Assembly (NCBI GenBank): GCA_963719425.1
Contig: OY970382.1
Location: 135,888-199,887, forward strand
Reading direction: 5' to 3'
Length of the DNA stretch: 64,000 bases
Source of the DNA: an uncultured bacterium
GTDB lineage: Bacteria > Patescibacteriota > Minisyncoccia > UBA6257 > 2-01-FULL-56-20
Positions within the stretch are counted from its first letter, which is position 1. Each line of letters begins with the position of its first letter. A program made the translations under genes and the position numbers. Below, piece after piece: positions 1 through 64,000 of the stretch. Under the pieces are notes generated by a model that was given only the letters and a program-made list of their open reading frames with translations, did no database searches and was not told where the DNA came from.

Positions 1-41
1 AACGGCCTCCTCGTGGACCTTTATACCTACTAAGCGTATTG

Positions 42-1091
42 TTATTTTCTTTCCGCAAGCGGGACCTTCGTCACGAGTTCCTTTCCTTCGCGGAGTATGA
101 CGAGCGTCACCTCGTCGCCCACGTTCAAATTTTCCAGAAGGTCTTGGATGGGATGGTCGCGGTCAAGCTTCGCGCCGTTCAGGGTGAGCACGATGTCTTT
201 TTCTTTAAGGCCTGCCTTTTCCGCCGGGCTTTCGGGGACCACGGCGCTGTCATGTTCGCTCTCGCGCACGACGAGTGCGCCGTAGTTCACAGGCAGGTTC
301 ATTTTCGCTTTCGTATCGTCGTCAATCATCATGTAGCGGACGCCCAAAAGCGGCCGGCGGATGCGGCCGTATTTTCTGATGTCGTCTAGGTCCCGCTTCG
401 CGGCGTTTACGGGGATCGCAAAGCCGATGCTTTGCGCGCCGGAGACGATTGCGGCGTTCACGGCGACGACGTTCCCATCCGCATCTACGAGCGGTCCGCC
501 GGAATTGCCCGGATTGATCGCGGCGTCCGTTTGGATAAGGCCGCGCATTTCCTGCGGCGGCGCGTCCGGCTCCGCCTGCGCGGTGATCGCGCGCGAGAGG
601 CCGGAGACGATGCCCACCGACACCGTGTTCTTGAAAACCCCGAGCGCGTTCCCGATCGCGATTAGGCTCTGGCCGAGCTGTAATTTCGTTGCATCGCCAA
701 GTTTCAGACAGGGGAGCCCCTCCGCTTTTATTTTCAAAATCGCTACGTCATTGATCGGATCGCGGCTCAGGATCTCTGCGGGGAATCGCCGCTCGTCGTT
801 CAGGATCACCGTGTATTCCGCTTTCGGGTCGCTTATTACATGCTTGTTCGTAAGGATAAGCCCGTCCGCGTCCACGATAAACCCCGAGCCGCCGCCCACC
901 TGCACCATCCCGCGCTTATCAATTATTTCCTGTGGGATTTGCAGTTTCTCGCCGCTGGGTCCGCCCGGAATGAAGGGATAGAGCTCTTTCGGCAGCTCTT
1001 TTTCCAGATCCTCCAAGTGCTTTGCAATGGCGATGGAAACCACCGCCGGCATCACTTTCTTCACCGTTGCGATCACATGCTTGTCGTCCAT
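42..1091 (-). CDS. htrA: HtrA/DegP-family serine protease (trypsin-like domain plus C-terminal PDZ)
   Basis: Catalytic motifs TNKHV (His) and GNSGGPLVD (Ser). C-terminal PDZ-like segment. ORF track extends to 1193 over the tRNA-Ser gene, so start re-chosen at internal ATG (MDDKHV). Confidence 0.85.
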   Translation of the reverse strand: MDDKHVIATVKKVMPAVVSIAIAKHLEDLEKELPKELYPFIPGGPSGEKLQIPQEIIDKRGMVQVGGGSGFIVDADGLILTNKHVISDPKAEYTVILNDERRFPAEILSRDPINDVAILKIKAEGLPCLKLGDATKLQLGQSLIAIGNALGVFKNTVSVGIVSGLSRAITAQAEPDAPPQEMRGLIQTDAAINPGNSGGPLVDADGNVVAVNAAIVSGAQSIGFAIPVNAAKRDLDDIRKYGRIRRPLLGVRYMMIDDDTKAKMNLPVNYGALVVRESEHDSAVVPESPAEKAGLKEKDIVLTLNGAKLDRDHPIQDLLENLNVGDEVTLVILREGKELVTKVPLAERK

Positions 1092-1112
1092 ATCGTTATT
1101 GTACCACGCTTG

Positions 1113-1199
1113 CGGAAGCGGGAGGATTCGAACCTCCGATGCCCTTTCGGGCATACCGCATTTCGAGTGCGGCCCATTCGGCCTCTCTGGCACGCTTCC
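1113..1199 (-). tRNA. tRNA-Ser (anticodon CGA), long variable arm
   Basis: Cloverleaf GGAAGCG...CGCTTCC acceptor stem. Anticodon loop CTCGAAA. T-arm GGAGGTTCGAATCCTCC. 87 nt. No encoded CCA. Confidence 0.8.
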
Positions 1200-1744
1200 A
1201 ATTGAAGTAATTCTAAGAGTAAATTATCATAAAAACAAGAAGTGCCCCCGCGGTTACAGATTGGGCCGGGGAGCACTCTTCATTCGCCTCGCGCGCGAGG
1301 CGAGAGATAGGGGTTAGGAGGAAATTGAAAAAGTGGCGAGTCGAGCCGACGGTTAGGCCGAGCCGACAGCGAGTAGACGAATGCCCACATGCTGAGAGTG
1401 GTGCTGTGAGCCATCGACACCTACCGTGCGATAGGCGCCGTGTAATACCCCCCTACAAGTGTCGCAACTCCTGGCGCGCAGATGCCAGGGGACGTTCATT
1501 CCGTATCGCGGCAGTGTTATTCCGTGCCGCTCACAGTATTCGCGCAATCTGCCCGCGAGAATAACTGGTGCAGCTACGGCGGGATCTTGTCGCCGTGTCG
1601 GCCCCGTGTGTGAGGGGGGTAGTGATACGATGTTTATCAAAGAGTTTTCCTCCCGTGGCAGCGTGAGGGCGCTACCACGCACTGCTAGATTTGACTACCT
1701 TACCATCTGTTATTATATCACAACTTGCTCCAAAAGCAACTTTG

Positions 1745-1816
1745 TGCCCTCGAGAGGAATTGGACCTCTATCGACGCGTTAGGAGTGCGTTGCTCTATCC
1801 GTTGAGCTACGAGGGC
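1745..1816 (-). tRNA. tRNA-Arg (anticodon CCT)
   Basis: Acceptor GCCCTCG/CGAGGGC. D-arm GCTCAACGGATAGAGC. Anticodon loop CTCCTAA. 72 nt. Confidence 0.7.
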
Positions 1817-1921
1817 GTGGCGATCGGCCAGTGGCCAGTCAGTAATCGGCCACGAGCGGCCTTTTGTGGTACAGTATAGTGAATTAGACCAAAGGTCGCA
1901 ATGGCCGGATTACTATAAAGT

Positions 1922-2188
1922 ATGTATCCTCAAGGTTACGGTTCCTGGGCACCGTTGAGCTTCGGCTGGTTTGCGGGCGCGGGCGGATTGATTCTTCTTC
2001 TCCTCATCATTTGGTCGCTCATCTGGAAGGGTCTCGCGCTCTGGAAGTCCGCGCGGGAGGGGAGCAAGGTGTGGTTCGTCGTGTTCCTTATCGTGAACAC
2101 GATCGGCATTCTGGAGATTCTCTACCTCTATATATTCAGCAAGAAACACCCGCCCGCGATGGACACGAAAGAACCGCAGGCGAAGTAG
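1922..2188 (+). CDS. small two-TM membrane protein (hypothetical)
   Basis: 88-aa ORF with two hydrophobic helices (GLILLLLIIWSLIW and VWFVVFLIVNTIGILEILYLYIF). Sits between tRNA genes. Confidence 0.5.
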   Translation: MYPQGYGSWAPLSFGWFAGAGGLILLLLIIWSLIWKGLALWKSAREGSKVWFVVFLIVNTIGILEILYLYIFSKKHPPAMDTKEPQAK

Positions 2189-2267
2189 CGAACGCGGCCC
2201 CAAGGAAACTCGGGGCCGTTCCGTCGCTTGATATATTGCCCCAGTTGATTTTAGAATCAGTGGCGGA

Positions 2268-2342
2268 GGGCCTATAGTAAAACGGCTATTACGGATGCAT
2301 GGCATGCATCAGGTCGGGGTTCGACTCCCCGTAGGTCCACCA
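2268..2342 (+). tRNA. tRNA-Ala (anticodon GGC) with encoded CCA
   Basis: GGGCCTA/TAGGTCC acceptor with G3:U70 Ala identity pair. Anticodon loop ATGGCAT. T-arm CGGGGTTCGACTCCCCG. Ends ACCA. Confidence 0.8.
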
Positions 2343-2352
2343 AATGTTTTTA

Positions 2353-2610
2353 TCAGTCGCGCACTTCGTGCGTTTTAAAGACGAACGAACTTTCGCCCGG
2401 CGCCCTTCCGTAGCCGCACCGTTTGCAGGAAACGTAGCGTTGCGAACTATTGTTTTTTAGGGTATCCAACCATGCGAGGTGCTCATGTTTGTCATCGTCT
2501 GTGACGGCATACATTGTTTGGTCGCATCTTGGACACCTCATTTCTAACACCCTCGGAATGTTATGCGTCTTTGCGAAGTCTAGGGCTTTCTCAAGGGAAG
2601 TGGCGATCAT
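2353..2610 (-). CDS. small zinc-ribbon protein (hypothetical)
   Basis: 85-aa C-terminal part of ORF 2353..2997 from internal ATG (MIATSLEKAL...). Two CxxC pairs (CPRCD...CKRCG). Upstream part of the long ORF looks non-coding. Confidence 0.45.
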   Translation of the reverse strand: MIATSLEKALDFAKTHNIPRVLEMRCPRCDQTMYAVTDDDKHEHLAWLDTLKNNSSQRYVSCKRCGYGRAPGESSFVFKTHEVRD

Positions 2611-2713
2611 ATCATCAGTTACACAATTGATTATACAATGGCCGGCTATTTGAGCGGCGGACGGCCTTTGTGCTAAGCTTGGTACGTATTTGCGGGCGAT
2701 GCCGGGCCCGCAT

Positions 2714-2800
2714 GGTGGGGTGGCCGAGAGGTTTAAGGCAGCGCTCTTGAAAAGCGCCATATGGGAAACCGTATCGTGAGTTCGAATCTCACCCCCACCG
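2714..2800 (+). tRNA. tRNA-Ser (anticodon TGA), long variable arm
   Basis: GGTGGGG/CCCCACC acceptor. Anticodon loop CTTGAAA. T-arm GTGAGTTCGAATCTCAC. Discriminator G. 87 nt. Confidence 0.8.
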
Positions 2801-2806
2801 CTTTTG

Positions 2807-3841
2807 TTATTCCTTCCGCTTGGCGGCCACAGTGAACTTGGTATAAATCTTGAGCAAGGAAAGAAGGAGCGCGATGGCAAGCGGTCCCACGAGGAATCCG
2901 ATCGGACCGAAAAGACCGATGCCTCCCAAGACGCCCAAGAGTATGAGATAGGGATGCAGGTGCACGCCGCGGTGCATGAGCTGGGGCGAAAGCACATTAT
3001 AGATGAGATTCACGAGGATAACGCTCCATATGGCGAGGCCGATGCCCAAGGCGGTTTGTCCGGTAAAGAAAAGATACGCGATGGCGGGTACGACGACGAG
3101 CCATGTTCCCACGATGGGAATGAGCGAAGCAGGCACGACAAGCGCTCCCCAGAAGGCCGGGTTAGGAATGCCGAAGAGGAAAAATCCGATCCCTGCAACG
3201 ATTCCTTGTATGACCGCGACGACAAGCGTCCCTTTCACGACCGAACTCCCCACGGCTTCCATCTCGCGGACGATGTCTTCGCTGTATTCCGGCGCGAGCG
3301 GTACGATCTCCGTCACCCATTTCTTGAGCCGCTCGCCGTCTTTAAGGAAGTAGAATAATCCGAGGAGGCTCAAGAACGCCGTGAGAAAGATTTGGGTGAC
3401 GCCCGAAAAGAACGAGCCGAGGTTCTGGATAAGCCAGGTGAGTCCCTGCCGGACATAATCGCCCGCGTTGAACGTGATGTCGGGTATGGGAAGGCCCTTG
3501 AAGTAAGTATGGAGAAAGTTGGTAAGCGCGGCACCAAGGTCAAAACCCCCATGCGCCGTGAGGGAGGCGTAGAGCGCGGTCGCTTCCCCGAAGATTTGTA
3601 CGCCGAAAAATCCGAGCGGCACAAATACGATAAGCGCAACAATAATAATCACGGCGAAAGCGCTCAGTGATTCGTAGCGAAAGACGCGCAAAAGTTTCTG
3701 ATAAAGGGGTTGGAAAAGATATGCAAGCGTACCCGCAAAGACAAGCATGCCCAGATACGGCGCAAGGATCGCCCAGGCGAGGACCAGGGCGATGGCGAGC
3801 AAGGCCACAAAAAACCAAGTTTCCGAGCGGCGGACATCCAT
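2807..3841 (-). CDS. AI-2E family transporter (PerM/YhhT-like permease)
   Basis: 344 aa, multiple TM helices, overall AI-2E family-like sequence pattern. Confidence 0.7.
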   Translation of the reverse strand: MDVRRSETWFFVALLAIALVLAWAILAPYLGMLVFAGTLAYLFQPLYQKLLRVFRYESLSAFAVIIIVALIVFVPLGFFGVQIFGEATALYASLTAHGGFDLGAALTNFLHTYFKGLPIPDITFNAGDYVRQGLTWLIQNLGSFFSGVTQIFLTAFLSLLGLFYFLKDGERLKKWVTEIVPLAPEYSEDIVREMEAVGSSVVKGTLVVAVIQGIVAGIGFFLFGIPNPAFWGALVVPASLIPIVGTWLVVVPAIAYLFFTGQTALGIGLAIWSVILVNLIYNVLSPQLMHRGVHLHPYLILLGVLGGIGLFGPIGFLVGPLAIALLLSLLKIYTKFTVAAKRKE

Positions 3842-3858
3842 GCTCTTAGTGTAGCAAA

Positions 3859-5346
3859 TTATTGTATATAGAAGATGTCGCTCGCGGGCGTGCCTGCGGG
3901 GATTTGATTTGTTTGGTCGGGCAAAAGATAGTGCACGTTTTTTGCCTGTTGCTGTGCCGGGAGGAATGTGTCCGTGATGAAGATCGTGGTTTCGGCAGGC
4001 ATGGGGAGACCGCGGGTCATGATGCCACCGGCTTTTACCACAACATACTTCGGCGTGCTTGCGGGGAGGGCGTTGATCTCGCGGCCGATCGGCACGTAGT
4101 CGGCGTTGAATGCGCCGGGGACGTTCGGATTCTGCGCCCAGATAATGAAGTAATCAACGTACGCGAATATCGCTACGGCAACGAGGAAAATGGCGGCGAC
4201 AGTAATGGCAAATTTCCGTCCCGAATATTTTCTTAAGGCCTTGTAGCACCACACTCCTCCGAGCGCGGCGAAGATGATCGCGGGCGGAAGCATGAGGATA
4301 GAGCGGAGCGCGTGGGGGATACCCTCGTCGGAGATTACGGCGGGGAGCGCGGCGAGGATCATCCATCCAAAAACGATCAGCAGGGAAAAAAGCGGCAGCG
4401 ATAGTGCGGCGTCATCCGGCGGCGCTCGGCGGCGCCACCTTTTCCAAAGTGCGTAAATGCCGAGGATAACACCGAGTACGAAGAGAAGTCCGACTGGCCA
4501 GAAAAGTTCCGGCGCGCCGCTCACGTTGTGCCGCCAGTTGTCGTCGCCATGGACGTTGAACATAAGAAGCGTCTTTACAGTGTTCACCGCAAAATCTTTG
4601 AGCGGGCTTGATGAGTTTGTGACCGATATTTCAGAAGTTCTTCCGAAGAAATCTGCGGGATGTTTCAGGAAATACCAGCCGATCGGCGCGGCGACGATGA
4701 AGGCCGCGATAATGAAAATAACGGCGCGTTTCCAGAAGCCCGGATGTTTTTTGAAGAAGGGGATGAAGAGCAGGAAGAGGAGCGGGGTGATGCGGTAGGC
4801 GATGTAGGTGTAGAAGCCGAGCGCGTAGACGACGCCGGCAAGGATGGCGTACCAAACAGCTGCGCGGTCGCGCACCGCACGGAACGCTTTAATCAAAAAA
4901 TAAAGCGCCCACGTGAGGAGGAGCGGCGCGAGGATTGCGCGGAAGCCGATGCGGGAAAAATTAATATGCCAGAAGCAGGTGGCTAAAAGAAAGGCGGCGA
5001 GAAACCCGGCACCGTCGCCAAAAAGTTCGGCGACAAGAAGATAAAGCCCGAGCACCGTGAGCACGCCCGCGACCGCGGCGGGGAGGCGCACCACCCACGG
5101 CTCGTGCGGCGCGTGGAAGTATTGCAAAAGAATCGCGATGAGATTCACGTACAGTCCTTCACGGCCGTTGTCTTCGGCATAGAAAACCTGATAGTGGCCG
5201 GTCGTCGCGGCCTCGGCAGCGTTGTTGCCGTCAATGGCTTCGTCCGGATAGAGCCCCGGCGGGGTCGTCGTGAAATGGTAGAAGCGGAGAAAGGCTGCTA
5301 TAATGAGAATGCCGACAAGAAGCCAGATCCTTTTGGATTTCGTCAC
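3859..5346 (-). CDS. GT39-family glycosyltransferase (ArnT/PMT-like, polyprenyl-phosphate-sugar dependent)
   Basis: Multi-TM N-terminal half (RIWLLVGILIIAAFLRFYHF...YPDEAIDG) typical of GT39. ORF track runs to 5685. That 5' extension is Gly-rich and overlaps the divergent gene 5366..5794, so start placed at GTG 5346 (uncertain). Confidence 0.6.
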   Translation of the reverse strand: MTKSKRIWLLVGILIIAAFLRFYHFTTTPPGLYPDEAIDGNNAAEAATTGHYQVFYAEDNGREGLYVNLIAILLQYFHAPHEPWVVRLPAAVAGVLTVLGLYLLVAELFGDGAGFLAAFLLATCFWHINFSRIGFRAILAPLLLTWALYFLIKAFRAVRDRAAVWYAILAGVVYALGFYTYIAYRITPLLFLLFIPFFKKHPGFWKRAVIFIIAAFIVAAPIGWYFLKHPADFFGRTSEISVTNSSSPLKDFAVNTVKTLLMFNVHGDDNWRHNVSGAPELFWPVGLLFVLGVILGIYALWKRWRRRAPPDDAALSLPLFSLLIVFGWMILAALPAVISDEGIPHALRSILMLPPAIIFAALGGVWCYKALRKYSGRKFAITVAAIFLVAVAIFAYVDYFIIWAQNPNVPGAFNADYVPIGREINALPASTPKYVVVKAGGIMTRGLPMPAETTIFITDTFLPAQQQAKNVHYLLPDQTNQIPAGTPASDIFYIQ

Positions 5347-5365
5347 AATCTCATTATAACAATTA

Positions 5366-5794
5366 ATGGCGGACCAACCTTCCACATTTGAGCACGCCTT
5401 GGAGGCGGACATGCAGAAGCTCGCGGAGGAGATTAGAAAGCAGCGCGAGCGCCCGGAGATGGCCGGCGTGGGAGAAAAAGAGCTTCTGAAAGAAGCTATC
5501 CGCGCGTTTCCCGATCTTGAGAAATCGCCGGAGGGAGTCCCGCGACCGCCCGCGCCACCTCCACCGCCCCCAGCGGCGGCATCGCCGCAGAGCCCGTTGC
5601 CGGCATACGCGCAGAATGCCCCCGCGGAAGTGAAGCTTGAAATTGAATATCTTTTGGACGTTGCATTTCGGCAGGGACTTAGCAAGGCGTTCGCTGAAGC
5701 GCAGAAATCTCCTTATTTTGTTTTGGATGCATTCCACGACGCACTCGCGGGAAGGTTGTACCCAGAGCTCCAGAAGCGCGGGATGATGAAGTAG
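5366..5794 (+). CDS. hypothetical protein with poly-Pro segment
   Basis: 142-aa ORF. Charged/helical ends plus PRPPAPPPPPPAAASP linker. Immediately upstream of Cys-rich gene 5801. Confidence 0.5.
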   Translation: MADQPSTFEHALEADMQKLAEEIRKQRERPEMAGVGEKELLKEAIRAFPDLEKSPEGVPRPPAPPPPPPAAASPQSPLPAYAQNAPAEVKLEIEYLLDVAFRQGLSKAFAEAQKSPYFVLDAFHDALAGRLYPELQKRGMMK

Positions 5795-5800
5795 CGCGCC

Positions 5801-7501
5801 ATGACGGCGGCCGAGGATAAAGAGTGTCAAAATTGCAAAGGGAAATTTTCAATTTTTCCCGACGATTTTGCTTTCTATGAAAAAATAAAAGTGCCGCCGC
5901 CGACGTGGTGTCCGGAGTGCCGGATGCAGAGAAGATTGGCGTGGCGGAATGATTTTACTTTTTACAATCGTACGTGTGATCTCTGCGGCAGGGACATAAT
6001 TTCGGTGTATGCCCCCAATAATCCTCAGACTATTTATTGCAATACGTGTTGGTGGGGCGACAAATGGGATGCAAAGCAGTATGGAATGGAATTTGACTTT
6101 ACCAAGCCGTTTTTTGAGCAATACCGAGTTTTGCGAGAGAAGGTTCCAGCGCTAGCATTGGTGAACGACAACGGAATCGGGAGCGTAAACAGCGAATATA
6201 TGCAGAATGTTGAGTTTAGCAAGAACTGCTACATGGCGATGGTGGCGTGGAAACTAGAAAATTGTCTGTATTCCAGTTATGGCGTGGAAGCAAAGGATGC
6301 TGTGGATTGTATGGGAATGTTGGGCAATAACGAGAGAACGTACGAATTGATGTACTCCGAAAAATGTTATGGGTGTCGTAATGTTTATAATTGCGCGTCA
6401 TTAATCGATTGCGCGTTCTGTTATGATTGCCACAACTGTGAGCATTGCTTTATGTCAGCCGGATTGCGGAATAAGAAATTCTGCTTTCGGAACCGGCAGT
6501 ATGCCGAGGACGAGTACAAAAAGATTGTTGACTCCTATGCGCTCCATTCCTGGTTTGGCAGCGAGCGTGCCAGGGAAGAGTTTGAAAAATTCATTCTCAA
6601 ATATCCACGGAAGTTCGCGTACCTCAAAAACTGTGTGAACTGTACGGGCGACAACCAATTCAATGCGAAAAATGCCCACTGGGTTTTTCACGCCCGTCGT
6701 ACCGAAAACAGCAAGTATCTTGAAAACGGCGATACCCAAATTGACAGCTACGATTTAAGCGTTGGGGGTGAGTTGGAGCAGTGTTACGAAGGGATCACCC
6801 CCGATCACTCACATCGTGCGTTCTTCACTATTTATACTTGGAAAAGCACCGATGCGATCTACTGCGAATTTTGTCAGTCTTCTCATAACCTTTTCGGCTG
6901 TGTTGGATTGAAGAGCGCTGAGTATTGCATTTTGAACAAAACATACTCGAAGGAGGAGTATTTCGATCTGCGTTCTAGAATAATTGAGCATATGAGAAAA
7001 ACAGGAGAGTGGGGTGAGTTTTTTCCAATGAATCTCTCTCCGTTCGGCTATAACGAAACAATGGCGCAGATGTCTTTTCCCTTGAGCAAAAAAGAGGCCA
7101 TACGAAGAGGATTGAGGTGGCAAGACAATATTCAGCAAACCACAGGAAAGGAGACCATGAGGTGGAACGATGTGCCTGATTCAATCCGCGATATCCAGGA
7201 TTCTATTTTGAACGAGATTCTGCTGTGTCAGAAATGTCATAGGAATTTCCGGGTTGTTCAATCGGAGTTGGAGTTTTATAGAAAAAACGATATTCCAATT
7301 CCGAGGATTTGTTTTTATTGCCGGTTAGCCGCGCGTTTTGCGTTGCGAACCCCGTCAAAACTTTGGAAGCGGCAATGTATGTGTGATAAAAACCACCCGC
7401 ATCATGCCGGGCAGTGCTTGAATAAATTTGAAACACCTTATGCTCCTAGCCGCCCCGAGGTCGTGTACTGCGAGCAGTGCTACCAGGCAGAGGTGGCATA
7501 G
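5801..7501 (+). CDS. large Cys-rich protein, paralog 1 of an undescribed family (bipartite zinc-ribbon modules)
   Basis: 566 aa. N-terminal CQNCKGKFSIFPDDFAFYEKIKVPPPTWCPECR. Central CxxC/CxGC-dense region. C-terminal CQKCHRNFRVV...FYRKNDIPIPRICFYCR ... SYAPSRPEVVYCEQCYQAEVA. Paralogs at 44325 and 46122. Confidence 0.8.
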   Translation: MTAAEDKECQNCKGKFSIFPDDFAFYEKIKVPPPTWCPECRMQRRLAWRNDFTFYNRTCDLCGRDIISVYAPNNPQTIYCNTCWWGDKWDAKQYGMEFDFTKPFFEQYRVLREKVPALALVNDNGIGSVNSEYMQNVEFSKNCYMAMVAWKLENCLYSSYGVEAKDAVDCMGMLGNNERTYELMYSEKCYGCRNVYNCASLIDCAFCYDCHNCEHCFMSAGLRNKKFCFRNRQYAEDEYKKIVDSYALHSWFGSERAREEFEKFILKYPRKFAYLKNCVNCTGDNQFNAKNAHWVFHARRTENSKYLENGDTQIDSYDLSVGGELEQCYEGITPDHSHRAFFTIYTWKSTDAIYCEFCQSSHNLFGCVGLKSAEYCILNKTYSKEEYFDLRSRIIEHMRKTGEWGEFFPMNLSPFGYNETMAQMSFPLSKKEAIRRGLRWQDNIQQTTGKETMRWNDVPDSIRDIQDSILNEILLCQKCHRNFRVVQSELEFYRKNDIPIPRICFYCRLAARFALRTPSKLWKRQCMCDKNHPHHAGQCLNKFETPYAPSRPEVVYCEQCYQAEVA

Positions 7502-7541
7502 GGCGACGCATTAAAAAGCTTGATTTGCTAGAATTAAGGCA

Positions 7542-9947
7542 ATGCTCGGCTTTTACATATTTTTGTCCGTTGTCGTTGCCGCCGTCGCGGGCACAGCGAT
7601 CTATTTTATTTTTCGCTCGCTCGCGCGGCGAAGGATAGCGCTGTCCTTGAGCACTTCGGTTTTTCTCATCAAAATTCCGAAGCCAGCCGGGGGATCGGAG
7701 GCCACTCCCGGAGGCTCGGAGAATAAGGATTTCAAGGCGGAACTCGCGCACTTTGAGCAGCTTTTAGGAAGCTTGGCGGCGATCAAGAAACCGTTCACGT
7801 TTGAAGTTGCTGTCCCGCATGTAGGAGAAGAGATCCACTTTTACCTTACCGTGCCGAAACTGTCTTCAGAAGTGGCTGCGAAACAGGTCTTGGGTCTGTG
7901 GAGCGGCGCCTCGGTGGAACGGGTGACAGACGATTTCAATATTTTCAATCCGCACGGCGAGGCTGTCGCGGCGTTCGTAAAGCAGAAGGAGCACTATGGG
8001 CTTCCCATGCGTACCTATAACGAACTCGGCATTGATTCGTTTGAGCCCATCGTGGGCGCGCTCGCGAAGATAAACGAGATCGGCGAGGGGGCAGCGGTGC
8101 AGGTCATCATGCAGCCCGCGCCTGCGGGAACAAAGAAAGAGGTGCAACGCGCAATAGAGCGTTTGAAAAGGGGCGAGCCGTTCAAAAAAGTGTTTCGGAG
8201 CGATTTCATGCGCTCACTCTCCGAGCCGGGGGAGATTTTGAATCCGAAGACCAAAGAGAAAAAAACGGAGGAGAAGCAGGAGCGCGTGGTAGACGAAGAG
8301 GCGGCGAAGGCGCTCCAGGCGAAGATCATGAAGCCGCTTTTCTTTGTAAACGTGCGGCTCGTCGCCTCGGCGGGGTCGCAATTCCAGGCGAATGATATTT
8401 TGGACGGGCTTGCCGCCGGATTCAGCCAGTTTGGGAGTCCTACGCGGAACGATCTCCGAGTGATAAAACCGCGGAACTCCGACAAGCTCATCCGCAAATT
8501 CATCTTCCGTGAATTTGACGCGTCGCAATCCATGACGCTTTCCAGCGAAGAGATCGCGAGCTTTTATCATTTGCCGATCTCGTCTACCGAAACGCCGCAC
8601 GTGAAGTGGCTCAAGTCAAAAGAAGCGCCGCCGCCGGAAAACCTCGCCAAACAAGGAGCGCTCCTCGGCTACAGCAATTTCCGCGGGGAATCAAGACCTA
8701 TTTACATCACGGACGAGGACCGACGCCGCCACATCTACGTGATCGGGCAGACCGGCACCGGGAAGACCACGGAGATTTCAAGCATGCTCATTGAGGATAT
8801 CCAGGCGGGCAAAGGCGTCGCGATCATTGATCCGCACGGGGAGTTCGCGGAGAAAGCGCTCGCCAAGGTGCCGAAGGAACGCGTTGAGGACGTGATCTAT
8901 TTTGACCCAAGCGACCTTGCGCGGCCCATGGGCATCAACATGCTTGATTACAATTTCAGCCGACCGGAGGAGAAAACGTTCATCGTGAACGAGCTTTTGG
9001 GAATTTTTGACAAATTGTATGACCTGAAGACCACGGGCGGTCCGATGTTTGAGCTCTATATGCGCAATGCTCTTCTTCTTCTTATGGAAGACATGCCGAA
9101 CGAGGAGGCGACCCTGATTGAGGTGCCCCGCATTTTCACGGACACTGCGTATCGCGTGCGGAAGCTTGAACGTATCCAGAATCCTACCGTCATTGATTTC
9201 TGGGAAAAGGAGGCGATCAAGACAAGCGGCGAGCAGTCGCTCGCCAACATGGCGGTGTACGTGAGCTCAAAGTTCACCGCCTTCATCTCTAACGACTACA
9301 TGCGGCCGATCATCGGCCAACCGAAGTCGGCGTTCAATTTCCGCGATGCGATGGACAACGGGAAGATTTTACTCATCAACCTTTCAAAAGGGAAGATAGG
9401 CGACCTCAACGCCAACCTGCTCGGCATGATCTTCATCGGGAAGATTTTGATGGCGGCCCTCTCGCGCGTGGAGATCGCGGATGAGTCAAAGCGCCGTGAC
9501 TTTTACCTCTATATTGACGAGTTCCAAAATTTCGCCACCGAGGCGGTTGCGACTATCCTTTCCGAGGCGCGCAAATATCATTTGAGCATGACGATGGCGC
9601 ACCAATTTATCGCGCAGCTTAAAGAGAATATCCGCGATGCCGTCTTCGGCAACGTGGGAACCCAGCTCATATGCCGCGTGGGACCGCAGGACGCGGAATT
9701 CCTCGTGAAGCAATTTGAGCCGGTATTCAACAAGAACGACCTTATCAGTATTGATAATCTGAACGCGTTTGTGCGGCTTCTCGTGAACGGCCAGACCTCG
9801 CGCCCGTTCAATATGAAGATGAACACGTCGTCGTGGGCGCCTGGCAATGCCGAACTCGCCGCGAAGCTCAAAGAGTATTCACGCATAAAGTTCGGACAGG
9901 ACAGGCAGGTGATAGAAGACGAGATCTATCGGCGCCTGCGGGAGTAG
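7542..9947 (+). CDS. membrane-anchored P-loop ATPase, type IV coupling protein-like (VirD4/TraD/FtsK-HerA superfamily)
   Basis: N-terminal TM helix. Walker A IYVIGQTGTGKTT. Walker B FYLYIDEFQNF. C-terminal AHQFIAQL motif resembling T4CP. No other T4SS genes nearby. Confidence 0.55.
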   Translation: MLGFYIFLSVVVAAVAGTAIYFIFRSLARRRIALSLSTSVFLIKIPKPAGGSEATPGGSENKDFKAELAHFEQLLGSLAAIKKPFTFEVAVPHVGEEIHFYLTVPKLSSEVAAKQVLGLWSGASVERVTDDFNIFNPHGEAVAAFVKQKEHYGLPMRTYNELGIDSFEPIVGALAKINEIGEGAAVQVIMQPAPAGTKKEVQRAIERLKRGEPFKKVFRSDFMRSLSEPGEILNPKTKEKKTEEKQERVVDEEAAKALQAKIMKPLFFVNVRLVASAGSQFQANDILDGLAAGFSQFGSPTRNDLRVIKPRNSDKLIRKFIFREFDASQSMTLSSEEIASFYHLPISSTETPHVKWLKSKEAPPPENLAKQGALLGYSNFRGESRPIYITDEDRRRHIYVIGQTGTGKTTEISSMLIEDIQAGKGVAIIDPHGEFAEKALAKVPKERVEDVIYFDPSDLARPMGINMLDYNFSRPEEKTFIVNELLGIFDKLYDLKTTGGPMFELYMRNALLLLMEDMPNEEATLIEVPRIFTDTAYRVRKLERIQNPTVIDFWEKEAIKTSGEQSLANMAVYVSSKFTAFISNDYMRPIIGQPKSAFNFRDAMDNGKILLINLSKGKIGDLNANLLGMIFIGKILMAALSRVEIADESKRRDFYLYIDEFQNFATEAVATILSEARKYHLSMTMAHQFIAQLKENIRDAVFGNVGTQLICRVGPQDAEFLVKQFEPVFNKNDLISIDNLNAFVRLLVNGQTSRPFNMKMNTSSWAPGNAELAAKLKEYSRIKFGQDRQVIEDEIYRRLRE

Positions 9948-10147
9948 CACGCATTTTTTGAACCCGCTCGTGGCTTCGGAAAATCTAACTCGCTCACGAC
10001 GAAAATCTGCCACCCTCTCGCCTTCGGCGGGGGTCCCGGCAGATTTTCGGTTCGCTCGTTGATTTTCCTCGCCACTCCGCTAGGTTCTGCGAAATGCGTG
10101 CTACTCCCGCAGGACGCCTGCGCGTTGGGTCGGTGTATAATATAACC

Positions 10148-10639
10148 ATGGCTATTACATTAACACCTAGCGAGAAAAAGCTCGTTGAATATTCAAAAAG
10201 GGCTGTAGTGAGGTACAACAAGGTGCGCCACAGGAAGGGCGGTATCGATACGCTGTATTCATTTTTGATGTCGGATAGTGGGAAAATTTATGATGGCGCT
10301 TGTTTTGAGGCGAACATCAGCCATGCCGCCGTCTGCGGTGAGCGGCATGCCATTGCGAATATGATTATGAATGAATCCTATAGTGCTAGGATAAAAACCA
10401 TTGTGGTAGCGGACCCAGTTCCAAGGGTGCAGAAAAAAAGCACACCTCCGTGTGGCACCTGCAGGCACCTCATTTGGGCGTATGGGACGCCGGCCACGGC
10501 CGTCATTCTCATGCAGTACGTGCAGGGCAAAAAGGGATGGACATTTCCCAAAATGGAAAAATATACCATCAGAGATTTATATCCGCATCCATGCGAACCG
10601 GCCAATCAGAGCATTTGGGATAATTTTGTGCCGCAGTAA
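10148..10639 (+). CDS. cytidine/deoxycytidylate deaminase-family protein
   Basis: Zinc-binding motifs CGERHAI and PCGTCRH. Start re-chosen at ATG 10148, 6 nt after a TATAAT box (leaderless-like). Confidence 0.65.
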   Translation: MAITLTPSEKKLVEYSKRAVVRYNKVRHRKGGIDTLYSFLMSDSGKIYDGACFEANISHAAVCGERHAIANMIMNESYSARIKTIVVADPVPRVQKKSTPPCGTCRHLIWAYGTPATAVILMQYVQGKKGWTFPKMEKYTIRDLYPHPCEPANQSIWDNFVPQ

Positions 10640-10795
10640 AGAAAAACCTCTCGCAAGAGAGATTTTTCGTATGCCTGCTGTCAACCTTATTACGTCGACT
10701 GGGACTACCGCCCCGCAGGCATGTTTTTATGGTAGCGCGCGGCGTTGGGATGTCAACTGCTGTTTAATGATTTTTTAATGTTAGAATGAATCTAT

Positions 10796-11890
10796 ATGGC
10801 GGTGAAGTTTTTGAGTAAAACGAAGGGGAGCGCGCTCGCGGGGACGGCGCTTTTGCGACTGGATTTTAACACGGAGGACGATTGGCGGATGCGGGCGGTA
10901 CTACCCACGATCAAATTTTTATTGAAGCGTTCCTCAAAGATTGTGATCGTGAGCCACCGCGGGCGACCGAAAGGGTTTGAGAAAAAATTCAGCTTGCGGC
11001 GGGACGCGGCAATCCTCTCGCGGCTTTTAGGAAGGAAGGTTTCGTTTATTGGCCATTTTCGGTTTAGGGAAATAAAGCGTGTGGTCGCCGCTGCGCCGCG
11101 CGGTTCGGTATTCCTCCTGGAAAATTTGCGGTTCATGAAGGGGGAGGAGACGAACGATCCGCGGTTTGCGCGGCAGCTTGCATCACTCGCGGACTTTTAT
11201 GTGAACGATGCGTTCGCGGTCTCGCATCGGGCGAATGCTTCCATTGCCGCGATCACACGGTTCCTGCCAAGCTACGCGGGATTGGAGTTGGAGAACGAAA
11301 TCGTGTCGCTCTCGCGCGTAATGCGAAGGCCGAAGCATCCTCTGGTTCTCATTCTCGGCGGCGCGAAAGCGGCGGACAAGCTGGGTGTCATCAAATATTT
11401 CAGAACAAAGACAGATTGGTTTCTCTTGGGCGGTGGTCCGGCGAACACCGTTCTTTTTCTCAAGGGAATTGATGTTCAAGAATCCGTTCGCGATCGCGAT
11501 CCGAAGGATTTGAAAGAGCTCAAAACGGTCGCGAGTTACAAAAACATCGTTTTGCCGGACGATTTTGTCTGGCACGACGGCAGGGTCTGGGATATCGGTC
11601 CGAAAGCGGTCCAAATTTTCAGCAAAAAGATCGGCGAGGCACGCACGATTCTTTGGAGTGGACCGCTCGGCCTTATAGAACAGAGAAAATATGCACGCGG
11701 AAGCGTGGCCGTGGCACGCGCCGTCACGCGGAACCGGCGCGCGTTTTCCGTCGCGGGCGGCGGCGAGACCGTGATGTTCCTCAAAAAATACAAGCTGGAT
11801 AAGAAATTTAGTTTTATCTCTACCGGCGGCGGCGCGATGATTGATTTCCTGGCCGGAAAAAAGTTGCCGGGAATAGAGGCGTTGCGGTAA
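10796..11890 (+). CDS. pgk: phosphoglycerate kinase (divergent)
   Basis: Motifs IVSHRGRPKG, ENLRF, GGAKAADKLGVI, GGGPANTVL, DIGP, WSGPLGLIE, AGGGET. Confidence 0.8.
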   Translation: MAVKFLSKTKGSALAGTALLRLDFNTEDDWRMRAVLPTIKFLLKRSSKIVIVSHRGRPKGFEKKFSLRRDAAILSRLLGRKVSFIGHFRFREIKRVVAAAPRGSVFLLENLRFMKGEETNDPRFARQLASLADFYVNDAFAVSHRANASIAAITRFLPSYAGLELENEIVSLSRVMRRPKHPLVLILGGAKAADKLGVIKYFRTKTDWFLLGGGPANTVLFLKGIDVQESVRDRDPKDLKELKTVASYKNIVLPDDFVWHDGRVWDIGPKAVQIFSKKIGEARTILWSGPLGLIEQRKYARGSVAVARAVTRNRRAFSVAGGGETVMFLKKYKLDKKFSFISTGGGAMIDFLAGKKLPGIEALR

Positions 11891-11953
11891 AATATTCTGT
11901 TCACCACGTAACGCGCAGCGTGCCGGCGAATGAATGAGTGAGCAAAAAGACGG

Positions 11954-12898
11954 ATGAAATACGATATCTATTTTCACAATGATTTTGACGGCAGGGCGAG
12001 TGCCGCCGTGATGCTTGCTTTTTTGCGGAGCCGTGGCGACGACAATGAACGTTATGTTGCCATGACCTACGGGAGCGAGAAGGGATGGCTCCGGCAAGAC
12101 CTCACGAAGAAACGGAATCCGGCGATTGTCGTGGATTTCGTCTATCATCCGGGTACGACGTGGTGGTTTGATCATCATCCAACCACGTTCAGGAATAAAA
12201 AGTGGAAGCAGGCATTCAAACCGGACAAATTTCATTGCCATGACGCTTCGTATAAATCGGCGTGCCATCTTATCTACGACTCGCTCAAGAAAAATTTCGG
12301 ATGGAAGCCGCCGGCGCACTTCACGGAACTTGTGCGATGGCTTGATGTGATTGATGGCGCGATGTACCGTTCGCCGCGGGAAACGATTGAAATGAAGTCC
12401 CCGGCGCTTCGGATCAACGCCCTCATAGAAGCGGCGTCGCACACGGAGGCGGAGGATCGCTTTCTCATCGGGCTTCTCGCGGAGCGGCCGCTTGTGTGCG
12501 TGGTCGCAGTTCCCCGCATCGCACGTGCCATAAGCGCACTGCGGAAAAAAGTGCGGGAGAGCATGCGGTTCTACAAAACGAACCTCCGCGCTTTCGGGAA
12601 GGCGACGCTTATTGATGTGACGGACGATCCCTTGCGCGGACTTTTGCGCTTTGCGCCGTACTATTTTTATCCAAAGACCATTTACAGTTTCCGTTTGAGG
12701 AAAAAGGGACCCCGGGTGTGGTATCTCGGCGTGGGAGTCGCTCCGTGGCGGCGCGCGGCAAATCGGTTTGACCTGGGACTCCTCCTGCGGCGGCGCTACC
12801 GGGGGGGCGGGCACAAAGACGTGGCGGCGACGTCATTTAAAACGAAGGGAGATGCTGTGCGAGCGTTCAAGAAACTTAATGCATTGCTGAACCGATAA
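11954..12898 (+). CDS. DHH-family phosphoesterase (NrnA/RecJ-like)
   Basis: HNDFDGRASAAV (DHH motif I/II-like) and FDHHP (motif III). Confidence 0.55.
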   Translation: MKYDIYFHNDFDGRASAAVMLAFLRSRGDDNERYVAMTYGSEKGWLRQDLTKKRNPAIVVDFVYHPGTTWWFDHHPTTFRNKKWKQAFKPDKFHCHDASYKSACHLIYDSLKKNFGWKPPAHFTELVRWLDVIDGAMYRSPRETIEMKSPALRINALIEAASHTEAEDRFLIGLLAERPLVCVVAVPRIARAISALRKKVRESMRFYKTNLRAFGKATLIDVTDDPLRGLLRFAPYYFYPKTIYSFRLRKKGPRVWYLGVGVAPWRRAANRFDLGLLLRRRYRGGGHKDVAATSFKTKGDAVRAFKKLNALLNR

Positions 12899-12899
12899 C

Positions 12900-13514
12900 A
12901 TGGCGGCAAAGAGAAAGTGTTATGCCTACTTCGTGCCGAGCGAGAATCGGCAGGGGATAACCGACGATTGGGGCGAGTGTGAGGCAATCGTTTCGGGGAA
13001 AGTCGGCGCGCGGTATAAAGCGTTTGAAACACGCGAGGACGCGGAGCAGTGGCTTGCGCGCGGCGCGGTGTACGAGATTAAGAAGCCGCCGCCGAAGCTC
13101 GCGCGCGGCATCTATTTTGATGCAGGGACGGGCAGGGGCGAAGGAGTGGAGGTGAGCGTGACTGACGAGAAAGGAAAGAATCTGCTCCACAAGGCGCTTT
13201 CAAAAAAAGAACTCAATGACTTTGGGAAGCATTTGGTTGGTGATTCCTCGGCCACGAACAATTACGGCGAATTGTTGGCTTTAAAATACGCGCTCAAGAT
13301 TGCGCGGAAGGAGAAAGTGAAAAAAATATTCGGTGACAGCAGATTGGTGATTGACTATTGGTCGCGATGGCATATCAAGCGCAAAGAACTTCCGGAGGAA
13401 ACCGTGGCGCTCGCGCACGAGGTGGCGAAACTGCGCGAGAAATTTGAAAAAAATGGAGGGGTTGTGGCACGTATTTCTGGTGCGCACAACCCCGCAGATT
13501 TAGGGTTCCATTAG
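12900..13514 (+). CDS. rnhA: ribonuclease HI with N-terminal hybrid-binding (caulimovirus viroplasmin-like) domain
   Basis: N-terminal YAYFVPS...GIT..W...YKAFETREDAEQW domain. RNase H motifs GDSSATNNYGELLAL and ...GAHNPADLG. Confidence 0.7.
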   Translation: MAAKRKCYAYFVPSENRQGITDDWGECEAIVSGKVGARYKAFETREDAEQWLARGAVYEIKKPPPKLARGIYFDAGTGRGEGVEVSVTDEKGKNLLHKALSKKELNDFGKHLVGDSSATNNYGELLALKYALKIARKEKVKKIFGDSRLVIDYWSRWHIKRKELPEETVALAHEVAKLREKFEKNGGVVARISGAHNPADLGFH

Positions 13515-13801
13515 GGGAACGAGGGGTGTGGTGTTTTGGGAAACGTCATCCCCGCTACAAATTTTCCCCCAAGAACTTCAGCAATACGAATGAGAAGGCC
13601 AGTGCGAGGATCGGCGATTCCATTCTCAATGTCAGCAAGGTAACTTTCACTTATCTGGCAACGCTTCGCGCAATCTTTGAGCGTAAGTGAGATTGCCTCG
13701 CGCCTAATTCGTATTTGTTCCCCAACTATCTCTTGGGGGCTTGGCCGATTCATCCCTGACCGTACCGACCCTTCTTCGGGTTCGATTTCCTCATCCGCCA
13801 T
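13511..13801 (-). CDS. XRE-family helix-turn-helix transcriptional regulator
   Basis: HTH_3-like segment ISLTLKDCAKRCQISESYLADIENG. Alternative start at 13753. Divergent from rnpB promoter region. Confidence 0.6.
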   Translation of the reverse strand: MADEEIEPEEGSVRSGMNRPSPQEIVGEQIRIRREAISLTLKDCAKRCQISESYLADIENGIADPRTGLLIRIAEVLGGKFVAGMTFPKTPHPSFP

Positions 13802-13911
13802 ATCTTTTCTCCTACTTGGATTTGTTTACCTCTGAGTTTAGGATAAGGAATTGCGCACGGTGTTTCAAGAGGCAAATTTGCCAAAATCTTGACTTGTGGT
13901 ACAATGCCCTT

Positions 13912-14336
13912 GCTGGCAATCCAGACGGTCGCTCGGTTGCGCCGCGCAAGCGGCGCCGGCCGGGAGGAAAGTCCGGACACCCACGCTTCGCCGCAAGGCG
14001 AAGGTTAAAACGGTAGCGGCTAACAGCCGCACGGCGAAAGCCGAGAGGTGCGATCAGTGACGCCCCGTTCCGAAAGGTTCGGGGGAGCCCGATCCCAAGC
14101 TAGACGGCTCAACTCCGCGATAGGGACAAGAAAGCGGAGGTGAAACGGCAAAACCCTTACCGGGTGCAAGGCCGCGCTCCGGCGAAAGTCGGAGAGTGCC
14201 GCACGAGCCCAGCACCATTTTTCACAAAATGGTGCTGGCCGAGCCCGCGAGCAATCAAGGGCCCAGAGAAATGACCGTCCCTCAGCTGCAGATTTTGCGG
14301 CTGGGCGACAGAATCCGGCTTACCGGATTGCCAAAA
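13912..14336 (+). ncRNA. rnpB: RNase P RNA (bacterial type A)
   Basis: Conserved P4 strands GGAAAGTCCGGAC (about 13967-13979) and ACAGAATCCGGCTTA (about 14308-14322). P1 pairing TGGCAAT/ATTGCCA at the ends. Extended -10 promoter TGgTACAAT at about 13896-13905. Terminator follows. Confidence 0.85.
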
Positions 14337-14337
14337 G

Positions 14338-14365
14338 CAAAAATGCCCCGCAAGGGGCATTTTTG
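14338..14365 (+). terminator. rho-independent terminator of rnpB
   Basis: Hairpin ATGCCCCGCAAGGGGCAT followed by TTTTT. Confidence 0.8.
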
Positions 14366-15016
14366 TTGAGGCAATACAAGGCGCACCGGCGCAACAATAA
14401 AAGACTTATGTGCTGCCCGACAAGGCGAGAAGAGGTTTTCTGTGCGCGCTCTGAACGTACTGAACCTACCACAGTGAGGCTTCACAAGCATCCTTTGGGG
14501 TCATTTTGAAAAATGAAAACAGCTCTCAGTAGCGTCCGTTATAAGGGGTTTTCAAGGAGCTTTGAGGGGTACAAACTGGACAAAGCGGACTCTATAGGGG
14601 CATTCCGGACGCGTCCGGTTTGACTGATTAAAAAAATTGTCGTCTTGTATTGGATGATGATATTGAGGACAGAAGAGACTGCCGCGAAGGGTACGACTTG
14701 CCTTTATATGCATAAGCCGTTCCGGCAATCTACATCTTACGGCTTGGTATGCGGCTTTATGATAGAAAAAAGAATATACTTGAAACAAGACGATATTGAT
14801 AAAAAGGATTTTACGGATAAGGCCGACGCATCGAACGGAAGCGAATATGCGATCGGAGAAAAGGAAGACCAATTCGACGGGACGGATTTGCCACTGCCAC
14901 GACCATTGAAATCGCCATAAAATGGACATTGTACATCTCAATCTGCAGGAAAATATATCATGAATCTATGGGTTTAATCGGCTTAGAGATTGGCAACTAC
15001 AGAAATCTCAATAGCA

Positions 15017-18000
15017 ATGAAAAGAAAAAATAAGAGAAAATTAAAAGAAAGTTGGAAAGCTATAGCAGGAATTGCGGTTATAGTAGGAATTCTTGAGGCC
15101 GTAGATGTATTTGCGGGAATTAATTTCAATAACTTCCCTCAGTGGGTCGTAGCCGAATGTGTCAAAAAGAATTACCCACTATGTGGTAACACTATAACTG
15201 TTCAAGCTATATGTCTTCTTGCTTCCATACTCTTAATACTCGGCATAATAGAACTTATTTCGGCTTCTTTAAAACAAAACAGAAAATATTTTGAATTAGT
15301 CGATTTCGAAAAACCAACTGGTGAAGTCAGAAGAGAGGCGCTTGAGGGAATCCTGAATTCAGAAAAAGCCAAGCCCTCGTTTGTGCATGTCGCCCCAATC
15401 AGTGAAGAAGTTGAGAGCTCTTTTAAGAAACTGGACAAAGAGGGCTTTCTTTGGATAAGCGGCAGGCCGGGTGAGGGGAAAACCATGCTGGCTTATCATG
15501 TTCTTTATAAATTCTTTAAGCAAGGATACAAAATCTATGAGCTTAAGACCGATCTCATCAATAAAGACCTTGTCAGTGACGAAAAGAAACTTGAACAGAT
15601 AGTCGGTGAATTAGATATTTTAAAGGGAGGCAAGAGAAAAATAATATTGATTGACGACGCGCATAAGCTTGAGCCGAAGTTTGAAGATGGCCTAATGTCT
15701 GAAATTAGAGATGAAGCAGAAGAAAAAATAAATGGAAAATTTTTTGGGATAGACACGAATTATTTGGGAACAAAGGAATTAGACCAATCCAGTTCAATCG
15801 CTCTTAACTTCGACGAATTTTACAAGACGACGTTTTTTAAAAAATTATACCAATCCGAAGACCCATTAATAAAAGAGGTTGTCGAAAATAGATGCATCAA
15901 TCTAGAGGGGGCGATTAAGCAAAAGGAAGTGGATCACGAAATAAAAGACCCGTGGCATTTTAACTTTATCGCTACCAAGGGAGAAGAAAGAATAACCGAG
16001 GCGTTAAACGACCTTGGCGGCGGGAATGAAGCAAAACGCAGAATATTAAGAATAGCAATATTTTTATTCTCGGTTCGGAATATAATTACGGGAGAAAAAG
16101 AAATTACCGAAATCGATTTTATTGATAAGGTGTTGCCAACTATCAATAATGAGTACGTTTATAATCCTTATCAGTCCGATCCCCTTAAGATAATCATTGA
16201 TTTAGTTCAGGAGAATCGCAGATTATTGATTATTAACGACGAAAGTTCCTTTCAGAGGAATCTCTTGAAAGCACCGCACTACAGATCGTCCATCGCAATT
16301 GTTAAACGGCTTACTGAACTATGTGACGAAAATGAAGTAGAGCGGATGATTGATGCCTCCAAGATATTTCTTAAAAACGATTATAAGGACAGCGCGTATC
16401 TCGGCGTTTATTTTTCCTCAATCGGAAAGTATCAAACGTATTTTCTTAACGAAAATAAGAACTGGGTTAAGGGCTTTTTGACCAACGTAATTGTTGAGCA
16501 ACTTCAAGTTTATCCCTTTTTCTTGAACATTCTGAGAGAGTATCATGAAGAATTTTTTAGAAAATTGATCACCGACGAATATTTTGATACTATTGCCCCT
16601 GAAATATCATCGTCTAGTGCCAATAAATTTAGCGCAATTGCGGCTTTCCTTACGGCTTTGAAAGACAAGAGGGGCGAACTTATCGGCAGATTGAACTTTG
16701 AAAAACTGGCTGAAGTGGCCAATAAGGCCGGGGCGGATCAACTCTCACAAGTAGCGGAATTCCTTGGAGCTTTGAAAGACAAGAGGGGCGAACTTATCGG
16801 CAGATTGAGCTTTGAAAAACTGGCTGGAGCGGCCAATAAGGCAACGGTGTATCAACTCAAGCAAGTAGCGGCTTTCCTTACGGCTTTGAAAGACAAGAGG
16901 GGCGAACTTATCGGCAGATTGAACTTTGAAAAACTGGCTGAAGTGGCCAATAAGGCCGGGGCGGATCAACTCTCACAAGTAGCGGAATTCCTTGGAGCTT
17001 TGAAAGACAAGAGGGGCGAACTTATCGGCAGATTGAGCTTTGAAAAACTGGCTGGAGCGGCCAATAAGGCCGGAGTGGACCAACTCGAACAAGTAGCGAA
17101 CTTTCTTCAAACATTGGGAAACGAGAGAAATAAACTCGTTGAGAAATTTGACTTTGAAAAACTGGCTGGAGCGGCCAATAAGGCAACGGTGTATCAACTC
17201 AAGCAAGTAGCGGCTTTCCTTACGGCCTTGGAAGACAAAAAGGGCGAACTTATCGGCAGATTGGACTTTGAAAAACTGGCCGAAGCGGCCAATAAGGCCG
17301 GAGTGGAGCAATTCGCGCAACTCGAAGCGATTTTAAATGTATTGGGAAACGAGAGAAACAAACTCATTGAGAAATTTGACTTTGAAAAACTGGCTGGAGC
17401 GGCCAATAAGGCAACGGTGTATCAACTCAAGCAAGTAGCGGACCTTCTAGGAGCTTTAAAAGACAAGAGGAAGAAACTTTCGCAATATTTCGTCACTGAA
17501 GTCATTTTACGTTATTCTAAATTATTAGGTAGAGATCAAATCCCTTCTTTTTGTATAATAGTGGCAAATTTGGATAAGCAGAAAAAAAATCAAGTAATCC
17601 AAAACATCGACTGGGCTTCCTTATTAGACTTGACGCCTATCAATCATCCCGATATCATTAAGCATCTTTCTTATATCCTAGACTACCACAATACAAAGTG
17701 CAATTTGCTTAATCAAGATGCAAATGATAAAAGAATACGAGATTATTTAAGTATCAATAGGAATAAGATTATTTATTTTTCTACTTGTTTGTTCTCGCCA
17801 CCGGACGGTTATCAAAGCGCTGCATATGTTTTGGATGCATTATACCCGCACGCGATTGACATTTCTAAAACAATTGTTGGAAACCTGGAATATAAAATAA
17901 TAAGCCAATTTAAGATTTCGCCTCTTTATTACCATAGTTTTTCACATTTGCTTGATGCTATCCATCGAATTCACCCTCCAGCAAGCAACGCTATTCTTTC

Positions 18001-18184
18001 GGATCGCTTGGTTTGGGAAAAACTTTACAGCTCACTTCAAGAGGATGATTTTAAAGACCACCAATATGGATTACAAAACTTAATCAACTCCATAAAGACC
18101 ATAAATCCTATTGGATACAATGAAATTATTGCCAATAAGATTATAAATCAAAAACTTTTGATATGTCATATTTTGACACATTAG
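15017..18184 (+). CDS. membrane-anchored P-loop NTPase (STAND/AAA-like) with C-terminal 38-aa helical tandem repeats
   Basis: Two N-terminal TM helices. Walker A ISGRPGEGKTM. Walker B KIILIDDAH. Eight or more repeats of FEKLAxxANKAxxxQLxQVAxFLxALKDKRGELIGRL. AT-rich composition. ORF track start 14990 is TTG. First ATG at 15017 used. Confidence 0.75.
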   Translation: MKRKNKRKLKESWKAIAGIAVIVGILEAVDVFAGINFNNFPQWVVAECVKKNYPLCGNTITVQAICLLASILLILGIIELISASLKQNRKYFELVDFEKPTGEVRREALEGILNSEKAKPSFVHVAPISEEVESSFKKLDKEGFLWISGRPGEGKTMLAYHVLYKFFKQGYKIYELKTDLINKDLVSDEKKLEQIVGELDILKGGKRKIILIDDAHKLEPKFEDGLMSEIRDEAEEKINGKFFGIDTNYLGTKELDQSSSIALNFDEFYKTTFFKKLYQSEDPLIKEVVENRCINLEGAIKQKEVDHEIKDPWHFNFIATKGEERITEALNDLGGGNEAKRRILRIAIFLFSVRNIITGEKEITEIDFIDKVLPTINNEYVYNPYQSDPLKIIIDLVQENRRLLIINDESSFQRNLLKAPHYRSSIAIVKRLTELCDENEVERMIDASKIFLKNDYKDSAYLGVYFSSIGKYQTYFLNENKNWVKGFLTNVIVEQLQVYPFFLNILREYHEEFFRKLITDEYFDTIAPEISSSSANKFSAIAAFLTALKDKRGELIGRLNFEKLAEVANKAGADQLSQVAEFLGALKDKRGELIGRLSFEKLAGAANKATVYQLKQVAAFLTALKDKRGELIGRLNFEKLAEVANKAGADQLSQVAEFLGALKDKRGELIGRLSFEKLAGAANKAGVDQLEQVANFLQTLGNERNKLVEKFDFEKLAGAANKATVYQLKQVAAFLTALEDKKGELIGRLDFEKLAEAANKAGVEQFAQLEAILNVLGNERNKLIEKFDFEKLAGAANKATVYQLKQVADLLGALKDKRKKLSQYFVTEVILRYSKLLGRDQIPSFCIIVANLDKQKKNQVIQNIDWASLLDLTPINHPDIIKHLSYILDYHNTKCNLLNQDANDKRIRDYLSINRNKIIYFSTCLFSPPDGYQSAAYVLDALYPHAIDISKTIVGNLEYKIISQFKISPLYYHSFSHLLDAIHRIHPPASNAILSDRLVWEKLYSSLQEDDFKDHQYGLQNLINSIKTINPIGYNEIIANKIINQKLLICHILTH
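16630..17480 (+). repeat. in-frame coding tandem repeat (114-bp unit; two successive 228-bp copies are nucleotide-identical)
   Basis: Stretches such as CTTTCCTTACGGCTTTGAAAGACAAGAGGGGCGAACTTATCGGCAGATTG... recur exactly at about 16643 and 16871. Protein-level 38-aa repeat. Confidence 0.8.
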
Positions 18185-18279
18185 AAAGTATTTTAAACGA
18201 GCACTAAAATGAGACACGCCATCGGAACGGACGTTATTAACTTATTGGAAAATGAGAATTTTTATTACATAATTCTCAT

Positions 18280-18474
18280 ATGAATGGATTAGAGCAATGG
18301 TTGATTTTGCTTATTGCAATCATCCTGATAGTACTTGCCCTCTCGGTTAAATTTCTCAGAAAGACCATGGGTTTGTTACTCGTTATCTTGGGTGGCCTTG
18401 CATGTTTGACGATAGTTGGTTTGATCATAGGTATCCCAATGATAATTATTGGTGGGATTTTCCTGTTTATTTGA
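18280..18474 (+). CDS. small two-TM membrane protein (hypothetical)
   Basis: 64 aa, almost entirely hydrophobic (LILLIAIILIVLAL / LLVILGGLACLTIVGLIIGIPMIIIGGIFLFI). Same strand, 95 nt downstream of the NTPase. Confidence 0.55.
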   Translation: MNGLEQWLILLIAIILIVLALSVKFLRKTMGLLLVILGGLACLTIVGLIIGIPMIIIGGIFLFI

Positions 18475-18500
18475 TTACGGATTGTGCCATAATTTTAACG

Positions 18501-19511
18501 ATGCAATACACTGTCCAAGCTACGACCACTATCTCCGTCGCAAGTAGTAATGGCGCAACGAGTTTATTAAATAGTCCGTTATCCGTTTCGCTTTTGGATG
18601 GTGCTATCGGATTAATACTGGCCGCATCAATTGCGGCATATGTCTCACTAAAGCAGATTGGATTTCAAAAAGTGAGAGATAATATTGAAAAGAGATATCT
18701 TGAAAACGGACTTGAAAAACTGATTAGCCACCTCAATTTTATTAGATTGGAATCAGAAGATACCTACGCTAGGGCCGTAAGTGTCGTACAGCATCTCAGA
18801 GATTTAAATAAAGAAGACTTTAAAAAATGGTTTCTCGCAATAAAACCGAAAGATTATAGGCATTCTTCTCCGGGGATGCCCGATTCGCTTATTACAACCG
18901 GAGCTTTCATAAAAGATAAATTGTTTCAGTATCTTGCTATTAAGATATCTTTAATCATCAATTCTTCCAGTGATTTCTTTACAACAGAATTTTTTAGATT
19001 GATCGAAAATGAATTTGAAAACGAACACGGGCTGTTCGAATTGAAAGCAAGGACAGAACCAAAGAAATGGAAAGAAATAATGGATAAAGTGAAGAATGAA
19101 CTCACCCGACACCACAACCAAAATGCCCCCGTTTATGAACTAGTACCGGTACTCGAATTGATTTTAATCAGGTTAAGAGAACTCAATCTCCACTCATATA
19201 AAAAATTTATTGAAAAAGCTCGAAGTGATGAAAAAATTTTAGGCTACTATAACGATATAAAAAATATTCTTCTGAAAGATATTACCAACTCCTATGCGAC
19301 GATCCTTGAGTATATTTCATTATTGGAACAAAAAAGAGGTGATCAGTTGCGGCCGTTTAAAGAACAGGATTTGGCAGGGCTCACTTCTGATGTAGAAAAA
19401 ATATCCTCTAATACTCCACTAACGGATAATGAGATTATAGCAATAGAGCAAAAGATAGACGAAGCAATAATTCAGCTACGATGGATAATGGGCGGGGTCA
19501 TCGTGGTATAG
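18501..19511 (+). CDS. hypothetical membrane-anchored protein, Lys/Glu-rich helical
   Basis: One predicted TM (GAIGLILAASIAAYVSL) followed by charged helical region. Alternative ATG at 18402 overlaps previous gene out of frame. AT-rich island gene. Confidence 0.5.
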   Translation: MQYTVQATTTISVASSNGATSLLNSPLSVSLLDGAIGLILAASIAAYVSLKQIGFQKVRDNIEKRYLENGLEKLISHLNFIRLESEDTYARAVSVVQHLRDLNKEDFKKWFLAIKPKDYRHSSPGMPDSLITTGAFIKDKLFQYLAIKISLIINSSSDFFTTEFFRLIENEFENEHGLFELKARTEPKKWKEIMDKVKNELTRHHNQNAPVYELVPVLELILIRLRELNLHSYKKFIEKARSDEKILGYYNDIKNILLKDITNSYATILEYISLLEQKRGDQLRPFKEQDLAGLTSDVEKISSNTPLTDNEIIAIEQKIDEAIIQLRWIMGGVIVV

Positions 19512-19627
19512 AAAAACTAGAATATAGAATTAATCGCATTATCCCTAAGATAGGTTTTGACGTTGTCTGTTACCCCGGGGAGAGAAACAAATATTCGGAT
19601 CAATTATCTCTAAACGAAGGTTTTTCA

Positions 19628-19658
19628 GGGCTTACTGTCCGCCCTACATGACAGAATG
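19628..19658. repeat. 31-nt repeat, copy 1 of 2 (GGGCTTACTGTCCGCCCTACATGACAGAATG)
   Basis: 27/31 identity to 20471-20501. Brackets the pnuC-like gene. Confidence 0.6.
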
Positions 19659-19674
19659 AACATACTATTGCGCT

Positions 19675-19705
19675 GGCCATCTGGTACGAAGTTGGAACCG
19701 CCTTA
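19675..19705. repeat. 31-nt repeat, copy 1 of 2 (GGCCATCTGGTACGAAGTTGGAACCGCCTTA)
   Basis: 29/31 identity to 58106-58136. Both copies abut AT-rich islands. Confidence 0.6.
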
Positions 19706-19740
19706 ATGAAAGCAGAAGGCGCATTTACACGCGCTTGAGT

Positions 19741-19780
19741 AAGAAAAAAGAAAACCGCACATATTACTGCGTCGTGCGGT
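19741..19780 (-). terminator. rho-independent terminator of pnuC-like gene
   Basis: Hairpin ACCGCAC...GTGCGGT overlapping stop codon. T-run on minus strand (A-run 19741-19754 on plus). Confidence 0.7.
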
Positions 19781-20351
19781 TTCTGCGCTCCATAATGAAC
19801 GCATCAACAATGAATCCGAGCGAAATTGCTTGTTGGAGAGCTAGCCATGGATAGTGTTCTCTCCACATGAGCCATCCACATGAAAGGTTCATGATCATGA
19901 ACCAAAGATACCCGACTGGATGTTTCTTTTCGTCTTTGACGGCGAGTAGATAGGTTCCAATGAGGTACCCGGCGGTCAGCCCCAGTTCGAGGAACTGGTT
20001 CAATGTTGTTAACCCTCCAAAATCGTACAGGCTGTAGGCAGTGCCTATGGCCACGCACGCGAGCGCGAGATAATTGAGCCATTTCGGCGACTTGCGGACG
20101 CTACTTTTGAGCGCAATCGTGAGCCCCAAGACCATCGAGGGCAATCCTCCGAGTTCGAGCGAGGCCGCTATCCAGTTGTGCTCGAAAATGAAGATAAATG
20201 CCCACGCCGGAAGCCCAAGGATATATACAATCCACGACCAGATGCGCCACAACCTTTTTGCCTCGCTGTTTTTCCCTCTTTCTGTGAAAGAGAAAAAAAC
20301 CTTATTGAGGAGATAGAATATACCTCCCCACAATTGCAGAAATGCACGCAC
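19764..20351 (-). CDS. PnuC-like nicotinamide riboside transporter family membrane protein
   Basis: 195 aa, about 7 TM, Trp-rich pattern resembling PnuC. GTG start preceded by GGAGGGGG SD. Confidence 0.5.
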   Translation of the reverse strand: MRAFLQLWGGIFYLLNKVFFSFTERGKNSEAKRLWRIWSWIVYILGLPAWAFIFIFEHNWIAASLELGGLPSMVLGLTIALKSSVRKSPKWLNYLALACVAIGTAYSLYDFGGLTTLNQFLELGLTAGYLIGTYLLAVKDEKKHPVGYLWFMIMNLSCGWLMWREHYPWLALQQAISLGFIVDAFIMERRNRTTQ

Positions 20352-20392
20352 GGCTGCTCACCCCCTCCATCTTCGTATTGTCGATAACTGTC

Positions 20393-20429
20393 TGAAAACA
20401 TAATAGCACATTTCTGTGCTATTAGTCAA
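20393..20429 (-). promoter_or_regulatory. sigma70-like promoter of pnuC-like gene with palindromic operator in spacer
   Basis: Minus strand TTGACT-18 nt-TATTAT. Spacer contains perfect palindrome AATAGCACA-GAAA-TGTGCTATT (plus coordinates 20402-20423). Confidence 0.5.
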
Positions 20430-20457
20430 GGTGCTGGCGGACCTGGATTCGAACCAG
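20430..20457 (-). other. tRNA-like 3' fragment (T-arm plus acceptor 3' strand), not a complete tRNA
   Basis: Minus-strand CTGGTTCGAATCCAGGTCCGCCAGCACC resembles tRNA/tmRNA T-arm and 3' end. No matching 5' half or cloverleaf found. Confidence 0.5.
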
Positions 20458-20470
20458 TCTTAAATCTAAT

Positions 20471-20501
20471 GGGCTTACTATCCTCCCCACATGACAGAAG
20501 G
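20471..20501. repeat. 31-nt repeat, copy 2 (GGGCTTACTATCCTCCCCACATGACAGAAGG)
   Basis: Imperfect direct repeat of 19628-19658. Confidence 0.6.
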
Positions 20502-20545
20502 GGTCTTATAGATTGCTACCCTGCGCTATAATAGTAAGAATATCA

Positions 20546-20719
20546 ATGATTAAAAAAATCAAAGGGAAATACATGGTACTTTCGGAGAAAACGGGCCGTT
20601 CATTCGGAAGCTATGCCACGAAAGCCGAGGCAGCGCACCGCCTCCGCCAGATTGAATTTTTTAAACACATGAAAAGTGGTAGCGGACCTTCTGATGGAAG
20701 AAAGCGAAAGCGCCCTTGA
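20546..20719 (+). CDS. hypothetical small protein
   Basis: 57 aa from ATG 20546 (MIKKIKGKYMVLSEKTGRSFGSYATKAEAAHRLRQIEFFKH...). Overlaps next gene by 26 nt. Confidence 0.35.
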   Translation: MIKKIKGKYMVLSEKTGRSFGSYATKAEAAHRLRQIEFFKHMKSGSGPSDGRKRKRP

Positions 20720-21137
20720 TCAGATCATGTTGAAATTAGAACAGGACGAATTTGAGAAACTTATACAGGAGGGGATATGCGCGATTCCGGAAAAGTTCCT
20801 GCGGAAACTGGCCAACGTGTCGATTGTGATCGGCGACGAGCCGACGCCGGCCCAGCGAAAGAAACTGGATCTCCCTCCGGGATCGACGCTCCTTGGCCTG
20901 TACGAAGGAGTGCCGCAGGTATCGCGGGGAGCGAACTATTCCGCTGTGCCTCCCGACAAGATCACCATCTTTCAGAGGCCGATCGAAGCCGGGGCCGCCG
21001 ATCGGGAAGATATGAAGAAGATTGTGAGAGATGTGGTGTGGCATGAAATTGCTCACCATTTTGGCATGGACGAATCCCGCGTGCGCCGAGCGGAAGCCAA
21101 CAGGCGGAAGCTTCGTCGGTCTAGAATCAATTCTTAG
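20694..21137 (+). CDS. zincin-like minimal metallopeptidase family protein
   Basis: C-terminal HEIAHHFG motif (HExxH). Start re-chosen at ATG 20694. ORF track begins at GTG 20676. Confidence 0.55.
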   Translation: MEESESALDQIMLKLEQDEFEKLIQEGICAIPEKFLRKLANVSIVIGDEPTPAQRKKLDLPPGSTLLGLYEGVPQVSRGANYSAVPPDKITIFQRPIEAGAADREDMKKIVRDVVWHEIAHHFGMDESRVRRAEANRRKLRRSRINS

Positions 21138-21188
21138 AAAGCCATTACCACATTCAAAGATTAACCAGTTTCTCTTGGCCGATAAAGA

Positions 21189-22224
21189 TCATCTTAGGCG
21201 GTAATGTTTGAATTTTTTTATCAATTCGAGCAGCTCTTGTTCACCTTTTCTTAAAGTCAAATGAACAAGAGTTGGCTGGTTCGGCAAAACATATTCCATA
21301 AACCCTTGTTCCTTTTTTCCATTGACCCAAACTGTGAGCGGCCCTTCCCAATAATTGACTACGCCGAAATTCACCTCGCATTCTTTAATGATCGGCCGGG
21401 TTTTAATTATGTAATTTTTCAATTTAATTTCCCATTCCAGCTCGTAGGCGAGGCCGCTCACCGGACTTTTCCAGATCTTTCCCGCCGGTGTGAAGCTTAC
21501 CTCACAATTTTCTTGTTTGTTGTCCGGGTGGAGCAGGTAGGCTTTTCTTTTCCCTTGGTAATTGATACAGACCAGTTCGGTATTATCCGACATCTGGATA
21601 GAAAACCAAACCCAAGCGTCGTCGTCGGCCGCGGTCAGATTGAACCATTGCCTATCGTGCCAAACTTTCCCCTTGACCCGATCTTTGCCGACATACCCCG
21701 TAGTTTCTAGATTGGTATAAGAATAATAGTAGGTTTTTTTTCTTGCCGTAATCCACAAAACCAGCCCTGCCTTCAAGTAGGGGCTTTTTTGTCTGTCTGC
21801 AGAATAGGTCTACAAATCGGTTTTTTATTCGCAAAATTTTTCCCCACCTGGCGATTTCGTAATCCGCAAAATTTTTCCGAAAAGGAGAGTGATAGTTTAT
21901 GAAAAGGTCCTTTTTCTGAAAACTGTCCCGGGAAGGAACAACTATCGGGAGTATTTCCGCATGGACTTTCTTATTTTTTAGGTCAAAGAGGATAGCGTGC
22001 GAAAAAAACAATTCTTTGATCGGCAGTTTTAAAAACGGGATCTTGACTTTTTTGCCCTTCACTCTGAAAAGGCAGTTCATGAACGCGTACCGGCGTTCGC
22101 CTTTTAAAAATCCGTTGAAGTACCACCACTCGCCGTCGTAGCTTCTGTGAATCGATTCGTCTTTTGGAAGCGTAATTCTCGGTTTCATGATCGGGAACGC
22201 TTTATAAAAAGTTGTGGGTCGCAC
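21189..22224 (-). pseudogene. AttH/CrtC-like lipocalin-domain gene, frameshifted at A8 homopolymer
   Basis: ORFs 21652..22224 (LPKDESIHRSYDGEWWYFNGFL motif) and 21189..21776 overlap in different frames across an 8-nt A run (plus-strand T-run 21734-21741). Confidence 0.6.
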
Positions 22225-22366
22225 TGAAAAAATATTCTTGTGGAGGCGGAAGGAACCTCACTGCTCGGCCGATAAGATCGGCCTGCGCTTTGGCACCCTC
22301 GGTGCCGAACTGTCGCGTCAGAACGCGACCCTCCTACACGGCTCTTATGTTGAGCACGTTCCGTTT

Positions 22367-22762
22367 TTATTCCACTTTCTCTCCAAACGCCTCGTCCTCG
22401 GCGTCCATCTCCGCGTCGTGCTTCGTCTTATGGATCCTGCCGTCTATGTGGTTCGGAGGGGAGTAGATGGTGAAGATTTTAAGCGATTCGCTCCCGGTGT
22501 TCACAAAATTATGCTTGACGCCCGGAGTTACAACAACCACGTCTCCCGTCCGGTATGGTTGCTCTTTTCCGTCAAGCACCGCCTTTCCCTCGCCGTGCAG
22601 GAGAAAAAGAGTTTGCTCAACGTGCGCATGGGTTTCCTCGCCGATGTCCTCTCCCGGCTTGATGTCCATCACGACAAGTTGGCACTTTTGTCCCGTGAAA
22701 AGCACCTTCCGGAAATACGCGTTCTTCTGCGTTTCCTCAATGTAATTGTCCGAATATGGCAT
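22367..22762 (-). CDS. cupin-domain protein
   Basis: 131 aa. HAHVEQTLFLLHGEG...VVVTPGVKHNFVNTG matches cupin two-motif pattern. Confidence 0.6.
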   Translation of the reverse strand: MPYSDNYIEETQKNAYFRKVLFTGQKCQLVVMDIKPGEDIGEETHAHVEQTLFLLHGEGKAVLDGKEQPYRTGDVVVVTPGVKHNFVNTGSESLKIFTIYSPPNHIDGRIHKTKHDAEMDAEDEAFGEKVE

Positions 22763-22861
22763 GGTATTGGTTATAGTTCATCAACCGACCTTTCTCCGCT
22801 TCATCTGTCTTTAATAGTTTAGCGCATCGGGCCTGATTTTTCATTTGTTACAATAGAGTCA

Positions 22862-25363
22862 ATGATCACCGAAGCGCCGGATCCGGAAGCGCTCGCGAAA
22901 AAGACACCGGAGGAGCTGTACCGCGCCCTTGGAACTTCTGCGAAAGGGCTTACGCAAATAGAGGCGGCGCGGCGGCTTGCGCAGTACGGACCCAACGAAT
23001 TTGCGGGGAGGAAAAAGCTCCGGCCGCTTTTCATTTTTTTCTCAAAGTTCAGGAGTCCGCTTCTCCTTTTGCTTATCGCCGCAGCGCTCGTCTCCGGCGC
23101 GCTCGGCTCGCGGTTTGAGGCAGGCGTGATCCTCGTAATCGTGCTTGTGAGCGCACTCATTGATTTCATAAATACCTACAAGTCGGCGAAGGCGGCCGAA
23201 GAACTGCAGCAGCGGGTAAGCATCACCGCCGCAATTCTCCGCGGGGGCGAGCTCAAGGAGCGGAATATCCGCGACATCGTGCCTGGCGACGTGTTTGCGC
23301 TTGAGGCGGGCGACCTCGTGCCGGCGGACGGAATCCTTCTTGAAGCGAAAGACCTCTTTTTGAACGAGAGTGTGCTGACGGGGGAGTCGCTTCCTGTGGA
23401 AAAAGAACCTGCCGCGGCGCCCGAAGCGCGGATACTATTCTTAGGCACGAGCGTGGTTTCGGGCAAGGGCCTCGCGGTCGCCGCAGTCACGGGGACGAGA
23501 ACGAGAATGGGCGGCATTGCGGACAAGCTCAAGCGTCCCGAGACGCCTACGGAATTTGAAAAGAACCTGAAGGATTTCAGTTTATTCATTTTCCGCATGA
23601 CGCTTTTCCTCGTGCTCGCCGTGATCCTTTTGAACATTTTTATCATTAAGCACGATCCGCTGCAGATATTTTTGTTCGCCGTCGCGATCGCGGTGGGCCT
23701 TACGCCGGAGCTTCTGCCTCTCATCGTCACGAGCAATCTCGCGAAAGGCGCGCTCCGGATGGAGAAAGGCGGCGTGATCGTAAAGAAGCTCGCTGCGCTC
23801 CACAACTTCGGGAGCATTGACGTGCTTTGCACGGACAAGACCGGCACGCTCACTGAGGACCGCATCACGCTTATCAAGTGCATTGACGCTGCGGGGAACG
23901 AAAGCGAGGAGGTGTTGTTCTTCGGGTATTTAAGCAGCAGGAATCTTACCGGCGTCCGCGGCGTGCTGGACCACGCGATTGAGGCGTACCGGAAAGTAGA
24001 TATCGCGGGTTGGGAAAAGGTGGATGAGGTGCCGTTTGACGCCGAGCGGCGGTTGGAATCGGTCGTGGTTGCAAAAGGGAATGAAACGGTCCTCGTTGCG
24101 AAGGGCGCGCCGGAAAACATTTTGAAAAATACTGAGGGGCTCACCGAAACGGACCGTGAAAAGATCATCCATGAGTATGAGGCACTCTCAAGCGACGGTT
24201 TCCGCGTGCTCGGCGTGGGAGTAAAGAACGTTCCGCGGCGGGGGACTTCCTATACCAAAGACGACGAGCGGGGGCTCGCGTTCAAAGGATTCCTTGCTTT
24301 CCTTGATCCGCCAAAACACACCGTGAAGGACGTTCTCAAAAAGATGGCCGACCATAACGTGGCGATAAAGATCATTACGGGGGATAACTTCTTGGTGACG
24401 AAGAAAATTGCCGAGGAGATCGGGCTTCCCATTACGGGGGCGCTCGCAGGGGATGAGCTTGCGCAGCTGGACGAGCATCAGCTGAAGGCGAGGGTGGAGT
24501 CGGCAAACGTATTCACGCGCGTGACGCCGGAACAGAAGGAGACGATCATCACCGCGCTCCGCGGGAACGGCCATGTGGTTGCCTACATGGGCGACGGCGT
24601 GAATGACGTGCTTTCCCTGCGGGCTGCGGACGTGGGCATTTCCGTCCAGAACGCGGTGGACATCGCGAAAGAAACCGCGGACATCATCCTTATGAGAAAG
24701 GGCCTCCGTGAAATTATTGAGGGCGTGGTGGAAGGGCGCCGGACCTTCGCGAATACTTTTAAATACTTAATGATGGCGCTCTCTTCCAACTTCGGCAACA
24801 TGTTCAGCATGCCTATCGCGTCGGTGTTCCTGCCGTTTCTGCCTATGACCGCGCCGCAGATATTGTTGAACAACCTGCTCTACGATTCTTCCCAGCTCGC
24901 GATCCCTTTTGACAATGTGGAAAAGGAATTCCTTGCGCGCCCGAAGAAGTTTGATATCGGTTTTATGAAAAAATTCATGATTATCTTCGGGCCGTTGAGT
25001 TCCTGTTTTGACTTCGTAACATTCGGCGTGCTTTTCTTTGTACTCCGTGCGGCGGGCGGCGCGTTCCAGACGGGATGGTTTCTGGAGTCCATTGCCACAC
25101 AGACGTTCGTCGTCGGCATCATACGGAACCGCGGCCGTTTTTGGAAAACGCCGCCGAGTTGGGAATTGGCCGCAAGCACCGTTGCCGCGGTCGTCGTCGC
25201 CTGGATCATCCCGTATTCGCTCCTTGGCCCCGCGTTCGGATTCGTACGGTTCGGCTGGCTGCCGCTTGCGCTCATCGCGTGCATCGTCGCGGCGTATCTT
25301 GCGGCTGTTGAGATCGCAAAAAAATATTTCTACCGGAAGTACGGGAATTTAATAGAGAAATAA
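22862..25363 (+). CDS. mgtA: Mg2+-importing P-type ATPase
   Basis: 833 aa. DKTGTLT phosphorylation site, TGDN, MGDGVNDV hinge, 10 TM. N-terminal LTQIEAARRLAQYGPNE typical of MgtA. Confidence 0.85.
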   Translation: MITEAPDPEALAKKTPEELYRALGTSAKGLTQIEAARRLAQYGPNEFAGRKKLRPLFIFFSKFRSPLLLLLIAAALVSGALGSRFEAGVILVIVLVSALIDFINTYKSAKAAEELQQRVSITAAILRGGELKERNIRDIVPGDVFALEAGDLVPADGILLEAKDLFLNESVLTGESLPVEKEPAAAPEARILFLGTSVVSGKGLAVAAVTGTRTRMGGIADKLKRPETPTEFEKNLKDFSLFIFRMTLFLVLAVILLNIFIIKHDPLQIFLFAVAIAVGLTPELLPLIVTSNLAKGALRMEKGGVIVKKLAALHNFGSIDVLCTDKTGTLTEDRITLIKCIDAAGNESEEVLFFGYLSSRNLTGVRGVLDHAIEAYRKVDIAGWEKVDEVPFDAERRLESVVVAKGNETVLVAKGAPENILKNTEGLTETDREKIIHEYEALSSDGFRVLGVGVKNVPRRGTSYTKDDERGLAFKGFLAFLDPPKHTVKDVLKKMADHNVAIKIITGDNFLVTKKIAEEIGLPITGALAGDELAQLDEHQLKARVESANVFTRVTPEQKETIITALRGNGHVVAYMGDGVNDVLSLRAADVGISVQNAVDIAKETADIILMRKGLREIIEGVVEGRRTFANTFKYLMMALSSNFGNMFSMPIASVFLPFLPMTAPQILLNNLLYDSSQLAIPFDNVEKEFLARPKKFDIGFMKKFMIIFGPLSSCFDFVTFGVLFFVLRAAGGAFQTGWFLESIATQTFVVGIIRNRGRFWKTPPSWELAASTVAAVVVAWIIPYSLLGPAFGFVRFGWLPLALIACIVAAYLAAVEIAKKYFYRKYGNLIEK

Positions 25364-25379
25364 GCAGGAAACGACCGAG

Positions 25380-25859
25380 CTAGCTGATATCTTTCTCGTG
25401 CTGCCGTTCCAGCCGCTCGGAGATGTCCATCTTGCGGAGGAAGTAGAGGACGAGGGTGATGAGAATGGTGGCGACAATGGCGAAATAGAATATGCCGAGG
25501 CCCGCGAGGATGCCGATGGCTGCGGTCATCCAGACAAGTGCGGCGGTCGTGAGGCCCCGAGGATGATCCCCCATTTTTATGATGAGCCCAGCGCCCAGAA
25601 ATCCGATGCCGACGCCGATGTTCGCGATGATGCCGAAGCTGTTCGTTTGTGCCAGGAGATCGGGCACACCGCCGGACATCTCGCCTGCGATGTAGGGGAG
25701 CAAAAGTCCGATCATCGCGAACATGGAAGCGCCGCCTGCGACGATCATCTCTGTCCGCACGCCAGCCTCTTTACCGACGAGTTCGCGTTCCACGCCCAAG
25801 ATCGTGCCGAGGACGAGCGCGACCACTAACCGCACGAGCATTTGTTCAAACGTCAACAT
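25380..25859 (-). CDS. mgtC: MgtC/SapB family membrane protein
   Basis: LGTILGVEREL...motif. Start re-chosen at internal ATG (MLTFEQ). ORF track extends to 26057. Confidence 0.7.
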   Translation of the reverse strand: MLTFEQMLVRLVVALVLGTILGVERELVGKEAGVRTEMIVAGGASMFAMIGLLLPYIAGEMSGGVPDLLAQTNSFGIIANIGVGIGFLGAGLIIKMGDHPRGLTTAALVWMTAAIGILAGLGIFYFAIVATILITLVLYFLRKMDISERLERQHEKDIS

Positions 25860-25879
25860 TATATTAATATTAGCATATT

Positions 25880-25957
25880 GGCGGCGTGCGTTCCTGGGCT
25901 TTTGTCCGTGAGTACCGAGAAGGGCTGCTGTCCAAAATCTCAGGAACGCACGCCGCC
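25880..25957. promoter_or_regulatory. 17-bp perfect inverted repeat hairpin in mgtC/aspS divergent leader region
   Basis: GGCGGCGTGCGTTCCTG (25880-25896) and CAGGAACGCACGCCGCC (25941-25957), 44-nt loop, ends 16 nt before aspS ATG. Confidence 0.5.
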
Positions 25958-25973
25958 GAGATGCCACATTATT

Positions 25974-27377
25974 ATGAGAATCGCGGTTTCTGACATAGTG
26001 CAACACGAGGGGAAGGAAGTAGAGCTTTATGGGTGGGTGCATGCGCGGCGCGACCATGGGAAGCTCGTGTTTATTGACCTCCGCGACCGGAGCGGTTTGG
26101 CGCAGGTGGTCTTAGGGCCGGCGATTAAAAACGCTTCCGATCTTCGCCTGGAATACGTGGTTCGCGTAAAAGGCGAGGTCAAAAAGCGCCCGCCCGCGAT
26201 GGTAAACGAGAAACTACCGACGGGCCATTATGAAGTAAGCGCGAGCGAATTGGCCGTTTTGAGTCCTGCGGAACCGCTGCCGTTCCCGATAGATGATGCG
26301 GGATATGAGATCAACGAAGAAATTCGTTTGAAGTACCGCTATCTGGACCTGCGGCGCGAGCGGATGCAGCGCAACCTGAAGCTGCAACACGAGATGTTCC
26401 AGTTCATCCGCCGGTATCTCACGGAAAAGGGTTTTTGGGAGATTGAAACGCCGATTCTGACCAAGTCCACGCCGGAGGGAGCACGGGATTTTTTGGTCCC
26501 GTCGCGCCTCCAACATGGGAAGTTTTACGCTCTGCCGCAGTCGCCCCAGCAGTACAAGCAGTTTTTGATGGTGGCGGGCGTGGAAAAGTATTTCCAGATA
26601 GCCCGCTGTTTCCGCGACGAGGATCCGAGAGCGGATCGCGCATACGGAGAATTCACGCAGCTGGATTTGGAAATGTCATTTGTCGCTCAAGAAGATATCT
26701 TGCACTTGGCCGAAGATCTTTTTACGCGGCTCGTGCAGGCGACATTCCCGGAGAAGAAGATCGCGCAGTCCCCGTGGCCGCGCCTTTCCCATAGGGAAGC
26801 CAGGGCACGATACGGCACCGACAAACCGGATCTGAGGAAGGATAAAACCAATCCCGACGAACTGGCGTTCGCGTGGGTGATCGACTTCCCGCTTTTCACG
26901 GAACAGACCAAAGAGGATTTTTTCCATGGTTCCGGCAGTGCGAAATTCGCGCCGTCCCACCACATGTTCACCGCGCCGCACCCGGACGATATTTCCCTTT
27001 TGGATACCGATCCGACGAAAGTCCGCGGCTTGCAGCATGATATGGTATTGAACGGTTTTGAAGTAGGCGGCGGCAGCGTTCGTATTCACCAAAGAGATAT
27101 CCAGGAAAAAGTATTTGACCTGATTGGGTTCAGCCGCGAGCAGAAGGAACAGTTTGATTATTTTTTGAACGCGTTCACGTACGGCGTGCCTCCGCACGGC
27201 GGCATCGCGCCGGGACTGGACCGCTTCCTCTACGCCGCGCTTGGGGAAAGGAGCGTCCGCGAGGTAATCGCCTTCCCGGCGAGCTCCGGCGGGCAGGCCG
27301 CCGTCGTGACCGCGCCCTCCGCGGTAGACACGAAGCAGCTTGATGAATTAGGATTGGAAATTAAGAAAAAGAAATGA
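25974..27377 (+). CDS. aspS: aspartyl-tRNA synthetase (short form lacking GAD insertion)
   Basis: Class II aaRS motifs (FRDED, GGGSVRIH, GIAPGLDR). N-terminal OB fold. Start re-chosen at ATG 25974. Confidence 0.8.
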   Translation: MRIAVSDIVQHEGKEVELYGWVHARRDHGKLVFIDLRDRSGLAQVVLGPAIKNASDLRLEYVVRVKGEVKKRPPAMVNEKLPTGHYEVSASELAVLSPAEPLPFPIDDAGYEINEEIRLKYRYLDLRRERMQRNLKLQHEMFQFIRRYLTEKGFWEIETPILTKSTPEGARDFLVPSRLQHGKFYALPQSPQQYKQFLMVAGVEKYFQIARCFRDEDPRADRAYGEFTQLDLEMSFVAQEDILHLAEDLFTRLVQATFPEKKIAQSPWPRLSHREARARYGTDKPDLRKDKTNPDELAFAWVIDFPLFTEQTKEDFFHGSGSAKFAPSHHMFTAPHPDDISLLDTDPTKVRGLQHDMVLNGFEVGGGSVRIHQRDIQEKVFDLIGFSREQKEQFDYFLNAFTYGVPPHGGIAPGLDRFLYAALGERSVREVIAFPASSGGQAAVVTAPSAVDTKQLDELGLEIKKKK

Positions 27378-28444
27378 AAGATCTGACATTCCCCATTTTC
27401 AAGACCAAAGTGCAGGGCGTCGCAAAAAAATTCAACTTGAATGATCTGGATGAGCGCCGAGAATATTTTTCGCTGAAAGCGGGAAAGGAAATCGCGGCGA
27501 TAAGAAAATATCTTGAAAGCGGGAAAGCGTTCGTGGCATATCTTTTGGGGAAAAAGAATTCCGGAAAAGGAACCTATTCCAAGCTTTTCATGGAGGCGGT
27601 CGGCAACGCCCACGTCGGGCACGTGGCAGTAGGGGATATTGTCCGCGACGTGCACGCGGGACTTTCGGATCCGGCAAAGAAAAAAGACCTTTCCAAGTTC
27701 TTGGAAAAGCATTACCGCGGCTTTCACTCGTTGAAGGAAATAGACGGGCTGATTGAAGGGCGGAGCCAGTCCACGCTCGTATCCACCGAGCTCATCATCG
27801 CCCTTTTGAAATACGAAGTGAGCAAGCGGCCGCGCCAGGCGATCTTCATTGACGGATTCCCGCGCGGGCTGGACCAGGTCAATTACTCAATCTTTTTAAG
27901 AGAGCTTTTGGGGTATCATGGCGAGCCGGACTTCTTTGTGTTCATTGACGTTCCGAACACCGTCATTGACGAGCGCATCAAAACGCGCGTGGTGTGCCCC
28001 ATCTGCAAGGTTCCCCGCAATACGAAGCTCGCTCCCACGAAAGAGATCGGCTACGACGAAACAAAAAAGATGTTTTATCTGATGTGCGATACTCCGTCGT
28101 GCCACGGAGCGCGGATGTCGCCGAAGGAGGGCGACGAGCTCGGGATTGAGCCGCTCCGCGCCCGCCTCACGGCCGACGAGAAGATATTTCGGCAGCTTTT
28201 CACGCTCACCGGCGTTCCCAAGGTGTTGTTAAGGAACTCAGTGCCGGTGGACAAGGCGGCCGATTTTGTGGACGACTATGAGGTTACTCCCGTGTACGGA
28301 TACGAGAGAGATGAGAAAACGAAGAAGATAAAAATTATTGAGACCCCTTGGATCGTTGACGACGACGGGGTGCCTTCCTACAGTTTGTTACCCGCGCCCG
28401 TGGCGCTGTCTCTCATCAAACAGACCGCGAAGATCCTTGCGTGA
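27374..28444 (+). CDS. adenylate kinase-family P-loop kinase with N- and C-terminal extensions
   Basis: GKKNSGKGTYSKLF...VGDIVRD resembles AK P-loop/NMP-binding region. Zinc-lid CPICK...CDTPSCHG. Start overlaps aspS stop (ATGA). Confidence 0.5.
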   Translation: MKDLTFPIFKTKVQGVAKKFNLNDLDERREYFSLKAGKEIAAIRKYLESGKAFVAYLLGKKNSGKGTYSKLFMEAVGNAHVGHVAVGDIVRDVHAGLSDPAKKKDLSKFLEKHYRGFHSLKEIDGLIEGRSQSTLVSTELIIALLKYEVSKRPRQAIFIDGFPRGLDQVNYSIFLRELLGYHGEPDFFVFIDVPNTVIDERIKTRVVCPICKVPRNTKLAPTKEIGYDETKKMFYLMCDTPSCHGARMSPKEGDELGIEPLRARLTADEKIFRQLFTLTGVPKVLLRNSVPVDKAADFVDDYEVTPVYGYERDEKTKKIKIIETPWIVDDDGVPSYSLLPAPVALSLIKQTAKILA

Positions 28445-28462
28445 ACGTGGACGAAAAAGTTT

Positions 28463-28951
28463 TTGATGCGCGATAGCATGTGCGACACAACCCTTTGCTT
28501 GCCCATCACGAAAGATTCCATACTTCTCGGGATGAAAAAGCGCGGGTTCGGCGCCGGCCGTTGGAATGGCATTGGCGGAAAACCGGAGAAAGGGGAATCG
28601 ATTGAAATTGCCGCGGTACGGGAATTGGAAGAAGAGATCGGCCTGCGAGTTGCTCCGGGCGACCTCAAAAAGTGCGCGGTTTTGGATTTCTTTTTTGAGA
28701 ACAACCCCGACTGGGACAACCGGATGTATGTCTTTTTCGCGGAACACTGGGTGGGCGAACCGATTGAATCGGAGGAGATGCGGCCGCAGTGGTTCAAGTT
28801 CAACGAAATTCCGTTTGACCTCATGTGGCCGGACGACCGGCTTTGGCTGCCCGAGGTATTGCGGGGGAAATTAATTACGGGCAGATTTTATTTTGACAGC
28901 GAAGGGAATGCAATTACGAAATACGAAATCACAGAAGTGAGAAAAATATAA
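28463..28951 (+). CDS. NUDIX hydrolase
   Basis: Nudix box GGKPEKGESIEIAAVRELEEEIGL. Confidence 0.75.
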   Translation: MMRDSMCDTTLCLPITKDSILLGMKKRGFGAGRWNGIGGKPEKGESIEIAAVRELEEEIGLRVAPGDLKKCAVLDFFFENNPDWDNRMYVFFAEHWVGEPIESEEMRPQWFKFNEIPFDLMWPDDRLWLPEVLRGKLITGRFYFDSEGNAITKYEITEVRKI

Positions 28952-28962
28952 AGGCGAAGCAG

Positions 28963-29085
28963 CAAAGAGGCGTCGTAATGTTTTCATGAGGGCATCTCGG
29001 AGCCACGGCGGCTTGAGGCAACCTTTAGGTTGCCCGCCGGGGCGAGCGACGCCGTCCCTCATGAAAACATTACGACGCCTCTTTG
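28963..29085. repeat. 30-bp perfect inverted repeat with 63-nt spacer (MITE-like or bidirectional terminator)
   Basis: CAAAGAGGCGTCGTAATGTTTTCATGAGGG (28963-28992) pairs with reverse complement at 29056-29085. Inner hairpin GGCAACC-TTTA-GGTTGCC. Right arm overlaps last codons of prfA. Confidence 0.75.
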
Positions 29086-29801
29086 CGAAACGCCTTCACG
29101 ATCGGATCCATGTCGCCGTCCAAAATCTTTGGGATGTTGTGCCATTTTTTCCCGATGCGATGGTCGGTGATGCGATCATCGGGAAAATTATAGGTGCGGA
29201 TCTTTTCCGAGCGGTCTGCGCTGCCGATCTGTTCGCGGCGGAGATCGGTTACGGATCCTACCGTTCTGTGTTGTTCCATTTCGTATAGTTTCGCGCGGAG
29301 AATATCCATCGCCTTTTCGCGGTTCGCGTGCTGGGAGCGCTCCTCGCGCGAGGAAACAACAATGCCGGTCGGTTTATGGAGAATGCGCACGGCCGTTTCC
29401 ACCTTATTCACATTCTGCCCGCCCGGACCGCCGGCACGAGAGAACGTCGCTTCAATGTCGCCCGGTGCGATGTTCACCTCGCGCGCTTCCACAACTGGTA
29501 ATACGGCTACTGAAGCGGTGGAGGTGTGCACGCGCCCCGATTTTTCCGTTGCCGGGATTCGTTGCACGCGGTGCACGCCGGATTCGTTCCGAAGCGCCCC
29601 GTAGCATCCCGCGCCTTGCACTTCGGCCACGAGTGATTTAAATCCTTGGAGCGAGGTTGCGTTTGAGTCAAGCACGGAAAACACCCAGCCGCGCTTCGCC
29701 GCATAGCGCTGATACATGCGCGCGAGATCGCCCGCGAAAATGGCGGCTTCGTCGCCGCCCGCGCCAGCCCGTATTTCAAGGATGATCTTATCCGTTGTCA
29801 T
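29070..29801 (-). CDS. prfA: class I release factor RF1-type lacking N-terminal domain 1
   Basis: PAT tripeptide ([15 protein letters not shown]) and GGQ ([18 protein letters not shown]). Starts at [20 protein letters not shown], equivalent to RF1 domain 2. Only 30 nt upstream before the next gene. Confidence 0.7.
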
Positions 29802-29831
29802 TGTTTTGTATGATATAATAATAGTACATCA

Positions 29832-30221
29832 ATGGCAGAGCAACAATTCGTGCTGATCGTTGACGACGAGCCGGATTTCTGCGAGATTTTCAAAACCAAG
29901 CTTTCCGCGATGGGCTATCGCGTGGATACTGCGGAGAACGGACAAGCGGCGCTTCTTAAGATGGGAAAAGAAAAACCGGACCTCGTTCTTATGGATGTCA
30001 AAATGCCGGTGATGGACGGCGCGACGGCGGTGCTCAAGATGAAAGAAAATCCGGCGTTGAAAGACGTCAAAGTGGCGTTTCTTACGAGCTTGGGCGACCC
30101 GCGCTTGGACATGCAGGACATCAATAAGAAGTTCTCCGAAGAATTCGGCGCGCAGGGGTATTTTAAAAAAACCGATGACCTTGACGTACTTGCGGAAAAG
30201 ATAAAAGCGCTTCTTCCATGA
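29832..30221 (+). CDS. stand-alone response regulator receiver domain
   Basis: CheY-like fold. DDEPDF..K..L..GY, LVLMDVKMP, KVAFLTS. Confidence 0.7.
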   Translation: MAEQQFVLIVDDEPDFCEIFKTKLSAMGYRVDTAENGQAALLKMGKEKPDLVLMDVKMPVMDGATAVLKMKENPALKDVKVAFLTSLGDPRLDMQDINKKFSEEFGAQGYFKKTDDLDVLAEKIKALLP

Positions 30222-30616
30222 GGGAAAGACCGCTTGTCCTCATCGTTGATGACGAGCACGATCTTCTTGAAATCATGTCCGTGAAGCTCGGGGCATCCGG
30301 CTTTGATCCCGTGGTGGCCTACAATGCCAAAGAGGGAGTTGATGCCGCAACGAAATTGCACCCCGATCTAATCCTTATGGACATCCGCATGCCCGGCGGG
30401 GAGACCGGCACCGATGCGGCGCTTGCAATCAAACAAAACCCGGAAACAAAAGACATAAAAATCGCCTTTCTGAGCAACTTAAAGGATCCGTGGCCCACGA
30501 CCCTAGGCGACCGCGACAAGCTCGCGAAGGCATTGGGAATGGAAGATTACATTGATAAGACCGCCGATTTGAACACGGTTGTGGCAAGGGTGCGGGAGGT
30601 GCTCGCGAAAAAGTAA
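30218..30616 (+). CDS. stand-alone response regulator receiver domain
   Basis: LVLIVDDEHD, LILMDIRMPG, KIAFLSN. Overlaps previous gene by 4 nt. Confidence 0.7.
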   Translation: MRERPLVLIVDDEHDLLEIMSVKLGASGFDPVVAYNAKEGVDAATKLHPDLILMDIRMPGGETGTDAALAIKQNPETKDIKIAFLSNLKDPWPTTLGDRDKLAKALGMEDYIDKTADLNTVVARVREVLAKK

Positions 30617-30696
30617 CCCCCACTGCAGAGCGAGGGGCTAAGCGTGCATTGCATTTCAATTTTTGAAAAGTCGGCGCCGCCTGGTATCATATAAGC

Positions 30697-31452
30697 ATGA
30701 GCGCCGATACTGACGAGCTTCGCAAGAAGCTTGAGGAGGACAATAAGAAGCTGAAGGACCTGAACCACTTCAAGACGCACCTTCTCGCGCTCACATCGCA
30801 TCAGATGAAGGCACCCCTCGGCATTATCCGCGGCTACACGGCGCTCCTGCGTGACGGCTATTATGGCGAGATGGACGAGCGCGCGCGGGAGGTCGTCGCA
30901 AAAATTGAGTTTGCGGCCGAAGACCTTGTGAACCTTGTGGATAATGTGATTGATCTGCGGAAGATTGAGGAGGGGAGAGTAGAATACCAGATGCAGAACA
31001 TTGATTTTGTAAAGCTTGCGCGACAGGCGGCGGAGGAACTGGGCCATCTTGCGTCAAGCAAAGGCCTGAATTTGGAATTCCATGCACCGCAAAAGGAGAT
31101 CGTGATATATGGCGACGAACAGAAGCTGCAGCATGTGATAAAAAATTTGGTTGACAACGCGGTGAAATACACCGAAAAAGGTTTTGTAAAAGTGAACGTG
31201 GGAGAGAAGGATGGCAATATCGTGCTTTCAGTCGCGGATTCCGGGATCGGCGTCCCGAAAGGCGTCCAGCCGTTTTTATTTGAAGAGTTCGTCCGCGACG
31301 AGCGCGTGAAGCGCGAGATCCGCGGCAGCGGCTTAGGCCTCCATGTGGCAAAAATGTTCGTGGAGGCGCACGACGGGAAAATTTCGGTGTCATCCGAGGG
31401 TGAGGGCAAGGGCTCGGTATTCTCGTTCAGTATTCCGAAGGTAAGAAAATAG
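30697..31452 (+). CDS. cytoplasmic sensor histidine kinase (HisKA plus HATPase_c, no TM or sensor domain)
   Basis: H-box LTSHQMKAPL. N/G1/G2 boxes NLVDNAVKYT, DSGIGVP, GSGLGLHVAK. Confidence 0.75.
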   Translation: MSADTDELRKKLEEDNKKLKDLNHFKTHLLALTSHQMKAPLGIIRGYTALLRDGYYGEMDERAREVVAKIEFAAEDLVNLVDNVIDLRKIEEGRVEYQMQNIDFVKLARQAAEELGHLASSKGLNLEFHAPQKEIVIYGDEQKLQHVIKNLVDNAVKYTEKGFVKVNVGEKDGNIVLSVADSGIGVPKGVQPFLFEEFVRDERVKREIRGSGLGLHVAKMFVEAHDGKISVSSEGEGKGSVFSFSIPKVRK

Positions 31453-31553
31453 GAAATTTTGAAAAAGCGAAAGGGGCAAGCGCGAGCCTGCCCCCTTTGA
31501 TTCCTGGCAGCCGACGGGAGTGCGGGGATCCCCGTCGGGAAAAAGAACAATTG

Positions 31554-32666
31554 TCACGGGCACGAGGGGGCGCCCGTGACGTCAAAGGTAACCGTTCCCC
31601 ACTTTTCATCCAGTGAGGTTAGCGATCCACCCGTAACTTTTACATGGGTTGCGAACAGCCCGTGCTCAAGGTGTACCGAGATCGGGGGTGGGATGCATGC
31701 CTTGTGCTGTGCCCTCCTCGAGGTATTCTGCCGCGGTTTCGGTTCGGGTGGCGCGGGTGGCGCGAGTAGTTGCACTTGGCCGCTAACCCTAACGTTGAGG
31801 GTAGCCTCGCCCTCGAGCACGTGGTGGATCACCCTTTCCGACGGCACTTGCGTCGAAGGTGGCGGCTGAACCTCGGCTTGCGGCGCTGGCTGAGGCGGAG
31901 GTGTTTGCGGAAGTGTTTCGGGAACTTTCTTCTCTGGTTCCGCCGTCGCCTGTTGTGGAGGAGCCGAGAAGGGTCCGTCGTCTAGTTCGATGATTAAGAA
32001 CTTGGGAAACTTCTCGGTCCAGGTTTTGTTTGTCCCGAAGCCCGTGCCGGCGGCACCAGCTACGCCGGCGTCTCCGGGAACACCGGCCCCGCTCCCACCA
32101 AGGCCTGCTGATCGGAGTTTCGTGATTGCCACCCTCTTCTGTGCTCCATAGAGGGCGACATGGCGGCTGTGCGTACTTCCTTTTGCCGCCGACAGTCCCG
32201 TTGCCAGCCAAACGAGGTCAGGCCAGCCCGCCGCGTCGGCATTCACTTGTATGGCGCCGACAACGTTCTGGGCCGACCACTGGTCACAGTTTACCCGTAC
32301 GGGGTCATCGTTGTACGGGACGACGCTGCTGTCAGCGACGATTGCCCGCACAACTCCTTTTTTCACTTTTCCGAGTGCCATGTTCCTGACTCTGTTCATC
32401 GAGAACACCTGGCATCCGCCGAGTGACTGCCAATCCTGGTCCGCGGGAGCGAAACCAGGGAAGATATTTGTTAACGACCCGGGCATCGCCGACGTGAACT
32501 GCCGGGGCGCGTTGGTGATGAAGGTGGGACTTGAGGTCACTTCCGCCTGCGCCCCCGCCGTCGCACTGGTGGTAGGGGGAGAGGATGGGTCTTGGGCCAG
32601 GCCAACCTTACTTGTGAGCACCAGCATGGCGATTAAGACCGCCAGCCGTATCTTCTTGAAGTTCAT
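31554..32666 (-). CDS. secreted Pro-rich hypothetical protein
   Basis: Signal peptide MNFKKIRLAVLIAMLVLTSKVGLAQ. Pro-rich (PQTPPPQPAPQAEVQPPPSTQVP) low-complexity region. Confidence 0.5.
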   Translation of the reverse strand: MNFKKIRLAVLIAMLVLTSKVGLAQDPSSPPTTSATAGAQAEVTSSPTFITNAPRQFTSAMPGSLTNIFPGFAPADQDWQSLGGCQVFSMNRVRNMALGKVKKGVVRAIVADSSVVPYNDDPVRVNCDQWSAQNVVGAIQVNADAAGWPDLVWLATGLSAAKGSTHSRHVALYGAQKRVAITKLRSAGLGGSGAGVPGDAGVAGAAGTGFGTNKTWTEKFPKFLIIELDDGPFSAPPQQATAEPEKKVPETLPQTPPPQPAPQAEVQPPPSTQVPSERVIHHVLEGEATLNVRVSGQVQLLAPPAPPEPKPRQNTSRRAQHKACIPPPISVHLEHGLFATHVKVTGGSLTSLDEKWGTVTFDVTGAPSCP

Positions 32667-32746
32667 GGCGTACCTCCTCATTGTGGATTAGAGGGAGACG
32701 ACGGTTGTGGAGCCGTCGTCTCCTCTCCTCGTGCTCAGTTGAGTTC

Positions 32747-33445
32747 TTAGTGCTCTGGGTGTGTGCCGCCGCCTCCGCCACCACCACATCCACCGCCACC
32801 GCCGCATGGCGGCGGAGCCGTTGGGTTTACAGTCGAGCTGGCGCAGGCTTGGGACGTTACCGTTGCGCTGGCGCTCGCGGACCCGTTGGGGTTCACGTTC
32901 GCCTGCGATGTCCCGGTGGTGACCATGGTCGCTTGCGCGGCCACGGTGCCCCCGTTCGTCGTTGCGGTGTATCCGTTAAGGTTCGCGGAGCCGCCGGATG
33001 CAGCTCCGGCACAGTTGCCGGTGGTGCAATCGCCGACATTGGCGACGCTCGCCCCGCCGACATTGCCTCCGAGAACGATGTTGCCTTGGCCGTTAGGGCC
33101 GACGTTAAGCGTAGCAGCGGCGTTCCCGGTGCTTTTATAGCCCGCAGTGCTGCTTGTCGAATTGCCGTTCGAGAACGCCGTGGTCTTTCCGGCAACGCTC
33201 CCGCTGCCGAGAAGACCCGCGTTCGGATCGCTGGACGATCCGCTGAACGACAGACTGCTCATAGTCACACCGGCCGCGCCGTTCGTGTTGTTGCCAGTGG
33301 CCGTGCCAGCCGACTGGGTTGCACTGCCCGTGATGCTCACGGGTGCGGGCGTGGGGGTTGGGTTGGACTGGGCGATGGTCATGACCGTTCCGAGTAGGAA
33401 CGCGACCAATGCAAAAAGCACTACCAATTTTTTCGTCATGTTCAC
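32747..33445 (-). CDS. secreted Gly/Ser/Thr/Asn-rich low-complexity protein
   Basis: Signal peptide MTKKLVVLFALVAFLLGTVMTIAQS. Repetitive G/S/T/N-rich body. Poly-Gly C-terminus. Confidence 0.45.
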   Translation of the reverse strand: MNMTKKLVVLFALVAFLLGTVMTIAQSNPTPTPAPVSITGSATQSAGTATGNNTNGAAGVTMSSLSFSGSSSDPNAGLLGSGSVAGKTTAFSNGNSTSSTAGYKSTGNAAATLNVGPNGQGNIVLGGNVGGASVANVGDCTTGNCAGAASGGSANLNGYTATTNGGTVAAQATMVTTGTSQANVNPNGSASASATVTSQACASSTVNPTAPPPCGGGGGCGGGGGGGTHPEH

Positions 33446-33613
33446 AGTCCTCCGAAATTCAACGAATATGCGGTTGTCAAAGATCGACTATTACCCGCAC
33501 GCGGTAAAGCTTCCCATGAAAGGGTGCTTATCCGCGCCGCAAATATAACACACCCGCCACAATTATGCAAGGGCCTGGTGCAAGGGGATGTTTTGTTTGC
33601 CAACCGCCGGTTT

Positions 33614-33862
33614 CTATCGTGTTTTCTTGGTCCGCACCTTCTTCAATTTCGGTTCGTGAACCGCCTTTGCGCGGCGCGTCTTGAACTTCTCCACGCGGCC
33701 AGCGGTGTCTATCAATTTCTCTTCGCCCGTGTAGAACGGATGGCAATGGGAACAGATCTCAACTTTGATTTCTGCCTTCGTGGCGCCCACGGTGAACTTG
33801 TTGCCGCATGCGCAGACGACGCGAGCTTTGGGGAAATAAACTGGGTGGATATCCTTTTTCAT
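33614..33862 (-). CDS. rpmE: 50S ribosomal protein L31 with C-terminal basic extension
   Basis: MKKDIHPVY...CACG...[11 protein letters not shown]. Start re-chosen at internal ATG. Confidence 0.8.
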
Positions 33863-33975
33863 ACTTGCGTATGGTAGCACGGCCGCAGGGTTTTCGTCAA
33901 TTGAAAAGATATAATAAAAATCGAGACATCTTTTCAAATTCCGTGAAATCTGCTAGGTTGTGAGTACGAAGCGCC

Positions 33976-34047
33976 GCCGGAGTAGCTCAATGGCAGAGCA
34001 ATGCTTTCGTAAAGCAGAGGTTGGAGGTTCGACTCCTCTCTCCGGCT
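33976..34047 (+). tRNA. tRNA-Thr (anticodon CGT)
   Basis: GCCGGAG/CTCCGGC acceptor. Anticodon loop TTCGTAA. T-arm GGAGGTTCGACTCCTCT. Confidence 0.75.
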
Positions 34048-34074
34048 CAGGGAAACAAATCAAGAATCAAGATT

Positions 34075-34464
34075 ATGCCGAAGAAATTTGTCGATGTCTA
34101 TCACGATCCCGAGAAGCCGCCTCCGGAAGACCCGACCGATCCCGGGCTGCAGGAACCGGACCGGCCGATGCGGATAAAAAAGGGCGTACCCGCTGAACTC
34201 TGGAAGAAAATTAAAGCTGGGACGGAAAGCAAAGAGTTGGACTACCGTCTTTGCCCCCATCCAGATTGCGGGGAAAAAGCCGAGCACATACACGTAATAG
34301 ACGATCCCAAGCTCGGATTCGGCTGGATGTATGAGCACGGAAACCACAGATGGTTCCAGCACTATATTAAAATGGGGACCGAGGTGGAATATCGCATAGA
34401 AGACCCCGATGCGAGCGGGAACCTGCCTTTTGAGGAACAACATGAGGGAAATACAAAATCTTAA
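34075..34464 (+). CDS. hypothetical protein
   Basis: 130 aa from ATG 34075 (MPKKFVDVYHDPEK...). Pro-rich N-terminus. CPHPDCGE...H motif. Overlaps prfB start. Confidence 0.45.
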   Translation: MPKKFVDVYHDPEKPPPEDPTDPGLQEPDRPMRIKKGVPAELWKKIKAGTESKELDYRLCPHPDCGEKAEHIHVIDDPKLGFGWMYEHGNHRWFQHYIKMGTEVEYRIEDPDASGNLPFEEQHEGNTKS

Positions 34465-35486
34465 CGAGCTTGCGACCGATGCCCGCCGGTTAGGCGGGCG
34501 GCTTTGACCTGGCCGCAAAGGAAAAGAGAATAAAAGAATTGGAAGCCGAGATGGCCGACGAGGCGTTTTGGAAGAATCGCGCGGCGGCGGACGAAGCAAT
34601 CAAGGAACTTGGGACTTTGAACAATCTCGTCACGCAGTATCGCGACATTGAGAGCGGCATTGCGGCGCTTACGGCCGCGGCGGGGACGAAAAATTTTGAC
34701 GAAGGAAAATTTTACGAGCTCAAGCGGCAGTTCAAGGATTTTGAGCTGAAACAACTTTTCACCGGCCGCTATGATATGCAGGCGGCGGTGCTTTCGGTAT
34801 ATCCCGGCGCGGGCGGCGAGGACGCGGAGGACTGGGCGCGGATGCTCGGCGTCATGTACGAAAATTACGCGAAGCGGCGGGGATGGAAGCTGCGCGTGAT
34901 TGACGACAACATCCGCTCGCGCACGGTGGAGATCCGCGGCGACTATGCGTACGGTTATTTAAAAAAGGAATCCGGCGTGCACCGGCTTGTGCGCATCTCG
35001 CCGTTCTCGCCGAAGAAATTGCGGCACACTTCGTTCGCGCTTGTGGAAGTAATTCCGGATTTGCCGCCGCTTGAAGAATCAAAACTCCAGATCCCGGAAA
35101 AAGACCTCAAATTTGAGTTTTACCGCTCGGGCGGTCCCGGCGGGCAGAACGTGAACAAGGTGGAAACGGCCGTGCGCGTGGTGCACTTGCCAACCGGCTT
35201 GGCGGTGAGTTCTCAGGCGCAGCGCTCTCAGGCGCAGAACCGTGAGTATGCGCTCAAGCTCCTCAAAGCGAAACTTTTCAGCCTGATGGAGAAGGAAAAG
35301 GTGAGCGAGATCAGCGCGTTGCGCGTGAAAGTAAAACCGGAGTGGGGGAATCAGATCCGCTCGTACGTCCTTAATCCTTATCAATTGGTAAAAGACCACC
35401 GGACGGAGGCGGAAACCGCGAAGGTGGACAGCGTTTTGGCGGGCGACTTGGACCCGTTCATTGAAGCGGAACTTGAAATGTTGTAG
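34442..35486 (+). CDS. prfB: peptide chain release factor 2, requires programmed +1 frameshift at CTT TGA C (34502-34508)
   Basis: Frame 0 ATG 34442 encodes MREIQNLNELATDARRLGGRL then in-frame TGA. +1 frame continues DLAAKEKRIKELEAEMADEAFWKN... with SPF (VRISPFSPKK) and GGQ motifs. Confidence 0.85.
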
Positions 35487-35508
35487 AATATGAATTAACG
35501 CAGATTTC

Positions 35509-36192
35509 ATGATTGTTTTTCAAGGGGTTTCCAAGCATTACAACCACCACGCCACGGCGCTGGAGGAAGTGTCGTTCCAGATTGATCCGGGAGAATTCGT
35601 GTCGCTCGCGGGCAGATCGGGTGCGGGAAAGTCCACCGTCATCAAGCTTCTGATCGGCGAGGAAAAACCCACGAAGGGACGGATATTTTTCGGGCAGTAC
35701 GAAGTGAGCAAATTGGTGGATAAGGAACTGCCTGCCTTCCGGCGGCACATCGGCGTCGTGTTCCAGGATTTCCGGCTCCTCCCGACCAAAAACGCGTATG
35801 AAAACGTGGCATTCGCGCTTGAGGTGGCAGGGCGACCGCAGCGGGAAATTGCGGAACTCGTTCCACAGGTTTTGGACATGGTAGGATTAGGGGACAAGAT
35901 GCGGAATTTTCCGGGCGAGCTTTCGGGCGGCGAACGGCAGCGCGTGGCGATCGCGCGGGCGATGATCCATCGGCCGGAGGTCGTGATCGCCGACGAGCCG
36001 ACGGGAAACCTTGATCCGTTTCACACATTTGAAATCGTGAAGCTTTTGGAGAAGATCAACCAGCTAGGTACGACGGTCGTGCTTGCGACCCACGACAAGG
36101 AAGTGATCAATAGCCTGGAGAAGAGAGTGATCACACTGGATCGCGGACGGCTCATCCGCGACGAGCAAAAAGGAAAATATATCCTGGTATGA
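35509..36192 (+). CDS. ftsE: cell division ABC ATPase FtsE
   Basis: Walker A GRSGAGKST. Signature LSGGERQRVAIARA. Walker B VVIADEPTGNLD. Followed by ftsX. Confidence 0.8.
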   Translation: MIVFQGVSKHYNHHATALEEVSFQIDPGEFVSLAGRSGAGKSTVIKLLIGEEKPTKGRIFFGQYEVSKLVDKELPAFRRHIGVVFQDFRLLPTKNAYENVAFALEVAGRPQREIAELVPQVLDMVGLGDKMRNFPGELSGGERQRVAIARAMIHRPEVVIADEPTGNLDPFHTFEIVKLLEKINQLGTTVVLATHDKEVINSLEKRVITLDRGRLIRDEQKGKYILV

Positions 36193-36216
36193 AATTTCTA
36201 ATTTCTAATTTCTAAA

Positions 36217-37128
36217 ATGATAACGGTCATTTCGCGCATCTTCCAATTCGGGCTGAAGAACTTCCGGCGGAATGGGTGGCTTTCCATGGCGACGATGGCC
36301 ATCATGACGATTGCGCTTTTCGTATTCGGCTCGCTCATCATTTTCGGCGTGATCACCGACCGCGCCGCCGCCTCTATCCAAGACAAGATTGACATCAGCG
36401 TGTATTTCAATACAAACACATCCGAGGATCAGATTTTGAACATCCGACAGTCGCTTGAGGGATTGTCGGAGGTGCAGAGCGTGAATTATATTTCGCGCGA
36501 TCAGGCGCTCGCGATTTTCAAGCAAAACCATGCGAATGATGCGACGGTGAGCCAGGCGATCAACGAGCTTGATACGAATCCGCTTGAAGCGTCGCTCAAT
36601 ATCAAAGCGAAGGATCCGAGCCAGTATGCCGCAATCGCGCAATATTTGAGTTCGCCAGACATCACGCAGTATCTGGACGGCCAGCCGAGCTATTACAACA
36701 ACCAGACCGTGATTGACAGGCTCGCGAAGATCGTAAAAACAGTGGAGACCGGCGGATTTGTCGTCGCGCTGCTCCTTGCGCTCATCGCGGGGCTCGTGGC
36801 CTTCAATACGATCCGCCTCGCTATCTATTCCAACCGCGAGGAAATCGGCGTCATGCGCGTGGTGGGCGCTTCCAACGCCCTCGTGCGCGGGCCGTACGTG
36901 GTAGAGGGCGTGCTCTGCGGTGCAATCTCAACCGTCGTCAGCTTGATTCTGATCGCGCCCATGCTCTATTTCGTTTCGCCGTATCTTGATGTGTTCATCC
37001 CCGGCTTGAACATTTTTCAGTATTTCTATGTCCATCTCCTGCAATTTTTCCTCTATGAACTTCTCTTCGGCGTTGTGATTGGCGGACTTTCCAGCTTCAT
37101 TGCGGTCCGGCGGTATCTAAGAAATTGA
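36217..37128 (+). CDS. ftsX: cell division permease FtsX
   Basis: 303 aa. N-terminal TM, large periplasmic loop, three C-terminal TM helices. Downstream of ftsE. Confidence 0.75.
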   Translation: MITVISRIFQFGLKNFRRNGWLSMATMAIMTIALFVFGSLIIFGVITDRAAASIQDKIDISVYFNTNTSEDQILNIRQSLEGLSEVQSVNYISRDQALAIFKQNHANDATVSQAINELDTNPLEASLNIKAKDPSQYAAIAQYLSSPDITQYLDGQPSYYNNQTVIDRLAKIVKTVETGGFVVALLLALIAGLVAFNTIRLAIYSNREEIGVMRVVGASNALVRGPYVVEGVLCGAISTVVSLILIAPMLYFVSPYLDVFIPGLNIFQYFYVHLLQFFLYELLFGVVIGGLSSFIAVRRYLRN

Positions 37129-37153
37129 TTCAGCATTTCAATGGATAACGGAG

Positions 37154-37624
37154 ATGATCACCTGTACTTTTGAGAACGGGGATGCAAATTCATTGCGTCA
37201 TGCAGTGATTGACGCCCTTGTTCTCAAAGACGACAAGATTCTTCTTGTAAAACGCGCGCAAAAGTTCTTAGAAGGAGGCAAATGGGCGCTCGTTGGTGGA
37301 TACGTGGAGCGCGGTGAAACCATTCAAGAAGCGGTTGTGCGCGAGGTGTTTGAAGAAACTGGATATAAGGTTGTAGGCCTCGTTCTTCTGCGCATCGTTG
37401 ATAGTCCTAATCGTCCTGCGGAAGACAGACAGAACATCTCCTTCGTATATTACTGCACCGCGCTGGAGCAAGCTGGTGTCCCCGATGATGAAAACAGCGA
37501 GCTACGTTGGTTTTCCTTAAATGCACTGCCTCCCGAGGACAAAACGGCGTTTGATCATATGGAGAACATTCGCGCGTATCGCGAATATCTGAAGAGTCCT
37601 TTTGCGTTACCAAAGCTTGGTTGA
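37154..37624 (+). CDS. NUDIX hydrolase
   Basis: Nudix box GGYVERGETIQEAVVREVFEETG. Confidence 0.7.
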   Translation: MITCTFENGDANSLRHAVIDALVLKDDKILLVKRAQKFLEGGKWALVGGYVERGETIQEAVVREVFEETGYKVVGLVLLRIVDSPNRPAEDRQNISFVYYCTALEQAGVPDDENSELRWFSLNALPPEDKTAFDHMENIRAYREYLKSPFALPKLG

Positions 37625-37825
37625 GTTTGTAGGGTGGGACGGTTACATAAAGATTCTATGAAAAACTATGCGAAAGTTGGGAATCGGCCGGGGCGACCGG
37701 CATATCGGACGGCCGCGCGGTTCCGGTATCGGAAACAGGCAGCGGTGTTGAGAGCAAAAAGTGGTCGACGGGGCGCCAGATAATCCACTGGTAGGCGCGT
37801 CTTTTCTCTGTTATTATGTGGTTGT

Positions 37826-38587
37826 ATGCCGCAAATTTCCCTTCGCGCGGAAGAGATTTTTCGCATAGGGAGCTTCCCGGTGACAAACGCGGTCCTCTTG
37901 GCCGTGCTTGTTCTTGTGCTTTTGACCGTGGTAGCGGTCGCGTTGCGGCGCAAACTTTCTTTTGTTCCCGGCAATGCACAGGGCGTCATAGAGATCCTCA
38001 TTGAAGGCGCCCTCGGCCTCATGGGCTCTGTGCTCGGCAGCCGGAAAAAGGCGGAAAAATATCTGCCGCTTGTGTTTACGGTCTTCTTTTTCATTTTATG
38101 TTCAAACTGGCTCGGGCTTTTCCCTGGAGTGAGCTCCATCGTGGTCCGTCAGGGGAGCGAGTCGGTCCCGCTCCTGCGCTCGCCCGCGAGCGACCTTAAC
38201 TTTACGCTTGCCTTGGCGCTTATCGCGGTCACATTCGCGAACGCGTTCGGCGTCGCCGCAGTGGGACTAAAAGCGCGCCTTTCGGTTTTCTTCAATTTCA
38301 AGGGGCCCATAGACTTTTTCGTGGGCATCCTTGAACTTGTCTCAGAATTTGCTAAGATTATTTCGTTCTCATTCCGGCTCTTCGGGAACATTTTTGCGGG
38401 GGAAGTGCTTCTGGCCATCATGGCCTTTTTGGTACCGTACCTGGCGCCCCTGCCATTCATGTTTCTAGAGATTTTCGTCGGGTTTATCCAGGCGTTCATC
38501 TTCGGGATGCTTACCCTCGTGTTCGTCGCCATAGCGGTCTCGCACGGCGAAGATTTTGACGAACACGCAATTGAAAAGGTCGCATAA
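37826..38587 (+). CDS. atpB: F0F1 ATP synthase subunit a
   Basis: Multi-TM. Conserved R in RLFGNIFAGE. First gene of atp operon. Confidence 0.8.
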   Translation: MPQISLRAEEIFRIGSFPVTNAVLLAVLVLVLLTVVAVALRRKLSFVPGNAQGVIEILIEGALGLMGSVLGSRKKAEKYLPLVFTVFFFILCSNWLGLFPGVSSIVVRQGSESVPLLRSPASDLNFTLALALIAVTFANAFGVAAVGLKARLSVFFNFKGPIDFFVGILELVSEFAKIISFSFRLFGNIFAGEVLLAIMAFLVPYLAPLPFMFLEIFVGFIQAFIFGMLTLVFVAIAVSHGEDFDEHAIEKVA

Positions 38588-38610
38588 ACTTCATTCAAAA
38601 ACAATTACCC

Positions 38611-38841
38611 ATGGACGTTAACAGTATCCGGCTTATTGCCACGTTTGGCGCCATCGGCATGGGCACCATTGTGCCCGCGCTTGCGATCGGTTGGATTGGC
38701 GCGCGTGCAGTGGATGCGATCGGAAGGAATCCCGAAGCATCAACCAAGGTGCAAACGATGGCGATTTTGGCCATCGCGTTCGCGGAAGCCATCGCGATCT
38801 ATTCGCTTGTCATCGCGCTCATCATCAAGTTCGTTTCCTAA
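38611..38841 (+). CDS. atpE: F0F1 ATP synthase subunit c
   Basis: 76-aa hairpin proteolipid. GRNPE loop. Carboxylate in AFAEAIAIY helix. Confidence 0.8.
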   Translation: MDVNSIRLIATFGAIGMGTIVPALAIGWIGARAVDAIGRNPEASTKVQTMAILAIAFAEAIAIYSLVIALIIKFVS

Positions 38842-38875
38842 GCAACTAGTTTTCCGCAACCAGTAACCGGGTCTT

Positions 38876-39379
38876 ATGCAACAATTGTTTTCACAACTTG
38901 GCATTGACTGGCACCTCCTTTTAAGCCAGGTGGTCAATTTTTTCCTGCTCCTCGTGGTCTTGCGGATTTTCGTCTACAAGCCGCTGCTCACGCTTTTGCA
39001 TGACCGGCGAGCGAGGATTGAGGAAGGACTTACGAAGGCCGACGAGGCCGACCGGCGCCTCGCGGAAGTGGAGGAGATCGGCAAAGAGAGAATAAAAGAA
39101 GCCGAAGTGCAGGCAGTGGGCATTTTGAAGAAAACCGAGGCCGACGCGAAGGTGGTGGAAGCGAGGATGCTCGCCGAGGCGAAGCGCAAGGAGGCAGAAG
39201 CGATGCGTGACATGGGTGAACGCGTTCGGGCCAAGGAAGAAGACGCGAGAAAAGTAATGGACAAGGAAGCCGCGGCGCTCGTGCGGCGCGCCATCGCCAA
39301 AACCGTGGAAATGTCGCCGGAAAAAATTGATGATGCTTTGATTGCGAAAGCAGTAGAAGAAGCAAAACGACCCGCATGA
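38876..39379 (+). CDS. atpF: F0F1 ATP synthase subunit b
   Basis: N-terminal TM then long charged helix (EARIEEGLTKADEADRRLAE...). Confidence 0.75.
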   Translation: MQQLFSQLGIDWHLLLSQVVNFFLLLVVLRIFVYKPLLTLLHDRRARIEEGLTKADEADRRLAEVEEIGKERIKEAEVQAVGILKKTEADAKVVEARMLAEAKRKEAEAMRDMGERVRAKEEDARKVMDKEAAALVRRAIAKTVEMSPEKIDDALIAKAVEEAKRPA

Positions 39380-39762
39380 AGTACCCCGCCCACATTTATG
39401 CAAAGGCGCTTGCCGAAGTGATCGTGGCCGTGAAAGGAGGGAGTAACGCGGTGCAGGACGCGATTGTCAGGCGGTTCATCGCGCTTGTGCGGAAGAACGG
39501 CGACGAAGCGCATCTGCGGAAGCTTGTGGAAGAAGCGGCGCGGTTCGTGCGGGGAAAAAGCGGGGTGCGGAAAATGACGATAGAGACGGCGCGGTCGCTT
39601 CCCGCAGCGCAGAAACAAGCGCTCCAGGCGCTTACGAAGCCGGGTGACGTTATTGAGGAGAAGATAGATCCGGAGCTCGTGGCGGGAGTGAAGGTTTTGA
39701 TCAACGATGAACTTCAGTTTGACGGGTCGCTCAAGGGGAAGCTGGATAAGCTGTTCGGATAG
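39376..39762 (+). CDS. atpH: F0F1 ATP synthase subunit delta (short)
   Basis: Position between b and alpha. YAKALAEV start typical of delta. 128 aa. Confidence 0.65.
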   Translation: MKYPAHIYAKALAEVIVAVKGGSNAVQDAIVRRFIALVRKNGDEAHLRKLVEEAARFVRGKSGVRKMTIETARSLPAAQKQALQALTKPGDVIEEKIDPELVAGVKVLINDELQFDGSLKGKLDKLFG

Positions 39763-39778
39763 AAGTTAGAAATTTACC

Positions 39779-41305
39779 ATGTCGTACGAAATTATAGAAA
39801 AATTAAAACGGGAGATCGAAGGATACAAGGAGAAACCCGAGTGGCAGGAAGTCGGTCGCGTGATTGAGGTCGGGGACGGCATCGTGAAAATCCTTGGACT
39901 GCGGAATGCGGTGAGCCAGGAAATTTTAACCATTGAAACCACGCAGGGCGCTCGCGCGGCGCTCGCGCTCAACCTTGAGGAGGAATCCATCGGCGCCTTG
40001 GTGCTTGATGACTTTTTGGCGATTGAGGTCGGGGACACCGTGAAGCGCACCGGCCAGGTGCTCTCCGTTGAGGTAGGCGAGGAGCTTATCGGTCGCGTGG
40101 TGAATCCGTTGGGCGTGCCGCTTGACGGACGTGGACCAATTTTTAAAAACAACGCAAAGGCGCAGCGGAATCCGTTGGAAGCCCGCGCACCCTCGGTCTT
40201 GGAGCGAGAGTCGGTGAACGTACCGCTCCATACCGGCCTCAAGGCCATTGATTCCATGATCCCGATCGGCCGCGGCCAGCGCGAGCTTATCATCGGCGAC
40301 CGGCAGGTGGGGAAGACGGCGCTCGCACTGGATGCCATTTTAAATCAATTGAATGACAAAACGCGGCGCACGCCCACTTGTATCTATGTTGCCATCGGGC
40401 AGAAAGAATCCAAGATCGTGAGAGTTGCGGAAACGCTCAAGAAATTTGATGCATTGAAATACAGTATTATCGTTGCGGCGCCGGCATCGTCGCCTGCGGC
40501 GTTGTGGTACCTTGCGCCCTATGCCGGCTGCGCGATAGGGGAATATTTCCGCGACAAGGGCCAGGATGCGGTTGTGATTTACGACGATCTCTCAAAACAC
40601 GCGTGGGCCTACCGGCAGATTTCGCTCCTGCTCCGGCGCCCGCCGGGCCGCGAGGCATATCCGGGCGATATTTTCTATCTGCATTCGCGCCTGCTTGAAC
40701 GCGCCGCGAAACTTTCCAAAGAAAAAGGCGGGGGGTCGCTCACCGCGCTGCCAATCGTTGAAACGCAGCTTGGCGACGTGACGGCGTATATTCCTACCAA
40801 TATTATTTCCATCACGGATGGTCAGATCTATCTGGAATCGGACCTCTTTTACCAGGGCTTGCGGCCGGCGCTCAATGTCGGTATTTCCGTATCGCGCGTT
40901 GGTTCTACCGCACAGACGAAGGCGATGAAAAAGGTGGCCGGCAAATTACGCTTGGCCCATGCGCAATTCCGCGAACTCCAGGCATTCGTCCAGTTCGCGA
41001 CTGACGTGGACGAAGCGACGAAGAAGAAAATCGCGCAAGGGCAGAAGATCAACGAGGTTTTGAAGCAGGAAGACCTGGCGCCCGTGCCGTTTGAGAAGCA
41101 GGTGTGCGTCTTCTACGCGGTCCTCAATAATTATTTTGAGAGCGTTGCCGTGGAGGATATCAAAAAGACCGAAAGCGGTCTCTTGGACTATTTGGGAAAA
41201 CTTCACGAGAGCGACATTCTGAACCCGATTCGCGATACGGGCGATTTCTCCGAGGCGACGGAAGCGAAATTAAAAGAAGCCATCATGCGTTTCCTCACCA
41301 AATAA
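39779..41305 (+). CDS. atpA: F0F1 ATP synthase subunit alpha
   Basis: Walker A GDRQVGKT. Length 508 aa. Typical alpha sequence throughout. Confidence 0.9.
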
Positions 41306-42238
41306 ATGGAATCGGCACAGAACCTCAAACGACGCATAAAGAGCGTCCAGAATATCGGGCAGATCACGAAGGCGATGGAACTTGTGGCGGCCACAAAGAT
41401 GCGCCGCGCGCAGGAGCTCGCGCTCACGTCGCGGCCATACTCCTACACCGCGCTGGAACTTTTGGGTATCCTTTCCGAACTCAAGGATGTACCGATGCCG
41501 GAGCTTCTCGTTGCGCGGCCGGTCGCGCGCACCGTCTTTTTGATCGTCACTTCCGACAAAGGCCTCGCGGGCTCGTTCAACAGCGCCGTGATCAGAAGGT
41601 TCGAGCATTTTCTCCAATCGGAGCGTATTGACCCGCGCGATCCGAAGTATGCGTTCGTTGCGGTTGGCCAAAAAGCGAAGAGTTACCTTGAACGGCGGAA
41701 GCTCAACGTGGTTGCGACCTTCACGCGCGTGGGTGATTACACAAAGCGTGAAGAAGTGGAGCCCATTTCCAATTTTTTGATTGAGGGATTTTTGAAGCAC
41801 GATTTTGACAGCGTGGTTGTGTTCTTTACTACCTTTGTGACCGCGCTGCGGCAGGATGCCGTCGCGCGCGAGTTCTTGCCCATCGGGTACGAGGTAATCA
41901 AGCAATCCATTGAAGAGACCATTCCGCGCGCCGGGCGATATTCCCAATATGCGAGGTCGGAGTCGTTCTTTGAGGAAAAAGAGCGGGAATATCTTATTGA
42001 ACCCTCGCCGCGAGAGGTGCTCGCGGAACTTGCGCCGGAGCTGTTGAAAATTCGTATCTATCACGCGATTTTGGAGGCGAATGCCTCGGAGCATTCTGCG
42101 CGGCGTGTGGCAATGAAGAATGCTTCCGATAACGCCTCCGAACTTTCTGGAAACCTAAACATGGAATACAATAAATCGCGCCAGGCCGGCATCACGCGGG
42201 AGATCATTGAGGTCACGTCGGGCGCGCAGGCAGCATGA
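41306..42238 (+). CDS. atpG: F0F1 ATP synthase subunit gamma
   Basis: ITKAMELVAATKMRRAQE N-terminal helix. C-terminal helix. Between alpha and beta. Confidence 0.85.
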   Translation: MESAQNLKRRIKSVQNIGQITKAMELVAATKMRRAQELALTSRPYSYTALELLGILSELKDVPMPELLVARPVARTVFLIVTSDKGLAGSFNSAVIRRFEHFLQSERIDPRDPKYAFVAVGQKAKSYLERRKLNVVATFTRVGDYTKREEVEPISNFLIEGFLKHDFDSVVVFFTTFVTALRQDAVAREFLPIGYEVIKQSIEETIPRAGRYSQYARSESFFEEKEREYLIEPSPREVLAELAPELLKIRIYHAILEANASEHSARRVAMKNASDNASELSGNLNMEYNKSRQAGITREIIEVTSGAQAA

Positions 42239-42248
42239 AAATTTCTAA

Positions 42249-43640
<1,392 letters not shown>

Positions 43641-43653
43641 TTTCTAATGACGA

Positions 43654-43908
43654 ATGATTAACATGAAGATAGGCGTCTATTCATTGCAAAAAGTGTTGTT
43701 CCAGGGCGAGGCGTCTTTGGTGAATTGTCGCACGCGAATAGGGGAGATTACCATTCTGAACCACCACCGACCGCTCATCTCCGTGTTGAGCAAAGGAACG
43801 ATGAAAATCATTGATAATAACCAAAAAGAGCACTATATCCCCGTAAGCTCCGGTTTCTTGGAGGTTTGCTCGGGGAACGAAGCGAGATTTCTCGTTGAGG
43901 AGGCATGA
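43654..43908 (+). CDS. atpC: F0F1 ATP synthase subunit epsilon (N-terminal beta-sandwich only)
   Basis: 84 aa. Position after beta. Overlaps next gene by 4 nt. Confidence 0.65.
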   Translation: MINMKIGVYSLQKVLFQGEASLVNCRTRIGEITILNHHRPLISVLSKGTMKIIDNNQKEHYIPVSSGFLEVCSGNEARFLVEEA

Positions 43909-44315
43909 AGAAGATTTTTGATTTCCCATCACCGCAGGAGCACTATCGCAACACCGCGGCGTTTTTGTGGTGTTCGGACCAGCGGTTTGAGGAAGTGCGG
44001 CACGTGTTTGCAAAGGCGGGGAACCTTCATATGCCGGACCCCATTTTATTGCCGGGCGGAGTGAAGCCGCTCGTAACACCGAAAGAGCCGCGCGATCGGG
44101 AGTTTGTCTTTGAGCAGATCGAGGTGCTCATGGGGCACGGTTTTACAACGCTCTACGCCATGGCGCATATGAACTGCGCCGCATGTGACGGGAACACCAA
44201 CCGCGCCTTCTACGAAGATATGCTCAAAAAGGCGGGGAAGATCATTCGCAATCGCATTCCCGTCCTCAACATCCGTCTCGTTTTTGCCGATTTCGACGGC
44301 TTGTACGAAGTGTAA
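43905..44315 (+). CDS. hypothetical protein
   Basis: 136 aa, globular. HMNCAACDG motif. No recognisable family. Confidence 0.4.
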   Translation: MKKIFDFPSPQEHYRNTAAFLWCSDQRFEEVRHVFAKAGNLHMPDPILLPGGVKPLVTPKEPRDREFVFEQIEVLMGHGFTTLYAMAHMNCAACDGNTNRAFYEDMLKKAGKIIRNRIPVLNIRLVFADFDGLYEV

Positions 44316-44324
44316 GTTGCAGGT

Positions 44325-46115
44325 TTATACCACCTCCGCCTGATAGCACTGCTCGCAGTAGACGATTTCGGGGCGGTCGGGAGCGTAGGAAGTTTCAAAC
44401 TCGTTGGGACAAGGCTTACTACCGTGAAAATGAGGGGCGGTATTTGTGTAGCTGCCTACCTTCGCTCCAACGCATGCACACGTACGTTTATAAAGCTGCG
44501 GAACATTGCGCCAGCTGATACGCTCTACGTGGCGACAATTGAAACACAGCTTCGGCAATGGCAAATTCATTTGCCTATAGAACTGCAATTCTTGCTGCGT
44601 GATGCGGAAAACCGTAGGACAATTGGCTCCGCATTGGCGTCCGGCATGATCTCCGGTTTCGTCGTGCTGGCACTGGATTATCTCTTGGGTGATAGCATCA
44701 CCGGTTTCGGTGATAGTATCGGGCAGGGTGGAAGCGGCTTGGGTTGGTTCATATCTTCTTTTCTCGGGAACGCGCCACTTGAATCCCATGCGCTCAACCT
44801 GACTTCTCGGAAGTTGGAAATATTCATACGCTTGGGATTCGTTGAACCCGAAGGGGCTCATGTCGGGCGGGAAGAACTCGCCGTACTTGTATTTCCTGCC
44901 GAGCGCATCCACATAAGGCACCTCGTTCATATGCGCGATTATCTTTGGAATAAGTGATTCATATTCTTCTTTTGAGTACTGCTTATTGAGGACGCAGTAC
45001 TGCGCGTTGCGCAGTCCCACGCAACCGAACACATTCCGCGAGTTGCGGCACGTGACGGAATAGCGTATGTCACTCACCGTTTCGCAATCAAACGAAAAAT
45101 ATACTCCGCGCAGGCCTTGTCCGCAGCAGCTTATTTCATAGTTGCGTTCAATATCGACGCCCGAGGAGGTAACGTCTATGCAGTCCCGAATTGGGTTGTA
45201 GATGACGCTCTGGCAATGCGCGCAGTTTTGGACCTCATTCGTGAAAAAACAATTGCGCACCTCCGAGGAGTTGTATATATAGTCGCCGATGCAACCCTCA
45301 TCCTTTAGTCCGTGCCGAAAACGGAACGGAAACGAAAGCCAAACCCTCTCCGCCTCTCGTTGCATTCGTTCCAATCCCCGCCTTGAGTGCAGGTTAAATC
45401 CCGCCACTTTTTTTCGATAGTTTTCTTTCGAGTATGGTTGGTTAAAGATATAGTAGCTTTTGTTCCGCAAACCAGTGCACCCCACGCAGTCGCTGCACCC
45501 GACGCAATCCTGGCTGAACCATATTTCGCGGCAACCGGTGCAATTTCTGGAAAAGAAGATCCGGTAACAGTTCGTCGTGTTGATCACGTAATAGCAAAGT
45601 TCGCATAGTTTGCAATTGATGGTGTCAAAACATTGCCTGCTCTTTTGTAGGGAAACACCATATGCACTGTCTTCAGAAAACCCAGCGTCAAAGCAGAGAT
45701 ACGTATTTTTCATGTCCAGACCCATGCTGTAATCGCTGTTGACCTGGTTGCGGGACATGATGTAGGTGAAGGGCACGACGTTGAATAAATCCCGTATTTG
45801 ATCAAAAAACGGCCGCGTAAAATCATATTCCCGCGCGTATGCCCTGGGATCCCACGCGTCGCTCCACCAGTAGTCTCGCTCAAACGGGGGCATGGGCGCA
45901 TTAGGGGGCACCATGCTGAAAATTTTTTTACCAGTGCCAGCGCAAGTGCGTTCGTAGAGATAGCGGAAGTTACGAAAAGCCATCCGCCGCATGGCCCGGC
46001 ATCTCCAGCACCAGGTCGGTGGCGGCACGTTGAGGCTTTTATAGAATGTAAAATCCTCCGGCTCTATCGTGAATTGGTTTTTGCAATTCTGGCAAATTCT
46101 TGTTTCAGTATTCAT
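44325..46115 (-). CDS. large Cys-rich protein, paralog 2 (tandem pair)
   Basis: 596 aa. N-terminal CQNCKNQFTIEPEDFTFYKSLNVPPPTWCWRCR. Central DCVGCSDCVGCTGLRNKSYYIF. C-terminal ...SYAPDRPEIVYCEQCYQAEVV. Confidence 0.8.
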   Translation of the reverse strand: MNTETRICQNCKNQFTIEPEDFTFYKSLNVPPPTWCWRCRAMRRMAFRNFRYLYERTCAGTGKKIFSMVPPNAPMPPFERDYWWSDAWDPRAYAREYDFTRPFFDQIRDLFNVVPFTYIMSRNQVNSDYSMGLDMKNTYLCFDAGFSEDSAYGVSLQKSRQCFDTINCKLCELCYYVINTTNCYRIFFSRNCTGCREIWFSQDCVGCSDCVGCTGLRNKSYYIFNQPYSKENYRKKVAGFNLHSRRGLERMQREAERVWLSFPFRFRHGLKDEGCIGDYIYNSSEVRNCFFTNEVQNCAHCQSVIYNPIRDCIDVTSSGVDIERNYEISCCGQGLRGVYFSFDCETVSDIRYSVTCRNSRNVFGCVGLRNAQYCVLNKQYSKEEYESLIPKIIAHMNEVPYVDALGRKYKYGEFFPPDMSPFGFNESQAYEYFQLPRSQVERMGFKWRVPEKRRYEPTQAASTLPDTITETGDAITQEIIQCQHDETGDHAGRQCGANCPTVFRITQQELQFYRQMNLPLPKLCFNCRHVERISWRNVPQLYKRTCACVGAKVGSYTNTAPHFHGSKPCPNEFETSYAPDRPEIVYCEQCYQAEVV

Positions 46116-46121
46116 ATCACG

Positions 46122-47903
46122 TTATGTCACCTCTGCCTGATAGCACTGCTCGCAGTACACGATCTCGGGGCGGTCGGGGGCATAGGAGGTTTGAAAACGA
46201 TTTGGACACGCTTTTTCTGAATGGAAATGGCGTACAGTATTTTTGTAGACTGAGTTATTTGCATGCAATCCTGCGCATTGACACTGTCTTTCAAAAAAGC
46301 GAGGGATGTTTCTTTGCCGCAAGCGCCCATAATGACGGCAGTTGGGGCAAAGCCGCGGGAGCGGGAGATGGAAGCGTTGCAAAAACGCCAATTCCTGCGG
46401 GATAATCCGGAAAGCCCCGGTGCATTCTTCCTCGCATTTCCCTTTGTGCGCGCAACCTATCACTTCTTTCAGGACGCTATCATCCATATCCGAAATTCGA
46501 TCCGCCAAATTCCCTGCCGCCTTCGTGGGCGCATAATCGCGTTTTTCCTCTTCACGCCAAGGCAGTTTTCTGGCCTCCGCCCACTCGCGGCTCCGCGGAT
46601 ACAATTCCTGCGCCTCGGAGATGTTGTACGGGAACGGAGAGAATTCCATCGGGAAAAATTCGCCGTAACGATGGATGCAACCCGCGGCATTTACATAGGG
46701 GACATCGTTCATATGTTTGACGATCTTGGGAACGAGAGTTGCATACTCTGCTTTGGAATATTGCTTGTTCAATATGCAATATTGTTTGTGGTGCAAATTC
46801 GCGCAGCCGAAAATATCCGTGGAACCCGGGCAATTTATCGAATATTCCACATTCTTGCAACCACCCCAGCAGTAGGCAGAGAATTTTACGTTATAGGTTT
46901 TGTTCCCGCATGTTATCGAGTCATAAATGAGTTCTGATGCGTCACCCCAGTTGGCGTAGTCGTAGCAATCCTTCGCTGGCCCCGCGAGCAGATTTACGCA
47001 GTACTTCACATCTTCCGCGCCGGTGACCCGATAACAGTAATGGGCGTTCTTAGAGTGATACACATAATCGCCGGATACGTTTAGGTTTTGAAGCCCCTGC
47101 ATGAATTTCACCGGGAATCTTAGCCACACCTCATTCGTCCGCTGCCGACATTTCTCGAACGCGCCGTAAGAGCCAAGGTCCAGCTCCCGAACCCGCGTTG
47201 CGTACTCCTCTTTGCGATAAGGGATATTGAAAATGCAGTATGATTTGCTGCGCAACCCAACGCATCCAACGCAGTCCGAGCAACCGACGCAATCTTTCGA
47301 AAAAAGCACATCGCGGCAGTCCTCGCAATTCATCGAGAAGAAGGTTTGATAACAGCGCGCCATATTCACATTTCCATAACAAAATTCGCAATGATTTGTC
47401 ATGTGGCTGTCTATGCAGTGCTTGGAGGATTCGTCCCAAATTACATATGCACAATCCTCCGTATGCGCCAACCCATGGGAAAAGTAGCAATTTTTGGAGA
47501 ATGAGGCATTCGCGCAATATTCGCAATTGGTTATGCTTTGTACGTTTGCATGGGGAAACGGCGTTTCGAGAAAGAGCTCGTGAACCTGCGCGAGAAATGG
47601 CCGCGACCAGTCTATTTCTCTTCCATATACTAACGGATCCCAGCCGTCGGAATGCCAAAAATCCTTATCGTAAATTTTTAGCGGCGATTCTGGGGGGACG
47701 AATGAGAGTATTTCCTGCCCGGTTCTCGTTTCCTGTCTTTTATACAGGTGCCACACGTTCCTCCATGCGAAGCGCCGCGCAGAGCGACATTCTGGACACC
47801 AGATAGGCGACGGTACCTTTATCTTCTCGTAAAACGCAAAATCCTCCGGCTCGATTGTGAACTGGTTCTCACAGTTCTGGCACACCCGCGTTTCCCGTTC
47901 CAT
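46122..47903 (-). CDS. large Cys-rich protein, paralog 3 (tandem pair)
   Basis: Start re-chosen at internal ATG (MERETRVCQNCENQFTIEPEDFAFYEKIKVPSPIWCPECR). Central DCVGCSDCVGCVGLRSKSYCIF. C-terminal ...SYAPDRPEIVYCEQCYQAEVT. 6 nt upstream of paralog 2. Confidence 0.8.
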   Translation of the reverse strand: MERETRVCQNCENQFTIEPEDFAFYEKIKVPSPIWCPECRSARRFAWRNVWHLYKRQETRTGQEILSFVPPESPLKIYDKDFWHSDGWDPLVYGREIDWSRPFLAQVHELFLETPFPHANVQSITNCEYCANASFSKNCYFSHGLAHTEDCAYVIWDESSKHCIDSHMTNHCEFCYGNVNMARCYQTFFSMNCEDCRDVLFSKDCVGCSDCVGCVGLRSKSYCIFNIPYRKEEYATRVRELDLGSYGAFEKCRQRTNEVWLRFPVKFMQGLQNLNVSGDYVYHSKNAHYCYRVTGAEDVKYCVNLLAGPAKDCYDYANWGDASELIYDSITCGNKTYNVKFSAYCWGGCKNVEYSINCPGSTDIFGCANLHHKQYCILNKQYSKAEYATLVPKIVKHMNDVPYVNAAGCIHRYGEFFPMEFSPFPYNISEAQELYPRSREWAEARKLPWREEEKRDYAPTKAAGNLADRISDMDDSVLKEVIGCAHKGKCEEECTGAFRIIPQELAFLQRFHLPLPRLCPNCRHYGRLRQRNIPRFFERQCQCAGLHANNSVYKNTVRHFHSEKACPNRFQTSYAPDRPEIVYCEQCYQAEVT

Positions 47904-47990
47904 TACCTCAATTCTACCAGAATAGGAAAAACCTACGCCTCTCGGTCTGCCCGGCACTCATATTTGTATGGTATCCTAGGAAAGAAACGG

Positions 47991-48293
47991 ATGAAATATA
48001 ACAAGCTTGTGCGCGACAAGATTCCCACATACATCCGCAAAAAAGGTGGGAAGCCAGTTTATCACGTGGCGACTCGAGCGGAGTACTGGAAGAAGTTGAA
48101 GGAAAAGCTGCACGAAGAGATCAAGGAATTTGTGCGGGACGAGAGTCCTGAGGAATTCGCCGATCTCCTTGAGGTGCTGGGTGCAATCGCAAATTACAAG
48201 AAATTTGACCGAAAGCGAATAGCAAAGCTGAGAGCAAAAAAGGTAAAGGAACGAGGACGGTTCGAGAAGCGAATCGTTCTTGACGAAGCTTAG
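47991..48293 (+). CDS. MazG/HisE-like NTP pyrophosphohydrolase (small all-alpha)
   Basis: 100 aa. EYWKKLKEKLHEEIKEF...EEFADLLEVL pattern of MazG-like house-cleaning enzymes. Confidence 0.5.
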   Translation: MKYNKLVRDKIPTYIRKKGGKPVYHVATRAEYWKKLKEKLHEEIKEFVRDESPEEFADLLEVLGAIANYKKFDRKRIAKLRAKKVKERGRFEKRIVLDEA

Positions 48294-48297
48294 TTCT

Positions 48298-48564
48298 ATG
48301 AAAATTTCCAAAAAATCTTTTTCCAAAAAAGTATATGCCGTCGTCGCGAAGATCCCACGCGGGAAGACGTTGACCTATCGGGAGGTCGCGCGGCGGGCGG
48401 GGAGTCCGCGGGCATACCGCGCGGTCGGGAATATTTTGAACAAAAACCGCGATCCGCGCGTGCCGTGCCATCGCGTCACGCGCTCGGACGGCGATCCGGG
48501 CGGATTTGCATGGGGCCGCAAAAAGAAGATAATGATGTTGCGGCGCGAAGGGGCGCTCCCGTAG
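48298..48564 (+). CDS. MGMT-family DNA-binding domain protein (Ogt C-terminal-like)
   Basis: PCHRV active-site motif. Winged-helix segment LTYREVARRAGSPRAYRAVGN. Confidence 0.65.
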   Translation: MKISKKSFSKKVYAVVAKIPRGKTLTYREVARRAGSPRAYRAVGNILNKNRDPRVPCHRVTRSDGDPGGFAWGRKKKIMMLRREGALP

Positions 48565-48573
48565 GGAAATAAC

Positions 48574-49041
48574 ATGTCAACGCTCAAGAAATTGAAAATA
48601 ATCGCGATCGCTTTCGCAGTTATCATCGTGATTCTTCTGGGTGCGCTTTTGTTTGTGAAGCCGGTCCAGGGACCTACGGTGCCCGTGGCCGGGAACTCCG
48701 CACCGGCCACTTCGCCCGACGGGCGCGTCATCGTGACGTCGCCGCTCCCGAATGTGCTTGTTTCTTCACCTCTCGCGGTCGCGGGAACCGTGACCGGCGG
48801 CGGATGGTTCTTTGAAGCGGTCTTTCCGGTGAAGGTTCTGGATGGCGATGGCACGGTGCTCGGACAAGGCCAAGCACAGGCGCAAAGCGACTGGATGACG
48901 ACCGGCACTGTACCTTTCGCAGTGAGCATTCCATTTACCACACCCAAACATGCGACCGGCACGATCGTATTTGCAAAAGACAATCCGTCCGGCCTGCCGC
49001 AGAACGCGGAGGAATTCAGCGTTCCGGTACGGTTTCGGTAG
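48574..49041 (+). CDS. secreted Gmad2/immunoglobulin-like domain protein (hypothetical)
   Basis: N-terminal signal/TM KIIAIAFAVIIVILLGALLFV. GWFFEAVFPVKVLDGDGTVLGQG pattern. Confidence 0.45.
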   Translation: MSTLKKLKIIAIAFAVIIVILLGALLFVKPVQGPTVPVAGNSAPATSPDGRVIVTSPLPNVLVSSPLAVAGTVTGGGWFFEAVFPVKVLDGDGTVLGQGQAQAQSDWMTTGTVPFAVSIPFTTPKHATGTIVFAKDNPSGLPQNAEEFSVPVRFR

Positions 49042-49048
49042 AATTCCA

Positions 49049-49525
49049 ATGATAGAAGACAATCTTCGGGCGAGTTTGGCGGAGAGTTTTTCCCGAACGG
49101 GACATCAGGTCTTCGAAAGCGTCGCGGGGGCAGATAGCGAGTTGTGGACTGCTGTCGAGGGGGAGTTGCAGCGCGGTTTAGGCTGGAGCGGAGAAGAAGC
49201 GCAGGAATTCGTGGATGCCGGGCACGAAGCGTTTATAAATGCGGTGCAGCATGGCAACAAGGACAATGCTACGGGGGAAGGGGGAAGAAGGGTAACGGTC
49301 ACTTGGAATCTTGGCAGAGAAGAAACTGAAGTGACCGTTGAGGACGAAGGGAAAGGATTCAATATTAGTGAGGCCCCCGACCCTCTCGCTGGAGAGAACC
49401 TGCTTAAGGGAAGCGGTCGAGGCCTTTTTCTCATGAGGAAATATTGCAGCGAGGTGAAGGTTTCAGAGGGAGAAGGAGGGAAGGGGTGCAAGGTAACCTT
49501 GATAAAGAGGCGAAAATCTGCATAA
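49049..49525 (+). CDS. histidine kinase-like ATPase (anti-sigma regulatory factor / RsbW-like)
   Basis: HEAFINAVQHGN (N-box) and GSGRGLFLMRKY (G2-box) without HisKA domain. Start re-chosen at ATG 49049. Confidence 0.55.
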   Translation: MIEDNLRASLAESFSRTGHQVFESVAGADSELWTAVEGELQRGLGWSGEEAQEFVDAGHEAFINAVQHGNKDNATGEGGRRVTVTWNLGREETEVTVEDEGKGFNISEAPDPLAGENLLKGSGRGLFLMRKYCSEVKVSEGEGGKGCKVTLIKRRKSA

Positions 49526-49535
49526 ATTAATTTCA

Positions 49536-49688
49536 ATGAAACACTACATTTGCACCGGCGAGTGCGCCGGAGTTTCGGAGAAGCCGGGAGTGTGCCAGTC
49601 GCCCACGTGCTCAAAGCACGGCACACCACTCAGCGAGTGTGACTGCGAAGACGGGAAGCACGGGAAGAAGGACGAACAGAAAAAATAG
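49536..49688 (+). CDS. small Cys-rich protein (50 aa, 7 Cys), hypothetical
   Basis: MKHYICTGECAGVSEKPGVCQSPTCSKHGTPLSECDCEDGKHGKKDEQKK. Not in ORF track (under 60 aa). Convergent overlap with glycosylase gene 3' end. Confidence 0.35.
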   Translation: MKHYICTGECAGVSEKPGVCQSPTCSKHGTPLSECDCEDGKHGKKDEQKK

Positions 49689-50256
49689 GGAGGCGGCGGA
49701 GCGCGGAGTCCCGCAGCGCAAAATTATATTTTTTGTTTGCCCAAACGGCGCCGGCGTAGTCCACGCCGACGCGCTTTTGGGCGGCGATTGCTGTGCGAGG
49801 GATTCTTACGCCTCGGTCCTCAAACCAGAGGCCGTTTCTTTTTGAAGCGCGTTTTCCGTTCTGCGCACGGCCGACGTGCAGAAACTTTGTGAAACGTGCA
49901 GGACCTTGCACGCGGCGCAGTGCGCCCATCTCGCGATCTCTAGAAACACCGGCGCGGAGGAGGACGGCTGCGGGATAGCCGCGCGGTCCCGTCACGATAT
50001 TTGCGAGCCAGTGCATCCCGTACGTGAAATACACATAGAAGCGGCCGGCCTCGCCGAACATGAGCTCATTACGCGGCGTGCGGCCGCGGCTCGCGTGCGA
50101 GGCCATATCGCGCGGTCCGTCATAGGCTTCCACCTCGGTCACCATGAGCGCGATCGTTTTCCCGCGGTAGTACCGCACAAGGTATTTTCCAAGGAGCCCT
50201 TTTGCAACCGCAAGCGTCGGCCTGTCGTAGAACGATTTGGCGAGTGCTTTTCGCAT
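49630..50256 (-). CDS. DNA-3-methyladenine glycosylase (Mpg/AAG family)
   Basis: LLGKYLVR...VEAYDGPRDMASHASRGRTPRNELMFGEAGRFYVYFTYGMHWLANIV matches Mpg family. Confidence 0.7.
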   Translation of the reverse strand: MRKALAKSFYDRPTLAVAKGLLGKYLVRYYRGKTIALMVTEVEAYDGPRDMASHASRGRTPRNELMFGEAGRFYVYFTYGMHWLANIVTGPRGYPAAVLLRAGVSRDREMGALRRVQGPARFTKFLHVGRAQNGKRASKRNGLWFEDRGVRIPRTAIAAQKRVGVDYAGAVWANKKYNFALRDSALRRLPIFSVRPSSRASRLRSHTR

Positions 50257-50299
50257 GGTTCGTATATAATATTAAAGCACGATACGTGCTTATAGTCTT

Positions 50300-52729
50300 A
50301 TGATAGACGAGAGAAAACAAACCATTCCTACCATTCTCGTGGTCCTGGGCGCCACGGGCGACCTTATGGCAAAAAAGATCGTGCCGGCGCTTTTTAATTT
50401 GCATGTGAAAAAGCGGTTGCCGCCAAGGTTCAAGCTCGTAGGTGTTTCAAGGCGCGCGTGGGGCGACGACGATCTCCGTACGCACCTCCGCACCATTCTT
50501 GAAAAGAGGACATCGCATGCCTCCGCCGCAACCATACGATCGTTCCTTGACCTTGCCGTGTATCATCGGTTGGTATTTGACTCGCCGAAGGACTACCTGG
50601 CACTCAACGATCTTTTAAAGAAGATTGACGACACGTGGGGCATGTGTGCGAACAAACTTTTTTATCTTTCGGTCCCGCCGCAGTTTTACTCGCTCATCCT
50701 TGCCCATCTGCACCGCAGTCATCTGACCGACGGCTGCGGCCCGAACGAGGGATGGACGCGCGTGATCGTGGAAAAGCCGTTCGGCAACGATGAAAAGAGC
50801 GCGAAAGCGCTTAATGCCCAACTTACAAAGCTCTTTCGGGAGGAACAAGTGTATCGGATAGATCATTATCTTGCGAAGGAGATGTTGCAGAATATTCTGA
50901 TGTTCCGGTTCGCGAACGATCTTTTCGAAAGCGAATGGACGAGCCGCACGCTAGAGAGCGTCCACATCCGCCTATTTGAGCAGATCGGCGTTGAGGGACG
51001 CGGTGCGTTCTACGATCATGTGGGCGCCTTGCAGGATGTGGGCCAGAACCATCTTTTGCAAATGCTCGCGCTCATTGCCATGGAGCGGCCCGTGCGGTAC
51101 GATGCTCACGCGATCCGCCCGCTCCGTGTGGAGCTTTTGAGGCACCTCATCGTTCAGACGCCCCGTGAGGCCGCCAAGAACTCGTTTCGCGCGCAATACG
51201 ACGGCTACCGCTCTATGGAAGGGGTTGCTCCCCATTCAAAAACCGAAACGTACTTTCGGATCAAGGGGTTTCTCTCTGGTGCGCGATGGGAAGGGATGCC
51301 GATTTTCATGGAAAGCGGGAAGCGACTCGGCGAGCCGCAGAAAGAGATTGAGATCGTGCTGCGCCACGAACAGCCCTGCCTTTGCGGAGGGAAAGAACAC
51401 CATCACAACCGTATTTTCATCAACCTTGAGCCTACGGAGGGGATAACGATCAGATTTCATTCAAAGAAGCCGGGACACACGTTTGAGTTCGAAGAACGGA
51501 CGTTGAACTTTGACTTCCGAGAATCGGTCCGTCGTGCACAGTATACCGAGGAGTACGAAAGGCTGATCTTGGACTGCATCGCGGGCGACCAGACACTCTT
51601 TGTTTCAAGTGAGGAGGTCGCCGCTATGTGGAAGTTCATAGACCCGTTCATCATTGCGTGGAAAAAGAACTTGGTTCCGCTGCGGTACTACGCGCCGGGC
51701 GGCCGTAAGATTGTCGCTGAAGCGGCGGTGTTTGATGATGCGGTGGAAAAAGACGGGACTCTAGCGCTTCCAAAGGAAATAGGCGTTTTTGGGCTTGGGA
51801 GGATGGGCGCGAACGTGGCGCGGCAGCTGCGCGATAAAGGATGGCGCGTCATCGCGGCCAATCGCTCGCCGGAGCCCTTGCAACAGCTGGAGAGCGAAGG
51901 TTTTGAAGCGGCGTATTCTCTCGCGGAACTCGCGGCGAAGCTCGCGGTGCCGCGAAGACATTCGCCGCGCGTGGTCTGGCTCATGATCACTGCCGGAAAA
52001 GGAGTGGACAAATTTCTCTTCGGGACTCGCGGCAAGGATGGCCTTGTGCCGCACCTTAAGAAAGGTGACATCGTGATAGACGCCGGCAACTCGTTTTTTG
52101 AGGACAGTGTGCGCCGCGCGAAACTCCTCGGCAAGCGCGGTATCCGGTTCGTGGATGTCGGCTTCTCGGGCGGCCCACGCGGTGCGCGCTACGGCGGCTC
52201 GCTCATGATCGGCGGCGACCGCAAAACATTTGAATATTTGGAGCCGCTCTTCGCCGACCTCTCCGTGCCCTTGGGCTACGCGTATTTCGGTGATGCGGGC
52301 GCAGGCCATTTCGTGAAGATGGTCCACAACGGCATTGAATACGGTATGATGCAGTCCTTGGCGGAAGGGTTCGCACTCATGAGGAAGTCGCCATTCAAGC
52401 TTGACCTTGAAAAGATTGCGCGCGTATATAACCGCGGCAGCGTCATTGAGTCGCGGCTCGTCGGATGGATGGAAGAAGTGTTCCGCATGTACGGCAAGGA
52501 TCTGCGTACGGTATCCGGCATCGTTCACGCGACCGGCGAAGGCGAGTGGACCATAAAAACCGGCCGCAAGTGGCGCGTGAAACTGCCGGCGATAGAAGAT
52601 GCATTCAAGTTCCGCACGCGTTCACAACGCGCGCCGAGCTATATGGGCCGAATTCTCTCCGCGCTCCGCAATCGCTTCGGCGGCCATGCGATAGGGGAAA
52701 AGAAAGAAACCAAAAACAAAAAAATATGA
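50300..52729 (+). CDS. zwf: fusion: glucose-6-phosphate dehydrogenase (N-terminal) plus 6-phosphogluconate dehydrogenase-like NAD-binding enzyme (C-terminal)
   Basis: N-terminal GATGDLMAKKIVPALFNL, EKPFGND, RIDHYLAKEMLQNIL. C-terminal from about residue 490 GVFGLGRMGANVARQL...GNSFFEDS...VGFSGGPRGARYGGSLMIGGD...HFVKMVHNGIEYGMMQ. Confidence 0.75.
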   Translation: MIDERKQTIPTILVVLGATGDLMAKKIVPALFNLHVKKRLPPRFKLVGVSRRAWGDDDLRTHLRTILEKRTSHASAATIRSFLDLAVYHRLVFDSPKDYLALNDLLKKIDDTWGMCANKLFYLSVPPQFYSLILAHLHRSHLTDGCGPNEGWTRVIVEKPFGNDEKSAKALNAQLTKLFREEQVYRIDHYLAKEMLQNILMFRFANDLFESEWTSRTLESVHIRLFEQIGVEGRGAFYDHVGALQDVGQNHLLQMLALIAMERPVRYDAHAIRPLRVELLRHLIVQTPREAAKNSFRAQYDGYRSMEGVAPHSKTETYFRIKGFLSGARWEGMPIFMESGKRLGEPQKEIEIVLRHEQPCLCGGKEHHHNRIFINLEPTEGITIRFHSKKPGHTFEFEERTLNFDFRESVRRAQYTEEYERLILDCIAGDQTLFVSSEEVAAMWKFIDPFIIAWKKNLVPLRYYAPGGRKIVAEAAVFDDAVEKDGTLALPKEIGVFGLGRMGANVARQLRDKGWRVIAANRSPEPLQQLESEGFEAAYSLAELAAKLAVPRRHSPRVVWLMITAGKGVDKFLFGTRGKDGLVPHLKKGDIVIDAGNSFFEDSVRRAKLLGKRGIRFVDVGFSGGPRGARYGGSLMIGGDRKTFEYLEPLFADLSVPLGYAYFGDAGAGHFVKMVHNGIEYGMMQSLAEGFALMRKSPFKLDLEKIARVYNRGSVIESRLVGWMEEVFRMYGKDLRTVSGIVHATGEGEWTIKTGRKWRVKLPAIEDAFKFRTRSQRAPSYMGRILSALRNRFGGHAIGEKKETKNKKI

Positions 52730-53190
52730 GCGACGATTATTACGAGAATTTACCACGGAAGCGGATGGGTGCCGGTGCATTGATCGTGAATGAAAAAGAC
52801 GAAGTTCTTATCGTGAAGCCGAGCTATAAAGATCACTGGTCAATACCCGGCGGTGTCATTGATAACAACGAATCCCCGAAGGGAGCATGTATGCGGGAAG
52901 TAAAAGAAGAAACATGCATTGATCTAAAAGAATGCCGATTTTTATGTGTTGATTACAAATCAAGCCGCAGTGAGACCGGGGAGAGTTTGCAATTTGTTTT
53001 CTTTGGTGGAAAACTAAGCGAACGGGACACACGAAATATCAAGCCGGATGGGAAAGAAATTATTGAATATCGATTTGTAAAAATAGACGAGGCTTTACCG
53101 TTATTGAGCGAATCGCTGCAAAAAAGATTGCCAAGGTGTTTGCGGGCATATAAGGAAAACACTGCTATTTATCTTGAAAATGGAAAATAA
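52726..53190 (+). CDS. NUDIX hydrolase
   Basis: Nudix box GGVIDNNESPKGACMREVKEETCI. ATG overlaps zwf-gnd stop (ATGA). Confidence 0.7.
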   Translation: MSDDYYENLPRKRMGAGALIVNEKDEVLIVKPSYKDHWSIPGGVIDNNESPKGACMREVKEETCIDLKECRFLCVDYKSSRSETGESLQFVFFGGKLSERDTRNIKPDGKEIIEYRFVKIDEALPLLSESLQKRLPRCLRAYKENTAIYLENGK

Positions 53191-53404
53191 ACTGAAACCG
53201 GGCACCTACGAGCATTTTAAAGGGAATAAATATGAGGTAATTGGCGTTGCAATGCACAGCGAAACGGGCGAGAAAATGGTGGTGTATCAGGCGTTATATG
53301 GAAAGAGGAAGATGTGGGTGCGGCCACTCGAGATGTTTAAGGAGAAGGTCGGGGCCAAGGGACAAAAGACACCGAGATTCAGGTTTATAAAAACAAAAAC
53401 ATGA
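53180..53404 (+). CDS. DUF1653-like small protein
   Basis: YEHFKGNKYEVIGVAMHSETGEKMVVYQALYG pattern. Confidence 0.5.
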   Translation: MENKLKPGTYEHFKGNKYEVIGVAMHSETGEKMVVYQALYGKRKMWVRPLEMFKEKVGAKGQKTPRFRFIKTKT

Positions 53405-54069
53405 AAATCGTTGTATTGCACGGCTGGGGGCAGGATAGGAGAGTGTGGGAGGCATTCGCCGCCATTTTCCGAAAAGGGGATGTCGTTGTGTTTGATCTTC
53501 CTGGCTTCGGGAGCGAGCCGAGTACGGTTCCGAATTGGGGCATCCCGGAGTACGCCGGATGGGTGAAATCCCGCGTGCACGAACTCCTGCCGGGAGAAAA
53601 TGACATTGTGCTCCTCGGGCATTCCTTTGGCGGGAGGATCGCGAGTTATATCGCGAGCCAAAATCCTCCCTGGCTTAGAGGATTAATCCTTTATAGCGCG
53701 CCGTCCCTGCGGCGGCCCAAGCTTTCCATCCGCCTCAAGATTGCGGGTGCGCGCGTTTTGAAAAAACTCGGCGTTCGCGGGCGGGGAGGGAATCTGGAGC
53801 TGCGAGAGGCCGACCAAAAAGGGATGGGAGAACTTTTTCGGAAAGCGGTTTCTTTTGACCAAGGCCGCCTCTTGCCGAAGATCAAAGTCCCCACGCTCCT
53901 TGTATGGGGAGAGAAGGACGCAGTGGTTCCCGTGAGCATCGCGCGGGAGATGCAGCGTCTGATTCCGGGAAGCAAGTTGGAAACAATAGAAAGGGCGGGG
54001 CACAATGCCCATCTCAAAAATCCCCATTTGTTCTATGGCATCGTCAAACGTTTTGTTGAGGGCCTTTAA
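53401..54069 (+). CDS. alpha/beta-fold hydrolase
   Basis: VLHGWG, nucleophile elbow GHSFGG, C-terminal GHNAHL. Confidence 0.65.
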   Translation: MKIVVLHGWGQDRRVWEAFAAIFRKGDVVVFDLPGFGSEPSTVPNWGIPEYAGWVKSRVHELLPGENDIVLLGHSFGGRIASYIASQNPPWLRGLILYSAPSLRRPKLSIRLKIAGARVLKKLGVRGRGGNLELREADQKGMGELFRKAVSFDQGRLLPKIKVPTLLVWGEKDAVVPVSIAREMQRLIPGSKLETIERAGHNAHLKNPHLFYGIVKRFVEGL

Positions 54070-54178
54070 TACCCTTTTTCCCTTCGGGGATTTTCTCTAT
54101 ATCCTCCAGCAGGAGGACTATAGCAGCCGTCGCTATTTAAAATGGCTGCCGCGGTTTTTTCTGCGGCGTAACATCCAG

Positions 54179-55390
54179 ATGCGGGATTGCCTGCGCTACA
54201 CGGCACGCGCCGTCGCGATTCTTGCGATCGCCCTTGCGATTTGGCTTGCGTCGCTTGCGGGCGTATTTTTCAATATGCCTTTTTGGTCCGCACGGGCGCT
54301 CGCGGCAATCGTGTGGCTGTTTGCGGTACCGCTATTCGTACTCGCCGCGAATATTGTTTCTATCCCTTTCTATTTGCCTATGAGGCGCGCGCGCATACGC
54401 CGTGCCGCGGAAAAGGCGCGCGCGGTGAATGGCCTGCGCATTGTGACGATCGCGGGAAGTTTCGGTAAGACGACGACGAAGAATTTCCTGTACGAACTTG
54501 TGCGGCACCATGCGGTGGTCCAGATGGTAGCGGGGAACGTAAACACGCCCTTGGGCATTGCGGGATGGGTCGTGGAACATCTGCGTCCCGATACGGAGAT
54601 TTTGATCGCGGAGGTGGATGCCTATCGGGCGGGCGAGATCAGGGAAAGTTGCCGCATCGTACCCGCCGATGTCGCCATCCTTACAAGCATCGGGCATCAA
54701 CATATGGAACGTTTCGGGAGTGTTCCGCGCCTGGCCGCGGCACTTGGCGAGGTTTTCATCTACGCGAAGCCGGGAGCAAAGCTGCTCGCACCGCCCGACG
54801 TTGCGCGCATGTTGGATCCTTTGATCGGCGGGCGACAAACGATCGTGGTGAAGGAGGGGGACGTGCCGGATACGGGTGCGCACCTCTCCGCATCGGCCCG
54901 TTCCGACCTTGCGCTTGCTGCACGGGCTGCGGAACTCTTGGGCGCGCCGGAAAGATTCATTAAAGACGCAGCCCAAAAACTTACACTTCCCGACCGCCGC
55001 CAAAAGGCGACCGTGTGGCATGGTTACGACTGCATTGACGATTCCTATAATATCAGCTTCCCGACCGCGCAGGCGGGAATCGCAGCCGCGGAATCGTTGG
55101 CGCGCGAAAAGGGGAAAAAGCTTCTTGCGGTCACCGCAGGGATTCCGGAGCTCGGGCCGGCGGACAAGAACGGGAACGAACACTTGGGAATGTTGCTTGC
55201 GGAAAAAGCCGATCACATCGTGGTACTCAAAAGCATGTTCGCGCAGGATATTGTCCGCGGCATCACCGATCATTCAAAATACACAATTGTAAAAAACCTC
55301 AACGCGTTCATAGAAATGGCCCCGAAGCGCTTCCCGCCGGAGCGGTGGGCGCTCTTATTGGAACCGGAACTCACCGACCTCTATTACTGA
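54179..55390 (+). CDS. Mur ligase family protein, MurF-like, with N-terminal two-TM segment instead of canonical N-domain
   Basis: P-loop IAGSFGKTTTKN. C-terminal IDDSYNISFP signature. ORF track starts 54005. Start uncertain. Convergent with ddl. Confidence 0.55.
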   Translation: MRDCLRYTARAVAILAIALAIWLASLAGVFFNMPFWSARALAAIVWLFAVPLFVLAANIVSIPFYLPMRRARIRRAAEKARAVNGLRIVTIAGSFGKTTTKNFLYELVRHHAVVQMVAGNVNTPLGIAGWVVEHLRPDTEILIAEVDAYRAGEIRESCRIVPADVAILTSIGHQHMERFGSVPRLAAALGEVFIYAKPGAKLLAPPDVARMLDPLIGGRQTIVVKEGDVPDTGAHLSASARSDLALAARAAELLGAPERFIKDAAQKLTLPDRRQKATVWHGYDCIDDSYNISFPTAQAGIAAAESLAREKGKKLLAVTAGIPELGPADKNGNEHLGMLLAEKADHIVVLKSMFAQDIVRGITDHSKYTIVKNLNAFIEMAPKRFPPERWALLLEPELTDLYY

Positions 55391-56514
55391 CTGACGAACC
55401 GTTCTACGATGTCGGTCTTGTAATCAAGATGCAGGCGACTTGCGTGCTCTGCGTCTTCCACTGCCTGCTCAATGAGATCGGAAATCTGTTGTTTGAAGGG
55501 GACCCCGCTCGCTTCCCAAAGGTGGAACGCCATGGAGCCCGGGATGGGGTTCAATTCCGTAAGGTAGAGTTTGCGGTCGCTCGTGTACATGAAGTCCGCC
55601 CGGATCATGCCTTTGCCGCGGCATGCGACGAACGCCTTCTTCGCCAGTTCCTGTATTTTTTGCTTCAGATTGTCGTCAATTTTTGCGGGAAGCTCGCGAT
55701 TCTGCGACGCCATGCCTCCTTGCGTCTTTTTTCCTCCGCGCTCGTATTTGTCCGCGAAGCTCAAGATTTCCTCTTTTGAAAGGGGCCGTTCCACTTCGCT
55801 CGCCTCAATATTGCCGTGCAGGAGCCGCACCGCGCAGTTGTATTCCACGAAAGAAGACAAGCATTTTTCCACAAGGATCTCCTTGTCCGTCAGAGCCGCT
55901 TCAAGGAGGAATTTTTCCAGCTCCACCTCCGTGCGGGCAATTTTGATGCCGATGCTCGAACCGAGATGTGCGGGCTTCACGATAACGGGAAGGCCAAGGC
56001 GGTCAGTAATTTTTTTTGCGCACTGCTCGGAGCCCGCTTTGATCTCGGACGAAAAAAGATCCATCCCCGGCACGACGTCAATGCCGGCCCTACTCGCCGT
56101 CTCCTTCGTGAGTTCCTTGTTCATCATGATGACCGATGCTTCTTGGCCAGGGGAGGTGAAGGGGATGCCCACGGCTTCAAGCAGCCCTTGCACGGGGCCG
56201 GATTCCCCTTGTCCGCCGTGCAACGCGAGATATGCGGCGTAGGGATAGATCTTCCGCACCGCAAGCCCTTTTATTTTTATAAAACCGCCGTTTGCATCTC
56301 TGCCAAACGTAAAGGCCTTCCGCGCCGCAGTGAGAAACTTGCGGCGATCCCGAAGGCCGGGGATGCAGAGGAATTTCCCCGCCTTATCTATGTACACCGC
56401 AAGCGGTTCATACGCGCTCCTATCAACATTTTCCAGTGCTTGAAGGCCCGTCACGACCGAGACCTCGTGCTCCGCCGATATGCCGCCGAAGACCATGAGA
56501 ATGCACCGTTTCAT
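55384..56514 (-). CDS. ddl: D-alanine--D-alanine ligase
   Basis: ATP-grasp. N-terminal MVFGGISAEHEVSVVTG. 376 aa. Confidence 0.8.
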   Translation of the reverse strand: MKRCILMVFGGISAEHEVSVVTGLQALENVDRSAYEPLAVYIDKAGKFLCIPGLRDRRKFLTAARKAFTFGRDANGGFIKIKGLAVRKIYPYAAYLALHGGQGESGPVQGLLEAVGIPFTSPGQEASVIMMNKELTKETASRAGIDVVPGMDLFSSEIKAGSEQCAKKITDRLGLPVIVKPAHLGSSIGIKIARTEVELEKFLLEAALTDKEILVEKCLSSFVEYNCAVRLLHGNIEASEVERPLSKEEILSFADKYERGGKKTQGGMASQNRELPAKIDDNLKQKIQELAKKAFVACRGKGMIRADFMYTSDRKLYLTELNPIPGSMAFHLWEASGVPFKQQISDLIEQAVEDAEHASRLHLDYKTDIVERFVSQ

Positions 56515-56551
56515 GCTTTCAGTGTAACGCAGAAAGATTTATACTGAAAGC

Positions 56552-57526
56552 ATGATGCTGGATGACATAAAAAATTATGCGCAGCAGTTCGCATATGAAC
56601 CGAAGGTGGAAAATGCGGCGAAATTGAAGCGGAAGTCCGCCAAGTTCTTGGTGGTAGGCATGGGCGGTTCACACCTTTCGGCAGATATTATAAAGGCGTG
56701 GCACCCGGGGTTGGATATCGTGGTTTGGTCAAATTACGGCCTCCCGCCGCTCCACGAGAAGGATCTCAAAGACCGGCTCGTCATTGCAAGTTCATATTCT
56801 GGCAATACCGAAGAAGTGATTGACGCCCTTAATGTGGCGCGGGCGAAGCGCCTCCGGGTGGCCGCGATCGCCTCGCGCGGGAAGTTGATCGCGCTTGCGC
56901 AGAAGTTCAAGCTGCCCTACGTGCAGGTCCCCGATTTTCACGCGCAGCCGCGGATGACCACGGGGCTCATGCTCATGGGGACGCTCGCACTTATAGGAGA
57001 GAAGACCTGGCTCTGGGAAGCGCGGGAACTTGCGACTATGTTGCATCCGGTACGAGAAGAGTATCGCGGCCGCGAGCTTGCGAAGCGGCTGCACGGAGCG
57101 GTGCCGGTGATCTACGCCTCGCTTCGCAACGCTACGATCGCGTATAACTGGAAGATAAGGTTCAATGAAACGGGGAAAATTCCCGCATTTTGCAATGTGG
57201 TTCCCGAAATGAACCATAACGAAATGACGGGTTTTGACGTGAAAGAGCGCACCGCGCCGCTTTCGCGCCATTTTCACTTTGTATTCCTGAAAGACGGCGG
57301 CGACGACTGGCGCATCACAAAGCGCATGAGCATCTTGGAGAAGCTCTACAAAGACCGCGGCCTCAAGGTGGAGGTCGTCCTCCTTCAAGGTAAGAACGAG
57401 CTCCATAAGATATTCACCGCGCTCAACCTCGCCGACTGGACGGCATACTACGAGGCAAAGCTCTACGGCAGTGAACCCAACGAGATACCGATGGTGGAGG
57501 AACTCAAAAAGCTCATCGGGCGGTAG
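56552..57526 (+). CDS. pgi: bifunctional phosphoglucose/phosphomannose isomerase (SIS-domain, archaeal-type PGI/PMI)
   Basis: VVGMGGSHLSADI and SYSGNTEE motifs. Confidence 0.7.
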   Translation: MMLDDIKNYAQQFAYEPKVENAAKLKRKSAKFLVVGMGGSHLSADIIKAWHPGLDIVVWSNYGLPPLHEKDLKDRLVIASSYSGNTEEVIDALNVARAKRLRVAAIASRGKLIALAQKFKLPYVQVPDFHAQPRMTTGLMLMGTLALIGEKTWLWEARELATMLHPVREEYRGRELAKRLHGAVPVIYASLRNATIAYNWKIRFNETGKIPAFCNVVPEMNHNEMTGFDVKERTAPLSRHFHFVFLKDGGDDWRITKRMSILEKLYKDRGLKVEVVLLQGKNELHKIFTALNLADWTAYYEAKLYGSEPNEIPMVEELKKLIGR

Positions 57527-57711
57527 GGAGATCGGGAATCCGGATGTCTCTGCATATTTTCCTTGTGAGAAATGCTCTGATTTCTGAATGCCTTGGCAAC
57601 TGCGGTAATGCTTTTGTTTGCAGGATTGTAGTAAATAGAATGTTGTCCTCCTTCGCGGATTGAATGACAGCCATGCCGTTCAAGGTGGCGTACGAGATCT
57701 CGGCGCTTCAT
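57463..57711 (-). CDS. hicA: HicA-like toxin (YcfA/HicA family) with unusual C-terminal tail
   Basis: MKRRDLVRHLERHGCHSIREGGQHSIYYNPANKSITAVA resembles HicA dsRBD-like fold. Tail overlaps pgi 3' end convergently. Confidence 0.5.
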   Translation of the reverse strand: MKRRDLVRHLERHGCHSIREGGQHSIYYNPANKSITAVAKAFRNQSISHKENMQRHPDSRSPYRPMSFLSSSTIGISLGSLP

Positions 57712-57717
57712 AGCGCG

Positions 57718-58011
57718 TTATTTTACCGTGATGAGGAATTTCTCGCGCCGCAGACCGCGCGTTTTTGAAGATGCCATCTTTTTGTTTTCCTCAAGGATCA
57801 GCGTGAGCGCTTCACGGAGGTTTTCCTTCGCCTCCTTCATGGTGCGTCCCTGAGTGTGCGCTCCCGGCACTTCCTCAATCCAGGCAATGATCCAACGCCC
57901 CTCTTTTTTATATACCGCCGTGTATTCCCGCTTTGGCATACTTTGAATATACGGCAGGCCGACCTTGTTTTCGATTGCCATCGTCATGGGAATATTATAC
58001 TCACCGAACAT
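57718..58011 (-). CDS. hicB: HicB-like antitoxin (UPF0150 family)
   Basis: YTAVYKKEGRWIIAWIEEVPGAHTQGRTMKEAKENLREALTLILEEN pattern. Confidence 0.55.
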   Translation of the reverse strand: MFGEYNIPMTMAIENKVGLPYIQSMPKREYTAVYKKEGRWIIAWIEEVPGAHTQGRTMKEAKENLREALTLILEENKKMASSKTRGLRREKFLITVK

Positions 58012-58105
58012 TAAATAATTATTAACTGCAAATTTCTTTTAATAAAAATTTAATCTTTATTTTCAACTATTAACATCACAACGGGAAATCTATCCAAAAG
58101 CGGTT

Positions 58106-58136
58106 GGCCGTCTGGTACGAAGTTGGAACTGCCTTA
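58106..58136. repeat. 31-nt repeat, copy 2 (GGCCGTCTGGTACGAAGTTGGAACTGCCTTA)
   Basis: 29/31 identity with 19675-19705. Marks left edge of AT-rich islet. Confidence 0.6.
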
Positions 58137-58180
58137 GTAGCTTCTTTGATGGGTTGCTAAAATGGCACCTTTATTAGATA

Positions 58181-59134
58181 ATGACAATAACCAATATGGA
58201 GGAAAGACATACCGAGATTAGTGATAAATCCAAAGGCGTTCATTATTCTTATACATTAACGGCCATATCAGCGTTCATATTTGGCGTTATCGCGATTTTA
58301 CTTTTTAACAATTACGCGTCTGCAGAGAAAATCAGTTTTTCTACGGTGGGCATAATAAACTTAGTTTTTTCAATTGGGCTGTCCACTGCCTCGATAGTTC
58401 TGGCAATAACAGCAATAGTTTTGAGCAAGAAATCAGAACAGACGATCATGCAAAGAAATGATGATGGAATAAAATATCAAAGCGAAATATTCAACAAAAC
58501 CATCGATGTTCTAAGTAAAATAGAGACCTCCACGGGTATCAGCGAAAAAAGAATCGAGGATATAACACGGGAAATCAAATCCATTGAAAGAAGCAAGCCT
58601 GGCCCCAAGTCGAAAGACGATCAAGTTAAAGAAGCTTTACGAAGAGCATTACATTCTCATCCTGAAAAGAGCGACATCCGTAGCAAAAAAGTTCCTGATA
58701 AGCAGGAAGAATTTACAAAGAGCGTAATGGAAACTCTTAGCCAAATTCGTGGCGTGAGTTTGGTTAGAGTCAGTAGTGGCGACTTCGACGAATCAGGAGA
58801 GGAAATGGTTGACGGGATTTTTTCTATGGCTGGCCAAAGATTTTCCGTTAGTACCTTCTATTTTTATGGGCCAGCGAAAATCGCCAATTTTGCAGATTCA
58901 GATACATACAAGCAATATTTTCTTAACCTTGCATCCGAGATATCAAAAAATACTTTTGAAAAATCTTTCTTAGTGTTCAATAAAGATGTGGATAATGACG
59001 AAGAGTTTAAAAATCTCTTTAATAGCACCTTGAATATTTTAGACAAAAAAATAGCCCCCAAAATTGTTTTAGCATCAGGTTCTTTGGAAAACATCAAAAA
59101 GGTAATCGCTCAAGTATTGGGCGTAAGAGTTTAA
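58181..59134 (+). CDS. hypothetical two-TM membrane protein with charged cytoplasmic domain
   Basis: 317 aa, AT-rich, TM helices ISAFIFGVIAILLF and LVFSIGLSTASIVLAITAIVL. No family recognised. Confidence 0.5.
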   Translation: MTITNMEERHTEISDKSKGVHYSYTLTAISAFIFGVIAILLFNNYASAEKISFSTVGIINLVFSIGLSTASIVLAITAIVLSKKSEQTIMQRNDDGIKYQSEIFNKTIDVLSKIETSTGISEKRIEDITREIKSIERSKPGPKSKDDQVKEALRRALHSHPEKSDIRSKKVPDKQEEFTKSVMETLSQIRGVSLVRVSSGDFDESGEEMVDGIFSMAGQRFSVSTFYFYGPAKIANFADSDTYKQYFLNLASEISKNTFEKSFLVFNKDVDNDEEFKNLFNSTLNILDKKIAPKIVLASGSLENIKKVIAQVLGVRV

Positions 59135-59338
59135 TTTTTTAGGACTCAGCAGTTTGGAAGAGGGATCAGGCCATATCACATCACAAAATCGTTCGAACGT
59201 CGTCCAGGCTTACGCACTAAGGAAATTATGAAATTTAAGAATAACTTTTAGTAGTCATTGTTGGGCTCGGTGTTGCTGCGTATATCGCAGTCAAAACTAA
59301 TCCAAAACTGGTGGAATACAACTGACGTGTTATATTTT

Positions 59339-59375
59339 GTTAACCATTGACGTGATAGGTTAACATAAGTTAATT
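59339..59375 (+). promoter_or_regulatory. promoter with palindromic operator upstream of excisionase-like HTH gene
   Basis: GTTAACC ... GGTTAAC inverted repeat flanking TTGACG (-35). 17-nt spacer. TTAATT (-10) 8 nt before ATG 59384. Confidence 0.45.
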
Positions 59376-59383
59376 TATTTGTT

Positions 59384-59638
59384 ATGGAAAAAACTTTGTT
59401 CTCTGCGGGAGAGGCCGCAAAGATTTTGGGGATAAGTCGGATTGCGGTGTTCAAGAAGATAAAATCCGGCAAGATAAAAGCTGTCAAAGTGGGATGCAAC
59501 TTTGTGATTCAAAAGAAAGCCCTTGCGGAAACATTGGGCGAGAGTATCGGGGAAGATAAAAAGCGCGAGATAGAGAAGGTGGTGAACAGGGCTGTGAGGG
59601 AATACAAAGAAGTTTTTAGGCAATTGGGCAAGGAATGA
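59384..59638 (+). CDS. excisionase-family helix-turn-helix DNA-binding protein
   Basis: GEAAKILGISRIAVFKKIKSGKIKAVKVGCNFVIQKKAL matches MerR-like excisionase/HTH_17 domain. Confidence 0.6.
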   Translation: MEKTLFSAGEAAKILGISRIAVFKKIKSGKIKAVKVGCNFVIQKKALAETLGESIGEDKKREIEKVVNRAVREYKEVFRQLGKE

Positions 59639-59681
59639 GGATACAATTTCTGATTTTTTTGCTATCATTTGGTATGTTCCT

Positions 59682-60392
59682 ATGATTCAGTTTTCCCACC
59701 TCACGAAGACCTACAAGAAGCGGAACGTAGTGGACGATTTTTCGCTCGCGGTGGACGTGCCTATTTTTGGGTTTCTGGGCCAGAACGGGGCAGGGAAGAC
59801 GACGGTCATGAAAATGATCGTGGGATTGCTCCGGCCGACTGCGGGGGCGATCATACTGGACGGGAAGGCCTCGTGCGATGTGGCCTCAAAGCGGCGGATG
59901 GGGTATATGCCGGAGACGCCATATTTCTACGAACGGATGACGGGGTTGGAATTCATGCGTTTTTGCGATGAGCTTGTGGGCGCGCACAAGGGAAATCGCA
60001 CGGCGCACTACGAGACGCTCCTCAAGCGGACGGGCATCTACGAGGCGCGGAATGCGGAAGTGCGGACATATTCAAAGGGCATGCGCCAGCGGCTTGGCTT
60101 TGCGCAGGCATTGGTCGGCGATCCGGAATATCTTTTTTTGGACGAGCCGTTGGACGGGCTTGACCCTCTCGGCCGGCGCGAGATGAAAGAGGTCATGCGT
60201 GAGCTCAAAAAAGAGGGGAGAAAGATCTTTTTGAACACGCACATCCTCTACGACGTGGAGGAGGTGTGCGACGAGATGGGCGTGATCCACGAGGGGAGGC
60301 TGCTCTATGCGGGGCCCGTGAAAAAGTTCTGCGCGGGAAAACCGCTTGAGGAGCGCTTTGTGGAGGTTGTTGCCGCGCAAGAAAAAGCATGA
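59682..60392 (+). CDS. ABC transporter ATP-binding protein
   Basis: Walker A GQNGAGKTT. Signature YSKGMRQRLGFA. Walker B LFLDEPLDGLD. Confidence 0.8.
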   Translation: MIQFSHLTKTYKKRNVVDDFSLAVDVPIFGFLGQNGAGKTTVMKMIVGLLRPTAGAIILDGKASCDVASKRRMGYMPETPYFYERMTGLEFMRFCDELVGAHKGNRTAHYETLLKRTGIYEARNAEVRTYSKGMRQRLGFAQALVGDPEYLFLDEPLDGLDPLGRREMKEVMRELKKEGRKIFLNTHILYDVEEVCDEMGVIHEGRLLYAGPVKKFCAGKPLEERFVEVVAAQEKA

Positions 60393-61153
60393 GGAACATC
60401 TTCGTCGTCGCAAAAAATACGTTCAAGCTTGAGCTCCGCGACAAGATACTCTACGGCATCATCGTGTTTGCCCTGCTTTATATCTTCTTTGAACTTTTCC
60501 TCGCGGATCTTGTGCTTAAGGAGCTCCCGATGGTGAAAAGCTTCGGTCTTACCGGCATCTATTTCTTCAACGCGATCATTGCGCTTTTCTTGGGCACCAC
60601 GTCGTTCTTTAAGGACGTGGACCGCAAGGTGGTCTATTTCATCCTTTCAAAGCCGGTCTCGCGGGCGCAGTTCCTGCTCGGCAAGTTCTTCGGGCTCTGC
60701 GCGGTGCTCCTGCTCACCACCGCCATCCTCGGCGTTGCGTACCTCGGCCTCATTGCCTATAATCACGGCGGGTTTGATGCGCTGGGCCTCGTCGCCATCC
60801 TCATGCAATACCTTGAAATGGCGCTCTTCATCGCCTTCGCGCTTTTCGTTTCCACGTTCTCCAGTTCGCTGCTCTCCATCGTGTACACGTCCGCCGTGTT
60901 CTTCCTTGGCCACGTCGTAAGCTCGCTCGTTGCCGATGCGCAACAAATCGGAATATCGGGTATACAATACCGTCTTGTCCAGGTGTTCTATTACGTATTC
61001 CCGAACCTTGAAAAGTTTGACGTCCGCGCGCTCGCCATCCACGACGTCGCGACACCCTTCTTTTCTTTCGCTCTTGCGGTGGCCTATGCGCTCGCCTACA
61101 TCATTCTTCTCCTCGCGGCTTCCGTGTGGATTTTCAACCGAAAGGAAATTTGA
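60389..61153 (+). CDS. ABC-2 type transporter permease
   Basis: 254 aa, 6 TM. Overlaps ABC ATPase stop by 4 nt. Confidence 0.65.
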   Translation: MRNIFVVAKNTFKLELRDKILYGIIVFALLYIFFELFLADLVLKELPMVKSFGLTGIYFFNAIIALFLGTTSFFKDVDRKVVYFILSKPVSRAQFLLGKFFGLCAVLLLTTAILGVAYLGLIAYNHGGFDALGLVAILMQYLEMALFIAFALFVSTFSSSLLSIVYTSAVFFLGHVVSSLVADAQQIGISGIQYRLVQVFYYVFPNLEKFDVRALAIHDVATPFFSFALAVAYALAYIILLLAASVWIFNRKEI

Positions 61154-61155
61154 CC

Positions 61156-62025
61156 ATGCGATCGCTCTCAACCGGCGCGGTTCCCAAAACGCTCTTTCTG
61201 CTTTTCATGCTCGGCTTGGTGGTGGTTGCCCAATATGCGTATGATGCGACGCGCTTCGCGCCTCCCGCCGCGATTTCCGGGACATCCTCGCCCGAGATGG
61301 TGCGGATGGTGGATATGGGGTTCCATGCGGCAGTGGGGTCATTCCTCTGGGCTGGGACGATGCCGGAGATTTTGGATTTTTTCCATGGGCACGCGGAGTA
61401 TTTCCCGGACCTCGCTTATCTGAATGGCGTTGATCCCAAGCTGAGCTATCCCTATGCGTTCTCGGTGCTTACGCTTCCGGCGATACCGAGACAGTTGCTT
61501 CCCGATGCCGTGCAGCGGGCGCAGGCGATAGGGCGGGAAGGCATCGCGAACGCCGACCCCGATTGGCGCATCCCGTACTACATGGCACTCAATTATTATC
61601 TGGAACTCAAGGATCTGAAAGATGCCACATGGTATTTCAATGTGGCCGCCAATACCCAGGGGGTTCCTTCGTACGCCGAGCGCTTCGCGTTGAACTTCGG
61701 TATCAACCAAAAAGAGCGTGATCGCGTGCGGAACCTTTGGGCAACGGTGTACGAAAGCACGAACGATCCCGAGACAAAAGCCCGCGCGGCAGCGTACGTG
61801 GAGCGGCTGAACGATTTTGATTATCTTGAGGCGGCGGCGGCGGCGTATAAGCAAAAATACGGCGCGTATCCCACGTCCACCGATGAACTCGTCGCGAAAG
61901 GAATCATCCCTGCGGTGCCGCAGGACCCATTCGGATTCACGTTTACGATTGACGGTCAAACCGGCGTCGCGGGGATAGACCTCACGAAACTGCCGGCGTA
62001 CATCACCGCCCTGCCGTCGCAATAA
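61156..62025 (+). CDS. hypothetical secreted/membrane-anchored protein
   Basis: N-terminal hydrophobic helix TLFLLFMLGLVVVAQ. Downstream of ABC-2 permease. ORF track begins at TTG 61126. Confidence 0.45.
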   Translation: MRSLSTGAVPKTLFLLFMLGLVVVAQYAYDATRFAPPAAISGTSSPEMVRMVDMGFHAAVGSFLWAGTMPEILDFFHGHAEYFPDLAYLNGVDPKLSYPYAFSVLTLPAIPRQLLPDAVQRAQAIGREGIANADPDWRIPYYMALNYYLELKDLKDATWYFNVAANTQGVPSYAERFALNFGINQKERDRVRNLWATVYESTNDPETKARAAAYVERLNDFDYLEAAAAAYKQKYGAYPTSTDELVAKGIIPAVPQDPFGFTFTIDGQTGVAGIDLTKLPAYITALPSQ

Positions 62026-62875
62026 ATCTCTTCACTGCATTCGCGACGCGCTCTTCTTTCCCTTTGAAGCCGTGGCGCGCACGCGGAACGATGATAATCT
62101 TGCTCCGTTTTGATTTGATGTTTTTTCTGAACCATTCCGCCATCCCCCGTGCGGGCCGATCAGCATATTCGTCGTTCCCCGCAAAAACGACAAGCAACGG
62201 GATTTTTATTTTCCGGAGCGTCCGGGGGATTTTTTTTGGTTGTGCGTAGGAGAAAATCTCTTCCTTGCTGTCCGGTGTGTTCAAGCTCAAAAATCGTTGC
62301 GCGTCACGGAGGTCGGGCCAGATGGCTACGGGGAGGAGTTCGTGGGGTTTCTTTTGTTGTGCAAGCTTTGCGGCGTATGCCTGCGCTCGCTTGAATTTTC
62401 TTGGCGTGGTGAATTTCTTATTGCTCGCGTAGTCGCTCACGGGGCAGAGGAGTACCGCCCCCGCAATCTTTCTCTGATTATTTTTTCGGCTGAGGTAGTG
62501 CGCGATCTTTTGCGAGCCGGTGGAGTGGCCAACCAGGTAAATTTTTTTAACTTTCTTCCTGCGGAGCAGGCGTATGACCCCTTCCAGATCGTCGGCGCAT
62601 TCAGTGAATACCTCGTGCGCCGCACCCGCCATTTTCCGTTGGCCGTTTGTTTTTCTTATTTTCGTCACTGTGTCGTGACCGCGGTTATTGAAAAAAATGG
62701 TGGCGGTATTTTCGGACGCGAGCGGGACAAGAAAATCATGGTGAGCGAATACTGTTGCATCAAGGCCGTGCACGAACACAATTGCCCTCCGCGGATGGTT
62801 ACCGCCGAACCAGAGGCCGCCCAGAAGATATTTCTTCGGCGTGACGATCGCGATCGGCAGGCACCTTTTTTCCAT
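62003..62875 (-). CDS. alpha/beta-fold hydrolase
   Basis: Nucleophile elbow VGHSTGS. 290 aa. Confidence 0.6.
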   Translation of the reverse strand: MEKRCLPIAIVTPKKYLLGGLWFGGNHPRRAIVFVHGLDATVFAHHDFLVPLASENTATIFFNNRGHDTVTKIRKTNGQRKMAGAAHEVFTECADDLEGVIRLLRRKKVKKIYLVGHSTGSQKIAHYLSRKNNQRKIAGAVLLCPVSDYASNKKFTTPRKFKRAQAYAAKLAQQKKPHELLPVAIWPDLRDAQRFLSLNTPDSKEEIFSYAQPKKIPRTLRKIKIPLLVVFAGNDEYADRPARGMAEWFRKNIKSKRSKIIIVPRARHGFKGKEERVANAVKRFIATAGR

Positions 62876-62939
62876 ATAAAAATCTTACGGCATGCCCTGT
62901 GGATTGACAAACCCGCGCTCCCGCCCCATACTGGAAGTA

Positions 62940-63059
62940 ATGACAGTATTTGGACAAGAAGTTTTGACACTCTCCCTGGGCCTTCTCCTTGGGCTTTTGC
63001 TTATCCTTTCAACAAAAAGGCGGGGAAGTGTCGTATATGAAAAAATAAAGAAAAAGTAG
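62940..63059 (+). CDS. small hydrophobic peptide (39 aa) with own promoter-like and terminator signals
   Basis: MTVFGQEVLTLSLGLLLGLLLILSTKRRGSVVYEKIKKK. TTGACA at about 62903. GGAAG SD. Terminator at 63090-63113. Confidence 0.35.
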   Translation: MTVFGQEVLTLSLGLLLGLLLILSTKRRGSVVYEKIKKK

Positions 63060-63089
63060 AGAAAAAGAACCAAACTATAGACACCGAAA

Positions 63090-63113
63090 CCTCCCCGCCA
63101 AGGGAGGTTTTTT
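63090..63113 (+). terminator. rho-independent terminator
   Basis: CCTCCCCGCCAAGGGAGG hairpin followed by TTTTTT. Confidence 0.7.
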
Positions 63114-63216
63114 GATCATCCGGTCTGAAAATTGGTTGCTACCAATTTTCAGGCCAGAGGGAAGAGCCGCTGGTCTGAAATTAGCCCTTCACAATTTCAA
63201 TAGTGAGGAGAATGCC

Positions 63217-63372
63217 ATGGATAGCAAGCCGTCGTCCAGAGTGAAAAGGGTGAAGAAAAAGAAACAAAAGCCCTTTGATCATGAGAAAGGCGATCCCATT
63301 CTAAAAGGAGAGGGATCCTACCCATTACCCCCTCCGCGTGATAACAGGAATATCCATATTCGGGCTGGCTAG
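63217..63372 (+). CDS. small basic ORF with strong Shine-Dalgarno (hypothetical)
   Basis: GAGGAG 6 nt before ATG. 51 aa Lys-rich (MDSKPSSRVKRVKKKKQKPFDHEKG...). Confidence 0.3.
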   Translation: MDSKPSSRVKRVKKKKQKPFDHEKGDPILKGEGSYPLPPPRDNRNIHIRAG

Positions 63373-63436
63373 GCCGGTAGTTGTTGGCGGAGACCAAAGT
63401 GCTTCCGCCCCCAGCACTCTAAGGAAGGAGGAGAAC

Positions 63437-63607
63437 ATGAACAATAGAAAGCAGGAAGCGGGCTCGCATCCCGAGGCGTTGCAGAAAGTTGGGGAATCTC
63501 CGGTGTTTATCTTGACGGTCCCGGATGATAAGGGAACAATCGCTGGTCCCGGTCGTCGGCCGGAGGATGACTCTCGCACTTCTACGGATTTGTGGGCCGC
63601 TTACTAA
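63437..63607 (+). CDS. small ORF with strong Shine-Dalgarno (hypothetical)
   Basis: AAGGAGGAG 6 nt before ATG. 56 aa. Confidence 0.3.
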   Translation: MNNRKQEAGSHPEALQKVGESPVFILTVPDDKGTIAGPGRRPEDDSRTSTDLWAAY

Positions 63608-63630
63608 AGCCGGCCGACACCGATATCTAC

Positions 63631-63656
63631 GGGCGGGAACTGCGAAGTTCCCGCCC
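63631..63656. terminator. GC-rich hairpin, possible bidirectional terminator
   Basis: GGGCGGGAAC-TGCGAA-GTTCCCGCCC between convergent ORFs. Confidence 0.4.
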
Positions 63657-63672
63657 TAGCCATTTTTATATT

Positions 63673-63999
63673 CTAGTTCTGTGTATTCGGCGTTCCGCTT
63701 ACGGCCGGCGGAAGCGCATTGCCACCCTGTACGCGGAGCATGCCGGGGACTTGCATTGGCACCGGCGCAGGGGGCGGATAAACATCCGGTGCGGTTGTGA
63801 TACTCGTCACTTGCGAGAGGGCGTTCTGCAGGCGGTTAAGGAGGCCGGTGAGTTGTAATAAGGCACCGGGTTGGACAATGTTTTGTACGGTGATGTCGCG
63901 GTTGTCGTTCGTATGAATAATGAACGATCCGTCGCCGTTCACCTGCGTAACGGTGCCGCTGTAGGTCTGGGGCGTTGCGGGGATGGAAAGGTCGCGCAC
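63673..63999 (-). CDS. 3' portion of a hypothetical Pro-rich protein (ORF reaches the window edge)
   Basis: ORF track: 108 aa on the minus strand abutting coordinate 63999. A 5' continuation beyond the window was not checked against an in-frame Met inside it. No family recognised. Confidence 0.3.
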   Translation of the reverse strand: MRDLSIPATPQTYSGTVTQVNGDGSFIIHTNDNRDITVQNIVQPGALLQLTGLLNRLQNALSQVTSITTAPDVYPPPAPVPMQVPGMLRVQGGNALPPAVSGTPNTQN

Positions 64000-64000
64000 G

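Follow-up and report, generated by a model that had tools for sequence, protein, structure and literature searches.

A cysteine-rich protein family of Parcubacteria with duplicated zinc modules and a twin solenoid, repeatedly encoded beside VirD4-type ATPases

Much of bacterial diversity belongs to the Patescibacteria (CPR), whose lineage-specific proteins are for the most part functionally uncharacterised. A survey of this group recorded 5,713 VirD4-type ATPases in 3,035 genomes, about two per genome; most of these T4CP homologues were located away from virB4, hardly any were close to a type IV secretion channel, and no role was assigned to them by the authors (PMC12102498). [quoted passage not shown] The family described here is a hitherto undescribed one of cytoplasmic proteins of about 560–600 aa. 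Its layout is Z - M - M' - alpha/beta - Z', in which two zinc modules enclose a twin solenoid and an alpha/beta region, and it has so far been found only in genomes of the Parcubacteria/Paceibacteria type.

Three members are encoded in the window, by which we mean the whole 64,000-nucleotide stretch of DNA that was analysed (Table 1). The open reading frames reported by the first-pass annotation were all found intact, and tblastn detected exactly these three copies. Paralogs 2 and 3 form a tandem pair on the minus strand with a gap of 6 nt, which the first-pass annotation had not mentioned. An alternative GTG start at 47957 would extend paralog 3 to 611 aa; the ATG listed in Table 1 is preferred because of the family alignment and a GAGGT located 3 nt upstream. 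Paralog 1 is 38% identical to each of the other two by alignment, and tblastn gave 36% for paralogs 1 and 2 and 46% for paralogs 2 and 3, so that the identity of about 35–45% estimated earlier was measured as 36–46%. The proteins contain 36, 38 and 40 Cys respectively (6.4–6.7% of residues), and the mean over 166 family members is 5.8%; they had been called extremely Cys-rich, which is correct as to Cys-rich and generous as to extremely. Their highest 19-residue Kyte-Doolittle mean is at most 1.24, compared with 2.45 in the neighbouring membrane-anchored ATPase, and the absence of any hydrophobic segment agrees with the earlier statement that there is no signal peptide or TM. The N-terminal motif CQNC..F.I.P.DF.FY.K..VP.P.WC..CR followed by R.A.RN, the second zinc-ribbon/FY module near the C-terminus and the C-terminal tail ..YAP(D/S)RPE(I/V)VYCEQCYQAEV are all present in the paralogs as described. 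The central string DCVGCSDCVGC(T/V)GLR was found in paralogs 2 and 3 only, and paralog 1 has DCAFCYDCHNCEHC..GLR instead.

Table 1. Position of the family genes, of the regions of paralog 1 and of the adjoining genes in the window
Feature	Position	Strand	Description
Paralog 1	5801..7501	+	566 aa, complete member, short subfamily (about 555-565 aa)
Paralog 1, module Z	5801..6148	+	Residues 1-116
Paralog 1, solenoid half M1	6149..6514	+	Residues 117-238, ends in CAFCYDCHNCEHC..GLRNK
Paralog 1, solenoid half M2	6650..6958	+	Residues 284-386, ends in FGCVGLK..YCILNKTYSKEEY
Paralog 1, Cys-free alpha/beta region	6959..7207	+	Residues 387-469
Paralog 1, module Z'	7208..7498	+	Residues 470-566
5' recombination zone	5858..5922	+	Encodes ..FYEKIKVPPPTWCPEC..; change from paralog-1-like to paralog-3-like sequence in the L007 gene
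3' recombination zone	7427..7501	+	Encodes ..YAPSRPEVVYCEQCYQAEVA*; return to paralog-1-like sequence in the L007 gene
Paralog 2	44325..46115	-	596 aa, downstream gene of tandem pair
Paralog 3	46122..47903	-	593 aa from ATG at 47903, upstream gene of tandem pair
Pro-rich gene	5366..5794	+	142 aa, upstream of paralog 1
VirD4/TraG/HerA-type ATPase	7542..9947	+	801 aa, context, not a family member

The family comprises 4,988 clusters at 50% identity and occupies at least 545 genome loci, and all clearly named sources are of the Parcubacteria/Paceibacteria type. Its members are named 'hypothetical protein' in all sources except for one generic JGI label, 'YbaR/Trm112', and no description of the family was found in the literature. 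Nothing reached the family threshold in Pfam, NCBIfam, PADLOC and PDB sequence and fold searches, and no confident profile match to a known family over most of the length was obtained in Pfam, NCBIfam or PDB. When compared with orthologous bodies, the genes gave dN/dS of 0.08–0.10, which indicates purifying selection, and they contain no stop codons. Because of these values and of the significant internal duplications described below, the observation lies far beyond chance. The three paralogs are real genes under selection, and the first-pass suggestion of an old, functionally constrained family is supported by the number of clusters and by the selection acting on them.

Modules Z and Z' each consist of a PF13451-like treble clef, an Arg-rich helix and then a ribbon of the CxxC-x17-CxxC type (PF23477-like). 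The N- and C-terminal modules are duplicates of each other (hhalign 98.6%, E 9e-16), and the core of the earlier reading, a duplicated zinc-ribbon/FY module, holds. In paralog 1, the treble clef of Z consists of C9/C12/C37/C40 with the R..RR.A.RN helix, after which come the CxxC-x17-CxxC ribbon, with exact spacing, and a WW.D.WD helix. The treble clef of Z' consists of C476/C479/C504/C507, followed by a CxC..H.H..C..YC..C ribbon and the invariant tail. Paralog 1 differs from the other two in that the second ribbon of its N-terminal module still has its two CxxC pairs (C59/C62/C80/C83) and the CQKC of its C-terminal treble clef is uninterrupted; the N-terminal PF23477-like ribbon of paralogs 2 and 3 is degenerate, its Cys having been lost. 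The spacing of the C-terminal ribbon is modified to CxC...H.H..C...CxxC. The Cys residues of the first CxxC..CxxC are 95–98% conserved over 166 sequences, and R40, R43, R44, R48, N49 and R56, in the Arg-rich helix, are invariant or nearly so.

The proteins had at first been considered impossible to place in any characterised family. This statement has to be amended for the end modules, which are divergent relatives of PF13451 and probably also of PF23477/TIGR04272, both functionally uncharacterised. The hallmark of PF13451, namely two CxxC about 24 residues apart, a ..F.F...E..FY.. core and a basic helix, was found at both ends of all three paralogs. With the Pfam model of PF13451, the best score was 16.6 bits (paralog 3, residues 5–44), below the gathering cut-off of 24, and five of 41 family members reached E <=0.1 (best E 3.7e-4). 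Comparison by hhalign with a Pfam-verified PF13451 representative, which itself scores 87.7 bits on PF13451, gave 95–96% for the N module (E 5e-9) and 91–94% for the C module, with reversed controls at <=3.2%. Representatives carrying both PF13451 and PF23477 gave 96.4% (E 1e-9, 81 collinear columns) and 93.8% (E 2e-7); taken together, the reversed controls for the PF13451 and the combined representatives stayed at <=5%. Residues 538–563 of paralog 1 scored 16.9 bits on PF23477 in Pfam (E 0.005), below the cut-off of 27, and 14 bits on TIGR04272 in NCBIfam, below the cut-off of 36. The PF23477 ribbon alone gave a weak hhalign match of 30–56%, while the short reversed control reached 13–21%.

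These modules could also belong to a housekeeping zinc protein that binds nucleic acid, as an RNA or DNA scaffold or chaperone. A conserved Arg-rich helix behind each treble clef, the position of two like modules on opposite ends of a rigid body and the strong purifying selection are all consistent with such a role. Against it, the net charge of the paralogs is near zero (0, +5 and -4) and no known nucleic-acid-binding fold was matched; the evidence from gene context is given below.

The central region had been described as studded with CxxC, which is incomplete, as the region is a duplicated narrow beta-solenoid with Cys on a strict 3-residue lattice. The structure model was that of the paralog 2 sequence. 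Cys autocorrelation is positive at multiples of 3 only. Halves M1 and M2 are duplicates (hhalign 99.7%, E 4e-27), M2 having lost most of its Cys while keeping the sequence frame. The lattice Cys are most simply read, from this periodicity, as the inward-facing positions of the solenoid coils, and we infer the geometry of any metal site from the same pattern. The Cys-free alpha/beta region contains conserved GEFFP, SPFGYNE and W motifs and was modelled with high confidence, and a fold search with it gave no match. About two-thirds of the protein, that is, the twin solenoid and the alpha/beta region, is without a detectable structural relative. These two parts would be a useful structural-genomics target and merit a domain-family entry.

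A solenoid lined with Cys might form a thiolate column, and the family might accordingly handle metal, whether as a buffer, a store or a chaperone of zinc or copper. The 36–40 Cys per protein and the strict lattice point in this direction, as does the last coil of M1, which is fully occupied by Cys (C204, C207, C210 and C213, at 78–96%), and the gene of the divalent-ion-tolerance protein CutA1 recurs beside the family (7 of 80 family-centred loci, plus L167 and L169). However, what CutA1 does is itself not clear. Outside the last coil the lattice Cys are conserved to just 30–80%, and the loss of most Cys from M2 with the frame kept fits small core residues and not ligands. We consider metal handling improbable. 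The CxxCxxCxxC stretch of M1, which is well conserved and in paralog 1 extends to five such Cys, could suggest an iron-sulfur or redox protein, but it is one turn of the periodic repeat and is missing from the duplicate M2. Its spacing is neither that of ferredoxins (CxxCxxCxxxCP) nor that of radical-SAM enzymes (CxxxCxxC), as the first-pass annotation had noted for the Cys of these proteins, and no iron-sulfur family appeared in the Pfam or NCBIfam output. Such a cofactor is very hard to credit.

The gene context of the family was examined in 80 family-centred loci (0.86 Mb in total). Going by the survey PMC12102498, about two ATPases of the VirD4 type are to be expected in a whole genome. 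Members of an ATPase/DUF8128 cluster (38 ATPase-core genes and 13 DUF8128-only proteins) were by far the commonest neighbours, being present in 31 of the 80 loci. Twenty-four of the 38 ATPase-core genes have a family gene directly beside them, and in each of the 30 adjacent pairs both genes point the same way. The canonical cluster is HARE-HTH - DUF8128 - small gene - VirD4-like ATPase - family(n) - CutA1 - second ATPase. The second ATPase carries the PF23477 ribbon on its C-terminal tail in four lineages, and thus one neighbouring ATPase has a zinc-ribbon domain in common with the family. In a reverse test with five short-ATPase contexts from different candidate phyla, four had one to four family genes just downstream. 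By size, the ATPases are of a short type (about 480 aa), a ribbon-tailed type (about 625 aa) and a type fused to DUF8128 (about 800 aa). The orphan coupling ATPases thereby gain a candidate partner, the family being the commonest neighbour of a conserved ATPase subset, and the role of CPR orphan coupling proteins becomes experimentally approachable. This cluster context was absent from the first-pass annotation.

The link between family and ATPase genes is not obligate. No ATPase lies within 5–6 kb of paralogs 2 and 3 in the window or of three of four sampled paralog-1-type genes, and no family gene occurs in any of 80 loci built around the orthologues of the window ATPase (a long fused orthogroup). 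Strict pairing of one subfamily with one ATPase type was looked for and not seen. Many family copies have no ATPase near and are surrounded by genes for translation, chaperones and secretion, which, together with the sigma70_r4/HARE-HTH protein of the cluster, again favours a nucleic-acid-binding protein whose proximity to ATPases is inherited gene order and reflects no functional coupling. That explanation leaves the repeated, tight, same-strand pairing with ATPases unaccounted for, and equally the ribbon shared by the second ATPase and the independent insertion of paralog 1 beside another ATPase (see below); it is rather unlikely, in our opinion.

Tandem arrays are frequent, as 50 of the 80 family-centred loci hold two to seven copies. 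The 74 tandem pairs are all co-directional, with a median gap of 12 nt. The paralogs in these arrays, up to seven copies, are ancient; copies within a genome are 35–59% identical by region, a similarity no higher than that of family members paired at random. Inteins or introns were considered where tblastn matches in related loci ran too long, but these matches proved to be adjacent tandem copies. Pervasive gene conversion of the ends was also rejected, since within-locus paralogs are not closer than random cross-locus pairs in amino acids or in synonymous codons. The QAEV tail (GAG GTG) does not appear to serve as a ribosome-binding site for the next gene, as GAG is used in 36% of cases there and 38% elsewhere, and SD-like motifs are not in excess in tandem pairs. 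An IS200-like gene was seen inside one array.

Paralog 1 is followed after 40 nt, with no terminator-like site between, by the window ATPase, which consists of an N-terminal membrane helix, a DUF8128-homologous region and the ATPase core. The Pro-rich gene upstream of paralog 1, which the first-pass annotation had named for a check of neighbourhood conservation, is a conserved partner of the downstream ATPase: it lies upstream of this ATPase in 16 of 80 loci centred on the latter and occurs in only one of 80 family-centred loci (L007). It was consequently rejected as a family partner. Elsewhere the junction between the Pro-rich gene and the ATPase is about 1–13 nt long, and here it holds paralog 1. 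Paralog 1 is thus a lineage-specific, independent insertion between the Pro-rich gene and its partner ATPase, and the arrangement is atypical. In L007, from a close relative, the same slot holds a gene whose body is 91% identical in DNA to paralog 3. A paralog-3 body has there taken the place of the paralog-1 body by recombination within the conserved ends, at the switch points listed in Table 1. Exchange of paralog bodies by recombination in the conserved end-coding segments can thus happen, and the swap in L007 is an occasional event. Bodies of the paralog-2 and paralog-1 types were found on contigs L081 and L082, in unrelated surroundings; they were considered as a reciprocal product of the exchange and are not decisive.

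A selfish or mobile gene that inserts into operons would give rise to multiple copies, variable locations and cassette exchange. The precise position of paralog 1 in so short a junction, the body swap in L007, the orthologous bodies in unrelated contexts in close relatives (L081 and L082) and the IS200-like gene are in line with this idea. However, neither terminal repeats nor a target duplication was visible at the paralog 1 junctions, the proteins have no nuclease, transposase or recombinase domain, and both the divergence of copies within a genome and dN/dS of about 0.1 argue against it. The family was not found in phages or plasmids either, as tblastn gave no match in phage and plasmid collections. 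We hold a selfish origin to be most improbable. Searches for a defence system or for a phage or plasmid origin likewise gave no support; PADLOC yielded no defence-protein match, and PHROGs yielded only phrog_15341 (function unknown), which matched the M1 region with E values of 2e-4 to 7e-3.

The explanation that we prefer, and hold tentatively, is that the family supplies orphan coupling-type ATPases with a rigid adaptor or cargo protein stabilised by zinc. The zinc modules of this protein, alike at the two ends, would bind either to the ATPase or to whatever ligand, possibly nucleic acid, is recognised by the ribbon of the ATPase itself. Between them the twin solenoid would serve as a spacer, and divergence among the paralogs would provide different specificities. 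Beside the gene link not being obligate, two further considerations weigh against an adaptor or cargo. Gene order in streamlined genomes can persist through descent alone, and the acidic, zinc-folded C-terminus is, to our knowledge, unlike known type IV substrate signals. A more far-reaching proposal, which we regard as unlikely, is that the family, the two VirD4-like ATPases, DUF8128, the small membrane protein of roughly 180 aa and HARE-HTH make up an unrecognised machine specific to Parcubacteria. The ATPases would then translocate or remodel the solenoid proteins or use them as interchangeable adaptors, the Cys-lined solenoid with 12-residue coils would be a new fold class and possibly a metal column, and body swaps would re-assort specificities.

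Among known proteins, narrow Cys-containing beta-helices resemble the middle of the family in general shape only and are unrelated in sequence. Comparison with the antifreeze protein 1m8n, ryegrass IRI 3ult, left-handed beta-helix acyltransferases, bactofilin and curli gave noise-level scores and identities below 10%. Insect antifreeze proteins are secreted and disulfide-bonded, whereas the family has no signal peptide. The comparison with substrates and adaptors of T4CPs (VirD4/TraD/TraG), such as relaxosome proteins or effectors recognised through a conserved C-terminal domain, is an analogy only, there being no sequence or fold similarity to known substrates, and the family clusters contain no relaxase, VirB4 or channel genes. 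The likeness lies in family genes that in part of the loci adjoin VirD4-type ATPases in the same direction, in termini that are the most conserved parts and in the several diverged paralogs per genome. With PF13451 (zf_Tbcl, 'probable treble clef domain') the family has in common CxxC-x24-CxxC, a core of the F.F...EQ.FY type and, behind the second knuckle, a helix rich in Arg and Lys, although it carries the domain twice, at both ends of a 590-aa protein. The likeness to PF23477 (zf_Tbcl_2)/TIGR04272 is partial: the CxxC-x17-CxxC spacing is that of the paralog 1 N module, a ..P....P.(V/I)YC..C signature recurs, and the ribbon is collinear with PF13451 in both ends.

The three Cys-rich ORFs of the window (paralogs 1, 2 and 3) are real protein-coding genes under constraint. 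Their coordinates (table) are those of the first-pass annotation, and every motif quoted there was found in the three proteins. Paralogs 2 and 3 are in tandem, separated by 6 nt. All three can be aligned over their entire length; identity is 38% between paralog 1 and either of the other two, and 46% between paralogs 2 and 3. Each protein contains 36-40 Cys (6.4-6.7%). The claimed lack of a transmembrane segment holds, as a hydrophobic segment is absent from all three, and no further family copy or fragment was found elsewhere in the window, so that the count of three also stands. In orthologous gene bodies of relatives, dN/dS was 0.105 (paralog 3 versus L007, a locus from a close relative) and 0.077 (paralog 2 versus L081), stop codons were absent, and dS was 0.44, equal to that of the flanking ATPase gene. 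The family is thus under purifying selection.

Three other window genes deserve mention. The ORF opposite paralog 3 is over-extended at its 5' end, where the first ~50 codons are antisense to the conserved N-terminus of paralog 3, and this overlap produces spurious 'homologues' in many loci; its true start is probably an internal ATG giving MKYNKLVRDK. A single ORF encodes a complete glucose-6-phosphate dehydrogenase (PF00479 and PF02781) fused to a pair of domains of the 6-phosphogluconate-dehydrogenase type (PF03446 and PF00393). Another encodes an nSTAND3/AAA NTPase domain with a weak PADLOC match (PDC-S73), and may be a defence-type STAND NTPase.

Features in the window and in related loci
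Feature	Locus	Coordinates	Strand	Length or remark
Pro-rich gene	window	5366..5794	+	142 aa
Paralog 1	window	5801..7501	+	566 aa
DUF8128+VirD4-like ATPase	window	7542..9947	+	801 aa
nSTAND3/AAA NTPase gene	window	14990..18184	+	1064 aa
Paralog 2	window	44325..46115	-	596 aa
Paralog 3	window	46122..47903	-	593 aa from ATG; 611 aa if read from a GTG at 47957
Over-extended ORF	window	47748..48293	+	
Dehydrogenase fusion	window	50300..52729	+	809 aa
Family gene in paralog-1 slot	L007	5992..7776		
Ribbon-tailed second ATPase	L167	11129..13000		
Ribbon-tailed second ATPase	L170	10019..11905		
Ribbon-tailed second ATPase	L030	3911..5911		
Ribbon-tailed second ATPase	L061	7833..9995		
IS200-like Y1 transposase gene	L167	7538..8173		
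CutA1 beside family or ATPase genes	L025, L038, L046, L057, L069, L167, L169			

The designation of the family as undescribed was upheld. Nothing scored above threshold in Pfam or NCBIfam, where the only sub-threshold matches, at the far N- and C-termini, were to a pair of zinc-finger models named 'probable treble clef'. PADLOC gave no match, PHROGs gave a single weak match to a family of unknown function, no PDB sequence matched the family profile at E up to 10, and literature searches found no description. The family is very large, with scores for either query in over 7,300 clusters at 90% identity; an exhaustive HMM search recovered 4,988 clusters at 50% identity (2,131 at E of 1e-30 or better), nearly all 550-600 aa long. 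The source names all read 'hypothetical protein', with the sole exception of one generic 'YbaR/Trm112' label. Among the best-scoring relatives, the clearly named source organisms were all of Parcubacteria/Paceibacteria type (Lipton-, Nomura-, Staskawicz-, Jorgensen-, Giovannoni-, Sung-, Niyogi-, Ryan- and Brennerbacteria, and Minisyncoccia), and so far the family is found only in such genomes. Many of the closest homologues, including L001, L004 and L006, belong to MAGs carrying the label 'uncultured Candidatus Saccharibacteria', and the MAG of L041 is designated Gammaproteobacteria; as all clearly named sources are Parcubacteria-type, such labels are probably either generic or wrong. In the representative library, one divergent 731-aa member (P0330) appears by eye to have a GNAT-like acetyltransferase region fused at its N-terminus, and the second Cys is lost from each of its treble-clef knuckles.

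The protein is built symmetrically. Profile-profile comparison of slices from a 41-sequence alignment (paralog 2 numbering) matched the N-terminal module (residues 9-85) to the C-terminal module (497-593; 98.6%, E 9e-16), and the first central half (128-232) to the second (278-384; 99.7%, E 4e-27). These two internal duplications give the layout Z - M - (helical insert) - M' - alpha/beta region - Z', in which Z and Z' are the end zinc modules and M and M' the central halves. Representatives of PF13451 and PF23477, consensus-like sequences scoring 87.7 and 70.3 bits in Pfam, far above the gathering scores, were collinear as a pair with the N-terminal module (96.4%, E 1e-9, 81 columns) and the C-terminal module (93.8%, E 2e-7). 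Reversed controls of PF13451 and the combined representatives gave 5% or less; the second ribbon alone matched weakly (30-56%), its short reversed control reaching 13-21%. On these collinear matches, each end is read as a CxxC-x24-CxxC treble clef of divergent sequence, with the conserved R..RR.A.RN helix and a CxxC-x17-CxxC-type ribbon after it. Paralog 1 has an intact N-terminal ribbon (C59/C62/C80/C83); in paralogs 2 and 3 the N-terminal copy no longer has its Cys, and at the C-terminus the ribbon takes the form CxC..H.H..C..YC..C. First-knuckle Cys are conserved in 95-98% of 166 sequences. Because zinc binding was shown by ICP-MS for small Methanosarcina mazei proteins of the CxxC-x17-CxxC type (PMC12704099), the family would be expected to bind zinc at three to five sites; its location is presumably cytoplasmic. 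A reading of the Cys-rich protein as an Fe-S or redox protein is very improbable.

The centre is a duplicated, solenoid-like region with a Cys lattice. An AlphaFold model of paralog 2 (pTM 0.87, mean pLDDT 83) was confident at the ends and in the Cys-free alpha/beta region (pLDDT 90-96), and less so in M and M' (~70), which contain very short strands at regular spacing. Cys frequency in M, taken over 166 sequences, had positive autocorrelation at all multiples of 3 to lag 30 and negative autocorrelation at all other lags; in M' the chief peak was at 9. This periodicity and the modelled strands suggest a narrow solenoid with Cys favoured at inward-facing positions. The last coil of M is wholly Cys-occupied (C204, C207, C210 and C213, at 78-96%) and may hold one real metal site; the equivalent coil of M' retains two of those Cys.

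Paralog 1 is a lineage-specific insertion. The Pro-rich gene and the membrane-anchored DUF8128+VirD4-like ATPase of the window form a conserved, tightly abutting pair, with ~1-13 nt from stop to start codon in L086, L127 and L089, and L093 consistent. In the window and in L007, a Minisyncoccia MAG whose ATPase is 97% identical, the same junction is occupied by an entire family gene and a 40-nt trailer, and no terminator-like site lies between paralog 1 and the ATPase. A reverse scan on this ATPase gave 80 metagenome loci (L086-L165), nearly all with full-length orthologues (49-74% identity); a Pro-rich homologue was upstream in 16, often preceded by a divergent PMT-type glycosyltransferase, and family genes were present in none by HMM and tblastn. 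The ATPase itself matches phrog_5156 (unknown function; E 2e-79). L007 also records an exchange of bodies. Its flanks are 86-91% identical to the window in nucleotides, and the body of its family gene matches, at 91%, paralog 3, which in the window is ~40 kb away on the opposite strand. In a three-way alignment, the L007 gene is paralog-1-like through ...GTGCCGCCGCCGACGTGGTG (the VPPPTWC motif), paralog-3-like over the whole body, and paralog-1-like again within the YCEQCYQAEV tail. The conserved end-coding segments, in which both switches lie, therefore acted as recombination sites, by either reciprocal exchange or gene conversion, and the slot beside the ATPase tolerates a paralog-3-type body. 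The family was matched in none of the phage and plasmid collections searched, and a selfish mobile gene is a highly doubtful reading.

In other relatives, a body similar to paralog 2 (88% nt, in L081) and one similar to paralog 1 (76% nt, in L082) occur in unrelated contexts. Paralogs 2 and 3 are flanked by an ATP synthase epsilon gene with a small Pro_CA_2-like gene, and by a DNA-repair gene, with no VirD4-like ATPase nearby in the window. An unrelated housekeeping role, in nucleic-acid binding, is judged rather unlikely. In 80 family-centred loci from species-representative genomes (6 kb either side; 0.86 Mb, about one genome's worth), 50 carried 2-7 family genes, and all 74 tandem pairs were co-directional, the gap between partners having a median of 12 nt. 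The tandem paralogs are ancient and the arrays have undergone no recent amplification: divergence within an array equals that between randomly paired family members (35-59% identity by region), with synonymous codons barely closer. The top non-family neighbour was a cluster homologous to the window's ATPase, in 31 of 80 loci versus 10 for the runner-up. It comprised 38 genes with a VirD4/TraG/HerA-type ATPase core, 24 directly adjoining a family gene, and 13 DUF8128-only proteins; adjacent pairs were co-directional in 30/30, with a gap of 47 nt or less in 11.

A short ATPase (~490 aa) that flanks the family in these loci is strongly conserved (68-85% identity across several candidate phyla). 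Its reverse sample comprised five contexts, from Wolfe-, Giovannoni-, Jorgensen-, Brenner- and Ryanbacteria, four with family genes (1 to 4 per cluster; HMM E 1e-94 to 1e-248). The order is sigma70_r4/HARE-HTH protein, DUF8128 protein, ~180-aa gene, ATPase, family genes, often CutA1, and a second ATPase (~625 aa). The second ATPase has a long C-terminal tail with a PF23477 (CxxC-x17-CxxC) zinc ribbon, e.g. CAHCGKQAKVPYKPDGRRPVYCTSC, of the same type as, and very similar to, the end ribbons of the family, and intact in four lineages. In one Giovannonibacteria locus (L167), the short ATPase and the family gene are separated by an IS200-like Y1 transposase gene (weak Pfam match). The ~100-aa divalent-ion-tolerance gene CutA1 was within the cluster in 7/80 family-centred and 2/5 ATPase-centred loci; metal handling as the role of the family is nonetheless improbable.

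Because the family-centred loci and four of the five short-ATPase contexts agree, the link is seen from either side, the reverse sample being small, and is not universal: the family is preferentially associated with a subset of VirD4-like ATPases, co-directional and closely spaced. As a tentative reading, and the most probable of those weighed, the family protein could be an adaptor or cargo of these ATPases. Among 3,035 Patescibacteria genomes, 5,713 VirD4-type homologues were reported, 148 of them near virB4, and their role was left open (PMC12102498). The family is a concrete, testable candidate partner for these unexplained orphan coupling ATPases.

Families of this obscurity are frequent in CPR genomes; the present one is distinguished by being large, old, multi-copy and unusually built. 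The protein as a whole is outside every described family. Its two end modules, about one third of its length, are divergent forms of zinc-finger domain types already known, related to the two named, uncharacterised domains PF13451 and PF23477, and the remaining two thirds had no detectable relative. The architecture is thus new, assembled in part from known zinc modules and set amid known ATPase types, and the mechanism is not claimed as new.

Follow-up and report, generated by a model that had tools for sequence, protein, structure and literature searches.

The locus analysed here raises the question of whether an AT-rich island behind the RNase P RNA gene of a Parcubacteria-type CPR/Patescibacteria host (genome of roughly 0.89 Mb) carries a defence system, and how many of its three genes would belong to it. 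An earlier reading of the sequence alone had proposed a foreign island with a three-gene, defence-type system. The analyses were performed on a 64-kb stretch of DNA (the window), and the AspRS gene of the source contig, which is 887,956 bp long, shows 80% identity to Candidatus Liptonbacteria and Parcubacteria proteins.

The AT-rich island and the slot downstream of rnpB

The windowed GC content falls from 0.55–0.58 to 0.34–0.40 between approximately 14750 and 19750, which confirms the sharp drop of about 5 kb described in the sequence-only reading. The island proper (14750..19750) has a GC content of 0.384, the lowest of all 5-kb windows (start at 14751), versus a mean of 0.534 (sd 0.02, minimum 0.486) in the rest of the window, a deviation of about 7 sd. 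It is located directly downstream of rnpB and contains three genes in the same orientation, ORF1, ORF2 and ORF3.

The rnpB gene (13913..14338, plus strand), coding for the bacterial class A RNase P RNA, was matched by the full Rfam model RF00010 with 77.4 bits (E 2.7e-23), which is below the Rfam gathering score of 100, and it shows 77–78% DNA identity with the rnpB genes of two related contigs, L021 and L022. These CPR relatives have both flanks and rnpB in common with the window at 70–78% nucleotide identity. In the blastn comparison with L021, positions 10633–13512, 13897–14333 and 22368–27368 of the window align (70–78% identity), while the stretches between these blocks gave no alignment. 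The alignments point to rnpB as the conserved left anchor of a lineage-specific variable slot, which extends to the cupin/P-type ATPase block (14339..22367, blastn synteny) and measures 8.0 kb in the window versus about 1.15 kb in L021; apart from small ORFs, it contains nothing but a MerR/HTH_17 gene in both relatives. Because L021 and L022 have the flanks and rnpB but not the island, the island was acquired horizontally, and the foreign origin proposed earlier is borne out both by composition and by the two syntenic sites. The slot of the window also contains other non-syntenic genes with host-like GC. Neither an integrase nor clean att repeats were found in the island.

The right edge of the AT-rich island carries the left copy of a 29-nt direct repeat (19628..19656, plus strand), while the right copy (20471–20499) makes up the 5' portion of a degenerate tRNA-like remnant (20432..20499, minus strand) with a T-arm-like fragment at about 20432–20465 on the minus strand (T-arm CTGGTTCGAATCCAG). 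No 29-nt repeat pair is expected by chance in the window, and the remnant was called neither by ARAGORN nor by the Rfam tRNA model. The repeat scars and the T-arm fragment assigned earlier to this edge thus exist, but the repeats bracket only the gene at 19764–20351 (minus strand) and not the island; the name pnuC-like given to that gene was not upheld, as no Pfam PnuC match was found at E ≤ 0.01. The second islet, read as HicAB with an excisionase-like HTH, contains a HicA/HicB pair (57463–58011) that scores just below the Pfam cutoffs and, lying 38 kb away, is unrelated to the AT-rich island; the HTH_17-like motif near it matches weakly (E 0.002).

Architecture, classification and family of ORF1

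For ORF1 (15017..18184, plus strand, as are all of its parts given below; GC 0.39), the coordinates, the length of 1055 aa, the two TM segments and both nucleotide-binding motifs were found as first read, and the ATG start at 15017 is backed by the conserved MKRKxKR N-terminus of the homologues. According to Pfam, the alignment and the fold model, the domain order is a two-TM hairpin, a NOD, an array of 38-aa repeats and a helical C-terminal domain. The hairpin (15059..15250) consists of TM1 (residues 15–33) and TM2 (residues 60–78) in the Kyte-Doolittle scan, and no TM helices occur 3' of Walker A in ORF1 itself. Because eight Lys/Arg residues precede TM1, an N-in/C-in topology is predicted. 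Sequence conservation of the two TM helices is poor, and their pLDDT is low (about 50); with such helices, pure anchoring is equally possible.

The NOD module (residues 88–545, 15278..16651) comprises a conserved pre-P-loop segment, a P-loop NBD, and helical and winged-helix-like domains. The Walker A motif GRPGEGKT (residues 149–156, 15461..15484) and the Walker B motif ILIDDAH (residues 210–216, 15644..15664) were read directly from the sequence, and in alignment A1 residues G149, P151, G152, G154 and K155 of the former and L211, D213, D214, A215 and H216 of the latter are invariant. The repeat array (residues 523–826, 16583..17494; TRF and model) is built of eight two-helix units of 38 aa, seven of them clear and the first degenerate, in line with the eight or more counted earlier. 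TRF reported a 114-nt tandem repeat with 7.2 copies at 16646–17470, and the DNA identity between units reaches 100% (residues 561–598 versus 637–674) and 96% (599–636 versus 713–750). Modelled with pLDDT > 90 and matching importin/HEAT solenoids in Foldseek, the array is predicted to fold as an alpha-solenoid and presumably acts as the sensor. The copy number of the repeats differs between homologues, and the sensor appears to be fast-evolving, with a rapid turnover of the array. The helical C-terminal domain (residues 827–1055, 17495..18184), delimited by columns 1001–1257 of alignment A1 and the secondary structure of the model, is kept in the full-length homologues of that alignment.

Pfam nSTAND3 matched ORF1 with 40.2 bits (cutoff 27.2), over profile positions 7–55 of 155 only, and it was matched by 12 of 14 family members. 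The five best Foldseek matches of the NOD fold were EfAvs5, NLRP14, NLRC4, AVAST5 and NLRP9, with ZAR1 and NRC3 also among the matches, and the full-length model retrieved EfAvs5 at rank 3 as well as Avs4. Judged by the profile match and the model, ORF1 is a STAND (NLR-like) NTPase with an nSTAND3-type NOD, whose closest fold is Avs5. The fold search that had been suggested as a check thus agrees with the proposed combination of a STAND NTPase, a repeat sensor and a membrane anchor.

The ORF1 family is rare and patchy, with 75 representatives among 1.84 billion proteins, and no relative was found in IMG/VR. All named close relatives come from Bacteroidota MAGs, and the neighbour-joining tree places ORF1 within or beside the Bacteroidota clade, at only 35–46% identity to any sampled relative. 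The family gene is AT-richer than its own flanks in 9 of 9 loci, and most Bacteroidota copies have a GC content of 0.28–0.36, below that of ORF1. Of the 48 long members, 39 carry at least two hydrophobic segments on the N-terminal side of Walker A, 5–10 Lys/Arg residues stand before TM1 in most members, and the hairpin with its basic N-terminus persists in most members down to about 27% identity. Across these sequences the TM hairpin appears to be an integral part of the family.

Comparison with known systems

None of the known defence-system HMMs matched ORF1, and the PADLOC search gave only matches limited to the P-loop (PDC-S73, 2.5e-8; mad8, 0.011), so that beyond the PDC-S73 candidate match the clade corresponds to no PADLOC system model. 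To this extent the earlier statement that no named system is involved is correct. The literature does, however, already mention STANDs whose N-terminal effectors are transmembrane or pore-forming (introduction of PMC13001434; legend of Extended Data Fig. 2 of PMC13581612).

Avs5, or AVAST type 5, is a SIR2-STAND (EfAvs5, PDB 9jap; AVAST5 filament, PDB 9nc9), whereas ORF1 lacks SIR2 and begins with a true two-TM hairpin, where Avs5 has an enzyme bearing an amphipathic or hydrophobic helix. The two are related in sequence only over about 50 residues around the P-loop, the ORF1 family profile does not reach the solved Avs proteins, including the Avs5 chains, at the sequence level, the PADLOC Avs models were unmatched, and the repeats are a distinctive 38-aa unit rather than TPR, Sel1 or PPR. 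The Avs/STAND proteins with a TM or pore-forming N-terminus (e.g., TM-type Avs7) resemble ORF1 in having an N-terminal membrane element, a NOD and a helical repeat sensor, but they belong, as variants, to clades that other sensors and NODs delimit. The ORF1 family, by contrast, forms a small clade of its own, most members of which have the TM hairpin as their constant N-terminus.

Tmn and KAP proteins, used in phage defence (PMC13001434), likewise consist of a single polypeptide, a P-loop NTPase integrated in the membrane and equipped with helical arms or repeats. In Tmn, however, the P-loop domain itself is interrupted by the TM helices, which do not form an N-terminal hairpin as in ORF1. For KAP NTPases such an insertion was described by Aravind et al. 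(2004), while PMC13001434 places four TM helices outside the P-loop domain; unlike those of ORF1, they form no N-terminal hairpin. Moreover, the PADLOC Tmn/KAP models were unmatched, and the NOD fold matches STAND/NLR proteins instead. Plant CC-NLR resistosomes (ZAR1, NRC3) also combine a STAND NOD with a repeat sensor, and their N-terminal helices become a membrane channel upon oligomerisation. The resemblance is only a mechanistic analogy: these helices are soluble before the protein is activated, whereas constitutive insertion in the membrane is predicted for ORF1.

Neighbourhoods of the homologues and the role of ORF1

Defence-type neighbours occur at about half of the ORF1-homologue loci. 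Downstream of the homologue, a Type IIG restriction-modification gene (1253 bits) begins after 166 nt in L009, and a viperin-like radical SAM gene followed by a baeRF gene lies at 1.1 kb in L008; upstream, a HEAT/ARM plus caspase-like protein is found at 1.65 kb in L012 and a candidate PDC-S63 at 1.1 kb in L020. A PIN toxin-antitoxin pair is present in L002, and the homologue of the Aliifodinibius isolate (L023) lies in an integrase/excisionase island, with an AAA_15/21 plus DUF4276 pair immediately upstream. At about half of the loci (L001, L003, L004 and L013), the neighbours are housekeeping or unknown genes. Given the defence-type neighbours, the defence role suggested for ORF1 in the sequence-only reading is plausible.

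The neighbourhoods also bear on the strongest alternative, which we consider unlikely but worth weighing, namely that ORF1 has no immune function and, as a STAND ATPase tethered to the membrane, would serve as a switch in signalling or as a scaffold for some membrane-associated process, its mobility being incidental. Several homologues lie amid genes for SusC/SusD, ammonium transport or sugar metabolism, an enzymatic effector domain could not be recognised in ORF1, and only 198 of 589 STAND clades are defence-associated, the other 391 being interspersed among them (PMC13581612). However, the rarity and patchiness of the family, its AT-richness relative to the flanks, the absence of the gene from the syntenic site in close relatives, the rapid turnover of the repeat array and the recurrence of the defence-type and integrase-island neighbours all argue against it, and the output domains typical of regulatory STANDs, DNA-binding or other, were not detected in ORF1 by Pfam.

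Rather improbable is an immune sensor that uses its hairpin only to reside at the membrane, where phages enter, and that exerts its toxicity in another way, such as runaway ATP hydrolysis or the recruitment of an effector in trans. The N-terminal hydrophobic helix of Avs5 serves purely for localisation (10.1101/2025.07.08.663546), Tmn, a membrane NTPase, acts by ATP turnover and ion export and not by lysis (PMC13001434), and the weakly conserved, low-confidence helices of ORF1 would suit such a role. Nevertheless, the searches revealed neither a conserved partner nor a further domain that could serve as effector, and two helices with a short external loop, kept in most members, exceed the needs of a simple anchor.

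ORF2 (18280..18474, plus strand) encodes a 64-aa protein of the DUF5362 family (Pfam, 27.4 bits, cutoff 25), in which both expected hydrophobic segments were found by the Kyte-Doolittle scan. ORF3 (18501..19511, plus strand), whose start is backed by homologues beginning with MQY, encodes a helical protein with one hydrophobic region, the N-terminal anchor already recognised; its length is 336 and not 337 aa, and with Lys and Glu at 16% its supposed richness in these residues is only moderate. The three genes had been read as a single defence system in which the NTPase would do the sensing and the ORF2 and ORF3 proteins would be the effectors, as their co-orientation, the short gaps (95 nt between ORF1 and ORF2, 26 nt between ORF2 and ORF3), the common AT-rich composition and the membrane segments predicted in all three proteins would suggest. 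However, tblastn detected no ORF2 or ORF3 homologue in the fetched flanks of 18 ORF1-homologue loci, and not one conserved neighbour emerged from the all-against-all comparison of the loci. The homologues of ORF3 form only three clusters, and the two contexts available each contain a large serine recombinase but neither an NTPase nor ORF2; moreover, a family with its own TM hairpin does not need a separate membrane effector. Because this co-occurrence is absent, the three-gene system appears largely refuted and is now very improbable, and, because ORF1 homologues have neither a conserved neighbour nor these partners nearby, ORF1 is most likely a stand-alone, single-protein system.

An assembly or binning chimera, with a Bacteroidota fragment misjoined into a CPR contig, is the least credible explanation of all: the exclusively Bacteroidota close relatives, the abrupt shift in composition and the identical 114-nt units, prone to misassembly, would fit it, but the island lies in the interior of an 888-kb contig with CPR-homologous sequence on both sides, ORF1 is too distant from its sampled relatives and richer in GC than most Bacteroidota copies, and the same slot holds other non-syntenic genes with host-like GC.

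The best explanation, to which we give an even chance as a whole, is that the AT-rich stretch consists of a mosaic of cargo that was gained by horizontal transfer and lies in the variable slot downstream of rnpB, with ORF1 as a stand-alone STAND acting via its TM hairpins and with ORF2 and ORF3 as independent passengers, ORF3 apparently travelling on its own. Whereas the architecture of ORF1 and its conservation, the horizontal acquisition and the absence of partner genes are shown by the data, we infer ligand sensing, oligomerisation, membrane damage and an antiviral role by analogy with the characterised antiviral STANDs (Avs). In the literature, pore-forming membrane proteins are among the effectors of bacterial STANDs (PMC13001434), and Avs5 depends on an N-terminal hydrophobic helix that localises it to the membrane (10.1101/2025.07.08.663546). 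The basic N-terminus and the hairpin would hold the protein in the cytoplasmic membrane, with the NOD, the eight alpha-solenoid repeats and the C-terminal domain all on the cytoplasmic side. An invader-derived protein would be bound by the repeat/C-terminal region, thereby freeing the NOD to bind ATP and oligomerise, and the TM hairpins clustered in this way would breach or depolarise the membrane, so that the infection is aborted. ORF1 would thus probably be a one-protein, membrane-anchored antiviral sensor of the Avs-like and NLR-like kind.

The AT-rich island and the variable slot beside rnpB

The composition profile of the window showed a drop in GC content from 0.55–0.58 to 0.34–0.40 at approximately 14750–19750. 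GC reaches its window-wide minimum, 0.384, in the 5-kb interval from 14751 onwards, while the 5-kb intervals outside the island have a mean GC of 0.534 (sd 0.02), with none below 0.486, and most other genes of the window lie between 0.50 and 0.60. The island is thus a compositional outlier, as the sequence-only reading had described it, and the coordinates, motifs and repeats reported there were essentially right. It carries three co-oriented genes: ORF1 (15017–18184, 1055 aa, GC 0.389), which encodes the membrane-anchored NTPase, and the two genes for membrane proteins downstream of it, ORF2 (18280–18474, 64 aa) and ORF3 (18501–19511, 336 aa, GC 0.364).

Directly left of the island lies the RNase P RNA gene rnpB (13913–14338), which matched the full Rfam model with 77 bits (E 2.7e-23). 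This score is below the Rfam gathering threshold, as is that of rnpB in the related contig L022 (1913–2345, 95 bits), while the copy in the related contig L021 (4869–5281, 111 bits) is above it; the scores point to a divergent rnpB in the CPR lineage of the window. On the right, the island is followed by a gene for a 195-aa multi-TM protein (19764–20351, minus strand), previously called pnuC-like, which did not match Pfam PnuC.

L021 and L022, whose AspRS is 85% identical to that of the window, align with positions 10633–13512, rnpB and 22368–27368 at 70–78% nucleotide identity. From rnpB to the cupin/P-type ATPase block, the two contigs have nothing but a MerR/HTH_17 gene and some small ORFs (in L021, about 1.15 kb), while in the window this interval is filled by 8.0 kb of sequence unrelated to theirs, island included. 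As the island is absent between shared flanks, a conserved syntenic core position, the outcome named beforehand as evidence against a defence role, is not what the relatives show, and we consider this synteny test decisive. The island is horizontally acquired, given its atypical composition and its absence at the syntenic site in relatives. Since the sequence downstream of rnpB is unlike in all three genomes, the slot adjoining this gene is apparently, in the CPR lineage of the window, a variable hotspot of integration.

Neither an integrase or recombinase in the slot nor direct repeats (att) flanking the island were found. The only significant direct repeat, where none is expected by chance, is 29 nt long with three mismatches (19628–19656 and 20471–20499), and it brackets the 195-aa multi-TM gene and not the island. 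Its right copy makes up the 5' portion of a degenerate tRNA-like remnant (20395–20493, minus strand). The T-arm of this remnant, CTGGTTCGAATCCAG, is good, and a hairpin and a T-run come after it; neither ARAGORN nor the Rfam tRNA model called a tRNA there. Of the repeats and the tRNA T-arm claimed for the right edge, the T-arm stands only as part of a degenerate remnant, and the repeats bracket only the neighbouring gene. The remnant may be what an integration event left behind in a tRNA gene long ago. Further right, two minus-strand ORFs overlapping in different frames (21189–21776 and 21652–22224) jointly cover a CrtC/AttH-like lipocalin, one matching the N-terminal part of CrtC and the other its C-terminal part and Lipocalin_9; this pair in the variable slot probably represents a gene that has been frameshifted or has become a pseudogene.

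Several other features of the window were recorded. About 5 kb upstream of ORF1, an 801-aa HerA/VirD4/TraG-like ATPase (7542–9947, plus strand; PADLOC mad8 2e-15, HerA 5.5e-9) is flanked by a low-GC gene for a 566-aa protein without a family match (5801–7501) and by a deaminase-like protein (10094–10639), and this region could represent a further module of accessory or defence-like type. The 566-aa protein is one of three large paralogues (566–611 aa; the others at 44325–46115 and 46122–47957) without a Pfam match, about 40% identical to a 346-aa protein adjoining rnpB in L022 (312–1352), which looks like a lineage-specific multi-copy family. A second AT-rich islet (57463–59668) contains a 317-aa gene of GC 0.37 (58181–59134). 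The HicAB pair and excisionase-like HTH earlier placed in this islet were recovered as a HicA/HicB-like pair beside the 317-aa gene, scoring just under the Pfam cutoffs, and a weak HTH_17-like match (E 0.002, 59387–59488), but the islet lies 38 kb from the ORF1 island and is unrelated to it. Moreover, a single 809-aa ORF (50300–52729, plus strand) fuses glucose-6-phosphate dehydrogenase (G6PD_N, G6PD_C) to 6-phosphogluconate dehydrogenase domains (NAD_binding_2, 6PGD).

Architecture and family assignment of ORF1

A Kyte–Doolittle scan of ORF1 revealed two hydrophobic segments, at residues 15–33 and 60–78, and none later that was hydrophobic enough. Eight Lys/Arg residues precede the first segment, so that an N-in/C-in hairpin is predicted, with the remainder of the protein in the cytoplasm. 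The Walker A (GRPGEGKT, 149–156) and Walker B (ILIDDAH, 210–216) motifs are invariant across 14 homologues and conform to the P-loop pattern, GxxxxGK[ST] for Walker A and two acidic residues at the end of Walker B. In the DNA, a 114-nt unit repeated in tandem (7.2 copies, 16646–17470) encodes seven clear 38-aa units and one degenerate unit (residues 523–826), followed by a helical C-terminal domain. The eight two-helix units were modelled as a solenoid with pLDDT >90, for which Foldseek returned importin/HEAT solenoids. Homologues differ in repeat number, and the count in ORF1 itself may be distorted by short-read assembly. At the DNA level, one pair of units is 100% and another 96% identical. 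Within the array, a 228-nt two-unit block is duplicated at 96–100% identity (16700–17140; residues 561–598/637–674 and 599–636/713–750), a sign either that unequal recombination took place very recently or that the assembly is at fault.

The P-loop region of ORF1 matched Pfam nSTAND3 (PF20720) with 40.2 bits against a cutoff of 27.2, over profile positions 7–55 of 155 only; matches to AAA, NPHP3_N and nSTAND5 were weaker. Within the family, nSTAND3 was matched by 12 of 14 members and NPHP3_N, weakly, by ten. The NTPase domain of Avs5, one of the antiviral STAND (Avs) proteins, is likewise nSTAND3 (10.1101/2025.07.08.663546). The PADLOC search (E <= 1) gave only the candidate PDC-S73 (2.5e-8) and mad8, both limited to the P-loop, and the NCBIfam search nothing meaningful.

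The AlphaFold2 model, built with a 14-sequence alignment, had a mean pLDDT of 80, exceeding 90 in the repeats and C-terminal domain, 65–85 in the nucleotide-binding, helical and winged-helix-like module (NOD, residues 88–545) and about 50 in the TM region. In the full-length Foldseek search importin-type HEAT solenoids prevailed, with EfAvs5 at rank 3 and Avs4 also present. Because these solenoids dominated, the NOD was modelled (pLDDT 76) and searched separately, and its best five matches were EfAvs5, NLRP14, NLRC4, AVAST5 and NLRP9; ORC/Cdc6, FtsH, Clp and plant NLRs ranked lower. The scores of the fold matches were modest. The model shows the STAND order of a nucleotide-binding domain followed by helical and winged-helix domains. 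A link by sequence to solved structures was sought with the family profile against PDB sequences; it reached no solved STAND, the best match being a dipeptidase (E 0.054). The nSTAND3 and fold matches identify ORF1 as a STAND NTPase whose NOD is nearest, though distantly, to that of Avs5, and the earlier assignment as a STAND-like NTPase with a repeat sensor is upheld.

The family is rare. A word-indexed search of 5.8 billion proteins returned 16 clusters of homologues, and searching 1.84 billion representatives exhaustively with an HMM profile of the NOD gave only 75 at E <= 1e-3, these being representatives at 50% identity; the profile reached no other STANDs at that threshold. The NOD starts at residue 70–100 in almost all members. 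Among 48 long members examined, Walker A is preceded by two or more hydrophobic segments in 39, in most cases after a basic N-terminus. Distant members (24–28% identity, e.g., P0015 from Aliifodinibius) keep the hairpin, the conserved ILNSEK..P.FVH.AP segment and repeats close to 38 aa in length. As it is kept down to such distant members, the TM hairpin is a defining part of the protein. The clade is set apart by its own profile, its constant two-TM N-terminus, its distinctive 38-aa repeat and the lack of a match to models of known defence systems, apart from the P-loop-limited one to the candidate PDC-S73. A phage origin was rejected, as a search of IMG/VR viral contigs gave no ORF1 relative and PHROGs gave only repeat-driven noise.

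The AspRS of the window is 80% identical to proteins of Candidatus Liptonbacteria and Parcubacteria, with lower identity to other CPR groups, and the assignment of the host to CPR is based on these homologues. The contig from which the window comes measures 887,956 bp, as large as an entire CPR genome. The taxon-labelled close relatives of ORF1 are all from Bacteroidota MAGs (Flavobacteriaceae, two Prolixibacteraceae, Ferruginibacter and Sphingobacteriales), most members being unlabelled. In a neighbour-joining tree of the NOD (no bootstrap), the window protein and a metagenomic sequence pair at the base of the Bacteroidota clade. The ORF1-type gene is AT-richer than its flanks in 9/9 homologue loci, by 0.03–0.19.

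Genomic neighbourhoods of the homologues

Loci with ORF1 homologues were fetched with their flanks from metagenomes and GTDB genomes. The three-gene system proposed in the sequence-only reading was rejected after tblastn with ORF2 and ORF3 against all these loci and an all-against-all comparison of ORFs: homologues of ORF2 or ORF3 were found in 0/18 ORF1-homologue loci, and ORF1 or ORF2 in neither of the two loci with ORF3 homologues. Nor did ORF1 homologues have a conserved neighbour, except a Y1 transposase in two loci. Without co-occurrence or a conserved neighbour the three-gene system is unsupported, and ORF1 is a stand-alone gene.

ORF2 matches Pfam DUF5362 just over the cutoff, and ORF3 had no significant match in Pfam, NCBIfam, PADLOC or PHROGs. 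Homologues of ORF3 form three clusters only; in both for which genomic context was available (L014, 1–4013; L015, 1605–3014), a large serine recombinase lies nearby, which suggests that an integrative element or a prophage carries ORF3 as cargo. L014 also codes for an N6/N4 DNA methyltransferase and a DUF5681 protein.

A scan of 68 ORFs neighbouring the homologues in ten distinct loci, a small sample of single-HMM matches, showed defence-type neighbours at about half of the loci. A Type IIG restriction-modification gene (1253 bits) starts 166 nt downstream of the homologue in L009, and in L008 a viperin-like radical SAM gene (1.6e-22) lies 1.1 kb downstream, with a baeRF gene beyond it. Upstream neighbours are a HEAT/ARM and caspase-like protein at 1.65 kb (L012) and a PDC-S63 candidate at 1.1 kb (L020), while L002 has a PIN toxin-antitoxin pair. 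In the isolate genome of Aliifodinibius salicampi (JAJNDC010000002.1; L023, 1906–7787), P0015 ends an island whose other genes encode a tyrosine integrase, an HTH_17 excisionase, a replication-like protein and an AAA_15/AAA_21 and DUF4276 pair, an arrangement that we take to resemble two-gene defence systems. Four loci had no defence-type neighbours. Taken as suggestive, these neighbourhoods point to defence.

Likeness to known systems and proposed action

STANDs with membrane effectors are an already known kind, to which ORF1 would belong. Avs5 (AVAST type 5) has an N-terminal SIR2, whereas ORF1 has an 85-residue TM hairpin instead, and searches of Pfam, NCBIfam and PADLOC gave it no SIR2 domain; ORF1 is therefore not an Avs5, and it matched none of the Avs/AVAST HMMs of PADLOC at E <= 1. 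Membership of Tmn/YobI, which have two TM helices within the P-loop domain, was rejected, since both TM segments of ORF1 precede Walker A, none follows it, and PADLOC gave no Tmn match. KAP NTPases were likewise rejected: ORF1 has two TM helices only, both N-terminal, and no KAP match in Pfam or PADLOC. Their TM helices reportedly lie within the NTPase domain (a view ascribed to Aravind et al., 2004). Another description gives KAP NTPases four TM helices outside the P-loop (PMC13001434).

The best-supported reading is that ORF1 may act as an Avs-like single-protein sensor. In characterised antiviral STANDs, the C-terminal repeats bind a phage protein, the NOD oligomerises and the N-terminal effector is activated, effectors including pore-forming membrane proteins (PMC13001434, PMC13581612). 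The sole N-terminal element in ORF1 is the TM hairpin. By analogy, the repeat region would bind an invader protein and drive oligomerisation through the NOD, and the clustered hairpins might then compromise the membrane, a functional parallel to CC-NLR resistosomes. The hairpin may instead merely station the sensor at the site of phage entry, as the hydrophobic N-terminal helix of PaAvs5 does (10.1101/2025.07.08.663546). ORF1 may also have a non-immune role, since the majority of STAND clades show no association with defence (PMC13581612).

Extending the sensor reading, the family could form an uncharacterised class of bacterial resistosomes, constitutively membrane-inserted NLR-like receptors in which rapidly reshuffling 38-aa repeats sense an invader protein and NOD oligomerisation assembles a TM-hairpin channel, one copy having crossed phyla from a Bacteroidota-like donor to an ultra-small CPR episymbiont. 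We hold this full scenario to be doubtful. If true, the episymbiont would gain a one-gene abortive-infection system, and the cross-phylum copy might offer a clue to the physical host or partner of the episymbiont. A donor role of Bacteroidota in gene transfer to Patescibacteria has been proposed, and a pairing of the two is suspected from aquifer metagenomes (PMC12455944); ORF1 in a CPR genome is a concrete case of such gene flow.

Should ORF1 prove to be an active immune receptor, it would represent a compact single-protein STAND clade of about 75 representatives that no defence-finder model matches. Its output would be the built-in TM hairpin, giving a simple model of how NOD oligomerisation is coupled to membrane damage, a question common to plant resistosomes and Tmn/PifA-type defences. 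Few defence systems are recognisable per genome in CPR/Patescibacteria, possibly because theirs are unknown (PMC12259885), and an active ORF1 would add to this poorly charted immune repertoire.

Follow-up and report, generated by a model that had tools for sequence, protein, structure and literature searches.

RF1 is universal and essential in bacteria, and its four-domain plan is treated as invariant. The DNA analysed here, a stretch of 64,000 nucleotides (the window), carries a gene for a protein of RF1 type, 243 aa long, that seems to begin at domain 2, and thereby raises the question of what kind of factor it encodes: a housekeeping RF1 that has lost its N-terminal domain 1, an accessory factor working beside a full-length RF1, one half of a split gene, or an artefact. 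The gene and its 5' side comprise the following features.

29070..29801, minus strand: putative prfA orthologue encoding a 243-aa RF1 with domains 2, 3 and 4 only, N-terminus MTTDK..., ATG start, TAA stop.
Within its product, domain 2 spans approximately residues 1-105, domain 3 residues 106-195 and domain 4 residues 196-243.
29802..29831: 30-nt A/T-rich divergent intergenic region between the RF1 gene and the ATG (29832) of a response-regulator gene.
29829..29831, minus strand: TGA in the frame of RF1, read from the sequence.

Reading of the sequence and its ORFs bears out an earlier note on this DNA, which had claimed a 243-aa RF1-type ORF at 29070..29801, separated by only 30 nt from the divergent gene and with no room for domain 1: the distance is exactly 30 nt, an in-frame stop lies 10 codons 5' of the RF1 ATG and there is no alternative start between the two. 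Since this TGA is the first codon of the spacer in the RF1 frame, an N-terminal extension is impossible. In the aligned upstream regions of orthologous RF1 genes, conservation at the nucleotide level ends at the ATG, and each aligned orthologue has an A/T-rich -10-like box 10-20 nt upstream of it. A promoter scan found -10-like boxes (TATTAT/TATCAT) on the minus strand 10-15 nt before the RF1 ATG, and an extended -10 element, TGATATAAT, on the plus strand, ending about 11 nt before the ATG of the response regulator. No Shine-Dalgarno sequence precedes either ATG within 29802..29831, thus both RF1 and the response regulator may have leaderless or very short-leadered transcripts.

The Pfam PCRF profile covers residues 5-98 of the protein with its positions 101-194 (of 194) only, and the Pfam RF-1 (GGQ) domain covers residues 108-215 (profile positions 4-116 of 116). 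In the NCBIfam prfA models the match starts at position ~105-112 and runs to the end, and gap-free alignment to PDB chains pairs the protein with residues 112-344 of Escherichia coli RF1, 107-341 of Thermus thermophilus RF1 and 85-318 of Thermotoga maritima RF1, its identity to solved RF1s being 50-55%; over domains 2-4 it is colinear with canonical RF1s at 45-55% identity. Pfam, NCBIfam and the PDB alignments therefore agree that the protein starts at RF1 domain 2 and that domain 1 is absent, which had earlier been proposed from the sequence. For the measurement of N-termini, an E. coli RF1 sequence served as the ruler; its numbering agrees with that of the PDB-chain alignment.

The N-terminal helical domain 1 that belongs to the RF1 architecture is thus missing, and the score of the NCBI curated prfA equivalogs is not reached (363.2 bits with NF001859 vs a cutoff of 400, and 351.3 bits with TIGR00019 vs a cutoff of 423.25), a shortfall that corresponds to the ~105 missing model positions. 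The prfB model gives 245 bits and the PrfH model (TIGR03072) 83 bits vs a cutoff of 166.65, while the ArfB model matches residues 107-141 only, that is, the GGQ segment. Alignment to RF1 and PrfH profiles, which the earlier note had named as a way to check its claim, thus returned 351-363 bits for prfA and 83 bits for PrfH. The PxT motif and the other reading residues, the GGQ in a domain 3 that is inserted into the domain 2/4 superdomain, the best match and the position in the tree are those of an RF1. The protein has PAT where an RF2 has SPF, and its ORF is uninterrupted, with no +1 frameshift site; it has domains 2 and 4, which sets it apart from ArfB/ICT1, defined by a GGQ domain alone with a basic tail. 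We conclude, with a probability of roughly 0.8, that the 243-aa protein is a genuine prfA orthologue, the three-helix domain 1 of which was lost by lineage-specific reduction in a Paceibacteria/Minisyncoccia branch of the CPR.

Canonical RF1s (E. coli, T. thermophilus, T. maritima) share with the 243-aa RF1 the colinear domains 2-4, the reading residues, the GGQ motif and the predicted fold, but carry in addition a helical domain 1 of ~105 aa that contacts bL12/uL11 and RF3, which the 243-aa RF1 lacks. In T. maritima domain 1 is already shorter (~84 aa); in no solved or curated RF1 is it reduced to zero.

The residues that read the stop codon and catalyse release were located on the minus strand.

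29748..29771, minus strand: RAGAGGDE, residues 11-18, tip of helix alpha5; R11, G13, G15, G16 and E18 are invariant in the alignment.
29547..29555, minus strand: PAT tripeptide 'anticodon' of RF1 type, residues 83-85 (CCG GCA ACG).
29415..29423, minus strand: GGQ catalytic motif, residues 127-129 (GGC GGG CAG).

The tip of helix alpha5 reads the first base of the stop codon (U1) in RF1 and RF2, as established by RF1-70S structures. PAT and GGQ, both read from the reverse-complemented sequence, are canonical, as had been noticed before. Across the alignment of truncated and full-length RF1s, R11, G13, G15, G16, E18, Q80, P83, T85, H92, T93 and GGQ are invariant, and so is the core of domain 4; Q80, H92 and T93 correspond to Q181, H193 and T194 of T. 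thermophilus RF1. Judged from this alignment, every known stop-codon-reading and catalytic residue is intact in the 243-aa RF1. Compensating changes in domains 2-4 were considered and set aside: the truncated clade differs from full-length RF1s there by five mild clade-specific substitutions only (A123, P126, D208, V235 and F238), and the alignment holds no insertion. When the AlphaFold model of the protein (pLDDT 84.6) is superposed on the open, ribosome-bound form of RF1, the TM-score is 0.86 and the rmsd 2.7 Å, values obtained with deposited ribosome-bound chains many of which are themselves modelled without domain 1.

How domain 1 came to be absent was followed in 80 related loci from GTDB species representatives; for each locus we determined how far the reading frame extends N-terminally of domain 2.

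Non-CPR bacteria: extension of 104-117 aa.
Two CPR genomes: 102-106 aa.
A large Paceibacteria group (RAAC4_OD1_1, Taylorbacteria, Nomurabacteria and others): 72-82 aa, with no helix alpha1.
Single further lineages: 51 aa and 23-30 aa.
The group of the window (MAGs labelled Jorgensenbacteria or Liptonbacteria, and other MAGs): 0-7 aa.

Domain 1 forms a graded series in the CPR, from ~105 through ~77, 51 and 23 to 0 aa. Remnants of 20-54 aa are present in RF1s of other CPR lineages (L014, L016, L024, P0127, P0254, P0150 and P0181), the shortest of which, MDWQEWKK... and MDYFEWKK..., of an MD(W/Y)xEWKK-like type, begin much as the 77-aa class does (MDLxELKK...). This likeness suggests repeated internal deletions of domain 1. 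One protein of 232 aa (P0122) has an additional deletion of ~10 aa inside domain 2. In a tree of domains 2-4 all CPR RF1s fall together, and the forms with no domain 1 make up one cluster among them, to which a form of 25 aa is sister; another form, of 23 aa, falls apart from these inside the 77-aa clade, which implies that reduction took place more than once. The tree was made by neighbour-joining without bootstrap from the 80 loci that resemble the query most, and its sample is therefore query-biased. On these sequence comparisons, the truncated RF1s mark the last stage of a reduction that proceeded in steps among the CPR RF1 orthologues. TPA_asm MAGs that bear the label 'uncultured Candidatus Saccharibacteria bacterium' occur here and there in the CPR part of this tree, also in clades of Paceibacteria type (loci L007, L009, L014, L029 and L037 are examples); these labels look generic rather than taxonomic.

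The alternative that survives best, though we regard it as improbable, is that the 243-aa protein is an accessory factor, a rescue factor similar to PrfH or ArfB or some other specialized factor, and that a full-length housekeeping RF1 is encoded elsewhere in the genome. The class-I release factors without domain 1 known so far, the PrfH proteins, are indeed rescue factors, with diverged reading loops and an operon shared with an upstream gene for the RtcB ligase (PMC1586002, PMC6514570), the score of the 243-aa protein is below the prfA equivalog cutoffs, and the search covered 64 kb of a contig of ~888 kb. In PrfH/RFH (TIGR03072), as in the 243-aa RF1, domain 1 is absent while domains 2-4 and GGQ are present, but the codon-recognition loops of PrfH are altered, whereas those of the 243-aa RF1 are canonical, with invariant RF1 reading residues. 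No RtcB gene adjoins the RF1 gene in the window or in the loci of relatives that we examined, the neighbours being response regulators, a NUDIX gene, an adenylate kinase (ADK)-like gene and a class II aaRS gene and, upstream of RF1 in more distant members, a gene of ~290 aa or others. The contrast with PrfH drawn in the earlier note from the canonical recognition motifs is sustained by this absence and by a PrfH score (83 bits) far under 166.65. The GGQ domain is also common to ArfB, ICT1 and C12orf65; these proteins, however, lack domains 2 and 4 and have a basic C-terminal tail, the 243-aa RF1 being their opposite on both counts, and the match to ArfB is confined to the GGQ segment. The position of the protein inside the CPR RF1 clade, the intermediate lengths of domain 1 in sister lineages, and the lack of any full-length protein among the 120 nearest homologues also argue against an accessory role. 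No second copy of prfA is present in the window; the claim that this is the only RF1-like gene thus stands for the 64-kb window, and for the window alone. As the truncated forms end a stepwise series within the CPR orthologues, the phylogeny makes a full-length prfA elsewhere in the genome unlikely.

If the 243-aa protein is the RF1 of this organism, its domain 1 could still be encoded separately and supplied in trans, or be replaced by a non-homologous partner. PMC1586002 describes domain 1 as a flexible, semi-independent module, a property that suits such a division, and the search spanned 7% of the genome. We nevertheless deem a split gene very improbable. The decrease from 105 to 77, 51, 23 and 0 aa, with internal deletions, has the look of erosion and not of fission, and no conserved small ORF accompanies the RF1 gene across its differing contexts. 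An HMM of domain 1, built from 52 RF1 N-termini, returned nothing but weak matches to the domain 1 of RF2 when run on the six frames of the 64-kb window and on the regions that flank the gene in 14 relatives; a split gene in the window or in those regions was rejected on this result, which comes from an HMM of low power (RF2's own domain 1 is found at E ~0.06). Domain 1 is poorly conserved, hence the low power.

The reduced RF1 is shared by a clade. In a database protein search, all 120 nearest homologues (80-100% identity) were 231-253 aa long. Their sources are assemblies of NCBI, ENA, JGI and Logan, under the labels Minisyncoccia, Paceibacterota or Patescibacteria, and they lie on contigs of up to 898,885 bp, several of them 0.5-0.9 Mb long. 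Synteny was compared with relatives whose RF1 is 92% and 87% identical: independent assemblies keep the same order, with two response regulators divergent from RF1 on one side and the NUDIX, ADK-like and class II aaRS genes on the other. In distant members the same RF1 start follows a co-directional gene of ~290 aa, an upstream gene that overlaps by 4 nt, or others, so that at least three different upstream neighbours precede the same 5' boundary of RF1. Against six orthologues, dN/dS was 0.065-0.10 in five, the sixth being saturated in dS; by this measure, the truncated RF1 is under strong purifying selection. The earlier note had foreseen that a missed frameshift or sequencing error might hide an upstream extension, and that relatives might or might not share the truncation. 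A hidden extension was rejected on the in-frame TGA 10 codons upstream, the lack of a start between and the negative domain-1 HMM, together with a 5' boundary that is common to all 120 homologues and is seen again in independent assemblies; the relatives do share the truncation, with the same boundary behind several upstream neighbours and under purifying selection.

Other short 'RF1' entries are of a different nature. P0136, P0148, P0152, P0156 and P0163, as well as P0165, P0194, P0247, P0142, P0241 and others, were considered as natural short RF1s and discarded on inspection as contig-edge fragments, which, in the 50%-identity library, start in the linker between domains 1 and 2 and have frameshifted, out-of-frame high-GC tails; P0121 and P0123 were discarded as assembly chimeras with an internal duplication of RF1. 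Protein length alone therefore cannot identify natural RF1 truncations, and an internal, well-bounded position of the gene matters because these other entries are contig-edge fragments. That the 243-aa form is itself an artefact or a pseudogene, due to mis-assembly, to a frameshift or to a recent deletion confined to this one genome, is hardly conceivable, even with many public short entries being such fragments with frameshifted tails. In several independent assemblies the gene lies inside contigs of 0.5-0.9 Mb; it has a proper ATG with an in-frame stop upstream, its boundary is conserved, and it evolves at a dN/dS of 0.07-0.10.

The second class-I release factor of the window has kept its domain 1.

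34442..35486, plus strand: prfB (RF2), full length with domain 1, ending in TAG.
34502..34508, plus strand: programmed +1 frameshift site of prfB, CTT TGA C, seen in the sequence and its ORFs.
35509..36192: ftsE, 3' of prfB.
36217..37128: ftsX, after ftsE.

ORF0 of prfB runs from the ATG at 34442 to the frameshift site and ORF1 onward to the TAG at 35486. The RF2 had been described earlier as full length at 34442..35486; this is correct for the product, which matches the PCRF profile at positions 9-194 and the RF-1 domain, but the full length is reached only through the programmed +1 frameshift and not by a single ORF. The 120 nearest homologues of RF2 measure 281-345 aa, almost all of them falling within 305-345, and align over 91-100% of the ORF that follows the frameshift. 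RF2 homologues with domain 1 and truncated RF1s occur together on contigs of 898,885, 827,485, 99,775 and 179,667 bp; RF2 thus retains domain 1, and also its +1 frameshift site, where RF1 is truncated, which implies that the loss is specific to RF1. The stop codons of 35 Pfam-supported genes of the window are TAG in 7, TAA in 13 and TGA in 15 cases, and a cruder count over the window gives ~30% TAG. As TAG ends 7 of the 35 genes, prfB included, RF1 activity is needed.

What a release factor may lose with domain 1 can be judged from studies on model organisms. PMC1586002 describes domain 1 as the least conserved and most flexible domain of the release factors and links it to the interaction with RF3; it also reports that an E. 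coli RF1 stripped of domain 1 has unchanged codon specificity and in vitro release and is active in vivo (Mora et al. 2003, Mol Microbiol 50:1467, via PMC1586002). The engineered E. coli truncation, as described there, has the same architecture of domains 2-4 as the 243-aa RF1. It is, however, a laboratory construct in a host that has RF3, whereas the 243-aa RF1 is natural, fixed in a clade and under purifying selection. The closest described counterpart of the 243-aa RF1 is this engineered truncation; apart from truncations made in the laboratory, the form without domain 1 has been seen only in PrfH, a rescue factor. A broad survey of the diversity of release factors in bacteria contains no mention of a natural RF1 lacking domain 1, and no prior description of such an RF1 in the CPR was found in the literature, an absence that is not proof.

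In PMC6076264, cryo-EM shows domain 1 touching the C-terminal domain of bL12 and the region of uL11 and aiding delivery of the factor. According to PMC10287982, RF3 is absent from many bacteria, and E. coli RF1 dissociates slowly without RF3 (~10 s). No RF3, uL11, bL12 or PrmC is encoded within the 64-kb window. We propose that the 243-aa RF1 would bind the A site at UAA and UAG through the PAT loop and the alpha5 tip, swing its GGQ domain into the peptidyl-transferase centre and hydrolyse peptidyl-tRNA as canonical RF1 does, all without the contacts of domain 1 to the bL12 C-terminal domain, the uL11 stalk base and RF3. Because these contacts are missing, we infer that it would reach the ribosome without assistance from the stalk and leave it spontaneously. 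The loss of domain 1 might have accompanied the absence of RF3 or been permitted by it; a slow-growing organism whose genome is small, and which probably has no RF3, may tolerate the loss or even profit from it, faster spontaneous dissociation being a possible benefit. By analogy with the engineered truncation and from its conserved residues, the protein is predicted to be a fully competent UAA/UAG release factor, that is, a minimal UAA/UAG-dependent peptidyl-tRNA hydrolase. That this whole clade of the CPR terminates at UAA and UAG with a minimal RF1 unable to touch bL12, uL11 or RF3, while its RF2 keeps domain 1, we put forward tentatively, at somewhat less than even odds.

The restriction of the loss to RF1 is an asymmetry to be explained. 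E. coli ribosomes without L11 are reported to be inactive with RF1 and not with RF2 (Tate 1984, cited in a reviewer comment in PMC1586002); from such a dependence of RF1 on L11, a loss of domain 1 in RF1 and not in RF2 would not be predicted. If our proposal is true, domain 1 would be dispensable for RF1 but not for RF2. A possible reason is that the autoregulatory frameshift site of RF2 lies within the region coding for its domain 1; another is a role of domain 1 that is specific to RF2 and does not involve RF3. If, in addition, prfC is absent, these organisms would offer a natural case of RF1 termination independent of both the stalk and RF3. A clade-wide loss of domain 1 from a housekeeping RF1 under selection would confirm the in vitro result that domain 1 is outside the catalytic core, and the erosion from 105 through 77, 51 and 23 to 0 aa would be a ready-made natural series of deletion mutants, which could serve to test how stalk contact and RF3 recycling affect the speed of termination.

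The reduction also bears on annotation. Since the scores are below the prfA cutoffs, NCBI names the RF1 homologues only 'PCRF domain-containing protein', a name given likewise to the records of the RF2 homologues. Pipelines could score such genomes as lacking RF1, with misleading estimates of completeness or a false inference of UAG reassignment as the possible outcome.

Several other genes of the window deserve mention.

5801..7501 (plus strand), 44325..46115 (minus strand) and 46122..47957 (minus strand): cysteine-rich paralogues.
7542..9947, plus strand: 801-aa ATPase similar to VirD4/TrwB-type coupling proteins (TrwB_AAD_bind, T4SS-DNA_transf, TraG-D_C).
14990..18184, plus strand: 1064-aa protein with an N-terminal STAND/AAA NTPase signature (nSTAND3) and no other recognized domain.
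27374..28444, plus strand: 356-aa protein with a weak, partial adenylate-kinase match (residues 132-228).
50300..52729, plus strand: 809-aa fusion in a single ORF, G6PD_N and G6PD_C joined to an NAD_binding_2 and 6PGD module.

The three cysteine-rich paralogues, two of them adjacent, are 36-46% identical, 566-611 aa long and rich in CxxC pairs; no Pfam match was found for any of them. The 1064-aa nSTAND3 protein, by its domain signature, may be a defence or signalling NTPase. The 356-aa ADK-like gene lies between the class II aaRS and NUDIX genes, beyond NUDIX as seen from RF1, in all close relatives. The product of 50300..52729 is a glucose-6-phosphate dehydrogenase fused to a module similar to 6-phosphogluconate dehydrogenase.
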